A stretch of 64,000 bases of DNA from Squalus acanthias (taxonomy: Eukaryota): the NCBI GenBank assembly GCA_030390025.1, contig CM059432.1, forward strand, positions 18,602,001-18,666,000, in the 5' to 3' direction. Made by a program: the position numbers and the translations under genes. Below the pieces are notes generated by a model, which was not told where the DNA came from, made no database searches, and worked only from the letters and a program-made list of their open reading frames with translations. Within the stretch, counting starts at the first letter, position 1. Every line of letters starts with the position of its first letter. Shown in pieces: positions 1 through 64,000 of the stretch.

Positions 1-16
1 GATTCAGAGGATCAAG
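1..16 (+). CDS. Candidate 3' end of a host-gene exon (window edge)
   Basis: Strong donor AAG|gtgagt at 16/17; frame IQRIK ends phase 0 and is compatible with the phase-0 candidate exon at 4629. Confidence 0.35.
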
Positions 17-604
17 GTGAGTTTTTTTCAAGAGCACCGATGCTGCTGGAATAGATGGCAGCTGAAGCGATCTGCCAATGGTGAGAGAGCTTGCTCCAAG
101 GAGGTGACAGTGGATAGAGAGTTTACTCCAAACACTTTCAAACTGCATACAGCTCAAAAGTGTTTTTCAACTCCTGGAGGCTCAAGCTTCTGTCATTGGA
201 AAGTGACCAGCTGTGAAATGGTAGCTTTCATACCACTTTTGCAGCTGTCACCTATTCACAGCAATGGGGAGACATAGAGAACCCGACCTACTTCCCTGAC
301 GTGATCTCCGAATGATGTGAACCCCGTTAAAAAAGTGTGAAATAGTAGTTAACAAGCATTTAACAAGAATTTAACTTTCTTAAAAGCATCCACCCCCCCG
401 CTGCTTGGTGTCGGTTCTGTTCTGAAATCACAGACCCGGCACTTTGGAAACTTACATGGAGGCGGGTTCAGACCGGCTTCCCAATTGGAACTTTACAGCC
501 ATATGGGAACCCACACCCGTGTTAAATTGGAGATGAATCATAGGGGGTTACCATCGACAATCATGGACAAACCATCATCATTATCATCATAGAAAGTAGT
601 GAAA

Positions 605-860
605 CTGAATTCAATAAATCTGGTAATTTGTGGGTTCACACCTGAAAAAATGACCATGAAAGCCACTGATTGTTGTAAAAAAACCCTTGTTCACTAATGT
701 CCTTCAAGGAAGGCAACCTACCACCCTTACTTGGTCTGGCCTACATGTGACTCCAGTCCCACACTACTGTATATAGTTGACTTTTAATGTTCTCAGGGAA
801 ACTAGGGATGGACAATAAATACTGACTTATCAGTGTCACCCATGTCTCAAGAACAAATGT
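605..860 (+). mobile_element. Degraded SINE (5'-truncated) related to the tRNA-headed LINE at 50803-55376
   Basis: Body (aataaatctgg...gttcactaatgtcctt...ggaagg) matches 50925-51050; tail (actagggatggacaataaat) matches the LINE 3' end at 55309-55330. Confidence 0.7.
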
Positions 861-897
861 AAAGAAAGGGCACACAGCAGAGCGAATCTTTAATTCT

Positions 898-960
898 ATG
901 TTTCTCTCTCCACAGATGCTGCCTGACCTGCTGAGTATTTCCAGCATTTTCTGTTTTTAT
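898..960 (+). mobile_element. Penelope-like terminal repeat fragment
   Basis: tgtttctctctccacagatgctgcctgacctgctgagtatttccagcattttctgtttttat is nearly identical to 6107-6168. Confidence 0.75.
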
Positions 961-1169
961 AACATATGCATGTTCTTTGTTCTTGTGAGAGTTGAACAGA
1001 TTGTACCAAACGACTTTCATCATACTCAATGTTCTGCGAGCTCTATCTTGTGTGGAATAAAGCAGCTGACAAATTGAACCAAACGATGCCTCGCCTCGTG
1101 TTAACTCGGTCTGCCTTTGCAGAGATTGAGCGAGTACAACTGTGTGAGACACCAAGATCCAGTCCAGAC

Positions 1170-3135
1170 CACAAGGGAGTTTCATTATAAAGTTGCCAGA
1201 AAAAGCAGTCAGCCTGAGGATTGGGATCTTTTTAGAAATCAGCAAAGGGGGAACCAAGAAATTGATAAAGAAAGGGAAAATGGAATATGAGCACAAACTA
1301 GCGAAAAATATAAAAACGGATTGTAAAAGCTTCTATAGGTATGTGAAAAGGAAAAGACTGGCGAAGGTAAATGTAGGTCCTTTACAGTCAGAGACGGGAG
1401 AATTTATAATGGGGACTGAGGAAATGGCAGTGAAATTAAATAAATATTTTGTTTCTGTCTTCACGGAGGAAGACACAAAAAACCTCCCAGAAATACGAGA
1501 ACAAGTGTGTGATGAAAATGAGGAACTTAAAGAAATTATTATTAGTAAAAAACAGTGCAAGCAAAATTAATGGGACTAAAAGTCAATAAATCTCAAGGAC
1601 CGGATGACCTACATCCTAGGGTTTTGAAAGAGGTGGCCATTGGGATAGTGGACGCATTGGTTGTCATCTTCCAAAATTCTATAGATTCTGGACGGTTCCT
1701 GCAGATTGGAGGATAGCAAATGTAACCCTGCTATTTAAGAAAGGAGGGAGAGAGAAAACGGGGAACTACAAACCTGTTAGCCTCACATCAGTAGCTGGAA
1801 TCTATTATAAAGGAGTCAATAAGTGGGCACTTAGAAACTAATAGTAAGATTGGGCAGAGTCAACATGGATTTATGAAAGGGAAATCCTGTTTCACAAACC
1901 TATTTGAGTTCTTTGAGGATGTAACTAGTGGAGTAGACAAAGAGGAACCGGTAGATGTGGTGTATTTGGATTTTCAGAAGGCCTTCGATAAAGTCCCACA
2001 CAAGAGGTTGGTGAACAAAATTAGGGCACATGGAATTGGGGGTAATATACTAGCATGGATTGAGAATTGGTTAACAGACAGAAAACAAAGAGTAGGGATA
2101 AACGGGTCTTTTTCAGGATGGCAGGCTGTGACTAGTGGGGTACCGCAAGGATCGGTGCTTGGGCCCCAGCTATTCACAATCTATATCAATGATTTGGATG
2201 AGGGGACTAAATGTAACATTTCCAAATTTGCTGATGATACAAAGCTAGGTGGCAGTGTCAGTTGCGAAGAGGATGTGAAGAGGCTTCAAGGGGATCTCGA
2301 CAGGCTCAGTGAGTGGGCGAGAACATAGCAGATGGATTATAATGTGGATAAATGTGAAGTTATCCACTTTGGTAGAAAAAAACAGAAAGGCAGAGTATTT
2401 CCTAAATGGTGAAAGATTGGGGAATGCAGATGCTCAAAGGGAACCTGGGTGTCCTTGTACATGAGTCACTGAAAGTGAATGTGCAGGTGCAGCAAGCCAT
2501 TAGGAAGGCAAATTGTATGCTGGCCTTCATTACAAGAGGATTTGAGTACAGGAGTAAAGAAGTCTTACTCCAATTATATAGGGCCTTGGTGAGATCACAC
2601 CTGGAGTACTGTGTACAATTTTGGTCTCCTTACCCAAGGAAGGATATACTTGCCATAGAGGGAATGCAACGAAGGTTCACGAGATTGATTCCTGGGATGG
2701 CGGGACTGTTGTATGAGAAGAGATTGAGTAAACTAGGCCTGTATTCTCTTGAAATCAGAAGAATGAGAGGGGATCTCATTGAAGCATACAAAATTATTAC
2801 AGGGCTTGATAGGGTGGATGCTGGGAGAATGTTTCCCTTGGCTGGGGAGTCTAGAACCAGGGGCCACAGCCTCAGGATAAAGGGTAGGCCATTCAGGACT
2901 GAGATGAGAAGACATTTCTTCACACAGAGGATGGTGAATCTTTGGAATTCTCTACCCCAGAGGGCTGTGGAGGCTCAGTCATTGGGCATATTCAAAACAG
3001 AAGTCGATAGATTTCTGACTAGTAAGGGCATCAAGGGATATGGCGATAAGGCCGGTGAATGGAATTGAGGCAGAAGATCAGCCATGATCTCATTGAATGG
3101 CGGAGCAGGCTCGAAGGGCCAAATGGCCTGCTCCA
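1170..3135 (+). mobile_element. CR1 LINE, 5'-truncated ORF2 (RT) pseudogene plus 3' UTR
   Basis: [54 protein letters not shown] motifs in frameshifted ORFs 1193, 1873 and 2406. Confidence 0.95.
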
Positions 3136-3311
3136 GTGTCTACCGTATTAGTAGGTATAGGGCAGTGGGAGTCTACCTCAACAAGAAGCAGGTGCTCAGA
3201 GTGCTTATAGAAGAAACTCACAACATTGAACCAAGTAGCTGTTTGCTGCAGACCCGAATTTGTAACAATAGGTAAAAAAGGGGGAGGAGTAGTGGTATGA
3301 ATTATGACAAT

Positions 3312-4088
3312 GGGCTGGATTTTGCCAATGGGGAGCTTTTGGAGGTGGGACTCCCACTTGTCGGGTTTCAGTCCCGCCTCCATCAACTTCTGGCCAACCC
3401 ACGCTATTTTCCCTTGATTGACCTTGTTAAGCCTGCCCAGCGGGCTTAGCAGGCCAATTAAGGGAAAGCCGGTTACAGAGAAGGTCAACGTGAAGCTGTG
3501 AAACACAGATATTCTCTGTAGTTTGATGAGTTCTTGAATTCAAGACCTCATCAAACCTCTTTCTTTTGCAGAAATTAGATGGTTGTTGCATTGGAGAATG
3601 CAACGGCCGTCTGTCATCTCTGCCACGGAGGTGCGAGACTCTCCGCATACTCACCGATTGAAGCCTGCAGGAAGAAACAAAGGTAAGTAAACTTTTTCTA
3701 ACACTTTCCACTTGCCTCAGATACTCACCTCTCCACACTTGCACCCATCACTTACCTTCACAGTGCACTTTTGGACCTCTCCGACCCCCGCAGAACCACT
3801 GCTCGCCTCGGTGACCCTGGCAGGGTTCGGAGCCTTCGGGAAGCCCGCACTTGTGTGGGTAAAATGGGGATAATCCTCTTATCTGTCTGTTAACTACCTG
3901 TTAACAGGCAGATAAGTGGCACTAATCCCCTTCCCGCCTCCAAGGAGACGGGACCTGGCGCAGGTCGGCTACCCGCCTCTTGGCAAGATGACATGGAGGC
4001 GGGTTGGGCACCCGCCCCCCAGATTCTGCCATTTACCCAGCAGTCCCGCCTCCATACCTGCCTCCCCAGGGCTGGCAAGATCGCGCCC
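3312..4088. mobile_element. Harbinger-type non-autonomous DNA transposon remnant
   Basis: Imperfect TIRs GGGCTGGATTTTGC (3312) and GCAAGATCGCGCCC (ends 4088); GC-rich subterminal motifs; no clean TSD. Confidence 0.5.
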
Positions 4089-4628
4089 AAAGAGGCTGAA
4101 AATCTCTGGCACATTACGGCAGAAGTCTGTGCTCCCGTCCTGCGAGAGCATTGGAGGATTGGTACGTCAGGTGGGAGCAGGCTTACTGGCCTGTCCAATG
4201 GCATAAATGGACCCACCTGGAGGTGCAGGCCATAATCCAGGACAGTTTGTCCAATTTTTCTCAGCCCCTGTTACATCGCAGAATTTTATTTGACCATTTT
4301 GTCCACAAACAAAATTGGAAAAAAAGTTACATTTAAGTGTCATGTTTTAAAGCAAAGTATATTCACACAAGGTAAAAAAAACAATGCACTGAGTTAGTTA
4401 AAATGCTCCTGAGCTCGAATTTGACATTTTCCTCCTAAATTATAAGCAATTTGATAGCAAGTCTTGGCATCAATAAATACGTTACACTTATTGTGCTGGG
4501 AGCTCATTATCCTGGATGCTCTGCAGGGCCTGTCTGGCATAAGCCCTCCTTTTGGGTTTTGAACATGAAGGTAAAACAATAGAGATAGAAACAGAGATGC
4601 AGGTAATCAGTAAGGTTTTTTCAAACAG

Positions 4629-4682
4629 AAAGCAGTGAGGGCAGTCAAGTCCAGCAAAGGTTGCAAGACAGTTAGAATACAG
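4629..4682 (+). CDS. Candidate host-gene exon (KAVRAVKSSKGCKTVRIQ)
   Basis: ttttttcaaacag| acceptor, CAG|gtgagt donor, 54 nt, open in phase 0-0. Confidence 0.45.
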
Positions 4683-5570
4683 GTGAGTATTTAGGAGTTA
4701 TTTTGCTTCAGTCAAGCAAGATGACCCATTGATGTGGAGAAGCATGGCATGTTCATGATTTCATATTATTATGCGAAGACAAGTTGTACTGATTGAATTA
4801 AGTGAGACTGAGTATAACTGTTCCTCTGCATATTCATTTGTTGTGTGTGAAGTAAAGCAGCTTAAATGATTCGCATCTGTCTTAAGTTTACCAAGTGGTT
4901 GACCGTTGAAAAGATAGAAGAAGCACATCTGAGGGCATGTGTGAAAGAGATGATAGCCAGCTTGTGTATCACCTCCCCGGGTTATGCCATTGCATAAGTA
5001 GACACTGGGCAGTGTAAGGATGCAGGATCCATTTACAGGCATGGACTGATGCTCCTTGAATCCAAAGGTATCTGCAGGAGATCCAAATTTGTAACAGTTC
5101 CCTTTTAAAGGTACAGAAAGACATGAGTATGTAATCTTTCCTGGGGGAGCCTAGTTCTTCCCAGGGCCGGCATACTCTGCCTCCTGGAACGGGCGGGCAC
5201 CCGACCAAGAGGCACCCCTAGTGGTGTGGTGGCCCGCCAAATTTAGGTAAAATACCTCCCCCAGTGACACCGGAAATCACTGGTCAGCGGATCCCAAATT
5301 TTCATCAGGAACAAAAGCCTATGGAGTTTTTTTGCGACCAGTGTCAAGCACTGGAACTCAAGGATTTAAATAGAAATGTGATCCAAACAGAATATTTTGG
5401 ATCGAGCTGAGGAATAGCCACGGTGGTAGGAATACAGATTGTCAGAAAGTAGGAAGGAAATCAAGGATAAAACTAAAAGAAAATACTGCAGATGCTGGAA
5501 ATCTGAAATAAAAACAGAAAATGCTGGAGACACTCAGCAGGTCAGGCAGCATCTGTGAAGAGAGAAACAG

Positions 5571-5609
5571 AGTTAACGTTTCAGGTCGATGACCTTTCAT
5601 CAGAACTGG
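5571..5609 (-). ncRNA. Minimal hammerhead ribozyme motif (Penelope type)
   Basis: Minus strand reads ccagtt CTGATGA a aggtc-atc-gacct GAAAC gtt aact: conserved core, stem II, palindromic AACGTT stem III. Confidence 0.7.
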
Positions 5610-6066
5610 AAAAAGCAGGAAATGGAACAGATTTTAAAGCAAGTTTAGGGGCTGGAAAATGGGGGAGGGGATGAAAGAACAAAAGGGAATGTCTGTGATA
5701 GGATAAAAGGCAGGAGAATTAAAGAGACATTAAGAGATATTCAAGGCAAAAGGAGATGGTAATGGGACTCAGTCCCTATCATATATATATTTTTTATCCA
5801 CACTTTTTGTTTGTGGCTTTTGTTCTTCTCTCCCACATGGCAGCTGTCTTTCATTCTGCCAGCGCAATTCACACTTCATCTAGAGCCATCCTTTGTTTCT
5901 TAACCTGTCCCATTACCATCTCCTCTTACCTTGAATATCTCTTAATGTCTCTTTAATTCTCCTGCCTTTTAGCCTATCACAGACCTTCCCTTTTGTTCTT
6001 TCATCCCCTCCCCCCTTTCCCAGCCCCTAAACTTGCTTTAAAATCTGTTCCATTTCCTGCTTTATT

Positions 6067-6105
6067 CCAGTTCTGACGAAAGGTCATCGACCTGAAACGT
6101 TAACT
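6067..6105 (+). ncRNA. Minimal hammerhead ribozyme motif (Penelope type)
   Basis: ccagtt CTGACGA a aggtc-atc-gacct GAAAC gtt aact. Confidence 0.75.
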
Positions 6106-7624
6106 CTGTTTCTCTCTTCACAGATGCTGCCTGACCTGCTGAGTGTCTCCAGCATTTTCTGTTTTTATTCAAGGCTAAAACTTGTAGACACATCAGAGAG
6201 GCAGGTACGAACGATACAATTATAGTTATAAGGGATTCTAGTTATCCAGAAATAGATGGGAATAGGGAAAACGTTTGTGTCGAGCAAGGGGGAATTTTTT
6301 GGCAATGTGGTCGGGACTGATTTCTCAGTTAATGGGTTGCAACTGATAAGGAAAGAAATGCTCCGTCCTGACCTAGTTCTGGACAAAGAGGTGGAGCAAT
6401 TAGGTCAACAAAAAGTATGGGAATATTTGGGAAGCATTGACCATGACACAATGTGGTTCAGTGAAAGATAAAGGAAAAAGAAGATGAAAGGGTGCTTGCC
6501 CTCGAAAATAAGCAAATTATATTGAGATTAAAAAGGGTCCATGTCCGGATTCACTGGAAGAGAAAAATGGCTAATGGAACCATGGGTCAGCAGTAGGAAC
6601 TAATTATAGTGGTGATGGAAAGGGTAGAAATCAACTGCATTTCAGTAAGTAAAAAAAAAGGAGAATGGCAAATTAGAACGGAAGATTGTAGAAACCTGCA
6701 GGGAGACATTGATAGGCTAACAGGATGAGCAGATATGTGGTAGGTGCAGTTCATTGTAGAACAAGGGGAATACATTTCGGATATCTTAATGTTTCCTTTG
6801 GTAGGCACAATGATACTGAAAGAACACAAATTTAAGATAATTATAAAAATAATTGATTGGGAAGTTGGAAAAATCTTCTTTTCTCAGAGGGGGTTAGAAT
6901 GTAAAATGTTCTGCCACAAATCATTGTTGAAGCAGAGTCTATAATTTCTTTGAAAAGAGAATTAGGCTGTTGCTTGAAAAAGGAATTTTAACAATTATGG
7001 GGTGAGTAGGAGCGTTGGTTTGGACATGTGGAGAAAACATGGGGCTGACTTTAAACATACGCCCAAAACAGCCGCAAAGTCGGCAGCACATCCGCTGCAC
7101 TGCGCGAACCCTTCAGAATAAAAATAAAAACCCATTAGAATACAGTCAACAAGCTGCCCACTAATGTTCAATGAACAGCTCTCCGAACTGGAGAGCAGAA
7201 AATCTGACAGCTCCATGATTGTGATGAGCCAGGAAGTTTTGCTGCTCCTCCTGGCCAAACAAAAATTCCGCCCCCCCCCCCCCAACCACCCCCACTACCC
7301 CCCGCCCAAAAAAATCACCTTTGGGGAAGCCTCCTTTAAGGGCCGCTGGTTAGGCCGCTCACCAGCCGGTCCAAATGGGCAGAGCGATTTTCAAAAGCAA
7401 GCAGCCTCCCGCCTGTTTCGGGTGGGAGTGTTAGGTACCAATTTACAGGCCCGCCTGAAAATCGCATCGGGCGGGCCTTGGGCGTCTAAGGAGTGGCCGC
7501 TGTTTACCTGCCATTTTCAACCACTGGGCGGCACGTAAATATGGCCGACGGCAGGTGAAAACGGCCACCCACCACCGCAGACTCAATGAACCAAATGGCC
7601 TATTTCTGTGCTGCAACATTCTAT

Positions 7625-7800
7625 GATGGCTCGGCAGATTTATCCAATGAGTAACTGAGCCAACAAGATCCCAGGGATAATCTCTGGTTTGTGCGGAGTT
7701 CACCAAGGGCGGTACTAGAATTGGCTTTAGCACCCCTAGGATGGTGGGGGGGCGGGGGGGGTGGTGGCGGGAGAGGGGGGCAAGAAAATTAGTCAGAATT
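7625..7800 (+). mobile_element. LF-SINE-like fragment
   Basis: actgagcc...tcccaggg...tctggtttgtgcggagtt...aattggctttagcacccctagg...aaaattagtcag resembles the recalled LF-SINE 5' half. Confidence 0.5.
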
Positions 7801-7828
7801 CACAAAGAGGAGGTTTTTTTTATATATA

Positions 7829-10100
7829 GATAGGATTACATAGGATATACGGCACAGAAACAGACCATTCGTCCCAACCAGTCCATGCCGTTGTTAATGC
7901 TCCACTCGAGCCTCCTCCCGTCTTTACTCATCTAAATCTATCAGCATAACCCTCTATTCCCTTCTCCCTCATATGCTTGCCTAACCTCCCCTTAAATGCA
8001 TCTATACTATTCACTTCAACCACTCCCTGTAGTAGCGAGTTCCACATTCTCACCACTCTTTGGGTAAAGAAGTTTCTCCATGGCCTCGCGCCTCACTATC
8101 TCCTTCAGCCCCACAACTCCCCCAAGATATCTGCGCTCCTCTAATTCTGCCCTCTTGAGCATCCCTGATTATAATCGCGCAACCATTGGTGGCTGTGCCA
8201 TCTCTTGCCTAGGCACTTAAGCTCTGGAATTCCCTGCCTAAACCTCTCCGCCTCTCTACCTCTCTTCCCTTCTTTAAGACGCTCCTTAAAACCTACCTCT
8301 TTGACCAAGCTTTTGGTCACCTGCCCTAATTTCTCCTTATGTGGCTCAGTGTCAAATTTTTTGTCTTTTAATACTCCTGTGAAGCGCCTTGGGACCTTTT
8401 ACTATGTTAAAGGTGCTATATAAATACAAGTTGTTGTTGTTGAATTTCTTATTGGATTTCTTGGTGACTATCTTATATTGATGGCCTTTAGTTATGCTTT
8501 TCCCCACAAGTGGAAACATTTTTTCTGTATCCACCTTTCATAATTTTAAAGACCTCTATTAGTTCACCCCTCAGCCTTCCCTTTTCAACAGAAAAGAGAC
8601 CCAGCCTGTTCATGCTTTCCTGATATGTATACCCTCGCATTTTTGGTATCATCCTTCTAAATCTTCTCTGCACCCTCTCCAGTGCCTCTATATCCTTTTT
8701 ATAATATGGCAACCAGAACTGTACGCAGTACTCCACGTGTGGTCTAACCAAGGTTCGATACAGGTTTAGTATAACTTCCCTACTTTTCAATTCTATCCCT
8801 CTAGAAATAATCCCTAGTGCTTGGTTTGCTTTTTGTATGGCCTTGCTAACCTGTGTCGCAACTTTTAGTGATTTGTGTATTTGTACTCCGAGATCCCTTT
8901 GTTCCTCTACCCCACCTAGACTCGCACCCTCCAAGTAATAAGTGACCTCTCTATTCTTCCTACCAAAATGTAATACCTCACATTTATCTGTGTTGAACTT
9001 CATTTGCCCATTATATGCCCATTCTGCAAGTTTATTAATGTCCTCCTGTAATTTGTTGCAGTCCTCCTCAGTATTGACTATCCCCCCCCACTTTGGTGTC
9101 ATCCGCAAATTTAGAAATTGTGTTTTTGATTCCAAAGTCCAAATCATTAATATAAATTGTGAACAACAGTGGTCCCAGCACTGATCCCTGTGGAACACCA
9201 CTACCCACCTTCTACCACTGTGAATAGCTATCTTTTACCCCTACTCTCTGCTTTCTGTCTTGAAACCAGCTAGCTATCCATTCTGCTACTTGTCCCCTGA
9301 CTCCGCATTCTCTAACCTTGTTTATCAGCCTATTATAGGATACCTCATTGAAGGCCTTTTGAAAATCTAGATAAATTACTTCCACTGCATTACCATTGTC
9401 CACTCTCTCTGTTACCTCTTCAAAAAATTCAATGAGGTTGGTCAAGCAAGACTTTCCCTTTTGAAATCCATGCTGACTATTCATTACTATGTTTTTGGTT
9501 TCTAGATGTTCTTCTATTTTCTCCTTTAGTAGGGATTCCATTATTTTTCCTACCACCGATGTTAAGCTGACTAGTCTATAATTCCCTGGACATGTTCTAT
9601 CCCCCTTTTTAAATATAGATATTACGTTAGCTATCCGACAGTCCTCTGGCACCACACCTTTTTCTAACAAATTAGTAAATATGTGTAATGTCTCTGCTAT
9701 CTCTTCTCTAGATTCTTTTAAAATGCATGGATGCAATCCATCCGGACCAGGGCTTTTATCCCCTTTGAGTTTGATTAGTTTATTTAATATATCCCCTCTT
9801 TTTATTTTAAATGCACTTATCTCATCACTAATCTCATCATCCAATGTCATGTCCACCTGTTCTATCTCCCTGGTAAATATTGAAGCAAAGTAATTATTTA
9901 ATATTTCTGCTATCTCTCTATCATTACCTGTGGTATTATCCTGTCTATCCCTTAATGGCCCTATTCCCATCCCAACCTTCCCTTTTTTATTGATGTGCCT
10001 ATAAAATATTTTACTATTGATGTTCCTTGATAATTTAATTTCCTAGTTCCTCTTTGCCTCCCTAATTGTTGTTTTGACTTCTCTCCTAATCTCTTCATAG
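7829..10100 (-). mobile_element. CR1 LINE ORF2 pseudogene, interrupted by an L2 fragment
   Basis: ORFs 9212-9970 and 8488-9201: [32 protein letters not shown]. Confidence 0.95.
8076..8442 (+). mobile_element. L2 LINE 3' fragment with (GTT)n tail nested in CR1
   Basis: catggcctcgc...gctctggaattccct...aaaacctacctctttgaccaagc...aaggtgctatataaatacaagttgttgttgttg; CR1 sequence resumes either side. Confidence 0.8.
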
Positions 10101-10989
10101 TTGATAGTTGCAAAATAGCAAAGTGCTGCCAGAGGCAACAATGATAAGGGCAAGTGTCTTATAAAATGATGCTTTTGTTTTTTTTAAGAATCTAAAACAC
10201 CAGAAGGGCTTATACTGAGATTTTGCTCAGCAAGCTGAAGTCTGAAAATCAACTGTAAGCTCAATCAACCTGGGATCATGGTTACTCAGTGGTTTCATTT
10301 ATGTGGCAAAGTGGCAACCCTATCTGGGAGAAGGCTGCACAAGCATAAAAAATGTGTAAAGCTTTATTGCTGGTATTGAATATGGAATTTTATGGATTGT
10401 GAATGAACATTGGCTGCTTATGCTTCTAAACGTCCACAGAATAAATTGAATTTATATCCAAGTATGTGGCAGAATATCAAAGACTTGTTTGGAGTTGTGA
10501 CAAAAAGTAAGCATTTTTGGACAAAAATGGATTATATATTAGATTCTTTCTTGCTGATCACAGCACACCGTGGGCTGGAATTGGTGACTGTTAGTTATTT
10601 CTCCATGCTGCAGAGAATACACAATCCTCATCTCCTAAAACATAAGGATCAATGCGCATCTGAAGGATTGGCTAGGCCCAAACAAAAAGATGGTTAAGTG
10701 TGCCAACATCTGTTGAGTGCGCAGCCCATTAGCATTAGCTGTCTGAGTAATTGTCAATCTCCTGGAATCACAGATTGATCGAAGTGGTTGAAACAGATCT
10801 TTGGACTTCTCAGGAAGAACCAAGCCATTGCATTTAACAACAAGCATTCTGAGGGGCTGTTTACAATACCTTTGTTTGGCAGCTGTGTTTGCCATAAAGG
10901 TTGAGTGCAGTTGTCACCTTCACGGCCACAGACAGAGAAGAGCGGCCATGACTGCAGATCCTCATGCAGTAGGTTGCAGAGTTCTCCTA

Positions 10990-11925
10990 TTCTCAGGAGA
11001 GAAAAAGATCTTGGTGTTAATTGTGCACCAATCACTGAAGGTTCATGACCTCTGTAGAGAAACTAATGTGGAGCTAAAGCTAACAAGGTATTGGGTTGTA
11101 TTAATAGAACCATTCAGTATAAATCAAAGGACACCATTTTGACACTGTACGGGTCGCTGGTCAGACCGCATCTGGACTACTGTGCCCAGATTTGTTACCC
11201 CCCACACGGTGGGTGGTATAATGGCCTTGGAAAAGGTCCAGAGGAGAGCTACAAAAATGATTCCGAGCTTAAAGAACCGCAGCTACTCAGATAGGCTCAA
11301 GAACCGTGGTCTATTCACTTTAGAGCAGCGTAGACTTAGAGGCTACCTGATAGAGGTCTATCAAATAATTAAAGGGATGGAGAGTGTCCCTGTTGATAGA
11401 TTATTCCAGTCTAATAGACTGGGGAGGACCAGGGGACATAAGTTTAAACTATGTAAGAGTAGGAATAGACTGGATGTTGGGCGGTTCTTCTCTTCCTAGA
11501 GAATAGTGAGCCTCTGGAATGCATTGCTGGCTGGTGCGCTGGGTGCTGGCTCTCTGCCCGCCTTCAAGAGGGAGCTGAACCGGTTCCTGACTGGGGCAGA
11601 GATCGCATCGTCTAGAAGGTCAGTGTCTTTATAGATAGCACTCGGTCCATGTGATCTCCTGGAATGGCTTTGATCGCCTGAGGGGGTCGGAGATGAATTT
11701 TACAGGGTATTTTTTTTCCCATATTGGCGCTGGGTAGTTTCCTGTTTTTTTTGCCTCTCCCAGGAGATTACATGGCTATGGTGGTGGGTGTGAAGGGGGC
11801 GGGGGGGCGGAGGTAGGGAAGGGATATTTAGTCATGATGGGCAAGCCATTGTGGTGTGAGGTAGGTTTGATGGACAAGCGGGTCTTTTCCTGCTCGTAAT
11901 TTTCATATTTTCATATGTTCGTATT
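10990..11925 (+). mobile_element. CR1 LINE 3' fragment
   Basis: LVRPHLDYCAQ, LEKVQRRATKMIP, RRLRGYLIEVY, RTRGH. Confidence 0.9.
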
Positions 11926-12059
11926 AAATCTCTGCTGAAGCACTCTCTCCTTATCCACGTCTCCTCGCTAAGATCCTCATAGGACCTCTGTTGCCTGGAT
12001 GGGTGGTAATATCAGTTGGGGTGCAACTTGCTTACATGCTGCCTCAATCTCCTCTCCTC

Positions 12060-12278
12060 CATCTGAATGTGGAACTCACTACCACAAGGAGCAGTTGAGG
12101 CGAATAGCATCGATGCATTTAAGAGGAAGCTCGATAAACATGTGAAGGAAAAAGGAATAGAAAGTTATGCTGATAGCGTCAGATGAAGAGGGGTGGGAGG
12201 AGGCTCATGTGGAGTATAAACACCGGCGTAGACCCGATGGCCTGTTTCTGTGCTGTGCATTCGACGTAATTCTATGGA
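12060..12278 (+). mobile_element. CR1 3' end fragment
   Basis: tgtggaactcactaccaca...gatgcatttaagaggaagctcgataa...ggcctgtttctgtgctgt. Confidence 0.75.
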
Positions 12279-12919
12279 ATCCTCTGCTCCTCCTCCTCCT
12301 CCTTCTCCTCTAATATAATTGGTGTGAGTCAAAAGTTCTCAATTGTCTCCGACGATCAGAAGGAGTGAGAAGCAAGTGCAAGGCTGTGTAGGCAGAATGC
12401 CAAAAATAAGTTACTCCAAAAAGTAATTGCCAGCCGTAGAAATTGCTCGACAAACTCTCCCCACTCCTCAGTCTTCGGCACTGTCTCCATTCATCCTGAC
12501 AGCAGCTGTGCTTTAGAACTCTTCTAACTTACCCCGAGAGCATTGCAAACAGAAAGCCAGCAAATTTGGGCTGCAGCCCTCACTTAAATATAATGACCTC
12601 AGGACTCAGTGGGTGGATCGAAGGAAAGGCCAAAATGCGCGCGGGAATTTGGGGGAATCGAAACTGGGCTGGGGGGGAAGGGGGTGGAGGAAAACTGGCA
12701 GAAATGGCCTCCAGCCCATTTGGCTGCCAAAGATAAGGTAATGCCTCAATTCTACACTGAAAATGGCAGGGGAATTATGGGACCGATGCTTTTAGTCGTG
12801 GTTTTTGGAGTCCTTTCTTGATTTGCAACCTTTATTTCAAAATAAAATAAATTAAATGGGGAGAAATATAGGCCTTACTGTTAAGCAGAGTAATTTGCTG
12901 ATATGCTATGAATTTCCAG

Positions 12920-12983
12920 CAATGTCCCTTTGGGGTTCTGTCTGTATCATAATGATGAAGGATGAATATATAAAAAGCTCCAG
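12920..12983 (+). CDS. Candidate host-gene exon (MSLWGSVCIIMMKDEYIKSS)
   Basis: tttccag| acceptor, CAG|gtaact donor; only one open frame (phase 1 to 2). Confidence 0.35.
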
Positions 12984-13185
12984 GTAACTAACCTGCGTCA
13001 AAGTCTAATGAATGAGAAATTCATTAAAAAAAATCCGCCAGGTATTGTCAGCCCAGCTTTTTCTTGTTTGAAACGATTGGATTCAAAGGCTTATCAACCT
13101 GAAATCCAGATATCCCTGGAGGTCCTCAGAATAAATCAGCAATAATAACCTTTTAAATTAAGCCAGTCAGTGTTAACCATTTCAT

Positions 13186-13640
13186 GTGGTCAGCCGTGAC
13201 TCAGTGGTAGTACTGTCGCTTCTGAATCAGAAGGTTGTGGGGCAATGTCCCACAAAATCTAGGCAGACACTCCAGTGCTGTACTGAGGGAGTGCTGCACT
13301 GTTGGAGGTGCCGTCTTTCGGATGAGACGTTAAACTGAGGCCCCATCTGCTCTCTCAGGTAGACATAAAAAAAAGCCCACGGCACTATTTCGAAGAAGAG
13401 CAGGGGAGTTCTCTCTGGGGTCCTGACCAATACTTATCCCTCAACCAACATCGCTAAAACTAATTATCTGGTCATTATCACATTGCTGTTTGTGGGACTT
13501 TGCTGTGTCCAAAATGGTTTCCGCGTTTCCTACATTACAACAGTGACTGCATTTCTAAAGTATTTGATTGGCTGTAAAGCATTTTGGGATGGCCTGAGGT
13601 CATGAAAGATGCTATATAACTCCAAGTTCTTTCTTTTCTC
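13186..13640 (+). mobile_element. DeuSINE (SacSINE1/AmnSINE1-like), near full length
   Basis: tRNA-like head (gtgactcagtggtag), Deu domain ggaggtgccgtctttcggatgagacgttaaac...gaagaagagcaggggagtt, L2-like tail gctatataa...ttctttc. Confidence 0.85.
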
Positions 13641-14855
13641 TTTACTTCTGTGCTATATAAATTTAGTACTTTTAATTTTTATTGGTAATAAGGAAGAGTT
13701 AGAATTGAAGCTGAAATGGATGATATGCTTCTCAATATCCTTGTCCATATGTTTGTTCCTGAAAGTTTACTGACTCCAAAGGACATTGGGGCTAAATTTG
13801 ATAAGGCCTGAAAACGGGCGCAGGGATCGTGATGCCTGCTAATGATTGAAGCGCTGAGCCCAGCACTGAACGCGCTGCTGGTTGGCTCAGCGCTCAACAG
13901 GGGGATAACCAGCGTCAGCAGCAGCGAACAGGTGGGGGGCAGGCACGGCTGCAGAACCTGACCCCGCTGGAGGAGATGGTGCTGGATATCAGTGGAGGGG
14001 CTGTCACTGAGGCCGTGGTGATCAGCGAGGCTGAAAGCATTGATTATGATGGTATGCACATACCTCATCCTACTTCTCACATCCCACTTCCCCCTTATCC
14101 CACAATCTCTTGTCATTTACAAGCTTCTGATGGTGTAAGCATGCACCTCTTGCTTTCCCCGCCTTGACTCACCACAACCCTACCCTTGTGCCTTTCTCCT
14201 TTCAGATACTCAAGAACTCCAACCAGCCCAGCCTTTTTCAGGAAGAACATGAAGAGGAGAGTGATAGAGAATGGTAGAATCTTCGAATTGTAGAAATTTA
14301 TGGCACAGAAGGAGGCCATTCGGCCCATTGTGACTGTGCCGGCTGAAAACCAGCTATCCAGCCTAATCCCACTCTTCAGCTCTTGGTCCATAGCCTTGTA
14401 GATTAAAGCACTTCAAGTGCATATCCAAGTACTTTTTAAATGTGATGAGGGGTCTGCCTCTACCACCTTTTCAGGCAGTGAGTACCAGACCCCCACCACC
14501 CTCTGGGTGAAAAATATTCTCCTCAACTCCCCTCTAATCCTTCTACCAATTACTTTAAATCTATGCCCCCTGGTTATTGACCCCTCTGCTAAGGGAAATA
14601 GGTCCTTCCTATCCACTCTATCTAGGCCCCTCATAATTTTATACACCTCAATTAAGTCTCCCCTCAGCCTCCTCTGCTCCAAAATAAACAACCCCAGCCT
14701 ATCCAATCTTTCCTCATAGCTAAAATTCTACAGTCCTGGCATCATCCTCATAAATCTCCTCTGTACCCTCTCTAATGCAATCACATCTTTCCTGTAATGT
14801 GGTGACCAGAACTGTACGCAGTACTCTAGCTGTGGCTTAACTAGTGTTTTATACA

Positions 14856-15742
14856 AAAAGAAAATACTGCAGTTGCTGGAAATCTGAAATAAAAACAGAA
14901 AATGCTGGAGATACTCAGCAGGTCAGGCAGCATCTGTGAAGAGAGAAACAGAGTTAACGTTTCAGATCGATGACCCTTCGTCAGAACTGGAAAAAAGCAG
15001 GAAATGGAACAGATTTTAAAGCAAGTTTCGGGGCTGGGAAAGGGGGGAGGGGATGAAAGAACAAAAGGGAATGTCTGTGATAGGATAAAAGGCAGTAGAA
15101 TTAAAGAGACATTAAGAGATATTCAAGGCAGAACACCTCCATTCAGTCCGTAAGGGGAACCCCGAGCTTCTGGTCGCTTGTCACTTTAATTCTTCGCACC
15201 ACTCCCACTCAGACCTCACCGTCTTTGGCCTCTTCCATTGTTCCACGGAAGCTCAGCGTAAGCTCAAGGAACAGTACCTTATCTTCCGATTAGGCACTTT
15301 ACAGCCCTCTGGACTCAACATAGAGTTCAACAATTTCAGATCATAATCTCGACCCCTATCATATATATATTTTTTATCCACACTTTTTGTTTGTGCCTTT
15401 TGTTCTTCTCTCCCACATGGCAGCTGTCTTTCATTCTGCCAGCGCAATTCACACTTCATCTAGAGCCATCCTTTATTTCTTAACCTGTCCCATTACCATC
15501 TCCTTTTGCCTTGAATATCTCTTAATGTCTCTTTAATTCTACTGCCTTTTATCCTATCACAGACATTCCCTTTTGTTCTTTCATCCCCTCCCCCATTGGC
15601 CAGCCCCTAAACTTGCTTTAAAATCTGTTCCATTTCCTGCTTTTTTCCAGTTCTGACGAAAGGTCATCGACCTGAAACGTTAACTCTGTTTCTCTCTTCA
15701 CAGATGCTGCCTGACCTGCTGAGTGTCTCCAGCATTTTCTGT
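14856..15742 (+). mobile_element. Penelope-like element: GIY-YIG endonuclease C-terminus plus inverted terminal repeats
   Basis: 15131-15346 reads EHLHSVRKGNPELLVACHFNSSHHSHSDL...EQYLIFRLGTLQPSGLNIEF*; arms ~14894-15130 and ~15507-15742; 14-bp TSD TAG(T/A)GTTTTATACA (14842-14855, 15743-15756). Confidence 0.9.
15647..15685 (+). ncRNA. Minimal hammerhead ribozyme motif (Penelope type)
   Basis: CTGACGA...aggtcatcgacct GAAACGTT; an antisense copy with stem II mismatches lies at 14952-14990. Confidence 0.75.
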
Positions 15743-16226
15743 TAGAGTTTTATACAGTTCAAGCATAACCTCCCTGCTCTTATATTCTATGCCTCGGCTA
15801 ATAAAGGAAAGTATCTTATATGCCTTCTAAACCACCTTATCTATCTGTCCTGCTACCTTCAGGGATCTGTGGACATGCACCCCAAGGTCCCTCTGTTCTC
15901 AGTGTCCGACCATTTATAGAAGAAGAGACACTGTCACTCGATCTGACACTCGCAGGCACCAGCTCAGAAAATGGCACTGTGCGAACTTTGGAGCGTAGTA
16001 TAGAGGCAGGATGCAATGTTGCCGGTAAACTGCATTGCCGCGAGGTCCCCCGCGCGCCGCTTACGGGCTGTTAAATGTTAAATAACTGCGTATGCAGAAA
16101 TAATGCAGAGGAAGAGTTCATGGAATGTATTCAAGAGAGTTTTCTAGATCAGTATGTCAAGGAACCTACGAGGGAATTGGTTATTTTAGATCTAGTACTG
16201 TGCAATGAGACAGGGTTAATTAATAA

Positions 16227-16476
16227 CATAGAAACATAGAAACATAGAATCTAGGAGCAGGAGTAGGCCATTCAGCCCGTCGAGCCTGCTCCACCATTCA
16301 ATACGATCATGGCTGATCATCCAAGTCCAGTACCCTGTCCCTGCTTTAATCCCCAGAGTACACATATCCCACCCTACCCCCGTAACCCCACGTATTTAAT
16401 TCCCCCTAACATATCCCATCCTATCCCCATAACCCCACATATTTAATCCCCCCCTAACACTAAGGGTCAATTTATC
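16227..16476 (-). mobile_element. Short CR1-tail / SINE-like composite with an internal ~48-bp tandem duplication
   Basis: (catagaaa)n tail, CR1 3' UTR, two copies of acatatccca(c/t)ccta...aacccc...tatttaat...cccctaac; possible ATAAC duplication at flanks. Confidence 0.6.
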
Positions 16477-16671
16477 ATAACCTTGTAGTAAAGGAGCCTC
16501 TGGGGAGCAGTGATCATAATATGATAGAATTTTATGTTGAGTTTGAGAGAGATTTAATTAAGTCCGAAACTAGGGTCCGAAACGTGAACATTGCAAACTG
16601 CGTAGGTATGAGAGGCGAGTTGGCTAAGCTAGGTTGGGAAACTAGATTAAAAGATATGACAGTAGAAAAGC

Positions 16672-17005
16672 TGTAGTCACTATTGTAACGTGGGAAACGT
16701 GGCAGCTAATTTGCACACAGCAAGCTCCCACAAACAGCAACGTGATAATAACCAGATAATCTGTTTTTGTTATATGTGGATTGAGGGATAAACATTGGCC
16801 AGGACACAACTCCCCTACTCTTCTTTGAAATAGTGCCTTGGGATCTTTTATGTCCACCTGAGAGTTTAACGTCTCATCTGAAAGATGGCACCTTGGACAG
16901 TGCAGCGCTCCCTCAGCACTGCACTGGAGTGTCAGCCTAGCTTTATTTGATCAAGTCCCTGGAGTGGGACCTGAACCCACAACCTTCTGACTCAGGAGGT
17001 GAGTG
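16672..17005 (-). mobile_element. DeuSINE (SacSINE1-like)
   Basis: Reverse complement of the Deu domain seen at 13186-13640. Confidence 0.85.
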
Positions 17006-17213
17006 TTTAATTTGTCTCCTGTAACATAGTGTGCTATCCACTGATCCACATCTAACACGACAACACAGAGCCATAAAAACAGACTGTAAAAGCTTCTATA
17101 GGTGTATAAAAAGGAAATGATTAGCGAAAGTAAATGTGGGTCCCTTACAGGCTGAGACAGGAGAAATTATAATGGGGAATAAGGAAATGGCAGGGAAATT
17201 AAACAAATACTTT

Positions 17214-17726
17214 GGCCGCGATCTTTATAGAGGAGGCGGGTTGAGGGCGAGCCCGCTGCTCAGCAGCTTTTGGACCCGCTCCCGGATGCCGCCTCCCAGC
17301 AGTTACTATTTTCGCTTGATTGGCCTCATTACGGCTGACGGCGGGTCCCTCCAGGCATTTGGTTGCAGAGCGTCAGATTCTCGCCTCTGATGACACGTTG
17401 TTTCAGGTAAAAATTTAAAGGGGCCATGTCCCCTTTGCAAAAGCATTAGGTTTTTCCTCTTAAAGGTACTGGCTGCTGTAGGAATGGCAGACCCAAAAAC
17501 TAAGGCTGCACCCAGGTTCAATGAGGGCTCCCTCCATGCTCTTGTGGAGGGAGTTAGAGGACGTCAGGAGGTCCTCTTCCCTGGAAACGGAAGGAGGAGG
17601 AGGCCTCCTCAGCAAACCAAGGCAGCTTGGCTGCAAATTGCTGAGGAGGTGAGTTCAAGGTCTCTGTGCAGACGCACATGGGTTCAGTGTCGAAAAAAGT
17701 TTCATGTTCTGCTAAGATCACCTAAA
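17214..17726 (+). mobile_element. Harbinger left end with Myb/SANT-like exon 1 (17484-17726)
   Basis: TIR-like GGCCGCGATCTTT inside the CR1; APRFNEGSLHALVEGVRGRQEVLFP...AWLQIAEEV...RTWVQCRKKF is an MSANTD/Myb_DNA-bind_5-type motif. Confidence 0.8.
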
Positions 17727-18822
17727 GTGTGGCTTCACGAAGAAGACGCAAAAAACCTCCCGGAAATAGTAGAGAACCAAGGATCTAGCGAGAATGAGGA
17801 ACTGAAAGAAATTAGTATTAGTAAAAAAATAGTACTGGAGAAATTAATGGAACTGAAAGCCGATAAATCCCCTGGACCTGATGGCTTACATCCTCGGGTT
17901 TTAAAAGAGGTGGCTATCGAGATATTGGATGTATTGGTTGACATTTTCCAAAATTCCATTCATTCTGGAACGGTTCCCATGGAATGGAAGGTAGCAAATG
18001 TAACCCCACTATTTAAGAAAGGAGGGAGAGAGAAAATGGGGAATGACAGATCAGTTAGCCTGACATCAGTAGTAGGAAAAATGCTAGAATCTATTATTAA
18101 GGACGTGGTAATAGGGCACTTAGGAAATAATAATAGGATTGGGCAGAGTCAACACGGATTTATGAAAGAGAAATCGTGTTTGACGAATCTGTTAGAGCTT
18201 TTTGAGGTTGTAACTAGCAGAATAGATAAAGAGGAACCAGTGGCTGTGGTGTATTTGGATTTTCAGAAGGCATTTGATAAGGTGCCACTCAAGAGGTTAT
18301 TATACAAATTTAGGGCTCATGGGACAGGGGGGTAATATACTAGCATAGATTGAGGATTGGTTAACGGATAGAAAACAGAGAGTAGGAATAAACGGGTCAT
18401 TTTCGGGTTGGCAGGCTGTAACTAGTGGGGTACCGCAAGGATCAGTGCTTGGGCCTCAGCTATTCACAATCTATATCAATGATTTGGATGAGGGGACCAA
18501 ATGTAATATATCCAAGTTTGCTAGGTGAGGATGTAAGTTGTGAGGAGGATGCAACGAGGCTTCAAGGGGATCTAGACAGGCTAAGTGAGTGGGCAAGAAC
18601 ATGGCAAATGGAATATAATGTGAAGTTATCCACTTTGGTAGGAAAATAAAAAAGCAGAATATTTTTTAAAGGGTGAGAGATTGGGAAATGTTGGTGTTCA
18701 GAGGGACCTGAGTGTCCTTGTACATGAATCACTGAAAGTTAATATGCAGATATAGCAAGCAATTAGGAAAGAAAATGGTATGTTGGCCTTTATTACAAGA
18801 GGATTTGAGTATAAGAGTAAAG

Positions 18823-19714
18823 GGGGGGAAAATTCAGTTGGATTGCGCCTCCTGGTAGCGCCTTAAGAGGGTGCTAATGGGGTGCAAAGCAACTAGCGCC
18901 CATGTGCGGCGATGTTTGCGCCGCTCACTAAATTAACTAGACATTTTGCGGCGGCACTAAACACTACCGCCACGATCTCCTGCGCCGGCCGATCGCGACG
19001 TCAGTCGAGAGTGCAACGCCTCGGTAGCACCCCAGAGTGGATATTGAGTGGCGCCCCCTGTCTTACCGCCTGCCACTAGCAACGACAGGTTGAGGGGAGC
19101 GTTTTGCAGTCAGGAAGGGACTGGGGGAGCGCTATTTAAAGGTGACCGCTTCCTGCCTTTTTTTGTCGGCGAAATTTTTGCACCACGCATTCTGAGTGAG
19201 AGAGAGAGACTGCAGGAGAAATTCAAAGCTGTGTTGAGGAGTTTTGGGTACTGAGCAGCACTTTGCAGGTTCTTTCTGGTTTGATCTTCCTTGCATCGAT
19301 TTAGAAGAGACTGTGGGGGCTGCAGTCTGAGCTCTTTCTCTGGGCCTCTCCATTTTTCTTTCCAGCAGATTTGATGTACAGGTCTCTCCAGGCCGAGATT
19401 CAAGGCTGCAATGAGCAGGATGTGGATGGAGAGCAAGATCAACCCTCCCCTTTAAGAACTGTCTGGCGCTATTGTGTCTGTGTTCCATTGCTGACTGACA
19501 TCACATGAGCTTCGCCAGCGCTCTGAGGTAGCGCCTCGCTCCTCGGCCTTTGCCCCTTAAGACAGGTGCGTAGCGCCTGATTTAGCGCTCCAATCACCTC
19601 CAGGGGCGATAAAAGTCAAGTTTGCAGTCGGAGGCGATAATTAGCGCCAGGCGCTAAACTTTGCGGACGGCCGATAATGGCGCCTCAAACGGGTCGATAC
19701 TGAATTTTTCCCCC
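18823..19714. mobile_element. Harbinger-type MITE, 892 bp, with TIRs and 3-bp TSD
   Basis: TIRs GGGGGGAAAATTCAGT / ACTGAATTTTTCCCCC (15/16 match); AAG on both sides; removal restores CR1 GAGTAAAGATGTCTTAC. Confidence 0.85.
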
Positions 19715-20969
19715 AAGATGTCTTACTGCAATTATATAGGGCCCTGGTGAGACCACACCTGGAGTATTGTGTACAGTTTTGGTCTGCTTACCTAAGGAAG
19801 GAGATACTTGCCATAGAGGGAGTCCAATGAAGGTTCAACAGACTGATTCCCAGGATGGGGGGATTGTCCTTTGAGGAGAGATTGAGTAGACTAGGCCTAT
19901 ATTCTCTAGAGTTTAGACGAATGAAAGATCATCACATTGAAACATACAAAATTCTTACAGGGCTTGACAGGGTAGATGCAGGAGAATGTTTCCCCTGGCT
20001 GGGGAGTCTAGAACCTGGGATCACAGTCTTAGAATAAGTGGTCGGCCATTTCGGACTGAGATGAGGAGAAATTTCTTCACTCAGAGGGTGGTGAATATTT
20101 TGAATTCTCTACCCCAGAGGGTTGTGGATGCTCAGTCGTTGAGTATATTCAAGACAGAGAGCAATAGATTTTTGGATATTAAGGGAATCAAGGGATATGG
20201 GGATAGTGCAGGAAAGTGGAGTTGAGGTCGTAGATCAGCCATGATCTTATTGAATGGCAGAGCAGGCTCGAGTGGCCGAATGGCCGACTCCTGCTCCTAT
20301 TTCTTATGTTCTATGCGTGAGAAATTGAATGGGCTGTTGCCATCTCAAAACAACAAGAGCTTGCATTTATGTAACATCTGTGCAGGAATGCTTTGGAAAT
20401 CTGTAATCCACCATTCAGCTAAGGACAACTCAACATCCATCTGTAGCAGAGCTCTCATGGACAGAGAGCCCAATGCACAGCCTCAATTTTTCTTGTCAAA
20501 GCTGTGAGTACTGTTAATTAAATCAGGGCTTCCAATTTACATGGTGCTCTCACTTCTGACTTCAAATTGCTAGGGGATCAGCTTGAGAGAACTTTGATGG
20601 CAGGCTTCAGTCTCCCAAGTGGGGGCCATGGCTCTGTTCCCACATAGATCTCTGGACATCCAAAAGGGTTGCCCAGAAGCTGGGGCATGGTAGGCGAAGG
20701 TATGGATGAAGCAGCTGTTTTTCGGCCCGACCAAGCTGTCCCCTCAGAGGGCTGAGTGCTGGCTGAGGGTTAGTAGGCAGCAATGGCCAGCCAGTGCAGG
20801 AGCTCAAAGTGCTGGCAGTAGTTACAGGGCCATCTCATGTCCCAGCATAAGAGGCACAGTGCCATAGTCAGAACACAAAGTCCACTTTGAGGAGCTGCAG
20901 CAGTGCGCCACCACAATTATTCCACTGTTGTAGCACTTAGAAGGAACACAAGATCAGGGCGTAAATGTA

Positions 20970-21376
20970 TAAGATTATAAAATTATGAGGGTATAGATAG
21001 TGCATAAAATTATGAGGGGCATAGGTAAAGTGGATAGAAAGGAACTATTTCCCTTAGCAGAGGGGTCAAAAACCAGGGGGCACAGATTTAAAGTAATTGG
21101 GGGAAGGTTTAGAGGGGATTTGATGGGAAATTTCTTCACCAGAGGGTTGTGGGGGTCTGGAACTCACTGCCTGAAAGGGTGGTAGAGGCAGGAACCCTAA
21201 CCTCATTTAAAAAGTACTTGGATGTGCACTTGGGATGCTCTAACCTGCAGGGCTACGGACCAAGAGCTGGGAAGTGGGATTAGGCTGGATAGCTCTTTAT
21301 TGGCCGGCGCAGACACGATGGCCCGAAATGGCCTCCTTCCGTGCTGTAACTTTCTATGATTCTATGATTCTATGAT
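20970..21376 (+). mobile_element. CR1 3' fragment with (ttctatga)n tail
   Basis: KIMRG...LFPLAEGSKTRGHRFK; ttctatgattctatgattctatga tail. Confidence 0.9.
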
Positions 21377-22399
21377 GACACATTACCGTAAACCGTCACC
21401 AAGGGCAAGCACTGAACAAGTAAACATTGAAGAACGTATGCAGATCTTTGGAACATACTGATAATATATTTATTAGCAAAAGGCACATAATAATGTTACA
21501 TGTGATAGGATACAGGCAGAGGCGGTAGGGTAGGCATTGGTAATTAGACAGTGCATGTTATTCATTGGGTCAGTATGTTATGAAGAGGACCATAGGAATG
21601 TTCATGTCGTCCCACATTTGATTTTAAGTAAAAGTCCTGTCAGTTAATGATTATGCATAAGTCTTGCTGGCTGTACATTAACATTGTCCATTTCTACTTT
21701 CTCCTCTGCCAAGATTACGTGATAACCCTCCTGGTCCTCTGTGCTGATCTGTCCACATAGCAGAATCTACCAGAATTTGGGTGCAGGCATCAGCGTCATT
21801 GTATTTATATCCTTTCTCTGTTCAGGGGATTTCTCAACAGTGTCACTAACTGGGGCTCCAGAGTGTAGCGTTGGTCTCCTAGTAACAAGCCATTTAATTA
21901 GCTAGAGATAAAACCCATCTCTACCTGTTGACAGTCCAAATGTTTGTAGATTAGAAACGTGATGAGGGTAACCTACTCTATGTTAATGTCAATCCACTAC
22001 AACACCGTAATGAGATAATATATAAACAGTCGCAATCCTACGCTAAGATTCTTAGAAAAATTGGTCCCAAGAAAGGAACCCGTAACATTAATTTTCCATG
22101 GGGTTAGTTGTCTATGGAGCTTTATGCTTTAGAAAAACTGGTGAACTGTAAGCATGTTCCCTGGAATAGACCCTTTTAAGTTTGACTAAGAACAAAGGAA
22201 ATCAAAATATCTCAAAATCAAATAAAACGGCGAAGCAAACATCAACGTAAAGGCACAGAGGATATCCGCTGAAACCATCTAACTAGAGTTGGCAGCAAAT
22301 CGTAGCTGAAAATTCCTTCATTCTTAATGGACCATCTGAAGAGCAAAGCATGCCAGTGTGCCAAACAGCACTCGACTGAAGGGCATCTGCCCTTTACAG

Positions 22400-22427
22400 G
22401 TTTTGCAAATAAAAATGTACTTGCACG
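22400..22427 (+). CDS. Candidate small exon or exon end (GFANKNVLAR)
   Basis: ccctttacag| acceptor, CG|gtaaga donor; joins in frame to 23168; the frame stays open upstream to ~22306, so the exon may be longer. Confidence 0.35.
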
Positions 22428-23167
22428 GTAAGAATGTCCTGTCTATTCAACTGAATATGAAAGCCATGAATCTCGTCTGCAGTGGCTCATGTATTCCGAG
22501 CCCAAGACTGACTGTGGCAGTAACCAAAATTTAAGGTGGCTGTCAATTTCCTATACATGGACCATGCACAGTGCCCCAGGCGATTCAATAAGCCCAGATG
22601 CAAGGAAAGGAAAATCTTCCCCTGATAATTCACTTCAAATTGTTGCTACCTAAAACACTCCAGTCTTATTTATGGTCACCATTTTACTGCCGTTGCCACA
22701 GGTCCTCTCGTCCTGTCAGAAATGTTCACTGGCCCTGCACCGTGAATCTTTGGCTGAAAAAAAGTTGCTTCGACACAACATCCATTATGTTGAATTAACC
22801 TTGACGATTGCCTTGAAGGTTAAGGTTTTATTTGTTTTGCTGATATGAGAAGAGGTACTACTGAATAATAAAGTAAAGATTAATAATGTATTTCCGTGGC
22901 AATGTGCTGCTGTCACAATATATGGGTAAATACAACATTAATATATATTAACATAAATATTTTATTTGAAAAAAATAATTTTCTGCCTTGCTTTCTCTAT
23001 TTATGCATATTTATACATATAAAATACAAAATAAAGTCAAGTCTGGCAAAGTTCGGTTGAAACTGAAAATGGAATGACTCCAGTTCAAACACTGCATTGT
23101 GAGTCATGTGATCCAGTAGCACTACAAAATGAGCCACACAATATAGTGATGGGTGTTTTGTATTCAG

Positions 23168-23235
23168 GAGTTTCCATAATCTCTGTAAAATGCGTCTTAA
23201 ATTATACGAGCAGACCTCCTGTAATGCTGCAGGTG
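23168..23235 (+). CDS. Candidate host-gene exon (SFHNLCKMRLKLYEQTSCNAAG)
   Basis: gttttgtattcag| acceptor and GTG|gtaagt consensus donor in AT-rich intron-like context; two frames are open. Confidence 0.55.
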
Positions 23236-23789
23236 GTAAGTCAAAGGATGTTCTGTTTGATAACAACAGGGATGTTAAACTATGTGATGCGCAAGTATCA
23301 ATAATATACAGATCTCCAACGGCAGTGCTCAGAGACAAAAATTAGGAAAACATTGATTCGTTTGTTTCCCATTCACTAAATCCTTTTTTTCTGCCATTGT
23401 TGGCCACCCAAGAAGCAGTGCTCAACCGTTCAGTACACAGGGATAATGTAGACAGAGAGAAATCCACAGGGCTATGGGGAAAGAGTGGGGGAGTGGGTCT
23501 AATTGGATGCCTCTTTTCATAAGCCGGCACAGGCACAGGCACGATGGGCCGAATGGCCCCTTCTGTGGTGTACGTTTCTATGAAGTGGGTAACCATCAGC
23601 AGGGGAAGAAAGGGCTCACAGGTACAAGGAAGGCCTGAGTTACTGGAAATGCCCAATAAATACTCACTGTTGGACAAGTATCAGATGGACAGTGATACTG
23701 ATTCAGAGGAGGGCAGTCCTAAGCAACACTGTGGTATTGTGGAGCAAGGGACTACCCAGGGGGGGTGAAAGGCAGGTAGCTTACAAGAA

Positions 23790-24165
23790 TAGAAGAGTGG
23801 TGGTTGTGGGGGATTCTATAGTCAGGGGAATAGACAGCCTTTGTTGCATTTGTAATGGGGATACCTGAATGGTATGTTGTCTCCCTGGTGCTAAAATGGA
23901 GGACATCATGCAGTAGGTGGAAACACTTTTAAAAAGGGTGGGAAAGCAGTCAAAAGTTGGGGTCCAATTTGGAATCAATGATGCAGATAGAAGTGCATTT
24001 AAGGAGTTAAGTGCTAGAATGAAAAACAAGACCACAGCGGTGGAAATCTTTGGATTGCTTTCTGTACCACACACTGGGTAGGTTAAGGAGAGGAAGATCA
24101 GGAAGATCAATGTGCAACCGTAGGGCTGAAACATGAAAGAACAGTTCACATTCTTGGGACAATGT
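23790..24165 (+). pseudogene. Degraded CR1 ORF1 (SGNH/GDSL esterase-like) remnant
   Basis: Translates RVVVVGDSIVRGID...VCCLPGAKMEDI with stops. Confidence 0.7.
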
Positions 24166-24244
24166 AGTGTCACACTTTAGCTATCACACTTCGGATGTCA
24201 CACTTAAGCGTAACTTAGCATGAGCAATGTTATGGAACATCAGT

Positions 24245-24522
24245 GCCAAGACTGCACAAAGTGGAGGAGAAGCATCCGGGAAGGCGCTGAACACCTCGAT
24301 TCTCTTTGCCGGGAGCAAGCGGAAGCCAAGCGCAAACAGCGGAAGGAGCGCACGTCAACTCAAGCACCGCACCCACCCACCCCTTCAACCACCGTCTGCC
24401 CCACCTGTGACAGAGACTGTAGGTCCCGCATTAGACTCATCAGTCACCTCAGAACTCATTTTTAGTGTGGAAGCAAGTCATCCTCGGTTCCGAGGGACTG
24501 CCTAAGAAGAAGAAGAAGAAGA
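24245..24522 (+). mobile_element. RTE-clade LINE 3' end with (AAG)n tail
   Basis: KWRRSIREG...CPTCDRDCRSRIRLISHLRTH C2H2-like terminus, short UTR, taagaagaagaagaagaag. Confidence 0.8.
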
Positions 24523-24644
24523 TGGACAATGTGATATACACCTTGCATGTGTGATATTTTGTAGTGTGTTGGAAATGCACTGGACACAAAACTTCAACTA
24601 TATGGATATAAAGCCCTGAACGCAACATTACCTTAAGAGATATT

Positions 24645-24813
24645 AGGGTAGATATTTGTCTTGGGCCGTAGTTCAAAACAGGTGGCATTGCATCCGCCGC
24701 CTATTATGCGTGCCATACTGTCAATGAGATTGAGTATCAGGAGGGACATATAACGGGCGGCCAATCTGATACCACCCGTTTTGCGCTACCCGCCCAACCC
24801 AAATTTCTACCCC
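24645..24813. mobile_element. 169-bp palindromic MITE (Harbinger-type), TSD ATT
   Basis: AGGGTAGATATTTG..TTGGGC versus GCCCAA..CAAATTTCTACCCC; ATT at 24642-24644 and 24814-24816. Confidence 0.7.
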
Positions 24814-24829
24814 ATTGTTTCATGCTACC

Positions 24830-25082
24830 CTTTTTGAAGAGCAGGGGGAGTTCTCCCCGGTGTCCTGGCCAACATTTATCCCTCAATCAACACCACTGAA
24901 ACAGGTGATCTGGTCATTATCATTTTGCCGTTTGTGGGTGCTTGCTGTGCGCAAATTGGCTGCCGCATTTCCTACATTACAACAGTGACTACACTTCAAA
25001 AAGTACTTCATTGGCTGTAAAGCGCTTTGGGATGTCCGGTGGTCGTGAAAGGCGCTCTATAAATGCAAGTCTTTCTTTCTTT
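24830..25082 (+). mobile_element. DeuSINE 3' half
   Basis: ttgaagagcagggggagttctccccggtgtcctggcc...aaaggcgctctataaatgcaagtctttctttcttt. Confidence 0.85.
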
Positions 25083-25187
25083 ATTTGTGCATTAACTTAT
25101 TTGATGAAGCTATTGCTGTCCCGGGATGTTAAAATGTCTGCCAGGCACTACAATTGTAACAAACTATTTTGCTTGTCTTTAAAACAG

Positions 25188-25340
25188 AAATTGCAATTCA
25201 CTTTATGCATGTACGCTCAGCACCCAGCAACAGTGTGGCATTAAACTGTCACAAACAATAATCAACACGGTCCTTTCTCTTCAGCGACCTAGTTTTGTAT
25301 TCATCTTGCAAGACAGAAGTCTCCTCACTCTGATAGCTAA
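25188..25340 (+). CDS. Candidate host-gene exon (NCNSLYACT...RPSFVFILQDRSLLTLIA)
   Basis: Polypyrimidine plus aacag| acceptor, 153 nt open phase 2-2, weak donor AA|gtacca; joins in frame to 25820. Confidence 0.4.
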
Positions 25341-25819
25341 GTACCAAATTAAGATCCTAAGTGAAAGGAGTTGTTGAAGCAGGCATGTGTTTGCTTCACA
25401 AATCTACCCCTAAGTGTTGCCCAATTGGCCTTAATTCACAGCCATTCCACTTCACAAAGATCACAGGAAGATAGGAATGTGGATAACAAGAAAAATCCGA
25501 ATGAATAAGTGACTGCTTTTCAGAGCTTGGAGATTTAGGTGCTTCACACGGTAGTGTAGAGAGACCTCTGCATTAGATTTGCTCCAAGCTATATCTTGCT
25601 TAGTAATGATTGATGCTGCCAGTAGATGCAAAGTGGGAAATTGTTCCAGTCCCCAGAACTGTCATCCTCATCCTGATCAACACGAATGCACAAATAAATA
25701 AGCTGATAAATAACTTTGCAATGAATTAGATTTAGAAAAAAAGTCCATTTGTGATGGAGAATTTCCTCCCATTTACTGCTGGTGGAAGTTAACCACTTGG
25801 TGCTGCTGTTTCTCTTCAG

Positions 25820-26044
25820 CCGCATTATTGTTTTGACAAGCCAGCATCAATTCATTAGTCCCTGTTTAACTGGAGACATTGAGCACACCAGCAAATATTT
25901 TACAATTGAAATTTACTTCCCCCCGGGATCCTGTGATGCCTTGTGTTACAGTGAATCCCATCTCAAAAACGATGTGGCCATTCTTCATCCGTCAGTACAC
26001 ACAGAGATTGTCAGTCGCCTCTTCAACAAAGAGAAACATCACAG
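25820..26044 (+). CDS. Probable host-gene exon (RIIVLTSQHQFISPCLTGDIEHTSKYFTIEIYFPPG...EIVSRLFNKEKHH)
   Basis: tgtttctcttcag| acceptor, CAG|gtaagt donor, 225 nt open phase 2-2, non-repetitive protein-like composition; product not recognised. Confidence 0.7.
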
Positions 26045-26117
26045 GTAAGTCTGATCCCAACCTCAGCTGACATCCCTGCACATGCACACTCTAGCAGGAG
26101 TCACTAGATAGCAATTA

Positions 26118-27960
26118 TTCTAGGTATTCTGCGACAAGTGTCTCACCTCCTGACTCCCCAAAGCCTTTCCACCATCTCCAAGGCACAAGTAAGGAGTGTG
26201 ATGGAATACTCTCCACTTGCCTGGATGAGTGCAGCTCCAACAACACTCAAGAAGCTCGACACCATCCAGGACAAAGCAGCCCACTTGATTGGCACCCCAT
26301 CCACCACCTTAAACATTTACTCCCTTCACCACCGGCGTACCGTGGCTGCAGTGTGTACCATCTACAAGATGCACTGCAGCAACTTGCCAAGGCTACTTAG
26401 GCAGCACCTCCCAAACCCGCGACCTCTTCCACCTAGAAGGACAAGGGCAGCAGGTGCATGGGAACAGCAGCACCTCCAAGCTCCCCTCGAAGTCAGACAC
26501 CATCCTGACTTAGAAGTATATCGCCGATCCTTCATCGTCGCTGGGTCAAAATCCTGGAACTCCCTACCTAACAGCACTGTGGGAGTACCTTCACCACACG
26601 GACTGCAGCGGTTCAACATAGAAACATAGAAGATAGGAGCAGGAGTAGGCCATTCGGCCCCTCGAGCCTGTTCTGCCATTTAATGAGATCATGGCTGATC
26701 ATCCAAATTCAGTACCCTGTCCCTGCTTTCTCCCCATATCCCTTGATCCCTTCAGCCTTAAGAAATATATCTAACTCCTTCTTGAATATATTTAATGAAT
26801 TGGCCTCAACTGCCTTCTGTGGTAGAGAATTCCACAGGTTCACCACTCTCTGGGTGAAGAAATTCCTCCTCATCTCTGTCCTAAATGGCTTACCCCTTAT
26901 CTTTAGACTGTGACCCCTGGTTCTGGACTCCCCCGCCATCGGGAACATCCTTCCTGCATCTAGTCTGTCTAGTCCTGTTAGAATTTTATAAGTTTCAATG
27001 AGATCCCCTCTCATTCTTCTAAACTCTAGCGAATATAAGCCTAATCGACCCAATCTCTCTTCATACTTCATTCCTGCCATCCCAGGTATCAGTCTGGTGA
27101 ATCTTCGCTGCACTCCCTCCATGGCAAGAACATCCTTCCTCAGATAAGGCGACCAAAACTGCACACAATACTCAAGGTGTGGTCTCACCAAGGCCCTGTA
27201 CAACTGCAGCAAGACATCCTTGCTCCTGTACTCGAATCCTCTCGCTATGAAGGCCAACATACCATTTGCCTTCTTAACCGCTGCTGCACCTGCATGCTTA
27301 CCTTCAGCGACTGGTGCACAAGGACACCCAGGTCTCATTGCACTTCCCCTTTTCCCAATCTATTGCTGTTCAGATAATAATCTGTCTTCCTGTTTTGGCC
27401 ACCAAAGCGGATAACCTTGCATTTATCCACATTATACTGCATCTGCCATGCATCTGCCCAATCACCCAACTTGTCCAAATCATACTGGAGTTTCTCTGCA
27501 TCCTCCTCACAGCACACACGCCCACCCAGCTTTGTGTCGTCTGCAAACTTGGAGATATTACATCTAGTTCCCTCGTCTATATCATTAATATATATTGTGA
27601 GTAGCTGGGGTCCTAGCACCGATCCCTGCGGTACCCCACTAGTCACTGTCTGCCACTCGGAAAAAGACCCATTTATTCCAACTCTTTGTTTCCTGTCTGC
27701 CAATCAGTTCTCTATCCAAGTCAGTACCTTACCCCCAATCCCATGTGTTTTAACTTTGCACGCTAATCTCTTATGCGGGACCTTATCGAAAGCCTTCTGA
27801 AAGTCCAAATACACCACATCCACTGGTTCTCCCTTATCTATTCTACCAGTTACATCCTCAAAAGTGGCTCACCAACACCTTCTCAAGGGCAACTAGGGAT
27901 GGGCAATAAATGCTGGCCTTGCCAGTGACGCCCAGATCCCATAAACTAATTTTAAAAAAG
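26118..27960 (+). mobile_element. 3' fragment of the CR1-group LINE family seen at 50803-55376, interrupted by a CR1
   Basis: QVRSVMEYSPLAWMSAAPTTLKKLDTIQDKAA nearly identical to ORF 54858; 3' end gggcaactagggatgggcaataaatgctggcc at ~27887. Confidence 0.9.
26617..27862 (-). mobile_element. CR1 LINE 3' portion
   Basis: ORFs 27335-27703 and 26709-27338 with RT and C-terminal motifs; same 3' subfamily as 48551-49101. Confidence 0.95.
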
Positions 27961-29503
27961 GTGCCATGTGCCCTCAGCGCCACCTCACCGGGACAGTGAT
28001 CCTGGCTGATTTTTCATTCCCCTAACCTATGGTATGGAGAGCCATTGTAGCACCCTTAATGCCAGCCCGGATGGGGTCAGTTAACTTAGCACACACCGAG
28101 AACCAGGAGCCCCCCACCTGACTGGGAGCCTAGCTGACTTCCGGGCGGGGATGCTGTTGAAAAAAAAAGACCCAGGCTGTCAAAATTCCACAGCTTGCAG
28201 GGACCCGACCAGAACTGCTCCACCCTGCTTGGAAAAATCCGCCCCTGTCAATATAAGGGCCCATGTGACAGAATTAAACCTCTTGATTGGGCATTAATGT
28301 TTCTGTACTTCAAGTGGGATTATCTCAGTACAAATTAAGATGTGTAAAGTCATGATTTAGTCATCCTTAATTCAGAAGATTGGAGAGGATTTCCAAAAAA
28401 AGTGCTTAAATGGTTTCGAGAAAGGATAGAAGGTTAACAGAAGATGTAAGCAACTTTGGAAGCAGTCCGCTAAAAAGCACGGAGAGAAGTTGAATGATTT
28501 AGAAAGGTTAAGGGGGTAATTTTAATGCTGCGTGCTTCATATTGTATCATCAATTTGAATTTAACGGCTGTGGGCTGGGTTTCCCAGGGCTCGGGACACC
28601 CGGCAGCTGAAGGGAGGCAGGAGCTGCCAGATCCAGCAGTTAAGTATATTTTTCAGCACTGCTTGTGGGCTAGGATGAGTAGGGGTGCTTCCCCCGGCCC
28701 CTCAAGCAGGCAAACCTATGTGATCAGCCTCCCTCCCCACGATCTTCAGACCCCCGACCCCCGCCATCTCTTGGACTTCCTTCCCCATGATCTCTCCCTT
28801 CGCGATCCCTCCCTCCCTCTCCGCTGCTTCCCCCACCCCACCCCCCCCGCCCCCATGATCCCACCTCCACCTGGCGATTTCCCCAGTCTGGCCGGCTTCT
28901 GGCCAGGAGACGGAATTTAAAAATTTGAAATTCGGCGGGACGGTACCCCGAATGGGTGCTATTTTCCTTTTTACTTGTGCCCAGATCATCACCATCAGAT
29001 CTATCTAGGAACCTGAAGCATACCTTCGACATGTTTGAAGTGTAATCAGAGATGATTCTGGTGGATGAATGACCACATTTCAATGCCTTTCAGATGGAGT
29101 CCTGGGAAAGTACATTGATGTCATCAGCCAAGTCTGTAGAGAAAAAAGGGCTAGAAATTCATTATAGCCAAGAAATGGGCAGTGTTTAGACTAAAAATGG
29201 TTAATTAGCGGCAGTTGGAAATTGTCTAGGCTGCACGCCAAATTCGTGCTCACTCCTCATTAAAATGATTGCAGTCATGATTCTCATCTAAAAACCCAAG
29301 CTCATTGGCGTTACACTGAAAAGATGGACCAATATCGGGGGCAGTCTAAACGCATGTAGTGATTGCCACAGGCTTTTTTCACTACTTAAAGGGGAGGTTC
29401 ATTGATGCTGCAGCACCTCATTCTCAGCATTGTTGGATGTGCAGCTGCCTCACCCACCACAAGAAGAAGGACAAGGAGAAGGAGCACTTATTTACAAATC
29501 CTG

Positions 29504-29746
29504 ATGGCAGATTGCCGCTCCAGGGAGAGAGCCTGGAGGATTTCTGATGAAGCTTTCAAAGCATTGGTTTTAGCGATGGAGGGAAGGCGGGCAGTCCTGT
29601 ATCCGTCAACTGGCAGGAGGCCCTCGCCACAAGTCTGCCGGACTATGTGGAGGGAGGTGGCACACCACATCATGGGCAGCACTGTGGTCCCCAGGACCCA
29701 CACACAGTGCAGGAAGAAGTTTAACGAGCTCACACGGGTGGTCAGG
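29504..29746 (+). CDS. Harbinger Myb/SANT-like DNA-binding protein exon 1 (81 codons, open)
   Basis: RERAWRISDEAFKALV...RRAVLYP...MWREVA...RTHTQCRKKFNELTR followed by AGG|gtgagt. Confidence 0.75.
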
Positions 29747-30185
29747 GTGAGTGAAGGTTTCAACAAATGTTACATACCACCATCTCTACCACAAGCTTCA
29801 CACACTGCTCAATGCACCACATCCCAGCACTCACCCACCAACAATCTCTGCCTAGCAACACTCACACCCACATCTCACACCTTGCACAGAATGACAGCTA
29901 TTCAACTATGACAGGCACAACAGTCATTAGTTATTAGAATTCATGTGATATGTTTATACATATTAATTCTGTTTGGAATATTGTGTGGTCTCTCTCATTT
30001 CAGCTTTGTGCCCAGGGAGATGCTGTGATATGGCATGAGACAGGGATTGTATAATGGGGATGTGGTGAACTACGGGGATTTGGGGTTTCATTCGACACAA
30101 ATTGGAGTCTGATGAGCAGGTCACGGACAGTCGGTACGGAAGGCTTATTGTCTCACTGCCTCCGCCCTCCCTCCTGTTTCTCCCC

Positions 30186-32626
30186 ATCCTCGCCCTCATC
30201 CTCCTCCTCCTCATCCTCCACCTCCTCGTCCTCCTCCTCACCCTCCTCGCCCTCATCCTCCACCTCCTCATCCTACACCTCCTCGTCCTCCTCCTCCTCA
30301 TCCTCCATCCTCCTCGTCCTCCTCCTCCTCATCCTCCTCCTCCTCGTCCTCCTCCTCCTCGTCCTCCTCCTCCTCGCCTCCTCCTCCTCATCCTCCACCT
30401 CCTCGTCCTCCTCCTCCTCATCCTCCACCTCCTCGTCCTCCTCCTCATCCTCCTCGCCCTCATCCTCCACCTCCTCATCCTCCACCTCCTCGTCCTCCTC
30501 CTCCTCATCCTCCACCTCCTCGTCCTCCACCGCCTCATCCTCCTCCTCCTCGTCCTCCACCTCCTCGTCCTCCTCATCCTCCACCTCATCCTCGTCCTCA
30601 TCCTCCTCATCCTCCTCCTCCTCGTCCTCCTCCTCCTCGTCCTCCTCGTCCTCGTCCTCCACCTCCTCGTCCTCCTCGTCCTCCTCATCCTCCTCCTCCT
30701 CATCCTCCTCGTCCTCCTCCTCCTCATCCTCCTCGTCCTCCACCTCCTCATCCTCCTCGTCCTCCTCCTCCTCATCCTCCTCGTCCTCCTCCTCCTCATC
30801 CTCCACCTCCTCGTCCTCCTCCTCCTCATCCTCCACATCCTCCTCCTCCTCCTCCTCCTCCTCCTCATCCTCCACCTCCTCCTCCACCTCATCCTCCTCC
30901 TGCTCCTCATCCTCCTCGTCCTCCTCCTCCTCGTCCTCCTCCTCCTGCTCCTCATCCTCCTCATCCTCCTCCTCCTCCTCCTCATCCTCCTCATCCTCCT
31001 CCTCCTCGTCCTCCACCTCCTCCTCCTCCTCCTCATCCTCCACCTCCTCCTCCTCCTCATCCTCCACCTCCTCGTCCTCCTCCTCCTTGTCCTCCTCCTC
31101 CTCATCCTCCTCCTCCTCGTCCTCCTCCTCCTCGTCCTCCTCCTCCTCATCCTCCACCTCATCCTCCTCCTCCTCCTCGTCCTCCTCGTCCTCCTCCTCC
31201 TCATCCTCCTCATCCTCCTCCTCCTCATCCTCCACCTCCTCCTCCACCTCATCCTCCTCCTCCTCCTCCTCATCCTCCTCCTCCTCCTCCTCCTCATCCT
31301 CATCCTCCACCTCATCCTCCTCCTCCTCCTCCTCATCCTCCACCTCCTCCTCCACCTCATCCTCCTCCTCCTCGTCCTCCTCCTCCTCGTCCTCCACCTC
31401 ATTCTCCTCCTCCTCGTCCTCCTCATCCTCCTCCTCCTCGTCCTCCTCCTCCTCCTCATCCTCCTCCTCCTCGTCCTCCTCCTCCTCATCCTCCTCGTCC
31501 TCCTCCTCCTCCTCATCCTCCTCCTCCTCGTCCTCCTCCTCCTCCTCCTCATCCTCCTCCTCCTCATCCTCCTCCTCCTCCTCCTCCTCCTCCTCATCCT
31601 CCTCCTCCTCCTCCTCCTCCTCCTCGTCCTCCTCCTCCTCCTCTTCATCCTCCTCCTCATCCTCCTCATCCTCCTCCTCCTCGTCCTCCTCATCCTCCTC
31701 CTCCTCCTCCTCCTCGTCCTCCTCCTCATCCTCGTCCTCCTCATCCTCCTCATCCTCCTCGTCCTCATCCTCCTCATCCTCCTCCTCCTCGTCCTCATCC
31801 TCCTCCTCCTCATCCTCATCCTCCTCCTCCACCTCCTCCTCCTCCTCCTCCTCGTCCTCCTCCTCGTCCTCCTCCTTGTCCTCCTCCTCCTCCTCGTCCT
31901 CCTCCTCGTCCTCCTCCTCGTCCTCCTCCTCCTCCTCCTCATCCTCATCCTCCTCCTCCTCCTCCTCCTCCTCCTCGTCTTCCTCCTCCTCCTCGTCCTC
32001 CTCCTCCTCCTCCTCGTCCTCGTCCTCGTCCTCCACCTCCTCCTCCTCCTCCTCCTCCTCATCCTCCTCCTCCTCCTCATCCTCCTCGTCCTCCTCCTCC
32101 TCAACCTCCTCGTCCTCCACCTCCTCATCCTCCTCGTCCTCCTCCTCCTCATCCTCCTCGTCCTCCTCCTCCTCATCCTCCACCTCCTCGTCCTCCTCAT
32201 CCTCCTCATCCTCCTCCTCCTCCTCCTCATCCTCCACCTCCTCCTCCACCTCATCCTCCTCCTGCTCCTCATCCTCCTCGTCCTCCTCCTCCTCGTCCTC
32301 CTCCTCCTGCTCCTCATCCTCCTCATCCTCCTCCTCCTCCTCCTCCTCATCCTCCTCGTCCTCCTCCTCCTCGTCCTCCACTTCCTCCTCCTCCTCCTCC
32401 TCATCCTCCACCTCCTCCTCCTCCTCGCCCTCCACCTCCTCGTCCTCCTCCTGCTTGTCCTCCTCCTCCTCATCCTCCACCTCCTCGTCCTCCTCCTCCT
32501 CGTCCTCCTCCTCCTCGTCCTCCTCCTCCTCATCCTCCTCCTCCTCATCCTCCTCCTCCTCATCCTCCTCCTCCTCCTCGTCCTCCTCCTCCTCATCCTC
32601 CTCCTCCTCCTCCTCGTCCTCCTCGT
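30186..32626. repeat. Interrupted (TCC)n array, left block (TCA-rich variants)
   Basis: Directly visible; the minus strand reads as E/D/V codons. Confidence 0.99.
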
Positions 32627-35600
32627 CATAGACATAGACATAGAACAGTACAGCACAGTACAGGCCCTTCGGCCCTCGATGTTGTGCCGAGCATTGTCCG
32701 AGACCAAGATCAAGCTATCACACTCCCTATCACTCTGGTGTGCTCCATGTGCTTATCCAATAACCGCTTGAAAGTTCCTAAAGTGTCCGACTCCACTATC
32801 ACAGCAGGCAGTCCATTCCACACCCCAACCACTCTCTGAGTAAACAATCTACCTCGGACATCCCTTCTATATCTCCCCCCATGCACCTTATAGTTATGCC
32901 CCCTTGTAACAGCTGCCTCTACCCGAGGAAATAGTCTCTGAACATCCACTCTATCTATCCCCCTCATCATCTTATAAACCTCTATTAAGTCGCCTCTCAT
33001 CCTCCTCCGCTCTAAAGAGAAAAGCCCCAACTCCCTCAATCTTTCCTCATAAGACCTCCCCCACAAACCAGGCAGCATCCTGATAAATCTCCTTTGCACT
33101 CTTTCCAATGCTTCCACGTCCTTCCTATAGTGAGGTGACCAGAACTGCACACAATATTCCAAATGTGGTCTCACCAAGGTCCTGTACAGTTGCAGCATAA
33201 CCTCACGGTTCTTAAACTCAAACCCTCTGTTAATAAACGCCAACACACCATAGGCCTTCTTTACTGCTCTATCCACTTGAGTGGCAACCTTCAGAGATCT
33301 GTGGATATGAACCCCCAGATCCCTCTGCTCCTCCACGTTCCTCAGAACCCTGCCGTTGACCCTGTAATCCTTATTCAAATTTGCCCTACCAAAATGAATC
33401 ACCTCGCACTTATCAGGGTTAAATTCCATCTGCCATTTTTCGGCCCAGCTCTGCATCCTATCAATGTCTCTTTGCAGCCTACAACTGCCCTCCACCTCAT
33501 CCACTACTCCACCAATCTTGGTGTCATCAGCAAATTTACTGATCCACCCTTCAGTCCCCTCCTCCAAGTCATTGATAAAAATCACAAACAGCAGAGGACC
33601 CAGCACCGACCCCTGTGGCACACCGCTGGTAACTGGTCTCCAGTCCGAAAATGTTCCATCCACCACCACCCTCTGCCTTCTATGAGATAGCCAGTTACTT
33701 ATCCAATCGGCCAAATTTCCCTCTATCCCACAACTCCTTACTTTCTTCATGAGACGACCATGGGGAACCTTATCAAACGCCTTACTAAAATCCATGTATA
33801 CGACATCAACTGCTCTACACACTTAGTTACCTCCTCAAAGAATTCAATCAAATTTGTTAGGCAAGACTTACCCTTCACGAATCCGTGTTGACTATCCCTG
33901 ATTAAGTTGCCCCTTTCCAAATGGTCATAAATCCTATCCCTCAGGACCTTTTCCATTATCTTACCAACCACCGAAGTAAGACTAACCGGCCTATAATTAC
34001 CAGGGTCATTCCTATTTCCTTTCTTGAAGAGAGGAACAACATTCGCCACTCTCCAGTCCTCTGGCACCATCCCCGTGGACAGTGAGGACCCAAAGATCAA
34101 AGCCAGAGGCTCTGCAATCTCCTCCCTTGCCTCCCAAAGAATCCTAGGATATATCCCATCTGGCCCAGGGGACTTATCGACCCTCAGGTTCTTCAAAATT
34201 GCTAAAACATCTTCCCTCAGAACATCTACCACCTCCAGCCTATCCACCTTTATCACACTCTCATCCTCAAGAACATGGCCCCTCTCCTCGGTGAACACTG
34301 ACGAAAAGTATTCATTCATCACCTCTCCTATCTCTTCTGACTCCATGCACAAGTTCCCACTACTGTCCTTGACCGGCCCTACCCTCACCCTGGTCATTCT
34401 TTTATTTCTCACATAAGAGTAAAAAGCCTTGGGGTTTTTCTTGATCCGACCCGCCAAGGACTTCTCATGCCCCCTCCTAGCTCTCCTAAGCTCTTTTTTT
34501 AGCTCATTCCTTGCTACCTTGTACCCCTCAATCGACCCAAATGAACCTTGTTTTCTCATCCTTACATACGCTTCCTTTTTCCTCTTGACTAGACATTCAA
34601 CCTCTTTTGTGAACCATGGTTCTCTCACTCGGCCATTTCCTCCCTGCCTGACAGGGACATACCTATCAAGGACACGCAGTAATTGCTCCATGAAAAAGCT
34701 CCACTTTTCGTTTGTGCCTTTCCCTGATAGTTTCTGTTCCCATCTTATACTCCCTAATTCTTGCCTAATCGCATCATAATTACCCCTCCCCCAATTATAA
34801 ACCCTGCCCTGCCGTATGGCCCTATCCCTCTCCATTGCAATAGTGAAAGTTACCGAATTGTGGTCACTATCTCCAAAGTGCTCTCCCACATACAAATCAA
34901 ACATTTGGCCCGGTTCATTACCCAGTACCAAATCCAACGTGGCCCCACCTCTTGTCGGCCTATCCACATATTGTGTCAGGAAACCCTCCTGCACACACTG
35001 TGCAAAAACTATCCCATCCGAACTGTTTGACCTATAAAGGTTCCAATCAATATTTGGAAAGTTGAAGTCACCCATGACAACTACTCTGTGACCTCCACAC
35101 CTATTCATAATCTGCTTTGCAATTTCTTCCTCCACATCTTTATTACTATTTGGGGGCCTGTAGAAAACTCCTAACAACGTGACCGCTCCTTTCCTATTTT
35201 TAACTTCAGCCCATATTACCTCAGACGGCAGATCCCCCTCGAACTGCCTTTCTGCCGCTGTTAAACTATCCTTGATTAACAGTGCTACTCCTCCACCTTT
35301 CTTACCAACTTCCCTACTCTTACTGAAACATCTATACCCCGGAACTTCCAACAACCATTCCTGTCCCTGTTCTAACCATGTCTCCGTAATGGCCACCACA
35401 TCGTAGTCCCAAGTACCAATCCACGCTCCAAGTTCTCCTACCTTATTCCGGATGCTCCTTGCATTGAAGTAGACACACTTCAAGCCATCTTCCTGTCTGC
35501 CGGTACATTCCTGCGACCTTGATACCCTCCTCAGTACCTCCCTACACTCACCACTGGCTCCTGGACTACAGCCCTTTTTCCCATCCCCCTGACAAATTAG

Positions 35601-35703
35601 TTTAAACCCCCCCGAAGAGCCGTAGCAAATTTCTCTCCCAGGATATTGGTGCCCCTCTGGTTCAGGTGCAAACCATCCTGTTTGTACAGATCCCACCTTC
35701 CCC
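32627..35703 (-). mobile_element. Young CR1 LINE: ORF1 tail plus near-intact ORF2 (APE endonuclease + RT), one frameshift
   Basis: ORF1 end GRWDLYKQDGLHLN...GGLN*; ORF2 YFNARS, ITETW, GDFNFP, LDLVL, SDH, QHGF, YMDFSKAFD, KFADD; (tctatg)n tail at 32627-32645. Confidence 0.98.
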
Positions 35704-38287
35704 GTCCTCCTCCTTCTCGTCCTCCTCCTCCTCGTCCTCCTCCTCCTCCTCCTCCTCATCCTCCACCTCCTCCTCCACCTCATCCTCCTCCTCCTCCTCA
35801 TCCTCCTCCTGCTCCTCATCCTCCTCCTCCTCGTCCTCCTCCTCATCCTCCTCCTCCTCCTCCTCATCCTCCACCTCCTCCTCCACCTCATCCTCCTCCT
35901 CCTCCTCCTCGTCCTCCTCCTCCTCGTCCTCCACCTCATCCTCCTCCTCCTCCTCGTCCTCCTCATCCTCCTCCTCCTCCTCCTCCTCGTCCTCCTCCTC
36001 CTCCTCATCCTCCTCCTCCTCCTCCTCCTCATCCTCCTCCTCCTCGTCCTCCTCCTCCTCCTCGTCCTCCTCCTCCTCATCCTCCTCATCTTCCTCATCC
36101 TCCTCCTCCTCCTCATCTTCCTCCTCCTCATCCTCCTCCTCCTTATCCTCCTCATCCTCCTCCTCCTCCTCCTCCTCGTCCTCCTCCTCCTCCTCCTCAT
36201 CCTCCTCATCCTCCTCCTCCTCCTCATCTTCCTCCTCCTCATCCTCCTCCTCCTTATCCTCCTCATCCTCCTCCTCCTCCTCCTCCTCGTCCTCCTCCTC
36301 CTCCTCCTCATCCTCCTCGTCCTCCTCCTCCTCCTCGTCCTCCTCGTCCTCGTCCTCGTCCTCCTCCTCCTCATCCTCCTTCTCCTCGTCCTCCTCGTCC
36401 TCCTCGTCCTCCTCCTCCTCATCCTCCTCATCCTCCTCCTCCTCGTCCTCCTCGTCCTCATCCTCCTCCTCCTCCTCGTCCTCCTCCTCATCCTCCTCCT
36501 CCTCGTCCTCCTCCTCGTCCTCCTCCTCCTCGTCCTCCTCCTCCTCCTCCTCCTCCTCATCCTCCTCCTCCTCCTCCTCCTCCTCCTCATCCTCCTCCTC
36601 CTCCTCCTCCTCGTCCTCCTCCTCCTCGTCTTCCTCCTCCTCCTCGTCCTCCTCCTCCTCCTCCTCCTCCTCCTCCTCCTCCTCCTCGTCCTGCTCATCC
36701 TCCTCCTCCTCGTCCTCCTCCTCCTCCTCCTCCACCTCCTCCTCCTCGTCCTCCTCTTCCTCGTCCTCCTCCTCCTCGTCCTCCTCGTCCTCCTCCTCGT
36801 CCTCCTCCTCCTCGTCCTCGTCGTCCTCATCCTCCTCCTCCTCGTCCTCCTCCTCCTCATCCTCCTCGTCCTCCTCCTCCTCCTCCTCGTCCTCCTCCTC
36901 CTCGTCCTCCTCGTCCTCCTCCTCGTCCTCCTCCTCCTCGTCCTCGTCGTCCTCATCCTCCTCCTCCTCGTCCTCCTCCTCCTCCTCCTCCTCCTCGTCC
37001 TCCTCGTCCTCCTCCTCCTCGTCCTCCTCCTCCTCCTCCTCCACTTCCTCCTCTTCCTCCTCCTCCTCGTCCTCCTCCTCCTCCTCCTCTTCCTCCTCCT
37101 CCTCCTCCTCCTCGTCCTCCTCCTCCTGCTCATCCTCCTCCTCCTCCTCCTCCTCCTCCACCTCCTCGTCCTCCTCCTCCTCCTCCTCCACCTCCTCGTC
37201 CTCCACCTCCTCCTCCTCCTCGTCCTCCTTCTCGTCCACCTCGTCCTCCTCCTCCTCCTCGTCCTCCTCCTCCTCCTCGTCCTCCTCCACCTCCTCCTCC
37301 TCCACCTCCTCCACCTCCTCGTCCTCCTCCTCGTCCTCGTCCTCCTCCTCCACCACCTCCTCGTCCTCGTCCTCCTCCTCGTCCTCATCCTCCTCGTCCT
37401 CCACCTCCTCGTCCTCCACCTCCTCGTCCTCCTCCTCCTCGTCCTCCTCCTCCTCGTCCTCCACCTCCTCGTCCTCCACCTGCTCGTCCTCCTCCTCCTC
37501 GTCCTCCTCCTCCTCGTCCTCCTCCTCCTCGTCCTCCACCTCCTCGTCCTCCACCTCCTCGTCCTCCTCCTCCTCGTCCTCCACCTCCTCGTCCTCCTCC
37601 TCCTCGTCCTCCTCCTCCTCGTCCTCGTCCTCCTCCTCCTCGTCATCCACCTCCTCGTCCTCCTCCTCCTCGTCCTCCTCCTCCTCGTCCTCCACCTCCT
37701 CGTCCTCCTCCTCCTCGTCCTCCTCCTCCTCGTCCTCCTCCTCCTCGTCCTCCACCTACTCGACCTCCACCTCCTCCTCCTCCTCCTCCTCCACCTCCTC
37801 CTCCTCCACCTCCTCCTCCACCTCCTCCTCCACCTCCTCGTCCTCATCCTCCTCGTCCTCCACCTCCTTGTCCTCCTCCTCCTCTTCCTCCACCTCATCC
37901 TCATCCACTTCCTCGTCCTCCTCCTCCTCGTCCTCCTCCTCCTCGTCCTCCACCTCCTCGTCCTCCTCCTCCTCGTCCTCCTCCTCCTCCTGCTCCTCAT
38001 CCTCCACCTCCTCCTCCACCTCATCCTCCTCCTCCTCCTCATCCTCCTCCTCCTCGTCCTCCTCCTCATCCTCCTCCTCCTCCTCCTCATCCTCCACCTC
38101 CTCCTCCACCTCATCCTCCTCCTCCTCCTCCTACTCCTCCTCGTCCTCCACCTCATCCTCCTCCTCCTCCTCGTCCTCCTCATCCTCCTCCTCCTCGTCC
38201 TCCTCCTCCTCCTCATCCTCCTCCTCCTCCTCCTCCTCCTCCTCGTCCTCCTCCTCCTCCTCGTCCTCCTCCTCCTCATCCTCCTCA

Positions 38288-38320
<33 letters not shown>

Positions 38321-40039
38321 TCCTCCTCATCCTCCTCATCCTCCTCCTCCTCGTCCTCCTCCTCCTCCTCGTCCTCCTCGTCCTCGTCCTCGTCCTCCTC
38401 CTCCTCAACCTCCTTCTCCTCGTCCTCCTCGTCCTCCTCGTCCTCCTCCTCCTCATCCTCCTCCTCCTCGTCCTCATCCTCCTCCTCCTCCTCGTCCTCC
38501 TCCTCATCCTCCTCCTCCTCGTCCTCCTCCTCGTCCTCCTCCTCCTCGTCCTCCTCCTCCTCCTCCTCCTCCTTATCCTCCTCCTCCTCCTCCTCCTCAT
38601 CCTCCTTCTCCTCCTCCTCCTCGTCCTCCTCGTCCTCCTCCTCGTCTTCCTCCTCCTCCTCGTCCTCCTCCTCCTCCTCCTCCTCCTCCTCCTCCTCCTC
38701 CTCCTCCTCCTCCTCCTCCTCGTCCTGCTCGTCCTCCTCCTCCTCGTCCTCCTCCTCCTCCTCCACCTCCTCCTCCTCGTCCTCCTCTTCCTCGTCCTCC
38801 TCCTCCTCGTCCTCCTCGTCCTCCTCCTCGTCCTCCTCCTCCTCTTCCTCCTCCTCCTCCTCCTCGTCCTCCTCCTCCTGCTCATCCTCCTCCTCCTCCT
38901 CCTCCTCCTCCACCTCCTCGTCCTCCTCCTCCTCCTCCTCCACCTCCTCGTCCTCCACCTCCTCCTCCTCCTCGTCCTCCTTCTCGTCCACCTCGTCCTC
39001 CTCCTCCTCCTCGTCCTCCTCCTCCTCCTCGTCCTCCTCCACCTCCTCCTCCTCCACCTCCTCCACCTCCTCGTCCTCCTCCTCGTCCTCGTCCTCCTCC
39101 TCCACCACCTCCTCGTCCTCGTCCTCCTCCTCGTCCTCATCCTCCTCGTCCTCCACCTCCTCGTCCTCCACCTCCTCGTCCTCCTCCTCCTCGTCCTCCT
39201 CCTCCTCGTCCTCCACCTCCTCGTCCTCCACCTGCTCGTCCTCCTCCTCCTCGTCCTCCTCCTCCTCGTCCTCCTCCTCCTCGTCCTCCACCTCCTCGTC
39301 CTCCACCTCCTCGTCCTCCTCCTCCTCGTCCTCCACCTCCTCGTCCTCCTCCTCCTCGTCCTCCTCCTCCTCGTCCTCGTCCTCCTCCTCCTCGTCATCC
39401 ACCTCCTCGTCCTCCTCCTCCTCGTCCTCCTCCTCCTCGTCCTCCACCTCCTCGTCCTCCTCCTCCTCGTCCTCCTCCTCCTCGTCCTCCTCCTCCTCGT
39501 CCTCCACCTACTCGACCTCCACCTCCTCCTCCTCCTCCTCCTCCACCTCCTCCTCCTCCACCTCCTCCTCCACCTCCTCCTCCACCTCCTCGTCCTCATC
39601 CTCCTCGTCCTCCACCTCCTTGTCCTCCTCCTCCTCTTCCTCCACCTCATCCTCATCCACTTCCTCGTCCTCCTCCTCCTCGTCCTCCTCCTCCTCGTCC
39701 TCCACCTCCTCGTCCTCCTCCTCCTCGTCCTCCTCCTCCTCCTGCTCCTCATCCTCCACCTCCTCCTCCACCTCATCCTCCTCCTCCTCCTCATCCTCCT
39801 CCTCCTCGTCCTCCTCCTCATCCTCCTCCTCCTCCTCCTCATCCTCCACCTCCTCCTCCACCTCATCCTCCTCCTCCTCCTCCTACTCCTCCTCGTCCTC
39901 CACCTCATCCTCCTCCTCCTCCTCGTCCTCCTCATCCTCCTCCTCCTCGTCCTCCTCCTCCTCCTCATCCTCCTCCTCCTCCTCCTCCTCCTCCTCGTCC
40001 TCCTCCTCCTCCTCGTCCTCCTCCTCCTCATCCTCCTCA

Positions 40040-40072
<33 letters not shown>

Positions 40073-43000
40073 TCCTCCTCATCCTCCTCATCCTCCTCCT
40101 CCTCGTCCTCCTCCTCCTCCTCGTCCTCCTCGTCCTCGTCCTCGTCCTCCTCCTCCTCAACCTCCTTCTCCTCGTCCTCCTCGTCCTCCTCGTCCTCCTC
40201 CTCCTCATCCTCCTCCTCCTCGTCCTCATCCTCCTCCTCCTCCTCGTCCTCCTCCTCATCCTCCTCCTCCTCGTCCTCCTCCTCGTCCTCCTCCTCCTCG
40301 TCCTCCTCCTCCTCCTCCTCCTCCTTATCCTCCTCCTCCTCCTCCTCCTCATCCTCCTTCTCCTCCTCCTCCTCGTCCTCCTCGTCCTCCTCCTCATCTT
40401 CCTCCTCCTCCTCGTCCTCCTCCTCCTCCTCCTCCTCCTCCTCCTCCTCCTCCTCCTCCTCGTCCTGCTCGTCCTCCTCCTCCTCGTCCTCCTCCTCCTC
40501 CTCCACCTCCTCCTCCTCGTCCTCCTCTTCCTCGTCCTCCTCCTCCTCGTCCTCCTCGTCCTCCTCCTCGTCCTCCTCCTCCTCGTCCTCGTCGTCCTCA
40601 TCCTCCTCCTCCTCGTCCTCCTCCTCCTCATCCTCCTCGTCCTCCTCCTCCTCCTCCTCGTCCTCCTCCTCCTCGTCCTCCTCGTCCTCCTCCTCGTCCT
40701 CCTCCTCCTCGTCCTCGTCGTCCTCATCCTCCTCCTCCTCGTCCTCCTCATCCTCCTCCTCCTCGTCCTCCTCGTCCTCCTCCTCCTCATCCTCCTCCTC
40801 CTCCTCCTCCACTTCCTCCTCTTCCTCCTCCTCCTCGTCCTCCTCCTCCTCCTCCTCTTCCTCCTCCTCCTCCTCCTCCTCGTCCTCCTCCTCCTCCTCA
40901 TCCTCCTCCTCCTCCTCCTCCTCCTCCACCTCCTCGTCCTCCTCCTCCTCCTCCTCCACCTACTCGTCCTCCACCTCCTCCTCCTCCTCGTCCTCCTTCT
41001 CGTCCACCTCCTCCTCCTCCTCCTCCTCGTCCTCCTCCCCCTCCTCGTCCTCCTCCACCTCCTCCTCCTCCACCTCCTCCACCTCCTCGTCCTCCTCCTC
41101 GTCCTCGTCCTCCTCCTCCACCACCTCCTCGTCCTCGTCCTCGTCCTCCTCCTCGTCCTCATCCTCCTCGTCCTCCACCTCCTTGTCCTCCACCTCCTCG
41201 TCCACCACCTCCTCGTCCTCCACCTCCTCGTCCTCCTCCTCCTCGTCCTCCTCCTCCTCGTCCTCCACCTCCTCGTCCTCCACCTGCTCGTCCTCCTCCT
41301 CCTCGTCCTCCTCCTCCTCGTCCTCCTCCTCCTCGTCCTCCACCTCCTCGTCCTCCTCCTCCTCGTCCTCCACCTCCTCGTCCTCCTCCTCCTCGTCCTC
41401 CTCCTCCTCGTCCTCCTCCTCCTCCTCGTCATCCTCCTCCTCGTCCTCCTCCTCCTCGTCCTCCTCCTCCTCGTCCTCCACCTCCTCGTCCTCCTCCTCC
41501 TCGTCCTCCTCCTCCTCGTCCTCCTCCTCCTCGTCCTCCACCTCCTCGACCTCCACCTCCTCCTCCTCCTCCTCCTCCACCTCCTCCTCCTCCACCTCCT
41601 CCTCCACCTCCTCCTCCACCTCCTCGTCCTCATCCTCCTCGTCCTCCACCTCCTCGTCCTCCTCCTCCTCCTCCTCCACCTCACCTCATCCACTTCCTCG
41701 TCCTCCTCCTCCTCGTCCTCCTCGTCCTCGTCCTCCACCTCCTCGTCCTCCACCTCCTCGTCCTCCTCCTCCTCGTCCTCCTCCTCCTCGTCCTCCTCGT
41801 CCTCCTCCTCCTCCTCCTCCTCCTCGTCCTCCTCGTCCTCCTCCTCGTCCTCCTCCTCCTCGTCCTCGTCGTCCTCATCCTCCTCCTCCTCGTCCTCCTC
41901 ATCCTCCTCCTCCTCGTCCTCCTCGTCCTCCTCCTCCTCGTCCTCCTCCTCCTCCTCCTCCACTTCCTCTCTTCGTCCTCCTCCTCGTCCTCCTCCTCCT
42001 CCTCCTCTTCCTCCTCCTCCTCCTCCTCCTCGTCCTCCTCCTCCTCCTCATCCTCCTCCTCCTCCTCCTCCTCCTCCACCTCCTTGTCCTCCTCCTCCTC
42101 CTCCTCACCTCCTCGTCCTCCACCTCCTCCTCCTCCTCGTCCTCCTTCTCGTCCACCTCCTCCTCCTCCTCCTCCTCGTCCTCCTCCCCCTCCTCGTCCT
42201 CCTCCACCTCCTCCTCCTCCACCTCCTCCACCTCCTCATCCTCCTCCTCGTCCTCGTCCTCCTCCTCCACCACCTCCTCGTCCTCGTCCTCCTCCCCGTC
42301 CTCATCCTCCTCGTCCTCCACCTCCTCGTCCTCCACCTCCTCGTCCTCCACCTCCTCGTCCTCCACCTCCTCGTCCTCCTCCTCCTCGTCCTCCTCCTCC
42401 TCGTCCTCCACCTCCTCGTCCTCCACCTGCTCGTCCTCGTCCTCCTCGTCCTCCTCCTCCTCGTCCTCCTCCTCCTCGTCCTCACCTCCTCGTCCTCCTC
42501 CTCCTCGTCCTCCACCTCCTCGTCCTCCTCCTCCTCGTCCTCCTCCTCCTCGTCATCCTCCTCCTCGTCCTCCTCCTCCTCGTCCTCCTCCTCCTCGTCC
42601 TCCACCTCCTCGTCCTCCACCTCCTCGTCCTCCTCCTCCTCGTCCTCCTCCTCCTCGTCCTCCACCTCCTCGACCTCCACCTCCTCCTCCTCCTCCTCCT
42701 CCACCTCCTCCTCCTCCACCTCCTCCTCCACCTCCTCCTCCACCTCCTCGTCCTCATCCTCCTCGTCCTCCACCTCCTCGTCCTCCTCCTCCTCCTCCTC
42801 CACCTCACCTCATCCACTTCCTCGTCCTCCTCCTCCTCGTCCTCCTCCTCCTCGTCCTCCACCTCCTCGTCCTCCACCTCCTCGTCCTCCTCCTCCTCGT
42901 CCTCCTCCTCCTCGTCCTCCTCGTCCTCCTCCTCCTCCTCCTCGTCCTCCTCCTCCTCGTCCTCCTCCTCCTCGTCCTCCTCCTCCTCGTCCTCCACCTC

Positions 43001-46000
43001 CTCGTCCTCCTCCTCCTCGTCCTCCTCCTTCTCCTCCTCCTCGTCCTCCTCCTCCTCCTCGTCCTCCTCCTCCTTGTCCTCCTCCTCCTCCTCCTCCTCC
43101 TCCACCTCCTCGTCCTCCTCATCCTCGTCCTCCTCATCCTCGTCCTCCTCCTCCTCGTCCTCCTCCTCCTCGTCCTCCACCTCCTCGTCCTCCTCCTCCT
43201 CGTCCTCCACCTCCTCGTCCTCCTCCTCGTCGTCCTCCTCCTCCTCGTCCTCCTCCTCCTCGTCCTCCTCCTCCTCGTCCCCCTCGTCCTCCTCCTCCTC
43301 GTCCTCCTCGTCCTCCTCCTCCTCGTCCTCCTCCTCCTCGTCCTCCACCTCCTCGTCCTCCTCCTCCTCGTCCTCCTCCTCCTCGTCCTCCTCCTCCTCG
43401 TCCTCCACCTCCACGTCCTCCTCCTCCTCGTCCTCCTCCTCCTCGTCCTCCTCCTCCTCGTCCTCCTCCTCCTCGTCCTCCTGCTCCTCGTCCTCCACCT
43501 CCTCGTCCTCCTCCTCCTCGTCCTCCTCCTCCTCGTCCTCCTCCTCCTCGTCCTCCATTTCCTCGTCCTCCTCCTCCTCGTCCTCCTCCTCCTCGTCCTC
43601 CTCCTCCTCGTCCTCCTCCTCCACCTCCTCGTCCTCCTCATCCTCGTCCTCCTCTTCCTCGTCCTCCTCCTCCTCGTCCTCCACCTCCTTGTCCTCCTCC
43701 TCCTCGCCCTCCACCTCCTCGTCCTCCTCCTCCTCGTCCTCCTCCTCCTCGTCCTCCTCCTCCTCGTCCTCCTCCTCCTCGTCCTCCACCTCCACGTCCT
43801 CCTCCTCCTCGTCCTCCTCCTCCTCGTCCTCCTCCTCCTCGTCCTCCTGCTCCTCGTCCTCCACCTCCTCGTCCTCCTCCTCCTCGTCCTCCTCCTCCTC
43901 GTCCTCCTCCTCCTCATCCTCCTCCTCCTCGTCCTCCATTTCCTCGTCCTCCTCCTCCTCCTCCTCCACCTACTCGTCCTCCTCCTCCTCCTCCTCCACC
44001 TACTCGTCCTCCACCTCCTCCTCCTCCTCGTCCTCCTTCTCGTCCACCTCCTCCTCCTCCTCCTCCTCGTCCTCCTCCCCCTCCTCGTCCTCCTCCACCT
44101 CCTCCTCCTCCACCTCCTCCACCTCCTCGTCCTCCTCCTCGTCCTCGTCCTCCTCCTCCACCACCTCCTCGTCCTCGTCCTCGTCCTCCTCCTCGTCCTC
44201 ATCCTCCTCGTCCTCCACCTCCTTGTCCTCCACCTCCTCGTCCACCACCTCCTCGTCCTCCACCTCCTCGTCCTCCTCCTCCTCGTCCTCCTCCTCCTCG
44301 TCCTCCACCTCCTCGTCCTCCACCTGCTCGTCCTCCTCCTCCTCGTCCTCCTCCTCCTCGTCCTCCTCCTCCTCGTCCTCCACCTCCTCGTCCTCCTCCT
44401 CCTCGTCCTCCACCTCCTCGTCCTCCTCCTCCTCGTCCTCCTCCTCCTCGTCCTCCTCCTCCTCCTCGTCATCCTCCTCCTCGTCCTCCTCCTCCTCGTC
44501 CTCCACCTCCTCGTCCTCCTCCTCCTCGTCCTCCTCCTCCTCGTCCTCCTCCTCCTCGTCCTCCACCTCCTCGACCTCCACCTCCTCCTCCTCCTCCTCC
44601 TCCACCTCCTCCTCCTCCACCTCCTCCTCCACCTCCTCCTCCACCTCCTCGTCCTCATCCTCCTCGTCCTCCACCTCCTCGTCCTCCTCCTCCTCCTCCT
44701 CCACCTCACCTCATCCACTTCCTCGTCCTCCTCCTCCTCGTCCTCCTCGTCCTCGTCCTCCACCTCCTCGTCCTCCACCTCCTCGTCCTCCTCCTCCTCG
44801 TCCTCCTCCTCCTCGTCCTCCTCGTCCTCCTCCTCCTCCTCCTCCTCCTCGTCCTCCTCGTCCTCCTCCTCGTCCTCCTCCTCCTCGTCCTCGTCGTCCT
44901 CATCCTCCTCCTCCTCGTCCTCCTCATCCTCCTCCTCCTCGTCCTCCTCGTCCTCCTCCTCCTCGTCCTCCTCCTCCTCCTCCTCCACTTCCTCTCTTCG
45001 TCCTCCTCCTCGTCCTCCTCCTCCTCCTCCTCTTCCTCCTCCTCCTCCTCCTCCTCGTCCTCCTCCTCCTCCTCATCCTCCTCCTCCTCCTCCTCCTCCT
45101 CCACCTCCTTGTCCTCCTCCTCCTCCTCCTCCACCTCCTCGTCCTCCACCTCCTCCTCCTCCTCGTTCTCCTTCTCGTCCACCTCCTCCTCCTCCTCCTC
45201 CTCGTCCTCCTCCCCCTCCTCGTCCTCCTCCACCTCCTCCTCCTCCACCTCCTCCACCTCCTCGTCCTCCTCCTCGTCCTCGTCCTCCTCCTCCACCACC
45301 TCCTCGTCCTCGTCCTCCTCCCCGTCCTCATCCTCCTCGTCCTCCACCTCCTCGTCCTCCACCTCCTCGTCCTCCACCTCCTCGTCCTCCACCTCCTCGT
45401 CCTCCTCCTCCTCGTCCTCCTCCTCCTCGTCCTCCACCTCCTCGTCCTCCACCTGCTCGTCCTCGTCCTCCTCGTCCTCCTCCTCCTCGTCCTCCTCCTC
45501 CTCGTCCTCCACCTCCTCGTCCTCCTCCTCCTCGTCCTCCACCTCCTCGTCCTCCTCCTCCTCGTCCTCCTCCTCCTCGTCATCCTCCTCCTCGTCCTCC
45601 TCCTCCTCGTCCTCCTCCTCCTCGTCCTCCACCTCCTCGTCCTCCTCCTCCTCGTCCTCCTCCTCCTCGTCCTCCTCCTCCTCGTCCTCCACCTCCTCGA
45701 CCTCCACCTCCTCCTCCTCCTCCTCCTCCACCTCCTCCTCCTCCACCTCCTCCTCCACCTCCTCCTCCACCTCCTCGTCCTCATCCTCCTCGTCCTCCAC
45801 CTCCTCGTCCTCCTCCTCCTCCTCCTCCACCTCACCTCATCCACTTCCTCGTCCTCCTCCTCCTCGTCCTCCTCCTCCTCGTCCTCCACCTCCTCGTCCT
45901 CCACCTCCTCGTCCTCCTCCTCCTCGTCCTCCTCCTCCTCGTCCTCCTCGTCCTCCTCCTCCTCCTCCTCGTCCTCCTCCTCCTCGTCCTCCTCCTCCTC

Positions 46001-47443
46001 GTCCTCCTCCTCCTCGTCCTCCACCTCCTCGTCCTCCTCCTCCTCGTCCTCCTCCTTCTCCTCCTCCTCGTTCTCCTCCTCCTCCTCGTCCTCCTCCTCC
46101 TCGTCCTCCTCCTCCTCCTCCTCCTCCTCCACCTCCTCGTCCTCCTCATCCTCGTCCTCCTCATCCTCGTCCTCCTCCTCCTCGTCCTCCTCCTCCTCGT
46201 CCTCCACCTCCTCGTCCTCCTCCTCCTCGTCCTCCACCTCCTCGTCCTCCTCCTCGTCGTCCTCCTCCTCCTCGTCCTCCTCCTCCTCGTCCTCCTCCTC
46301 CTCGTCCCCTCGTCCTCCTCCTCCTCGTCCTCCTCGTCCTCCTCCTCCTCGTCCTCCTCCTCCTCGTCCTCCACCTCCTCGTCCTCCTCCTCCTCGTCCT
46401 CCTCCTCCTCGTCCTCCTCCTCCTCGTCCTCCACCTCCACGTCCTCCTCCTCCTCGTCCTCCTCCTCCTCGTCCTCCTCCTCCTCGTCCTCCTCCTCCTC
46501 GTCCTCCTGCTCCTCGTCCTCCACCTCCTCGTCCTCCTCCTCCTCGTCCTCCTCCTCCTCGTCCTCCTCCTCCTCGTCCTCCTCCTCCTCGTCCTCCTCG
46601 TCCTCCTCCTCCTCCTCCTCGTCCTCCTCCTCCTCGTCCTCCTCCTCCTCGTCCTCCTCCTCCTCGTCCTCCACCTCCTCGTCCTCCTCCTCCTCGTCCT
46701 CCTCCTTCTCCTCCTCCTCGTTCTCCTCCTCCTCCTCGTCCTCCTCCTCCTCGTCCTCCTCCTCCTCCTCCTCCTCCTCCACCTCCTCGTCCTCCTCATC
46801 CTCGTCCTCCTCATCCTCGTCCTCCTCCTCCTCGTCCTCCTCCTCCTCGTCCTCCACCTCCTCGTCCTCCTCCTCCTCGTCCTCCTCCTCCTCGTCCTCC
46901 ATTTCCTCGTCCTCCTCCTCCTCGTCCTCCTCCTCCTCGTCCTCCTCCTCCTCGTCCTCCTCCTCCACCTCCTCGTCCTCCTCATCCTCGTCCTCCTCTT
47001 CCTCGTCCTCCTCCTCCTCGTCCTCCACCTCCTTGTCCTCCTCCTCCTCGCCCTCCACCTCCTCGTCCTCCTCCTCCTCGTCCTCCTCCTCCTCGTCCTC
47101 CTCCTCCTCGTCCTCCTCCTCCTCGTCCTCCTCCTCCTCGTCCTCCACCTCCACGTCCTCCTCCTCCTCGTCCTCCTCCTCCTCGTCCTCCTCCTCCTCG
47201 TCCTCCTGCTCCTCGTCCTCCACCTCCTCGTCCTCCTCCTCCTCGTCCTCCTCCTCCTCGTCCTCCTCCTCCTCATCCTCCTCCTCCTCGTCCTCCATTT
47301 CCTCGTCCTCCTCCTCCTCGTCCTCCTCCTCCTCGTCCTCCTCCTCGTCCTCCTCCTCCTCGTCCTCCTCCTCCACCTCCTCGGCCTCCTCCTCCTCCTC
47401 GGCCTCCTCCTCCTCCTCGTCCTCCTCTGCCTCGTCGTCCTCC
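35704..47443. repeat. Interrupted (TCC)n array, right block with higher-order duplications (TCG-rich)
   Basis: Directly visible; rare variants recur at fixed offsets of 1752 bp and ~3.03 kb. Confidence 0.99.
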
Positions 47444-48189
47444 TGAGGTAATCCCGCAATCCCACAGACCCCATGACTGTGAGGAAGTGTTGTGAGCAGA
47501 AAACTTTAACAAATAATGAGTGTCTTCTGCACTTGAATCAACACTCCCTGTCACCAAAAAAACTTGAAATAACTAAGGAAAGCCGTTACAGTTGCAGGAA
47601 GTAGCAAACAGCCACTAAAACTGCAGAACCATGTTAGGTGCAGCTGATTGGGGCTGGTGCCTTTAAATACCACTGCTGCAGCCTGCTTCCTGCTGGTAGA
47701 CGACAGTTCACCCTGTTGTTGTTCTGCGCTGCCGTTAAGGTAAGTGGCTATAACGAAGTTAGGAGATTGAACGGCCAGTGAGCATTGCACACTCACTGAC
47801 ATCATGATCTCCATGATGGCAAGGTCCCTGGTTATTGAGTTTAGTGGCAGCGCTACCGGCAACACCAATATGGCGTGCGGCACTGGAACTGGCATCAGCT
47901 GTCATTAGAGCTGTCAACAGCGTTTTAGTGCCATCTCGTGGTGCTAACGTGTGGCGCAAACCATACAAATTTCTCCCCCTTTATCTCCAAGGACAGGCAT
48001 CCACAGACATGCTCTCAGAATTCAAGTGCTTGCACTGTTGAGTTCCTTAAAATAAAGGCACTGTAGCAGTTCCCAGTGAAGTGAGCATTCACTTGAATAA
48101 TGGTGCTCTGCTCGTTACAAACAATTGAGAGTTGAGAGTTTTATTTTTTCCTGTTGACATATCCATTGATGAAGGTGCTCTTTGGACCA

Positions 48190-49160
48190 TCAGCCATGGC
48201 TCAGTGATAGCACTCTCGCCTCTGACTCAGAAGGTCATGAATTTAATTTCCACTTCAGAGACTTGAGCACATAATCTAGGCTGTCACTTTGGTGCAATAC
48301 TGAGTGAGTGTTGGACTGTCGGAGGTGTATCTTTCAGAAGAGGCATTAAACCGAGGTCCCATCTATCCTCTCAGTTGAACGTATTCAAAGAAGATCAGGG
48401 GAGTGCTCCTGGTGTCCTGGCCAATACTTATCATTTAACCAACAACACTAAAAGTTATACAGATTATGTGGTCATTATCTCAGTGCTGTTTGTTGGACCA
48501 AGTTGTATGCAAATTGGCTGCCACATTTGCCTACATTATAAACTCAACTTCATAGAATCATAGAAGATAGGAGCAGGAGTAGGCCATTCGGCCCCTCTAC
48601 CCTGCTCCGCCATTCAATGTGATCATGGCTGATCATCCAAATTCAGTACCCTGTCCCTGCTTTCTCCCCATATCCCTTGATCCCTTTAGCCTTAAGAAAT
48701 ATATCCAACTCCTTCTTGAATCTATTTAATGAATTGACCTCTACTGCCTTCTGTGGCAGAGAATTCCACAGGTTCACCACTCTCTGGGTGAAGAAATTCC
48801 TCCTCATTTCTGTCCTAAATGGCTTGCCCCTTATCCTTAGACTGTGACCCCTGGTTCTGGACTCCCTGACCATTGGGAACATCCTTCCTGCATCTAGCTT
48901 GTCCTGTCCTGTCAGAATGTTATAAGTTTCAATGAGATCCCCTCTCATTCTTCTAAACTCCAGTGAGTATAAGCCCAATCGACCCAATCTCTCTTCATAC
49001 GTTATTCCTGCCATCCCAAGTATCAGCCTTGTGACTCTTCACTGAACTCCTTCCATGGCAAGAACATCCTTCCTCAGATAAGGCGACCAAAACTGCACAC
49101 AGTACTTCATTGGCTGTAAAAAAACTTTGGGATGTCCTGATGTTGTAAAAGACTTTATAT
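48190..49160 (+). mobile_element. DeuSINE interrupted by a CR1
   Basis: Head atggctcagtgatagcactctcgcc, Deu domain to ~48550, resumes agtacttcattggctgtaaa at 49101. Confidence 0.8.
48551..49101 (-). mobile_element. CR1 3' fragment
   Basis: ORF 48643-49014 YEERLGRLGLYSLEFRRMRGDLIET. Confidence 0.95.
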
Positions 49161-49391
49161 ATGCAAGTTCCTTCTTTGTTTCTTGGGGAAAGTTTGACAC
49201 TCAGTAAAGTTACAGTGCACTGGTTGCCCCTGAAGTTGCTGATTAAATTATTAATATTGAGTATTTCCAGCATTTTCTGTTTTTATTCCAGATTTCCAGC
49301 ATCCGCAGTATTTTGCTTTTGTATTTCTGATTAAATTAATAGTGTGTTGGAACAATGGATCGTGACTTGCTGCTATATCTGTGCACAGTTA

Positions 49392-50552
49392 AGAACATAA
49401 GAACTTAAGAAATAGGAGCAGGAGTAGGCCATTCAGCCCCTCAAGCCAGCTCCGCCTATCAGTAAGATCATGGCTGATCTTTTACCTCAACTCTATTTTC
49501 CTGCGCTATCCCCATATCTCTTGATTCCCTTAATATCCAAAAACTTATCTATCTCTGTCTTGAATATACTCAATGACTGAGCCTCCACAGCCCTCTGGGG
49601 TAGAGAATTCCAAAGATTCACCACCCTCCGAGTGAAGAAATTTTTCCTCATCTCAGTCCTGAATGGCCTACCCTTTATCCTGAGACTGTGACTCCTGGTT
49701 CTAGACTCCCCAGCCAGGGAAATATCCTCCCTGCATCTACCCTGTCAAGCCCTCTAAAAATTCTGTATGTTTCAATGAGATCACCTCTCATTCTTCTAAA
49801 CTCTAGAGAACATAGGCCTAGTTTACTCAATCTCTCCTCATAGGACAACTCCCCCGCATCCCAGGAATCAGTCTGGTGAACCTTCGTTGGACTCCCTCTA
49901 TGGCAAGTATCTCCTTCCTTAGGTAGGGAGACCAAAACTGTACACAATACTCCAGGTGTGGTCTCACCAGAACCCTATATAATTGCAGTAAGACATCTTT
50001 ACTCTTATACTCAAAATCCTCTTGTAATAAAGGCCAACATTTGCTTTCCTAATTGCCTGCTGTACCTCCAGTGATTCGTGTACAAGGACACCCAGGTCCC
50101 TCTGCACACCAACATTTCCCAATCTCTCACCATTTAAAAAATACTCTGCTTTTCTATTTTTCCTACCAAAGTGGATAACTTCAAATTTCTCCACATTATA
50201 TTCCATTTGCCATGTTCTTGCCCACTCACTTAGCCTGTCTATAACCCCTTGAAGCCTCTTTGCATCCTCCTCACAACTTACATTCTCACCTAGATTTGTA
50301 ACATCAGCAAACTTGGATATATTACATTTGGTCCACTCATCCAAATCATTGATACAGATTGTGAATAGCTGAGGCCCAAGCACTGATCCTTGCAGTACCC
50401 CACTAGTTACAGCCTGCCAACCCGAAAATGACCCGTTTATTCCTACTCTCTGTTTTCTGTCCGTTAACCAATCCTGAATCTATGTGAGTATATTACCCCC
50501 AATCCTATGAGCCCTAATTTTGTTTAATAACTTCTTGTGTGGCACCTTATCG
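49392..50552 (-). mobile_element. CR1 3' portion
   Basis: [28 protein letters not shown]; aagaacataagaac tail. Confidence 0.95.
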
Positions 50553-50802
50553 ATGTTTGGCTTTGTTATAGATGTCCTCAGTGTCAACCCAGAAAGACCC
50601 CATGATATAGAAGTTACGGGCAATAGTGACTTGAACAGCCATCGGCAGAGTAGAATCTCTTGTGGAGGTGGGCTACAGGTATGCTGGCATAGCTTTGTGA
50701 TAGCTTCCTTTGTCAAGCGAAACCTCAGCAGGCACTACTCCTCTTTCAAATACAGGTCAGAGCATCTGTGCCTGCATATGGTGGATATTGGCAGGCAGGT
50801 AC

Positions 50803-53800
50803 GGGAACGGTAGCGTAGTGGTAATGTCACTGGGCTAGTAATCCAGAGGCTTGGACTAATAATCCAGAGATGCGAGTTCAAATCCCACCAGGGCAGCTGG
50901 GGAATTTAAATTCAGTTAATTAAATAAATCTGGAATAAAAAGCTAGTATCAGTAATGGTAACCATGAAACTATCGGATTGTCGTAAAAACCCATCTGGTT
51001 CACTAATGTCCTTTAGAGAAGGAAATCTGCCGTCCTTATCTGATTGACTCTTAACTGCTCTTTGAAATGGCCTAGCAAGCCACTCAGTTGTAACAAACCG
51101 CTACGAAACACAGTAATACGAATGAAACTGGATGGGCGAGGTGGCATCAACCTCGGCACTGGCTACGGACACAGCAACGGCACACCCAGTCAAACTTGCA
51201 AGTCCTCCTAACCAACATCTGGGGGCATGTGCCAAAATTGGGAGAGCTGTCCCATTGACTAGTCAAGCAGCAGCCTAACATAGTCATACTCACAGAATCA
51301 TACCTTTCAGCCAATGTCCCAAACTCCTCCATCACCATCCCTGGCTATGTTCTGTCCAACTGGCAGGACAGACCCACCAGGGGTGACGGCACAGTGGTAT
51401 ACAGTTGGGAAGGAGTGGCTCTGGGAGTCCTCAACATTGACACCGGACCCCATGAAGTCTCATGGCTTCAGGTCAAGCTGAAGGGATAATTACTAATCCG
51501 AGCCCTTTTCGGGCTACCCCAGATCAGGCGTATTCCCCAGACATTCACCTTCAACTAAAGTTAGAGGTAGCCGAATCCTAGAGACGCTTAATTGGGTCTA
51601 AAGGTTAGACTATCTCTCCCTAAAGGAAAGGAACGACTTGAAGATGTTACCGTCCTCCAGATAGCACTTTTAATAAGTTTAACTAGACTGTAACCTTTCG
51701 GATATTATGAGGGTCCGGTAAACTCCCCCAGAAATCTGAAACTCCTCACCAAAGAGTGTACAGAGATTGAGTTTGCGAGTTTGATACAGAAGTACTATGT
51801 GAGACAATTCTAAAAATATACAGATTTATTAAAGAACCGACATGCAGTTAACAGTTGATGATTCAATCGCAACTTTAACAGTTCAAAATACAAATAGCTT
51901 ACAATTCTTATTCTCAGAGATCCTTATTCTCAAATCTTAACTTCGTTACATTTTTACATTTCTACTTATTCTTAATCCAGAATATCCACCAAAATCAAAT
52001 ACCTTTGATTACCCGAGACTCAAAGAGTTGAAAACTTACAGAGCTTGCCTCTGAAGTTGAGAATCACTTGCCCCTTCCAGCGAATTCTGTTTTCCCATTT
52101 GAAAATCCTATCTTTTATGCTCTTTCTCAGTGGTATATCCTTTGAAGTCTTCTGCTGATGTAAGATAATTATCTCTAGTCATATTTCTGTTGACTTCTTT
52201 CTACTCTTACTGTCAGTTCAGCTGCTGCATGCAGACTTGTGTCTCTACCTTTACGTGTTCAAAACTTACAATAATGTAACAGCCATTTTTACGAAGGTCT
52301 TTTAATCAATTCTTAAATCACCTCAGCTGGTTATAAGCAGACGTTGTGTCTCCTAACTGTTCCAAGTTCAATACAAACACAATGTGATTGCTTGGTGCAT
52401 CTATTGATGTCATATTTACAAAGTCTTCTGTTTGTATCTTTTACAACATGTAAATTAAAACCACCTCAACCGAGTACATGATTGTTTTCTTAGCTGCTTC
52501 AATTGGTTGTATTAAGAATTATGTCTCCTGTCTTTCATTTGATGTCATATTTATGAAGGCATATGGTTCTTTAATGTTCTGTGTTTCTGTTCAAAGTGTT
52601 AGTTTATAACACTTTAAACTGGGTATAGCTATTGTGTTCTTTCCAAACTGCAGACTTCTTGGAAACTCCAACCCTTTGCTTCAATAGGGCCATTGTCTCA
52701 GTGTCAACAACCAATTCCCATTTCAAAAGCTTGTATGGTGTTTACAGCTTTGTGTTAATGACTCATCTTATCTCAGAAGCCTGTATTTACAGCTTGTGTC
52801 ATTGAGGCTTTTAGATTTTTAAACCCAGTTTGTCATATTTTAATAATGTCAGAATTCTGTTCATAGGATGGTGTATTTTTCTGAATATGGCTATTCCTTT
52901 ATAAAGCATGGGTAAGGAAACCTCCTGCTGATTACCACCTAGCGCCCTCCCTCAGCTGATGAATCAGTACTCCTCCATGTTAAACACCACTTGGAAGAAG
53001 CACTGAGAGGAGCAAGGGCACAGAATGCACTCTGGGTGGGGGACTTCAATGTCCATCACCAAGAGTGGTTCGGTAGCACCACTACTGACCGAGCTGGCCA
53101 AGTCCTGATGGACATAACTGCCAGGATGCATCTGTCCATGACAGTATTGGTAGCAGTGACCACCGCACAGTCATTGTGGAGACGAAGTCCCATCTTCACA
53201 CTGACGACACCCTCCATCATGTTGTGTGGCACTACCACCGTGCTAAATGGGATAGATTCAGAACAGATCTAGCAGCTCAAAACTGGGCATCCATGAGATG
53301 CTGTGGGCCATCAGCAGCAGCAGATTTGTATTCCACCACAATCTGTAATCGCGGCATATCCCTCACTCGACCATTACCATCAAGCCAGGGGACCAACCCT
53401 GGTTCAATAAGGAATGCAGAAGAGCACAAGGTGCACCTAAAAATGTGGTGCCAACCTAGGGTAGCTGCAACACAGGACTACATGCATGATAAAAAGCGGA
53501 AGCAGCATGCTATAGACAGGGCTAAGCGATCCCACAATCAATGGATCAGATCAAAGCTCTGCAGTCCTGTCACATCCAGTCGTGAATGGTGGTGGACCAT
53601 TAAATAACTAACAGAGGAGGAGGTTCCATGAATATCCCCATCCTCAATGATGGTGGAGTCCAGCATGTGAGGGCAAAAGACAAGACTGAAGCATTTGCAA
53701 CCATCTTCAGCCAGAAGTGCCAAGTGGATGATCCATATCGGCCTACTCCTGAGGTCCCCATCATCACAGAAGCCAGTCTTCAGCCAATTCGATTCACTCC

Positions 53801-55376
53801 ACGTGATATCAAGAAACGACTGAGCGCACTGGATACAGCAAAGGCTATGGGCCCTGACAACATCCTGGCTATCGTGCTGAAGACGTGTGTTCCAGAACTA
53901 GCTGCACTTCTAGCCAAGCTGTTCCATTACAGCTACAACACTGGCGTCTATCCAACAATGTGGAAAACTGCCCAGGTATGTCCTGTCCACAAAAAGCAGG
54001 ACAAATCCAACCCGGCCAATTAGCGTACCATCAATCTACTCTCAATCATCAGCAAAGTGATGGAAGGTGTCATCGACAATGCTATCAAGCGGCACTTACT
54101 CACCAATAACCTGCTCACTGATGCCCAGTTTGGGTTCCGCCAAGACCACTCGGCTCCCGACCTCATTACAGCCTTGGTCCAAACATGGACAAAGGAGCTG
54201 AATTCCAGAGGTGAGGTGAGAGTGACTGCCCTTGACATCAAGGCAGCATTTGACCGAGTGTGGTATCAAGGAGCCCTAGTAAAACTGAAATCAATGGGAA
54301 TCAGGGGGAAAACTCTCCACTGGCTGGAGTCATACCGAGCACAAAGGAAGATGGTTGTGGTGTTTGAAGATCAATCATCAGAGCCCCAGGACATCGCTGC
54401 AGGGGTTCCTCAGGGCAGTGTCCTAGGCCCAACCATCTTCAGCTGCTTTATCAATGACCTTCCCTCCAACATAAGGTCAGAAATGGGGATGTTCGCTGAT
54501 GACTGCACAGTGTTCAGCGCCATTCACAACTCCTCAGATAATGAAGCAGTCCATGCCCACATGCAACAAGACCTGGACGACATTCAGGCTTGGGCTGATA
54601 AGTGGCAGGTAACATTTGCGCCACACAAGTGCCAGGCAATGACTATCTCCAACAAGCGAGAGTCTAACCACCGCCCCTCGACATTCAACGGCATTACCAT
54701 CGCCAAATGCCCCACCATCAACATCCTGGGGGTTCTCATTGACCACATAAATACTGTGGCAACAAGAGCAGGTCAGAGGCTAGGTATACTGCAGCGAGTA
54801 TCTCAGCTCCTGACTCCCTAAAGCCTTTCCACCATCTACAAGGCACAAGTAAGGAGTGTGATGGAACATTCGCCACTTGCCTGGATGAGTGCAGCTCCAA
54901 CAACACTCAAGAAGCTCGACACCATCCAGGACAAAGCAGCCCGCTTGATTGGCACCCCATCCACCACCTTAAACATTCATTCCCTCCACCACCGGCGTAC
55001 CGTGGCTGCAGTGTGTGCCATCTACAAGATGCACTGCAGCAACTTGCCAAGGCTTCTTCGGCAGCACCTCCCAAACCCGCGACCTCTACCACCTAGAAGG
55101 ACAAGGGCAACAGCTGCATGGGAACACCACCACCTCCAAGTTCCCCTCCAAGTCACACACCATCCTGACTTGGAAATATATTGCTGATCCTTCATCGTCA
55201 CTGGGTCAAAATCCTGGAACTCCTTCCCTAACAGCACTGTGGGAGTACCTTCACCACACGGACTGCAGCGGTTGAAGAAGGCGGCTCACCACCACCTTCT
55301 CAAGGGCAACTAGGGATGGGCAATAAATGCTGGCCTTGCCAGCGACGCCCACATCCCATAAACAAATTTTAAAAAA
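50803..55376 (+). mobile_element. Near full-length CR1-group LINE with tRNA-like 5' head (EN+RT pseudogene)
   Basis: A box TAGCGTAGTGG (50811), B box GAGTTCAAATC (50874); [58 protein letters not shown]-rich end. Confidence 0.9.
51479..52903 (-). mobile_element. Probable solo LTR (1425 bp), 4-bp TSD AAGC
   Basis: Splits LINE caggtcaagc|atggg; AAGC at 51475-51478 and 52904-52907; ends TGAAGGGATA...TATTCCTTTATA; AT-rich, no ORFs. Confidence 0.6.
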
Positions 55377-56324
55377 TGGTGCCATGTGTCCTCAGCGCCG
55401 CCTCACCGGGCTGGCTCACCAAGAAGCAGAGATTGAGGTGACAACAGCAAAAAACAAATAAAAAATTACATAATAAGAATGCTTAAAACAGTAACTGAAT
55501 AACTTGTCCCTTTAAACTTAAACAAGTTTTTATATTGATGTGATCTAGCTCAGCATAAATGAGGGAAAATAAGTCGGTTGACATCATCGCACCATGAGGC
55601 AGTAATGATGAACTGATAGGGTAAGATTTAACAGGCATTAAAGTGGACCCCCACCCAATAGGGAGGGAGGAAGTGTTTAGCCATGATGTTCTGGCCATCT
55701 TAAGTGTGTAGGGCAGGCTTGATGGACCAGCTGGTCTTTTCCTGTCCGTCAATTTCATATGTTCATATGTTCCATTCTATGGTAATATGGCCGTCTTAGA
55801 AGGTGTTGCTGCCGAGATAGAACTGTTCAATGTTGTTGGTGTTTTTCCGACTTGTGGAAATGTAATCAATGGAGGTTGTCATCAAAAAGCTTGACCCAAC
55901 ATGCCCGCTCCAGCCAGTCCATGCACGAGTACTTGAAATTGTAGACTCTTCCCATCCAAGACCTTAATCCTCTATTCCTACCTCGCTGATGTATCAAAAG
56001 ATCTATTAATATCTCTACAACTCTCAATCCCCTCAATATTGATTCAGCTCCTTTCACGTATAGGAATTGACCCAGAATACTCCTTATTGTAACCTGTTCC
56101 ACGTATGGAAATAAAATATGACATCTAATCTTTCTGGGGGCTGATGATTTTGTCATTGTGTTCTTGAGTTTTGTGCACATTACGCAATCTAAACAGCCTC
56201 CTTACTTTTATTTTTCATTATTTTAAAGGCCTGCGCCATCACATGCATTTTCAAACAGGCGTCGCTGGGTAGTGCTCAGAAGTGAGATACTTGCATAATT
56301 GTCTGTCTTCCTAGCCGAGCGAGA

Positions 56325-56450
56325 CTAAAGCCAATTGTAGCACTCCCACCATCGGGCACAGTTTGAGATCAGCTAGCAACACAGATCAGGGGTCGCAGCC
56401 AGAAAATTTATCTTCTGTTTGTCTCAGTTCCAGATCAAATGGTGCACTGA
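56325..56450 (-). mobile_element. LF-SINE-like fragment
   Basis: aagccaattgtagcactccc...tgagatcagctagcaacacagatcagggg. Confidence 0.5.
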
Positions 56451-57739
56451 GCAATTTGGGGAGGGGAACATTCAGAATAATTCATTACCAACCCTTTGTT
56501 TCTGCTGCAGACAGATGCAATTTGATTTTATCTCAACCGCTGTGTTAAATACATGTTACTGTAACTGGAGCATTATGATTCCCAGTTAGATGTGAGCTAA
56601 CGTTTGCTGCCTCTGAACCCAGGTCGTTAGAACTGTAAGACCTGCTGCCATGTACAGCTATTTCTTTAGGGAAGAAAGCCTGAGCTGAAGCCTTGGTCTA
56701 CAGCCAACTTTTCAGCACATACTAAGTTACAGCCAGGGTTAGAGCAGAACTGTTTGTAGACAGTGAATGCGTTTGATCCCCTGGAGATAGAGCGACTGCA
56801 GATTATTCAAGGGTCGGTGTGTATGGAATTGGGAGTTCTTGCAGTTTAGGTCAGTAACCAAAGCTTGGAGGGTAATGCAGAGTAAGGGCTGAGAATCTGG
56901 ATAGCAATGCAAAACTCCAGTTTCTGTTTGTGCAACTTTTAGCCCCGGGGCTAATATTATGAAATGATTTACTTCAGCCGGGCTCAGCATTTCCGACAGG
57001 GGACTGTTCTGTTTACAGTACAGAGTTAGGATCCATCCTAAAAATCCCCTGTTTGCCACTAGGTTAAAACTGAAAACATTACATGAAAATACATAAACCA
57101 GTAATTTACAATATTACTGGAATGGAAACAAATTGAAAGTGAAGTAATTTTAGACCAATGACGGATACTCTTGTTTCCTTGCAAGGGGAAAATCTGGCTT
57201 ATCTGCACCTGTCAGGATCCATTTCCACAAGAGTGGTTAACGGTACAAAGTCTAAAGTATTTTGATGTGAGAAGCTTCTTACAGCCACAGAAATATGAAT
57301 TTTCAGCTAATCTGTAATGAAATGTAAATGCTGAATAAAAATAATCCTTCTTCTAATTCAGACTGGCAGCCTGAATGAACACTTTCATTGCTGAATGTCC
57401 TTCTCCAGTGCTGCAGTGTCTCTTTGCAATCCCATTTTTCAGTTGGAATTAAGGACGTGCAAAGAAGTTTCAGGCCTTTTTTTTTGTGAAAGGGTGAAAA
57501 CAGGGGCTGTGCTAACAAGTCATGCTTTTTGAAAGTCTGTTTTAGCGCACAATTTTGGTCCTAATATCTGATTACCATAATTTGAACTTCACTGCAGGCG
57601 CTAAATCAGTTGAGCACTCAAGTGCTGATGAGACACAATTTTCGTGGAGCAGTATATGTGGGCTCCTCACACCCACTCCCACTGAAGGTGTGGAGTGGGC
57701 TGGCTGACACACAGCGTCAGGTTTCAGGAAGGCTCAGGG

Positions 57740-57860
57740 AACGAGTGAGAGGGCGCACAGGTTCTCGGACGTGGCACTAGAGGTCCTGGCGGAGGGGGTC
57801 CAGAGGACGAGGGATGTCCTGTACCCGCAAGGGGGAAGGAGTCCACCTCGCCCTATTGTC
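57740..57860 (+). pseudogene. Truncated Harbinger Myb/SANT exon remnant
   Basis: RAHRFSDVALEVLAEGVQRTRDVLYPQG, homologous to the 17484 and 29504 exons. Confidence 0.65.
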
Positions 57861-58159
57861 CCGCCTGTCCCTCTGTCCTGCAGCAGCCGGTGCTGCTCTG
57901 CCTGCCCTCATCTCCTCCTCCCATTCCTCCTGCAGACCAAGGGAAACCCCTAGCAAGATGCCGGTGACCAATCACTTTCTTTCCCCTGGTGACTCCTATA
58001 AGGTGTCCAATAAGGTAGAGTAGCACAGCACTCACGCTTTACAGGTGAAGTCTTCAGAGAATTTCCAGAATAAATGTTGATAAGAGTGTTGGTGAAGGTT
58101 TGACAAAGTGTCCCAGAAAGTCCTCTTCAAACCTCTAGCAGCAAGTGAACAGTAAAAGG

Positions 58160-58256
58160 TGAAATAACAACAGAAAACGCTGGAAAAACTCAGCAGGCGA
58201 GGCAGCATCCGTGGAGAGAGAAACAGAGTTAACGTTTCAGGTCGATGACCTTTCGT
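58160..58256 (-). mobile_element. Penelope terminal-repeat fragment, hammerhead truncated
   Basis: Matches 5505-5598 and stops inside the CUGANGA core. Confidence 0.75.
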
Positions 58257-58989
58257 AAAATGTGATATACCTTTAAGTAACTAAGTAGCTCTCGAAATTC
58301 TCAGCAATGACTTGTTTAGTCCTGTTTTGCTGGTCATTAAAAGGAGAGATCGTTAAATGAAACGTTATCCACCAAAATGGCGTGCAGCCTCTTTAATGAT
58401 GCAATTTAATTCTCAATCAGCTCCTCTGGGCGTCCATTACTAGCTCAAGCTTCACCTCCATTACCAAGATGACATCTTGCGCTAAATGCGTATAAACCGG
58501 CATTGCAGCTTAAGACCCCATATTGTCCACCTCTTTTCCTCCTTAGCGCCTAAAGCATTCGGCCAAAATCGCTACCTTATTCTTTAACTGCGATTTAAAG
58601 AATGTGCGCACCTGTTGTGGAACTTTGCTGGTTTCTGTAAGATTATTATTGACGGACTATTCTACAAGACTTGGAAATAAAAGTAGATAGCTATTACCAC
58701 ACCAATTTGAATGTTTATTCGGGCATAACACCCAGAGGCAGGAGTGAGGCAAGCTCACACATTTTTCACATTCATTCTTTTTGGTTGCATATTGGATGAG
58801 GGACACAATAAGAAGATTTACTCATATTTTTGTACAATACAATTTGTATATAAATAACTATATCACCATGGTCTGAACACCTCAAAAGGGCCTCATCGGT
58901 GATTTTTACTGGGGAACCTAAAACCACCCTCGAAGCTGGCCCAGAGAAGCACTCCTGCTCCTCCTGGCCCAAAAAGAAATTGACAAACG

Positions 58990-59210
58990 TTGGTAGAAGT
59001 TTGGAACGCTCTTCCGCAAACGGCAGTTGATCCTAGGTCAACTGTTAATTTTAAATCTAAGACTGATAGATTTTTGTTAATCAAGGGTATTAAGGGATAT
59101 GGAGCAAAGGCGGGGGATATAGAGTTAGGTCACAGATCGGCCGTGATCTCACTGAATGGCGGAGCAGGATCGAGGGCTTAAATGGCCTACTCCTGCTCCC
59201 ATGTTCCTAT
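58990..59210 (+). mobile_element. CR1 3' end
   Basis: VEVWNALPQ...FKSKTDRFL...GIKGYG plus 3' UTR. Confidence 0.85.
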
Positions 59211-59964
59211 GGTCTAGGTTTGCCCTCCCACATTGTAGAATACTGAATTCAGTACTAAATTCAAACACTCTGCCGCACTGACCCATTGCAGGAAGTTCAA
59301 GCTCATGTGCATATGTAACAATGGCACCTCAATGCACTATAGTATTGGGGAGGGGGTGGTGATGTTGGTGCACTACGGAAGGCACCATCCTTAAAGATCC
59401 TGTTTAATAGCGAGCACTTTCTCAGAAGGACCAATTCCACATTACTATGGGGGAGTGGTGTTTGTCGGAAGTGCACAGCTCATGATTTTCTAACTATATA
59501 AATGAATGGATGGAAAATTACAAGCTTCTCCCCCCACACTCCCCCCCACCCCAGCCGCCCCGTCCCAGAATGCAGAACTGTCTCTAGAGACACTGGTATC
59601 TTCGCTGTTCCAGCAATCTTAAAGCACTGCAAACATCACAACCAGGATATTGTTTTGGCAACTATCCAGTGATCTAATTAGTGTTGACTGACCTTTGTTC
59701 CAGCCAACTATTCCCATTATTGAAGTCTAATTGCAAAACTGTGATACAATGTTCAAACAAATTATAGTTTTCAAATACAACAGAACTTACGACTGAATTA
59801 TTAATACCCCAATAACATATTCTTCTCCCAAACAAACATGCATGAGTGTTTCAGTAAGGACACAACATGGAACGAGTGACTACCATTTGGCCCATCAAGT
59901 CCACTCTTCTCACAGACCACGTACAATCTGCTTTACTGCGCCCAGTTAATCTCTTAAGGAACAT

Positions 59965-60575
59965 TCTTAAGGAAGTTATGATGAACCTGTATAAAATATT
60001 GGTTCGGCCTCAACTGGAGTATTGTGTCCAATCCTGGGCACCGCACTTTAGGAAGGATGTGAAGACCTTAGAGAGGGTGCAGAAAAGATTTACAGAGATT
60101 GATTCCAGGGATGAGGGCTTTCAGTTACGTGGATAGACTGGAGAAACTGGGGTTGTTCGCCTTAGAGCAGAGAAGGTTGAGAGGAGATTTGATAGAGGTG
60201 TTCAAAATCATGAGGGGTCTAGGCAGAGTAAATAGAGAGAAACTGTTCCCATTGGTGGAAGAGTCGAGAACCAGAGGGCAAAGATTTAAGGTGATTGGCA
60301 AAAGAACCAAAGGCGACATGAGGACAAACTTTTTTACGCAGCGAGTGGTTAGGATCTGGAATGCACTGCCTGAGAGGGTGGTGGAGGCAGACTCAATCGT
60401 GGCTTTCAAAAGGGAGTTGGATAAGTACCTGAAGGAAAATAATTTGCAGGGCTACGGGGAAAGGTGGGGGAGTGGGATTAGCTGAAGTGCTCTTGCAGAG
60501 AGCTGGCACGGGCTCGACAGGCCAAATGGCCACCTTCTGTGCTGTAACCATTCTATGATTCTATGACTATGATTC
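59965..60575 (+). mobile_element. CR1 3' fragment
   Basis: LVRPQLEYCVQ, RRLRGDLIEVFK; ttctatga tail. Confidence 0.95.
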
Positions 60576-63124
60576 TGAAAACGTTCTACTAGCTCACCCA
60601 TAGATAAAGCAAGCAAAAAACCCAGTATACCTACCTAAACTTATATTTTATATTATGCCTCTTAGACTGGTTGTCTTTCTTCACATTGAGCTTGGAACCA
60701 GGGAACATTCAAAAATACTTCACATGTACACTAAGGAAGAGCTGGAGGAAGAAATTAAGAAAATCTAAACCTGAATTCAAGCACAGACCATTGCTTCCTT
60801 GAGTATGAATTGAAACATCATCAAAGTTACATGCTCTGTTGAAGATTTTGTACATGGAATAAAAATGATTTTATTGTAGAACAGAGCAATTTCAGAAAAC
60901 ATTTTTGTTTATGTTTGCTAAAACCATACTGAAATATGCACATGTTCTGACACAATCATCCTCTTTGGACTTAATCAGAATATGAAGTTGATTTACATTA
61001 ACTTGACAATGTCCATATTCTTGGAATTAAAGATTTGTAGACCATCGCATCTGACATCATACTGAAAAGCTACCAGATGTACCCATAAGAAGCCTACTTT
61101 TGAGGGTGTTTCTTTTAACGGAATTCAACACTGATTATAAGCATAATTAGCCAACAAGCAACTTTTGCAGTTCACAAATGTGCCACTGAAATCACAGTAA
61201 CCGACATTAGGGCAGGTTAGGGCACAGGGTAAGGGAGGGAAGTCAAATCGAGCAGGAAGAAATGCTCCCAACTGAAATATTTTTGTTCCCCGTTGGCGGA
61301 TCAGAGTTATACTGTTGGTGGGTCTGAAGAAGTTTGTGATCCATTCCATTCCACCCAGTTAGCTGAATAACTATGCTGGGAAGAGATAGCAGTGAAAGAC
61401 GGAATAGGAAAATGATTTGGTTGTGATTATTAATCATTTATGAAAGTATCCAGTCAATGTGAAACTATAATATAAACAGAAAATGCTGGAAATACTCAGC
61501 AATGTGAAACTGTTATGGGCAAGGCCAATAATGTCATGGGATGTATCTTAAGGCCAGTTACCTGATGTCAAAACAAGTTATTCTAACCTCAGTGCAATAT
61601 TAGGGTAAACTCTGCAAGGCTCTGCACTGACAGCAGGGCCTCGCATGCAGCCAGAGCATATCAGATAATCATGGTCAGCATACCCATTGACTGTTTCCAC
61701 GATTATATGATAAGTACCGGCTGTGTATGAAGTGCTGCCAGTGCTGAGGGGGTCTCACAAAATTAACTCTAATGTGTTCAGATTTACCGAACTTTAAATG
61801 ATGTTTTGGAAGGGAACCAGAAAAAAACAAGAATGAATCCAGAACTTACGGGCTTTAAGTTATGAGGAGATGCTCAGAAAAATGAACTTGTTTATGTTAA
61901 AGAAAAGGAAACTCAGATGAGACATAATCCACGGGGCATGCTAATTTTTTAGTAGAAAAATGGGACAGACTCAGAATGAATGAGGTAAAGGCACCGTATC
62001 AGTGCCATTCATACAAAGAGGATCTCAAGTTTAATCCCTCAAATATGTTAAGAGGATTAGATCACTTAGATGTCAGCAGATTATTTATCTAGGACTGAGA
62101 ATACAGAACCAGAGGATGTGAGCAAAATTTGAAGCTGCCTCAGCTAGACTATTGAAATGAGAAAGATTCCTCCTCAGGATACTGGATATGTGCACTACAC
62201 TCCTGGTATAGGTGTTGCTTAACAATTTAAAAAAAAATTGGATGTTTTTTTCGGAATGGGATTAAGAGTTGTAAGCATAAGTACAGATAGATAGAGATAA
62301 TGGCCAGAACTTCCTGGTGTCTTGTGCCATTGGAATGGTGCATCTATGGCGTTGGGTTCATTCTCACGCTCAAAGGTCCCAGGAAATTATGGCGTAAGTG
62401 AGTTATGCCGTTATTCACACCGCACCATAATTTCCTGGAACTTTTGCGCCGTTCCACCATTACTCTCGCTGAAACCATAAAAAGTTGGTTTGTCATAGCT
62501 CCGCCACCCAATAACGCCCCCCTCCCCCCCCCCCCCCTCCCCACACCATTAAGCTACTGGCTATCCTGAATTTCCTGGATTTACACCAGTTTTCACACCG
62601 CAGCCTCTTAGACCGAAAAAATAATGGCGCAGGTGAATGTATTTAAATTCTTGAGATGAAAATAATCGAATAAATTAAAATAAAATCTCTGTTCTTTCTT
62701 GATATATTTAATTCTTAGCTAAAACCCATCAAAACACTTCTTCTTTGTTATTGTGTGTTAGGTTTAGTGTACATTGTGTGCATGATGTGGGGCACTGAAG
62801 TGTCTGCACTTGCATTGATGAACGTGAACGGGAGAAAAACATTTGTTCAGGCTTGTTTCTGAGTTTGAAATGGTCAGCGCATTTACAGCACTCATCAGGC
62901 ATTAGACCCCTCGTTAGCATATGCAAGGGGCCTATCGCCTGTTTAAGGTGACCGACAGGGATGCCTGAATATTGCCCAGGCCAGTATGACATTGGATGTA
63001 ATTCAGGTGCCCTTGGGGCCTAGGGCATCACAGTGCCAAAATGGACCTTTTCTGCCCCCCTTTCGTGCCCAAGAAACGGGCAAACACAAGAAAGAAAGAC
63101 TTGCATTTATATCAGAAAATTTAT

Positions 63125-64000
63125 ATTAGAAAATATCAACATGATTAGACAAAGTCAACAAGGATTTATGAAAGGGAAATCGTGTTTGACAAACCTACTG
63201 GAGTTTTTTGAGGATGTAACTGGTAGAATAGATAAGGGAGAACCAGTGGATGTGGTGTATTTGGATTTTCAGAAGGCCTTTGATAAAGTCCCACATAAGA
63301 GGTTAGTGTGCAAAATTAAAGCACATGGGATTGGGGGTAATATACTGGCATGGATTGAAAATTGGTTAACAGACAGGAAACAGAGAGTAGGAATAAATGG
63401 GTCCTTTTCGGGGTGGCAGGCGGTGACGAGTGGGGTACCGCAGGGATCAGTGCTTGGGCCCCAGCTATTCACAATATATATCAATGATTTGGATGAGGGA
63501 ACCAAATGTAATATTTCCAAGTTTGCTGACGACATGAAACTAGGTGGGATTGTAAGTTGTGAGGAGGATGCAAAGAGGCTTCAAGGTGATTTAGACAAGT
63601 TGAGTGAGTGGGCAAATACATGGCAGATGCAGTATAACATGGATAAATGTGAAGTTATCCACTTAGGTAGGAAAAACAGAAAGGCAGAGTATTATTTAAA
63701 TGGTGATAGATTGGGAAATGTTGATGTACAAAGGGACCTGGGTGTCCTTGTACACCAGTCACTGAAAGCAAACATGCAGGTGCAGCAAGCAGTTGGGAAG
63801 GCAAATGGTATGTTAGCCTTCATTGCAAGAGGATTTGAGTACAGGAGCAAGGATGTCTTACTACAGTTATACAGGGCCTTGGTTAGATCACACCTGGAGT
63901 ACTGTGTGCAGTTTTGGTCTCCTTACCTAAGAAAGGATATACTTGCCATAGAGAGAGTGCAGCAATGGTTCACCAGACTGATTCCTGGGATGGCAGGACT
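63125..64000 (+). mobile_element. CR1 RT region running off the window end
   Basis: gatgtggtgtatttggattttcagaaggcc, ggggtaccgcagggatcagtgcttggg, tttgctgacgac. Confidence 0.95.

Follow-up and report, generated by a model that had tools for sequence, protein, structure and literature searches.

A GAG/GAC array of Squalus acanthias, likely expanded in place from the acidic linker of a Harbinger nuclease

The array is 14.2 kb in length as assembled, is of GAG/GAC type and far exceeds chance expectation. It lies in the window, the 64,000 nt of Squalus acanthias analysed here (contig CM059432.1, forward strand, 18,602,001–18,666,000; positions below are those of the window). Very probably it represents the acidic linker at the C-terminus of a Harbinger nuclease, carried by a core-deleted copy of the element and likely expanded about 150-fold in place after insertion. 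The host element is a copy of a 1.65-kb non-autonomous Harbinger derivative, with edges at 29148 and 47979. The array occupies exactly the position of the parent's acidic C-terminal linker. No protein is made from it, and no function is evident.

Structure of the array

30166..32624, minus strand: array block B, 819 triplets, GAT units abundant.
32625..35703, minus strand: LINE, 3,079 bp, 5'-truncated, with endonuclease, reverse transcriptase and a short-repeat 3' tail; splits the array.
35704..47445, minus strand: array block A, 3,908 triplets, 15-nt units DEEEE and DEEVE.
37094..40461, strand not assigned: youngest duplication in block A, lag 1,752 bp, 99.94% identity over 1,616 bp.

Two blocks are delimited by TRF at 30187–32624 (score 3292) and 35699–47444 (score 16019), both of period 15. 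They hold 4,727 triplets, in agreement with the approximately 4,700 of the initial annotation, and about 950 15-nt units. GAG makes up 2,836 of the 3,908 triplets of block A; the longest pure GAG run in the array is 19 triplets. The array of about 14 kb that had been described exists, but is split by a LINE that had gone unmentioned. Nor is it the single in-frame tract that had been read: 11 frameshifts (9 + 2 across the two blocks) and 8 TAG stops (7 + 1) lie inside. One frameshift context recurs four times, another twice. The LINE, presumably CR1-like, carries Exo_endo_phos (E=2.4e-21) and RVT_1 (E=8.1e-24) domains and is 98.7–99.5% identical to nine other copies. It is young, a very recent arrival in the array.

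Folding of the two array strands gives z-scores of 0.31 and −0.15, neither better than shuffles; hairpins of the CAG/CTG type are thereby rejected as the driver of expansion.

The 15-nt units of block A are nested in repeats of 650, ~1,125, 1,752 and ~3,025 bp. In an ungapped lag scan the duplications, at 96–99.9% identity, score 218–1603 against 52–57 in two block-shuffled controls; gapped self-BLAST, which gives ~87% at every lag, is uninformative. Array length is that given by the assembly, and the two copies of the 1,752-bp duplication differ at 1 of 1,616 bases. It is nevertheless quite unlikely that the array is real with much of its length an assembly artefact, a false duplication in a low-complexity stretch. 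The duplications are mostly 96–99.6% identical and nested, no near-perfect match is found in block B or at its junction with block A, the GAT share shifts along the array from ~0.55 to ~0.08, and the LINE lies inside. Assembly duplication could be conceived for one part alone (37094–40461), and ~12.4 kb remains after the suspect unit is dropped.

Host element and deletion junction

28991..29144, minus strand: left part of the target site, an older decayed Harbinger nuclease relic.
29148..29159, plus strand: left TIR, Myb end; 10 of 12 bases match the right TIR; family 3' ends map here.
29504..29746, plus strand: Myb/SANT exon 1, open, 81 codons, then a GT donor; the remaining Myb gene is absent.
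30090..30165, minus strand: last codons of the nuclease, GGRRQ..DN.PS...VRD.LIRL.F, now interrupted by TGA.
47446..47463, minus strand: GIAGLP linker remnant just upstream of the acidic tract (GIAGPP in the parent).
47464..47474, minus strand: first 11 nt of the nuclease ORF, ATG at 47474.
47475..47967, minus strand: 5' arm upstream of the nuclease ATG, 91.9% to the derivative consensus.
47968..47979, minus strand: right TIR, 12-bp imperfect inverted repeat.
47981..48161, minus strand: right part of the target site, same relic, collinear with 28991–29144 once the element is removed.

The TIR-like ends noted by the initial annotation are borne out as 12-bp imperfect inverted repeats ending at 29148 and 47979. 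Their cores are shorter than the 25–50 bp given as usual for PIF/Harbinger TIRs in the part of PMC9179366 that treats them. In contigs of four sequencing runs, 18–35 different loose ends per run meet at 29147/29148, which confirms the element edge. A contig of run X3 covers 28803–29171 with 1 difference and reaches 24 letters into the element (bridging threshold 31); runs X6, X9 and X13 are without cover over 28940–29131. A 3-bp TSD is present at the family level, exact in 8 of 20 scorable copies (22 tried) against 1.3 expected, with 0 of 5,000 permutations reaching 8. The window copy has AAA on the left and TTT on the right, with no 3-bp TSD match; the same failure occurs in 12 of 20 relatives.

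The Myb/SANT exon is open, as had been reported, and matches PF13873 just above the cut-off (21.8 bits, E=1.8e-4; cut-off 21.7). Downstream of an AG acceptor at 30003–30004, 7 codons are open before a stop. The Myb gene is truncated in the parent copies as well (same 3' arm).

On the minus strand the array is entered as GVCGIAGLPQEDDEAEE and left as EDGEKQEGGRRQ*DNKPSVPTVRDLLIRLQF, both as previously read. The residues GVC at the entry had been taken for nuclease tail; they come from reading the beginning of the ORF, its initial 11 nt from the ATG at 47474, in another frame. The acidic-tail origin holds at both junctions, which align to the parent linker: 56 of 61 nt (92%) are identical to the parent consensus from GIAGLP into the tract, and 139 of 160 nt (87%) over 30041–30200. 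Deletion of the catalytic core, likewise postulated, is located at 47463/47464, where 1,006 nt present in the parent are gone and the frame is shifted. The nuclease domain PF13359 is absent from the window copy. Recombination of an N-terminal Arg (AGG) run with the C-terminal Glu (GAG) run is ruled out as the origin of the window copy by the position of the junction at nt 11; it fits a sister derivative instead.

Nuclease-bearing parent

The parent occurs in the same genome. It is 2.6 kb in length and encodes a 388-codon DDE nuclease with an acidic C-terminal linker of ~20 Glu/Asp codons, ending as HNLAIMRAQPLPAGIAGPPQ-[E/D tract]-EQEGGRRQRDNRPSGRAVHDRLIRLRFT*. Visual inspection of the 388-aa consensus shows the D, D and E motifs. 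L241, a natural copy with an open frame, matches PF13359 with 111 bits (E=4.7e-32). Copies L096–L098 have both arms in common with the derivative and the nuclease in between; matches at the start codon run on into the nuclease N-terminus in 10 of the first 100 listed. The inner ~390 bp of the 5' arm are 84–87% identical to core-bearing L093 and L096–L098. The outer 5' arm of the derivative is 77–83% identical to the sampled parents, so the exact donor is not among them.

Homologues labelled 'putative nuclease HARBI1' are up to 77% identical. An acidic tail is present in 64 of the 81 homologous nucleases having the HN motif, and the tail of homologue P0008 is almost identical to that of the parent. 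A PF13359 search retrieved a young, unrelated family without DNA match to the element, which served as an outside query only.

Insertion and growth in place

The two flanks are collinear pieces of one relic (tblastn E=2.3e-10 joined; 9.5e-8 and 2.5e-4 for the halves apart). The element therefore represents a single insertion, and a chimera of two insertions is ruled out. CpG decay in the arms affects 28 of 58 consensus CpGs, 15 of them to CA; in the array 9 CA per 551 sites and 3 CA per 71 sites are found. The nested 0.65–3-kb duplications and the nearly undecayed CpGs together suggest that the array grew in place, and did so long after the element had inserted. Low decay in the array could also reflect a lack of methylation or constant turnover, besides a late start.

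Arrival of the array ready-made, by transposition of a long-tract element, recombination of two copies through their tracts or gene conversion from an outside GAG satellite, is very unlikely. The missing TSD and the unlike GAT/GAC content of the two array ends would suit it. It is opposed by the collinear flanks, by arms that are both 91.9% identical to the consensus, by CpG decay far lower in the array than in the arms and by the lack of a long diagonal in common with the 4.1-kb array described below.

The 1,006-nt deletion joined the start codon to the acidic linker out of frame, and the 1.65-kb product was copied to many sites. From there, growth in place may have proceeded as follows, although a short ancestral allele of the locus was not observed. 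The dispersed copies probably started from a founder tract of ~90 bp, composed of 15-nt D-E-E-E-E and D-E-A-E-E units. Slippage may have added further 15-nt units. Once a length of some hundred bases was passed, misaligned segments of the array would have undergone unequal exchange, duplicating 0.65–3 kb each time and carrying rare frameshifts and stops along. The LINE entered very recently.

Higher-order structure and recent turnover are also consistent with selection for functional chromatin, such as a local centromere-like or heterochromatin seed. This is most improbable for an array of just 14 kb that tolerates a fresh LINE, in a family where each expanded copy has its own units. Further, no host-gene domain is detected among the 35 window ORFs of at least 110 aa, a search that short exons would escape.

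Family copies and tract length

A search with the 5' arm only recovers 29 other copies, elements of ~1.6–1.7 kb with short acidic tracts, in which the flanks are adjacent, as the proposed origin demands. Tract lengths across the family have a long upper tail (540 bp, 4.1 kb, 14.2 kb). Among 144 clean derivative copies the median tract is 87.5 bp; 13 exceed 200 bp, 5 exceed 400 bp and one measures 4,116 bp. With 11 copies added, 155 copies on at least 20 contigs are measured, and 14 of their tracts exceed 200 bp. Tracts of intermediate length are 200–540 bp. Tract length is uncorrelated with the divergence of a copy (Spearman 0.02, p=0.79, n=139), so growth has not been steady and clock-like.

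The second kb-scale array (L151:797–4912) is 4.1 kb in length, with units DEAEE and DEEKE. In a lag comparison it has no high-identity diagonal in common with block A. By its sequence it is an independent expansion with its own units. Kb-scale arrays are thus found in 2 of 156 copies, with different units and no common higher-order repeat. The role of seed of giant satellites, which the initial annotation assigned to the family, stands in that a second independent array exists, and is reduced in that such arrays are rare: 1 of the 155 copies not picked for their array exceeds 1 kb. Extrapolation from the sampled copies gives an estimated handful of giant arrays per genome. Overall, the observations of that annotation are partly confirmed, and its interpretation is supported, since every testable step by which it could be refuted held.

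Growth might be triggered by core loss itself, with the tract out of frame, or lying ~30 bp from the nuclease start between converging transcription units, and so free or driven to expand. This is possible, though doubtful. Only this derivative shows the long tail (14 of 155 tracts >200 bp, whereas none of 65 core-bearing copies exceeds 114 bp; Fisher p=0.012), and medians differ (87.5 vs 58.5 bp; Mann-Whitney p=1e-4). Of the first 30 core-bearing controls ~20 are sister subfamilies (3' arm 75–82%); L061–L090, retrieved with a query that included the tract, were for that reason left out of the length controls. On the other hand, a second core-deleted derivative of the same parent, in which the Arg tract of the N-terminus is joined directly to the Glu tract, has short tracts in 11 of 11 copies (36–93 bp), which counts against core deletion as the cause of growth; the sample of 11 is too small to exclude a 9% tail (p=0.6). 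Moreover, most core-bearing copies carry stops and frameshifts and are therefore likewise free of coding constraint. The runaway tendency is likely due more to the longer tract of the founder than to core loss itself.

A bolder reading, held tentatively and judged on balance unlikely, makes the derivative a genome-wide nursery of satellites. Hundreds of copies of a single coding-born seed, similar in age, would stand at microsatellite, minisatellite and higher-order stages, and the core deletion, placing the tract by the nuclease promoter and facing the Myb promoter, would drive runaway growth. Acidic tails are general in these nucleases; if this reading were true, long GAG arrays of sharks and rays would therefore mostly be former transposase tails.

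Comparison with known systems

The array belongs to a known kind, the transposase-derived tandem repeats (CACTA Jozin), of which the Harbinger acidic-linker form is a new variant. In Chenopodium, the satellite CficCl-61-40 derives from the tnp2 domain of the CACTA-like element Jozin, a conserved-domain piece of ~40 bp having become the monomer of the major satellite of the genome (PMC7320549). As described there, Jozin/CficCl-61-40 and the Arabidopsis Atenspm arrays have in common with the present case that arrays have arisen more than once, at separate loci, from a piece of transposase coding sequence carried by deletion derivatives. Unlike Jozin as described there, the seed here is a low-complexity acidic linker with 3/15-nt units that vary by locus, giant arrays are rare, the superfamily is Harbinger and the host is a cartilaginous fish (PMC7320549). 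A transposase-coding origin of the repeat in a deletion derivative is found here, as in the Jozin/CficCl type; one shared monomer as an abundant multi-locus satellite is not found among the 156 copies. The array works like transposase-derived satellites but is not classed as a satellite family.

The PIF/Harbinger element MtPH-A6-4 of Medicago truncatula carries subterminal 60-bp VNTRs in 2–35 copies, ~2 kb at most (PMC2213677). It is of the same superfamily and likewise forms non-autonomous deletion derivatives with variable tandem arrays that can take up most of the interval between the TIRs. The part of PMC2213677 on these VNTRs mentions no coding origin; here, by contrast, ~950 15-nt units come from the coding tail of a nuclease, with kb-scale higher-order duplication.

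MITE-borne repeats include (GTCY)n in Lepidoptera, Xstir and miDNA4 in Xenopus and the central repeats of Helitron/DINE (PMC9659126). As here, a non-autonomous DNA element spreads the seed of a repeat, and certain loci then see it expand; the repeats treated there are MITE or central non-coding repeats, and none is a transposase poly-Glu linker.

Microsatellites are seeded by LINE/SINE tails in snakes (PMC6050309) and by L1/Alu proto-microsatellites in human (PMC3812793). As in these accounts, a mobile family distributes one proto-repeat to many loci (here the 155 measured copies), and the copies then change length independently. The retrotransposon seeds described there, whether 3' tails or short internal stretches, for the most part remain short (PMC6050309, PMC3812793). 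The present seed is not a LINE/SINE 3' tail but an internal coding tract of a cut-and-paste TIR element, reaching 4–14 kb.

RFC1 (AAGGG)250-2000 is an expanded purine-rich repeat of pure motif at a single human locus (PMC10563062). A purine-rich strand and kb-scale expansion for which no hairpin is necessary are common to both; pure motifs as described there differ from the array, with its longest pure GAG run of 19 triplets.

Significance

Usually, end products are all from which the path from a short repeat to a long higher-order array can be reconstructed. In the present case one genome offers the seed, the parent, intermediates of 200–540 bp and two giant arrays that arose independently, together with matched controls in the form of core-bearing copies and of two further types of deletion. 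As causes of growth, threshold length, purity of the units, CpG content and transcription are therefore testable with locus random, and the hundreds of copies constitute a natural experiment on the birth of satellite DNA. No description of the poly-Glu linker of Harbinger nucleases as a source of tandem DNA was found in the literature, for a linker present in most of the scorable homologues (64/81). Genome-wide weight is small, a few arrays. Such arrays yield open acidic frames of 500–2,700 codons, which gene finders may call as proteins.

Description of the window element

Core-deleted, non-autonomous Harbinger derivative of the D1 family, carrying a (GAG/GAC) array, located within the window G000:C8:18,602,001–18,666,000 of a 3.7-Gb genome.

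Features of the element, in window positions
29148 and 47979, inverted 12-bp ends enclosing the element
~500 bp, minus strand, 5′ arm
47474, minus strand, ATG
18 nt between the ATG and block A, minus strand, coding GIAGLP
35704–47445, minus strand, array block A
32625–35703, minus strand, LINE separating block A from block B
30166–32624, minus strand, array block B
beyond block B, minus strand, last codons of the nuclease
29504–29746, plus strand, Myb/SANT exon

Both blocks have a period of 15 (TRF); the lag-15 match fraction of block A is 0.884 versus ~0.82 at other multiples of 3. Block A comprises 3,908 triplets and block B 819, in agreement with the total of ~4,700 in the initial annotation, which overlooked the LINE inside the array and the broken frame (9 frameshifts and 7 stops in block A, 2 and 1 in block B). 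The GAT share of Asp codons in the array (30166–47445) declines from ~0.55 at 30–36 kb to ~0.08 at 41–47 kb with no matching increase in CA-type decay, a polarity of unit use.

The flanks (28991–29144 and 47981–48161) are collinear parts of one older nuclease relic; the element is therefore a single insertion, not rearranged between its arms. No matching target-site duplication (TSD) is present at its ends. The site of landing was itself a decayed Harbinger nuclease gene.

Family D1 and origin of the tract

The 5′ arm search gave 3,482 first-look candidates; 40 were scored and 30 fetched, the window's copy among them. All 29 others run from 5′ arm through a short acidic tract into the window's 3′ arm (elements ~1.6–1.7 kb), so a genuine non-autonomous family exists in which the two flanks adjoin. 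An exact 3-bp TSD occurs in 8/20 scorable copies versus 1.3 expected by permutation. That number is lower than predicted from 4–6% divergence (copies L002–L029, L231–L234); reverse-complementary triplets replace the TSD in L009, L019 and the window copy. The family is present in four sequencing runs from four organisms, with 18–35 different flanks at its left edge.

A 19-letter start-codon motif gave 187 matches; among the 100 listed, at least 10 run into MGAVLAVDLALQDL... or a close variant, not into the tract. These 10 were all fetched. Three (L096, L097, L098) are complete 2.6-kb elements in which the window's arms (5′ 81–83%, 3′ 90–91%) flank a nuclease gene. The parent consensus, made from 10 close core-bearing copies picked out of 30 by 3′-arm identity, is an open 388-aa protein ending in HNLAIMRAQPLPAGIAGPPQEEDEAEEDEDEEEEEQEGGRRQRDNRPSGRAVHDRLIRLRFT; one natural copy (L241) is open through this whole tail (PF13359, E=4.7e-32). 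Its best relatives in the database come from chondrichthyans, where the source records call them 'putative nuclease HARBI1'. An HN motif lies in the second half of 81 of 120 listed homologues, and at least six D/E in 10 residues follow it in 64 of these 81 (largest tail among the 120 listed, 32 D/E).

The array entry matches the parent at 56/61 nt, starting at the GIAG codons, and the exit at 139/160 nt. At the D1 junction, ORF nt 11 is fused to nt 1,018; 1,006 nt are missing and the frame is shifted, so that the tract reads Arg, not Glu, from its own ATG. On these alignments the array almost certainly originates from the acidic C-terminal coding tract of a Harbinger nuclease. The initial annotation had proposed this origin and loss of the catalytic core, both now borne out by the parent and the deletion, with the flanks adjacent in the 29 copies. 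Its HARBI1-type tail, an acidic tract followed by an R..LI...F helix, holds for the tract; the strict helix pattern occurs in only 14/81, with similar helices by eye. None of the parents sampled is a perfect donor of the D1 outer 5′ arm.

Tract lengths and sister derivatives

Tract length across copies, a plot suggested with the initial annotation, was surveyed in D1 copies located via flank sequence alone. From 155 loci, 1 duplicate, 6 without right anchor and 4 with tract insertions were removed, leaving 144: median 87.5 bp, quartiles 66–138, 13 above 200 bp, 5 above 400 bp, one of 4,116 bp. Length is unrelated to copy divergence. Of 390 matches to a 3′-anchor motif, 100 were listed; the 60 fetched from these comprise 11 D1 (35–274 bp), 35 core-bearing (27–101), 11 D2 (36–93) and 3 unclassed copies; a further 30 core-bearing copies have tracts of at most 114 bp. 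The start-codon motif recovered 12 of ~27 D1 copies seen among the listed 3′-anchor matches (hand count), from which D1 would number ~400 copies and its arrays of kb scale perhaps 2–4.

Tracts above 200 bp occur in 14/155 D1 and 0/65 core-bearing copies (Fisher p=0.012; window copy left out, controls including sister subfamilies), as if core deletion itself drove growth. That reading is doubtful, since D2 (L271, L272, L277, L278, L284, L290, L293, L297, L298, L310, L330) is likewise core-less yet short-tracted, and the majority of core-bearing copies are already dead genes. In D2, AGG repeats that code an N-terminal Arg run are fused to the GAG repeats of the C-terminal Glu run; one purine repeat in two frames likely served as deletion homology. 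A third derivative, D3, accounts for at least 10 of the 100 listed 3′-anchor matches (e.g. G000:C2:184932557, C3:95345311); each end of the nuclease has a 14-nt stretch coding RRQ, the two being nearly identical, and deletion between them has taken out both core and acidic tract.

Growth and age of the array

The 15-nt structure is present already in the seed, QEDDEAEEDEEEEDEEEE. D1 tract lengths are multiples of 3 in 99/144 copies; the commonest class modulo 15 has 40. Length differences among short copies, mostly of whole codons, would match slippage. Block A contains nested duplications at lags of 650 (98.1%), 1,124–1,129 (98.6–99.1%) and 3,025–3,040 (98.5–99.6%), and one at lag 1,752 (99.94% over 1,616 bp); scores reach 1,603 versus at most 57 in two 15-nt-block shuffles. 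The context of one frameshift is found four times (45835, 44709, 42808, 41684) and that of a second one twice (44996, 41971); these are therefore copies of single events, probably made by unequal exchange. Neither array strand forms hairpins.

The arms of the window copy are 91.9% identical to consensus, with 28/58 consensus CpGs decayed, 15 to CA; CA stands at 9/551 and 3/71 comparable array sites. Given this far lower decay, the array sequence, if methylated, is likely far younger than the insertion of the element. The LINE is 98.7–99.5% identical to nine other copies and block B has no large recent duplication; the array was thus at least several kb long when this young LINE landed. Growth in place, by slippage and later unequal exchange, is very probable; the array length is that of the assembly. 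Other insertions in the tract or its edge occur in 4/154 short copies (L007, L028, L109, L213), besides that in the giant array (32625–35703).

A second array, of 4.1 kb, lies in another D1 copy (G000:C1:176,082,796–176,086,912; L151:797–4912). Its units are DEAEE and DEEKE, its duplications (585 and 690 bp) are its own, and no high-identity diagonal links it to block A; judged from sequence, it is therefore a separate expansion of the common seed.

Relation to known repeats

Tandem repeats arising from transposons are well established, as outlined in PMC9659126. The nearest case, as outlined in PMC7320549, is a satellite that arose from the tnp2 domain of a CACTA element, like the D1 array a transposase-derived tandem repeat in deletion derivatives. 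Harbinger elements with VNTRs in Medicago (PMC2213677) and repeats seeded by LINE and SINE tails (PMC6050309, PMC3812793) are likewise outlined. By title and abstract opening, in literature with few subscription journals and with Repbase/Dfam outside its scope, no report of arrays from the Harbinger acidic tail was found. The window array is a real, well-resolved case of a principle already known; giant arrays are few. With a complete series and controls within one genome, the birth of higher-order arrays is directly testable.

Other Harbinger material

No host-gene domain was seen in 35 window ORFs scanned. Further Harbinger pieces lie at 17394–18335, 10876–12011 and 50553–50669 amid many LINE RT fragments: a Myb exon that continues as a LINE RT frame, and weak nuclease fragments. 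L031–L060 belong to another Harbinger family, young and unrelated, in which many nuclease frames are intact (384–392 codons); its partner ORF carries a tandem repeat of ~18 codons (..INESLEGMLQKPDVGVQLSK..) that varies from copy to copy, the second coding repeat to do so. Among the matches listed, two nuclease 3′ ends form a head-to-head inverted pair, 57 bp apart, at G000:C1:173957146–173957412.
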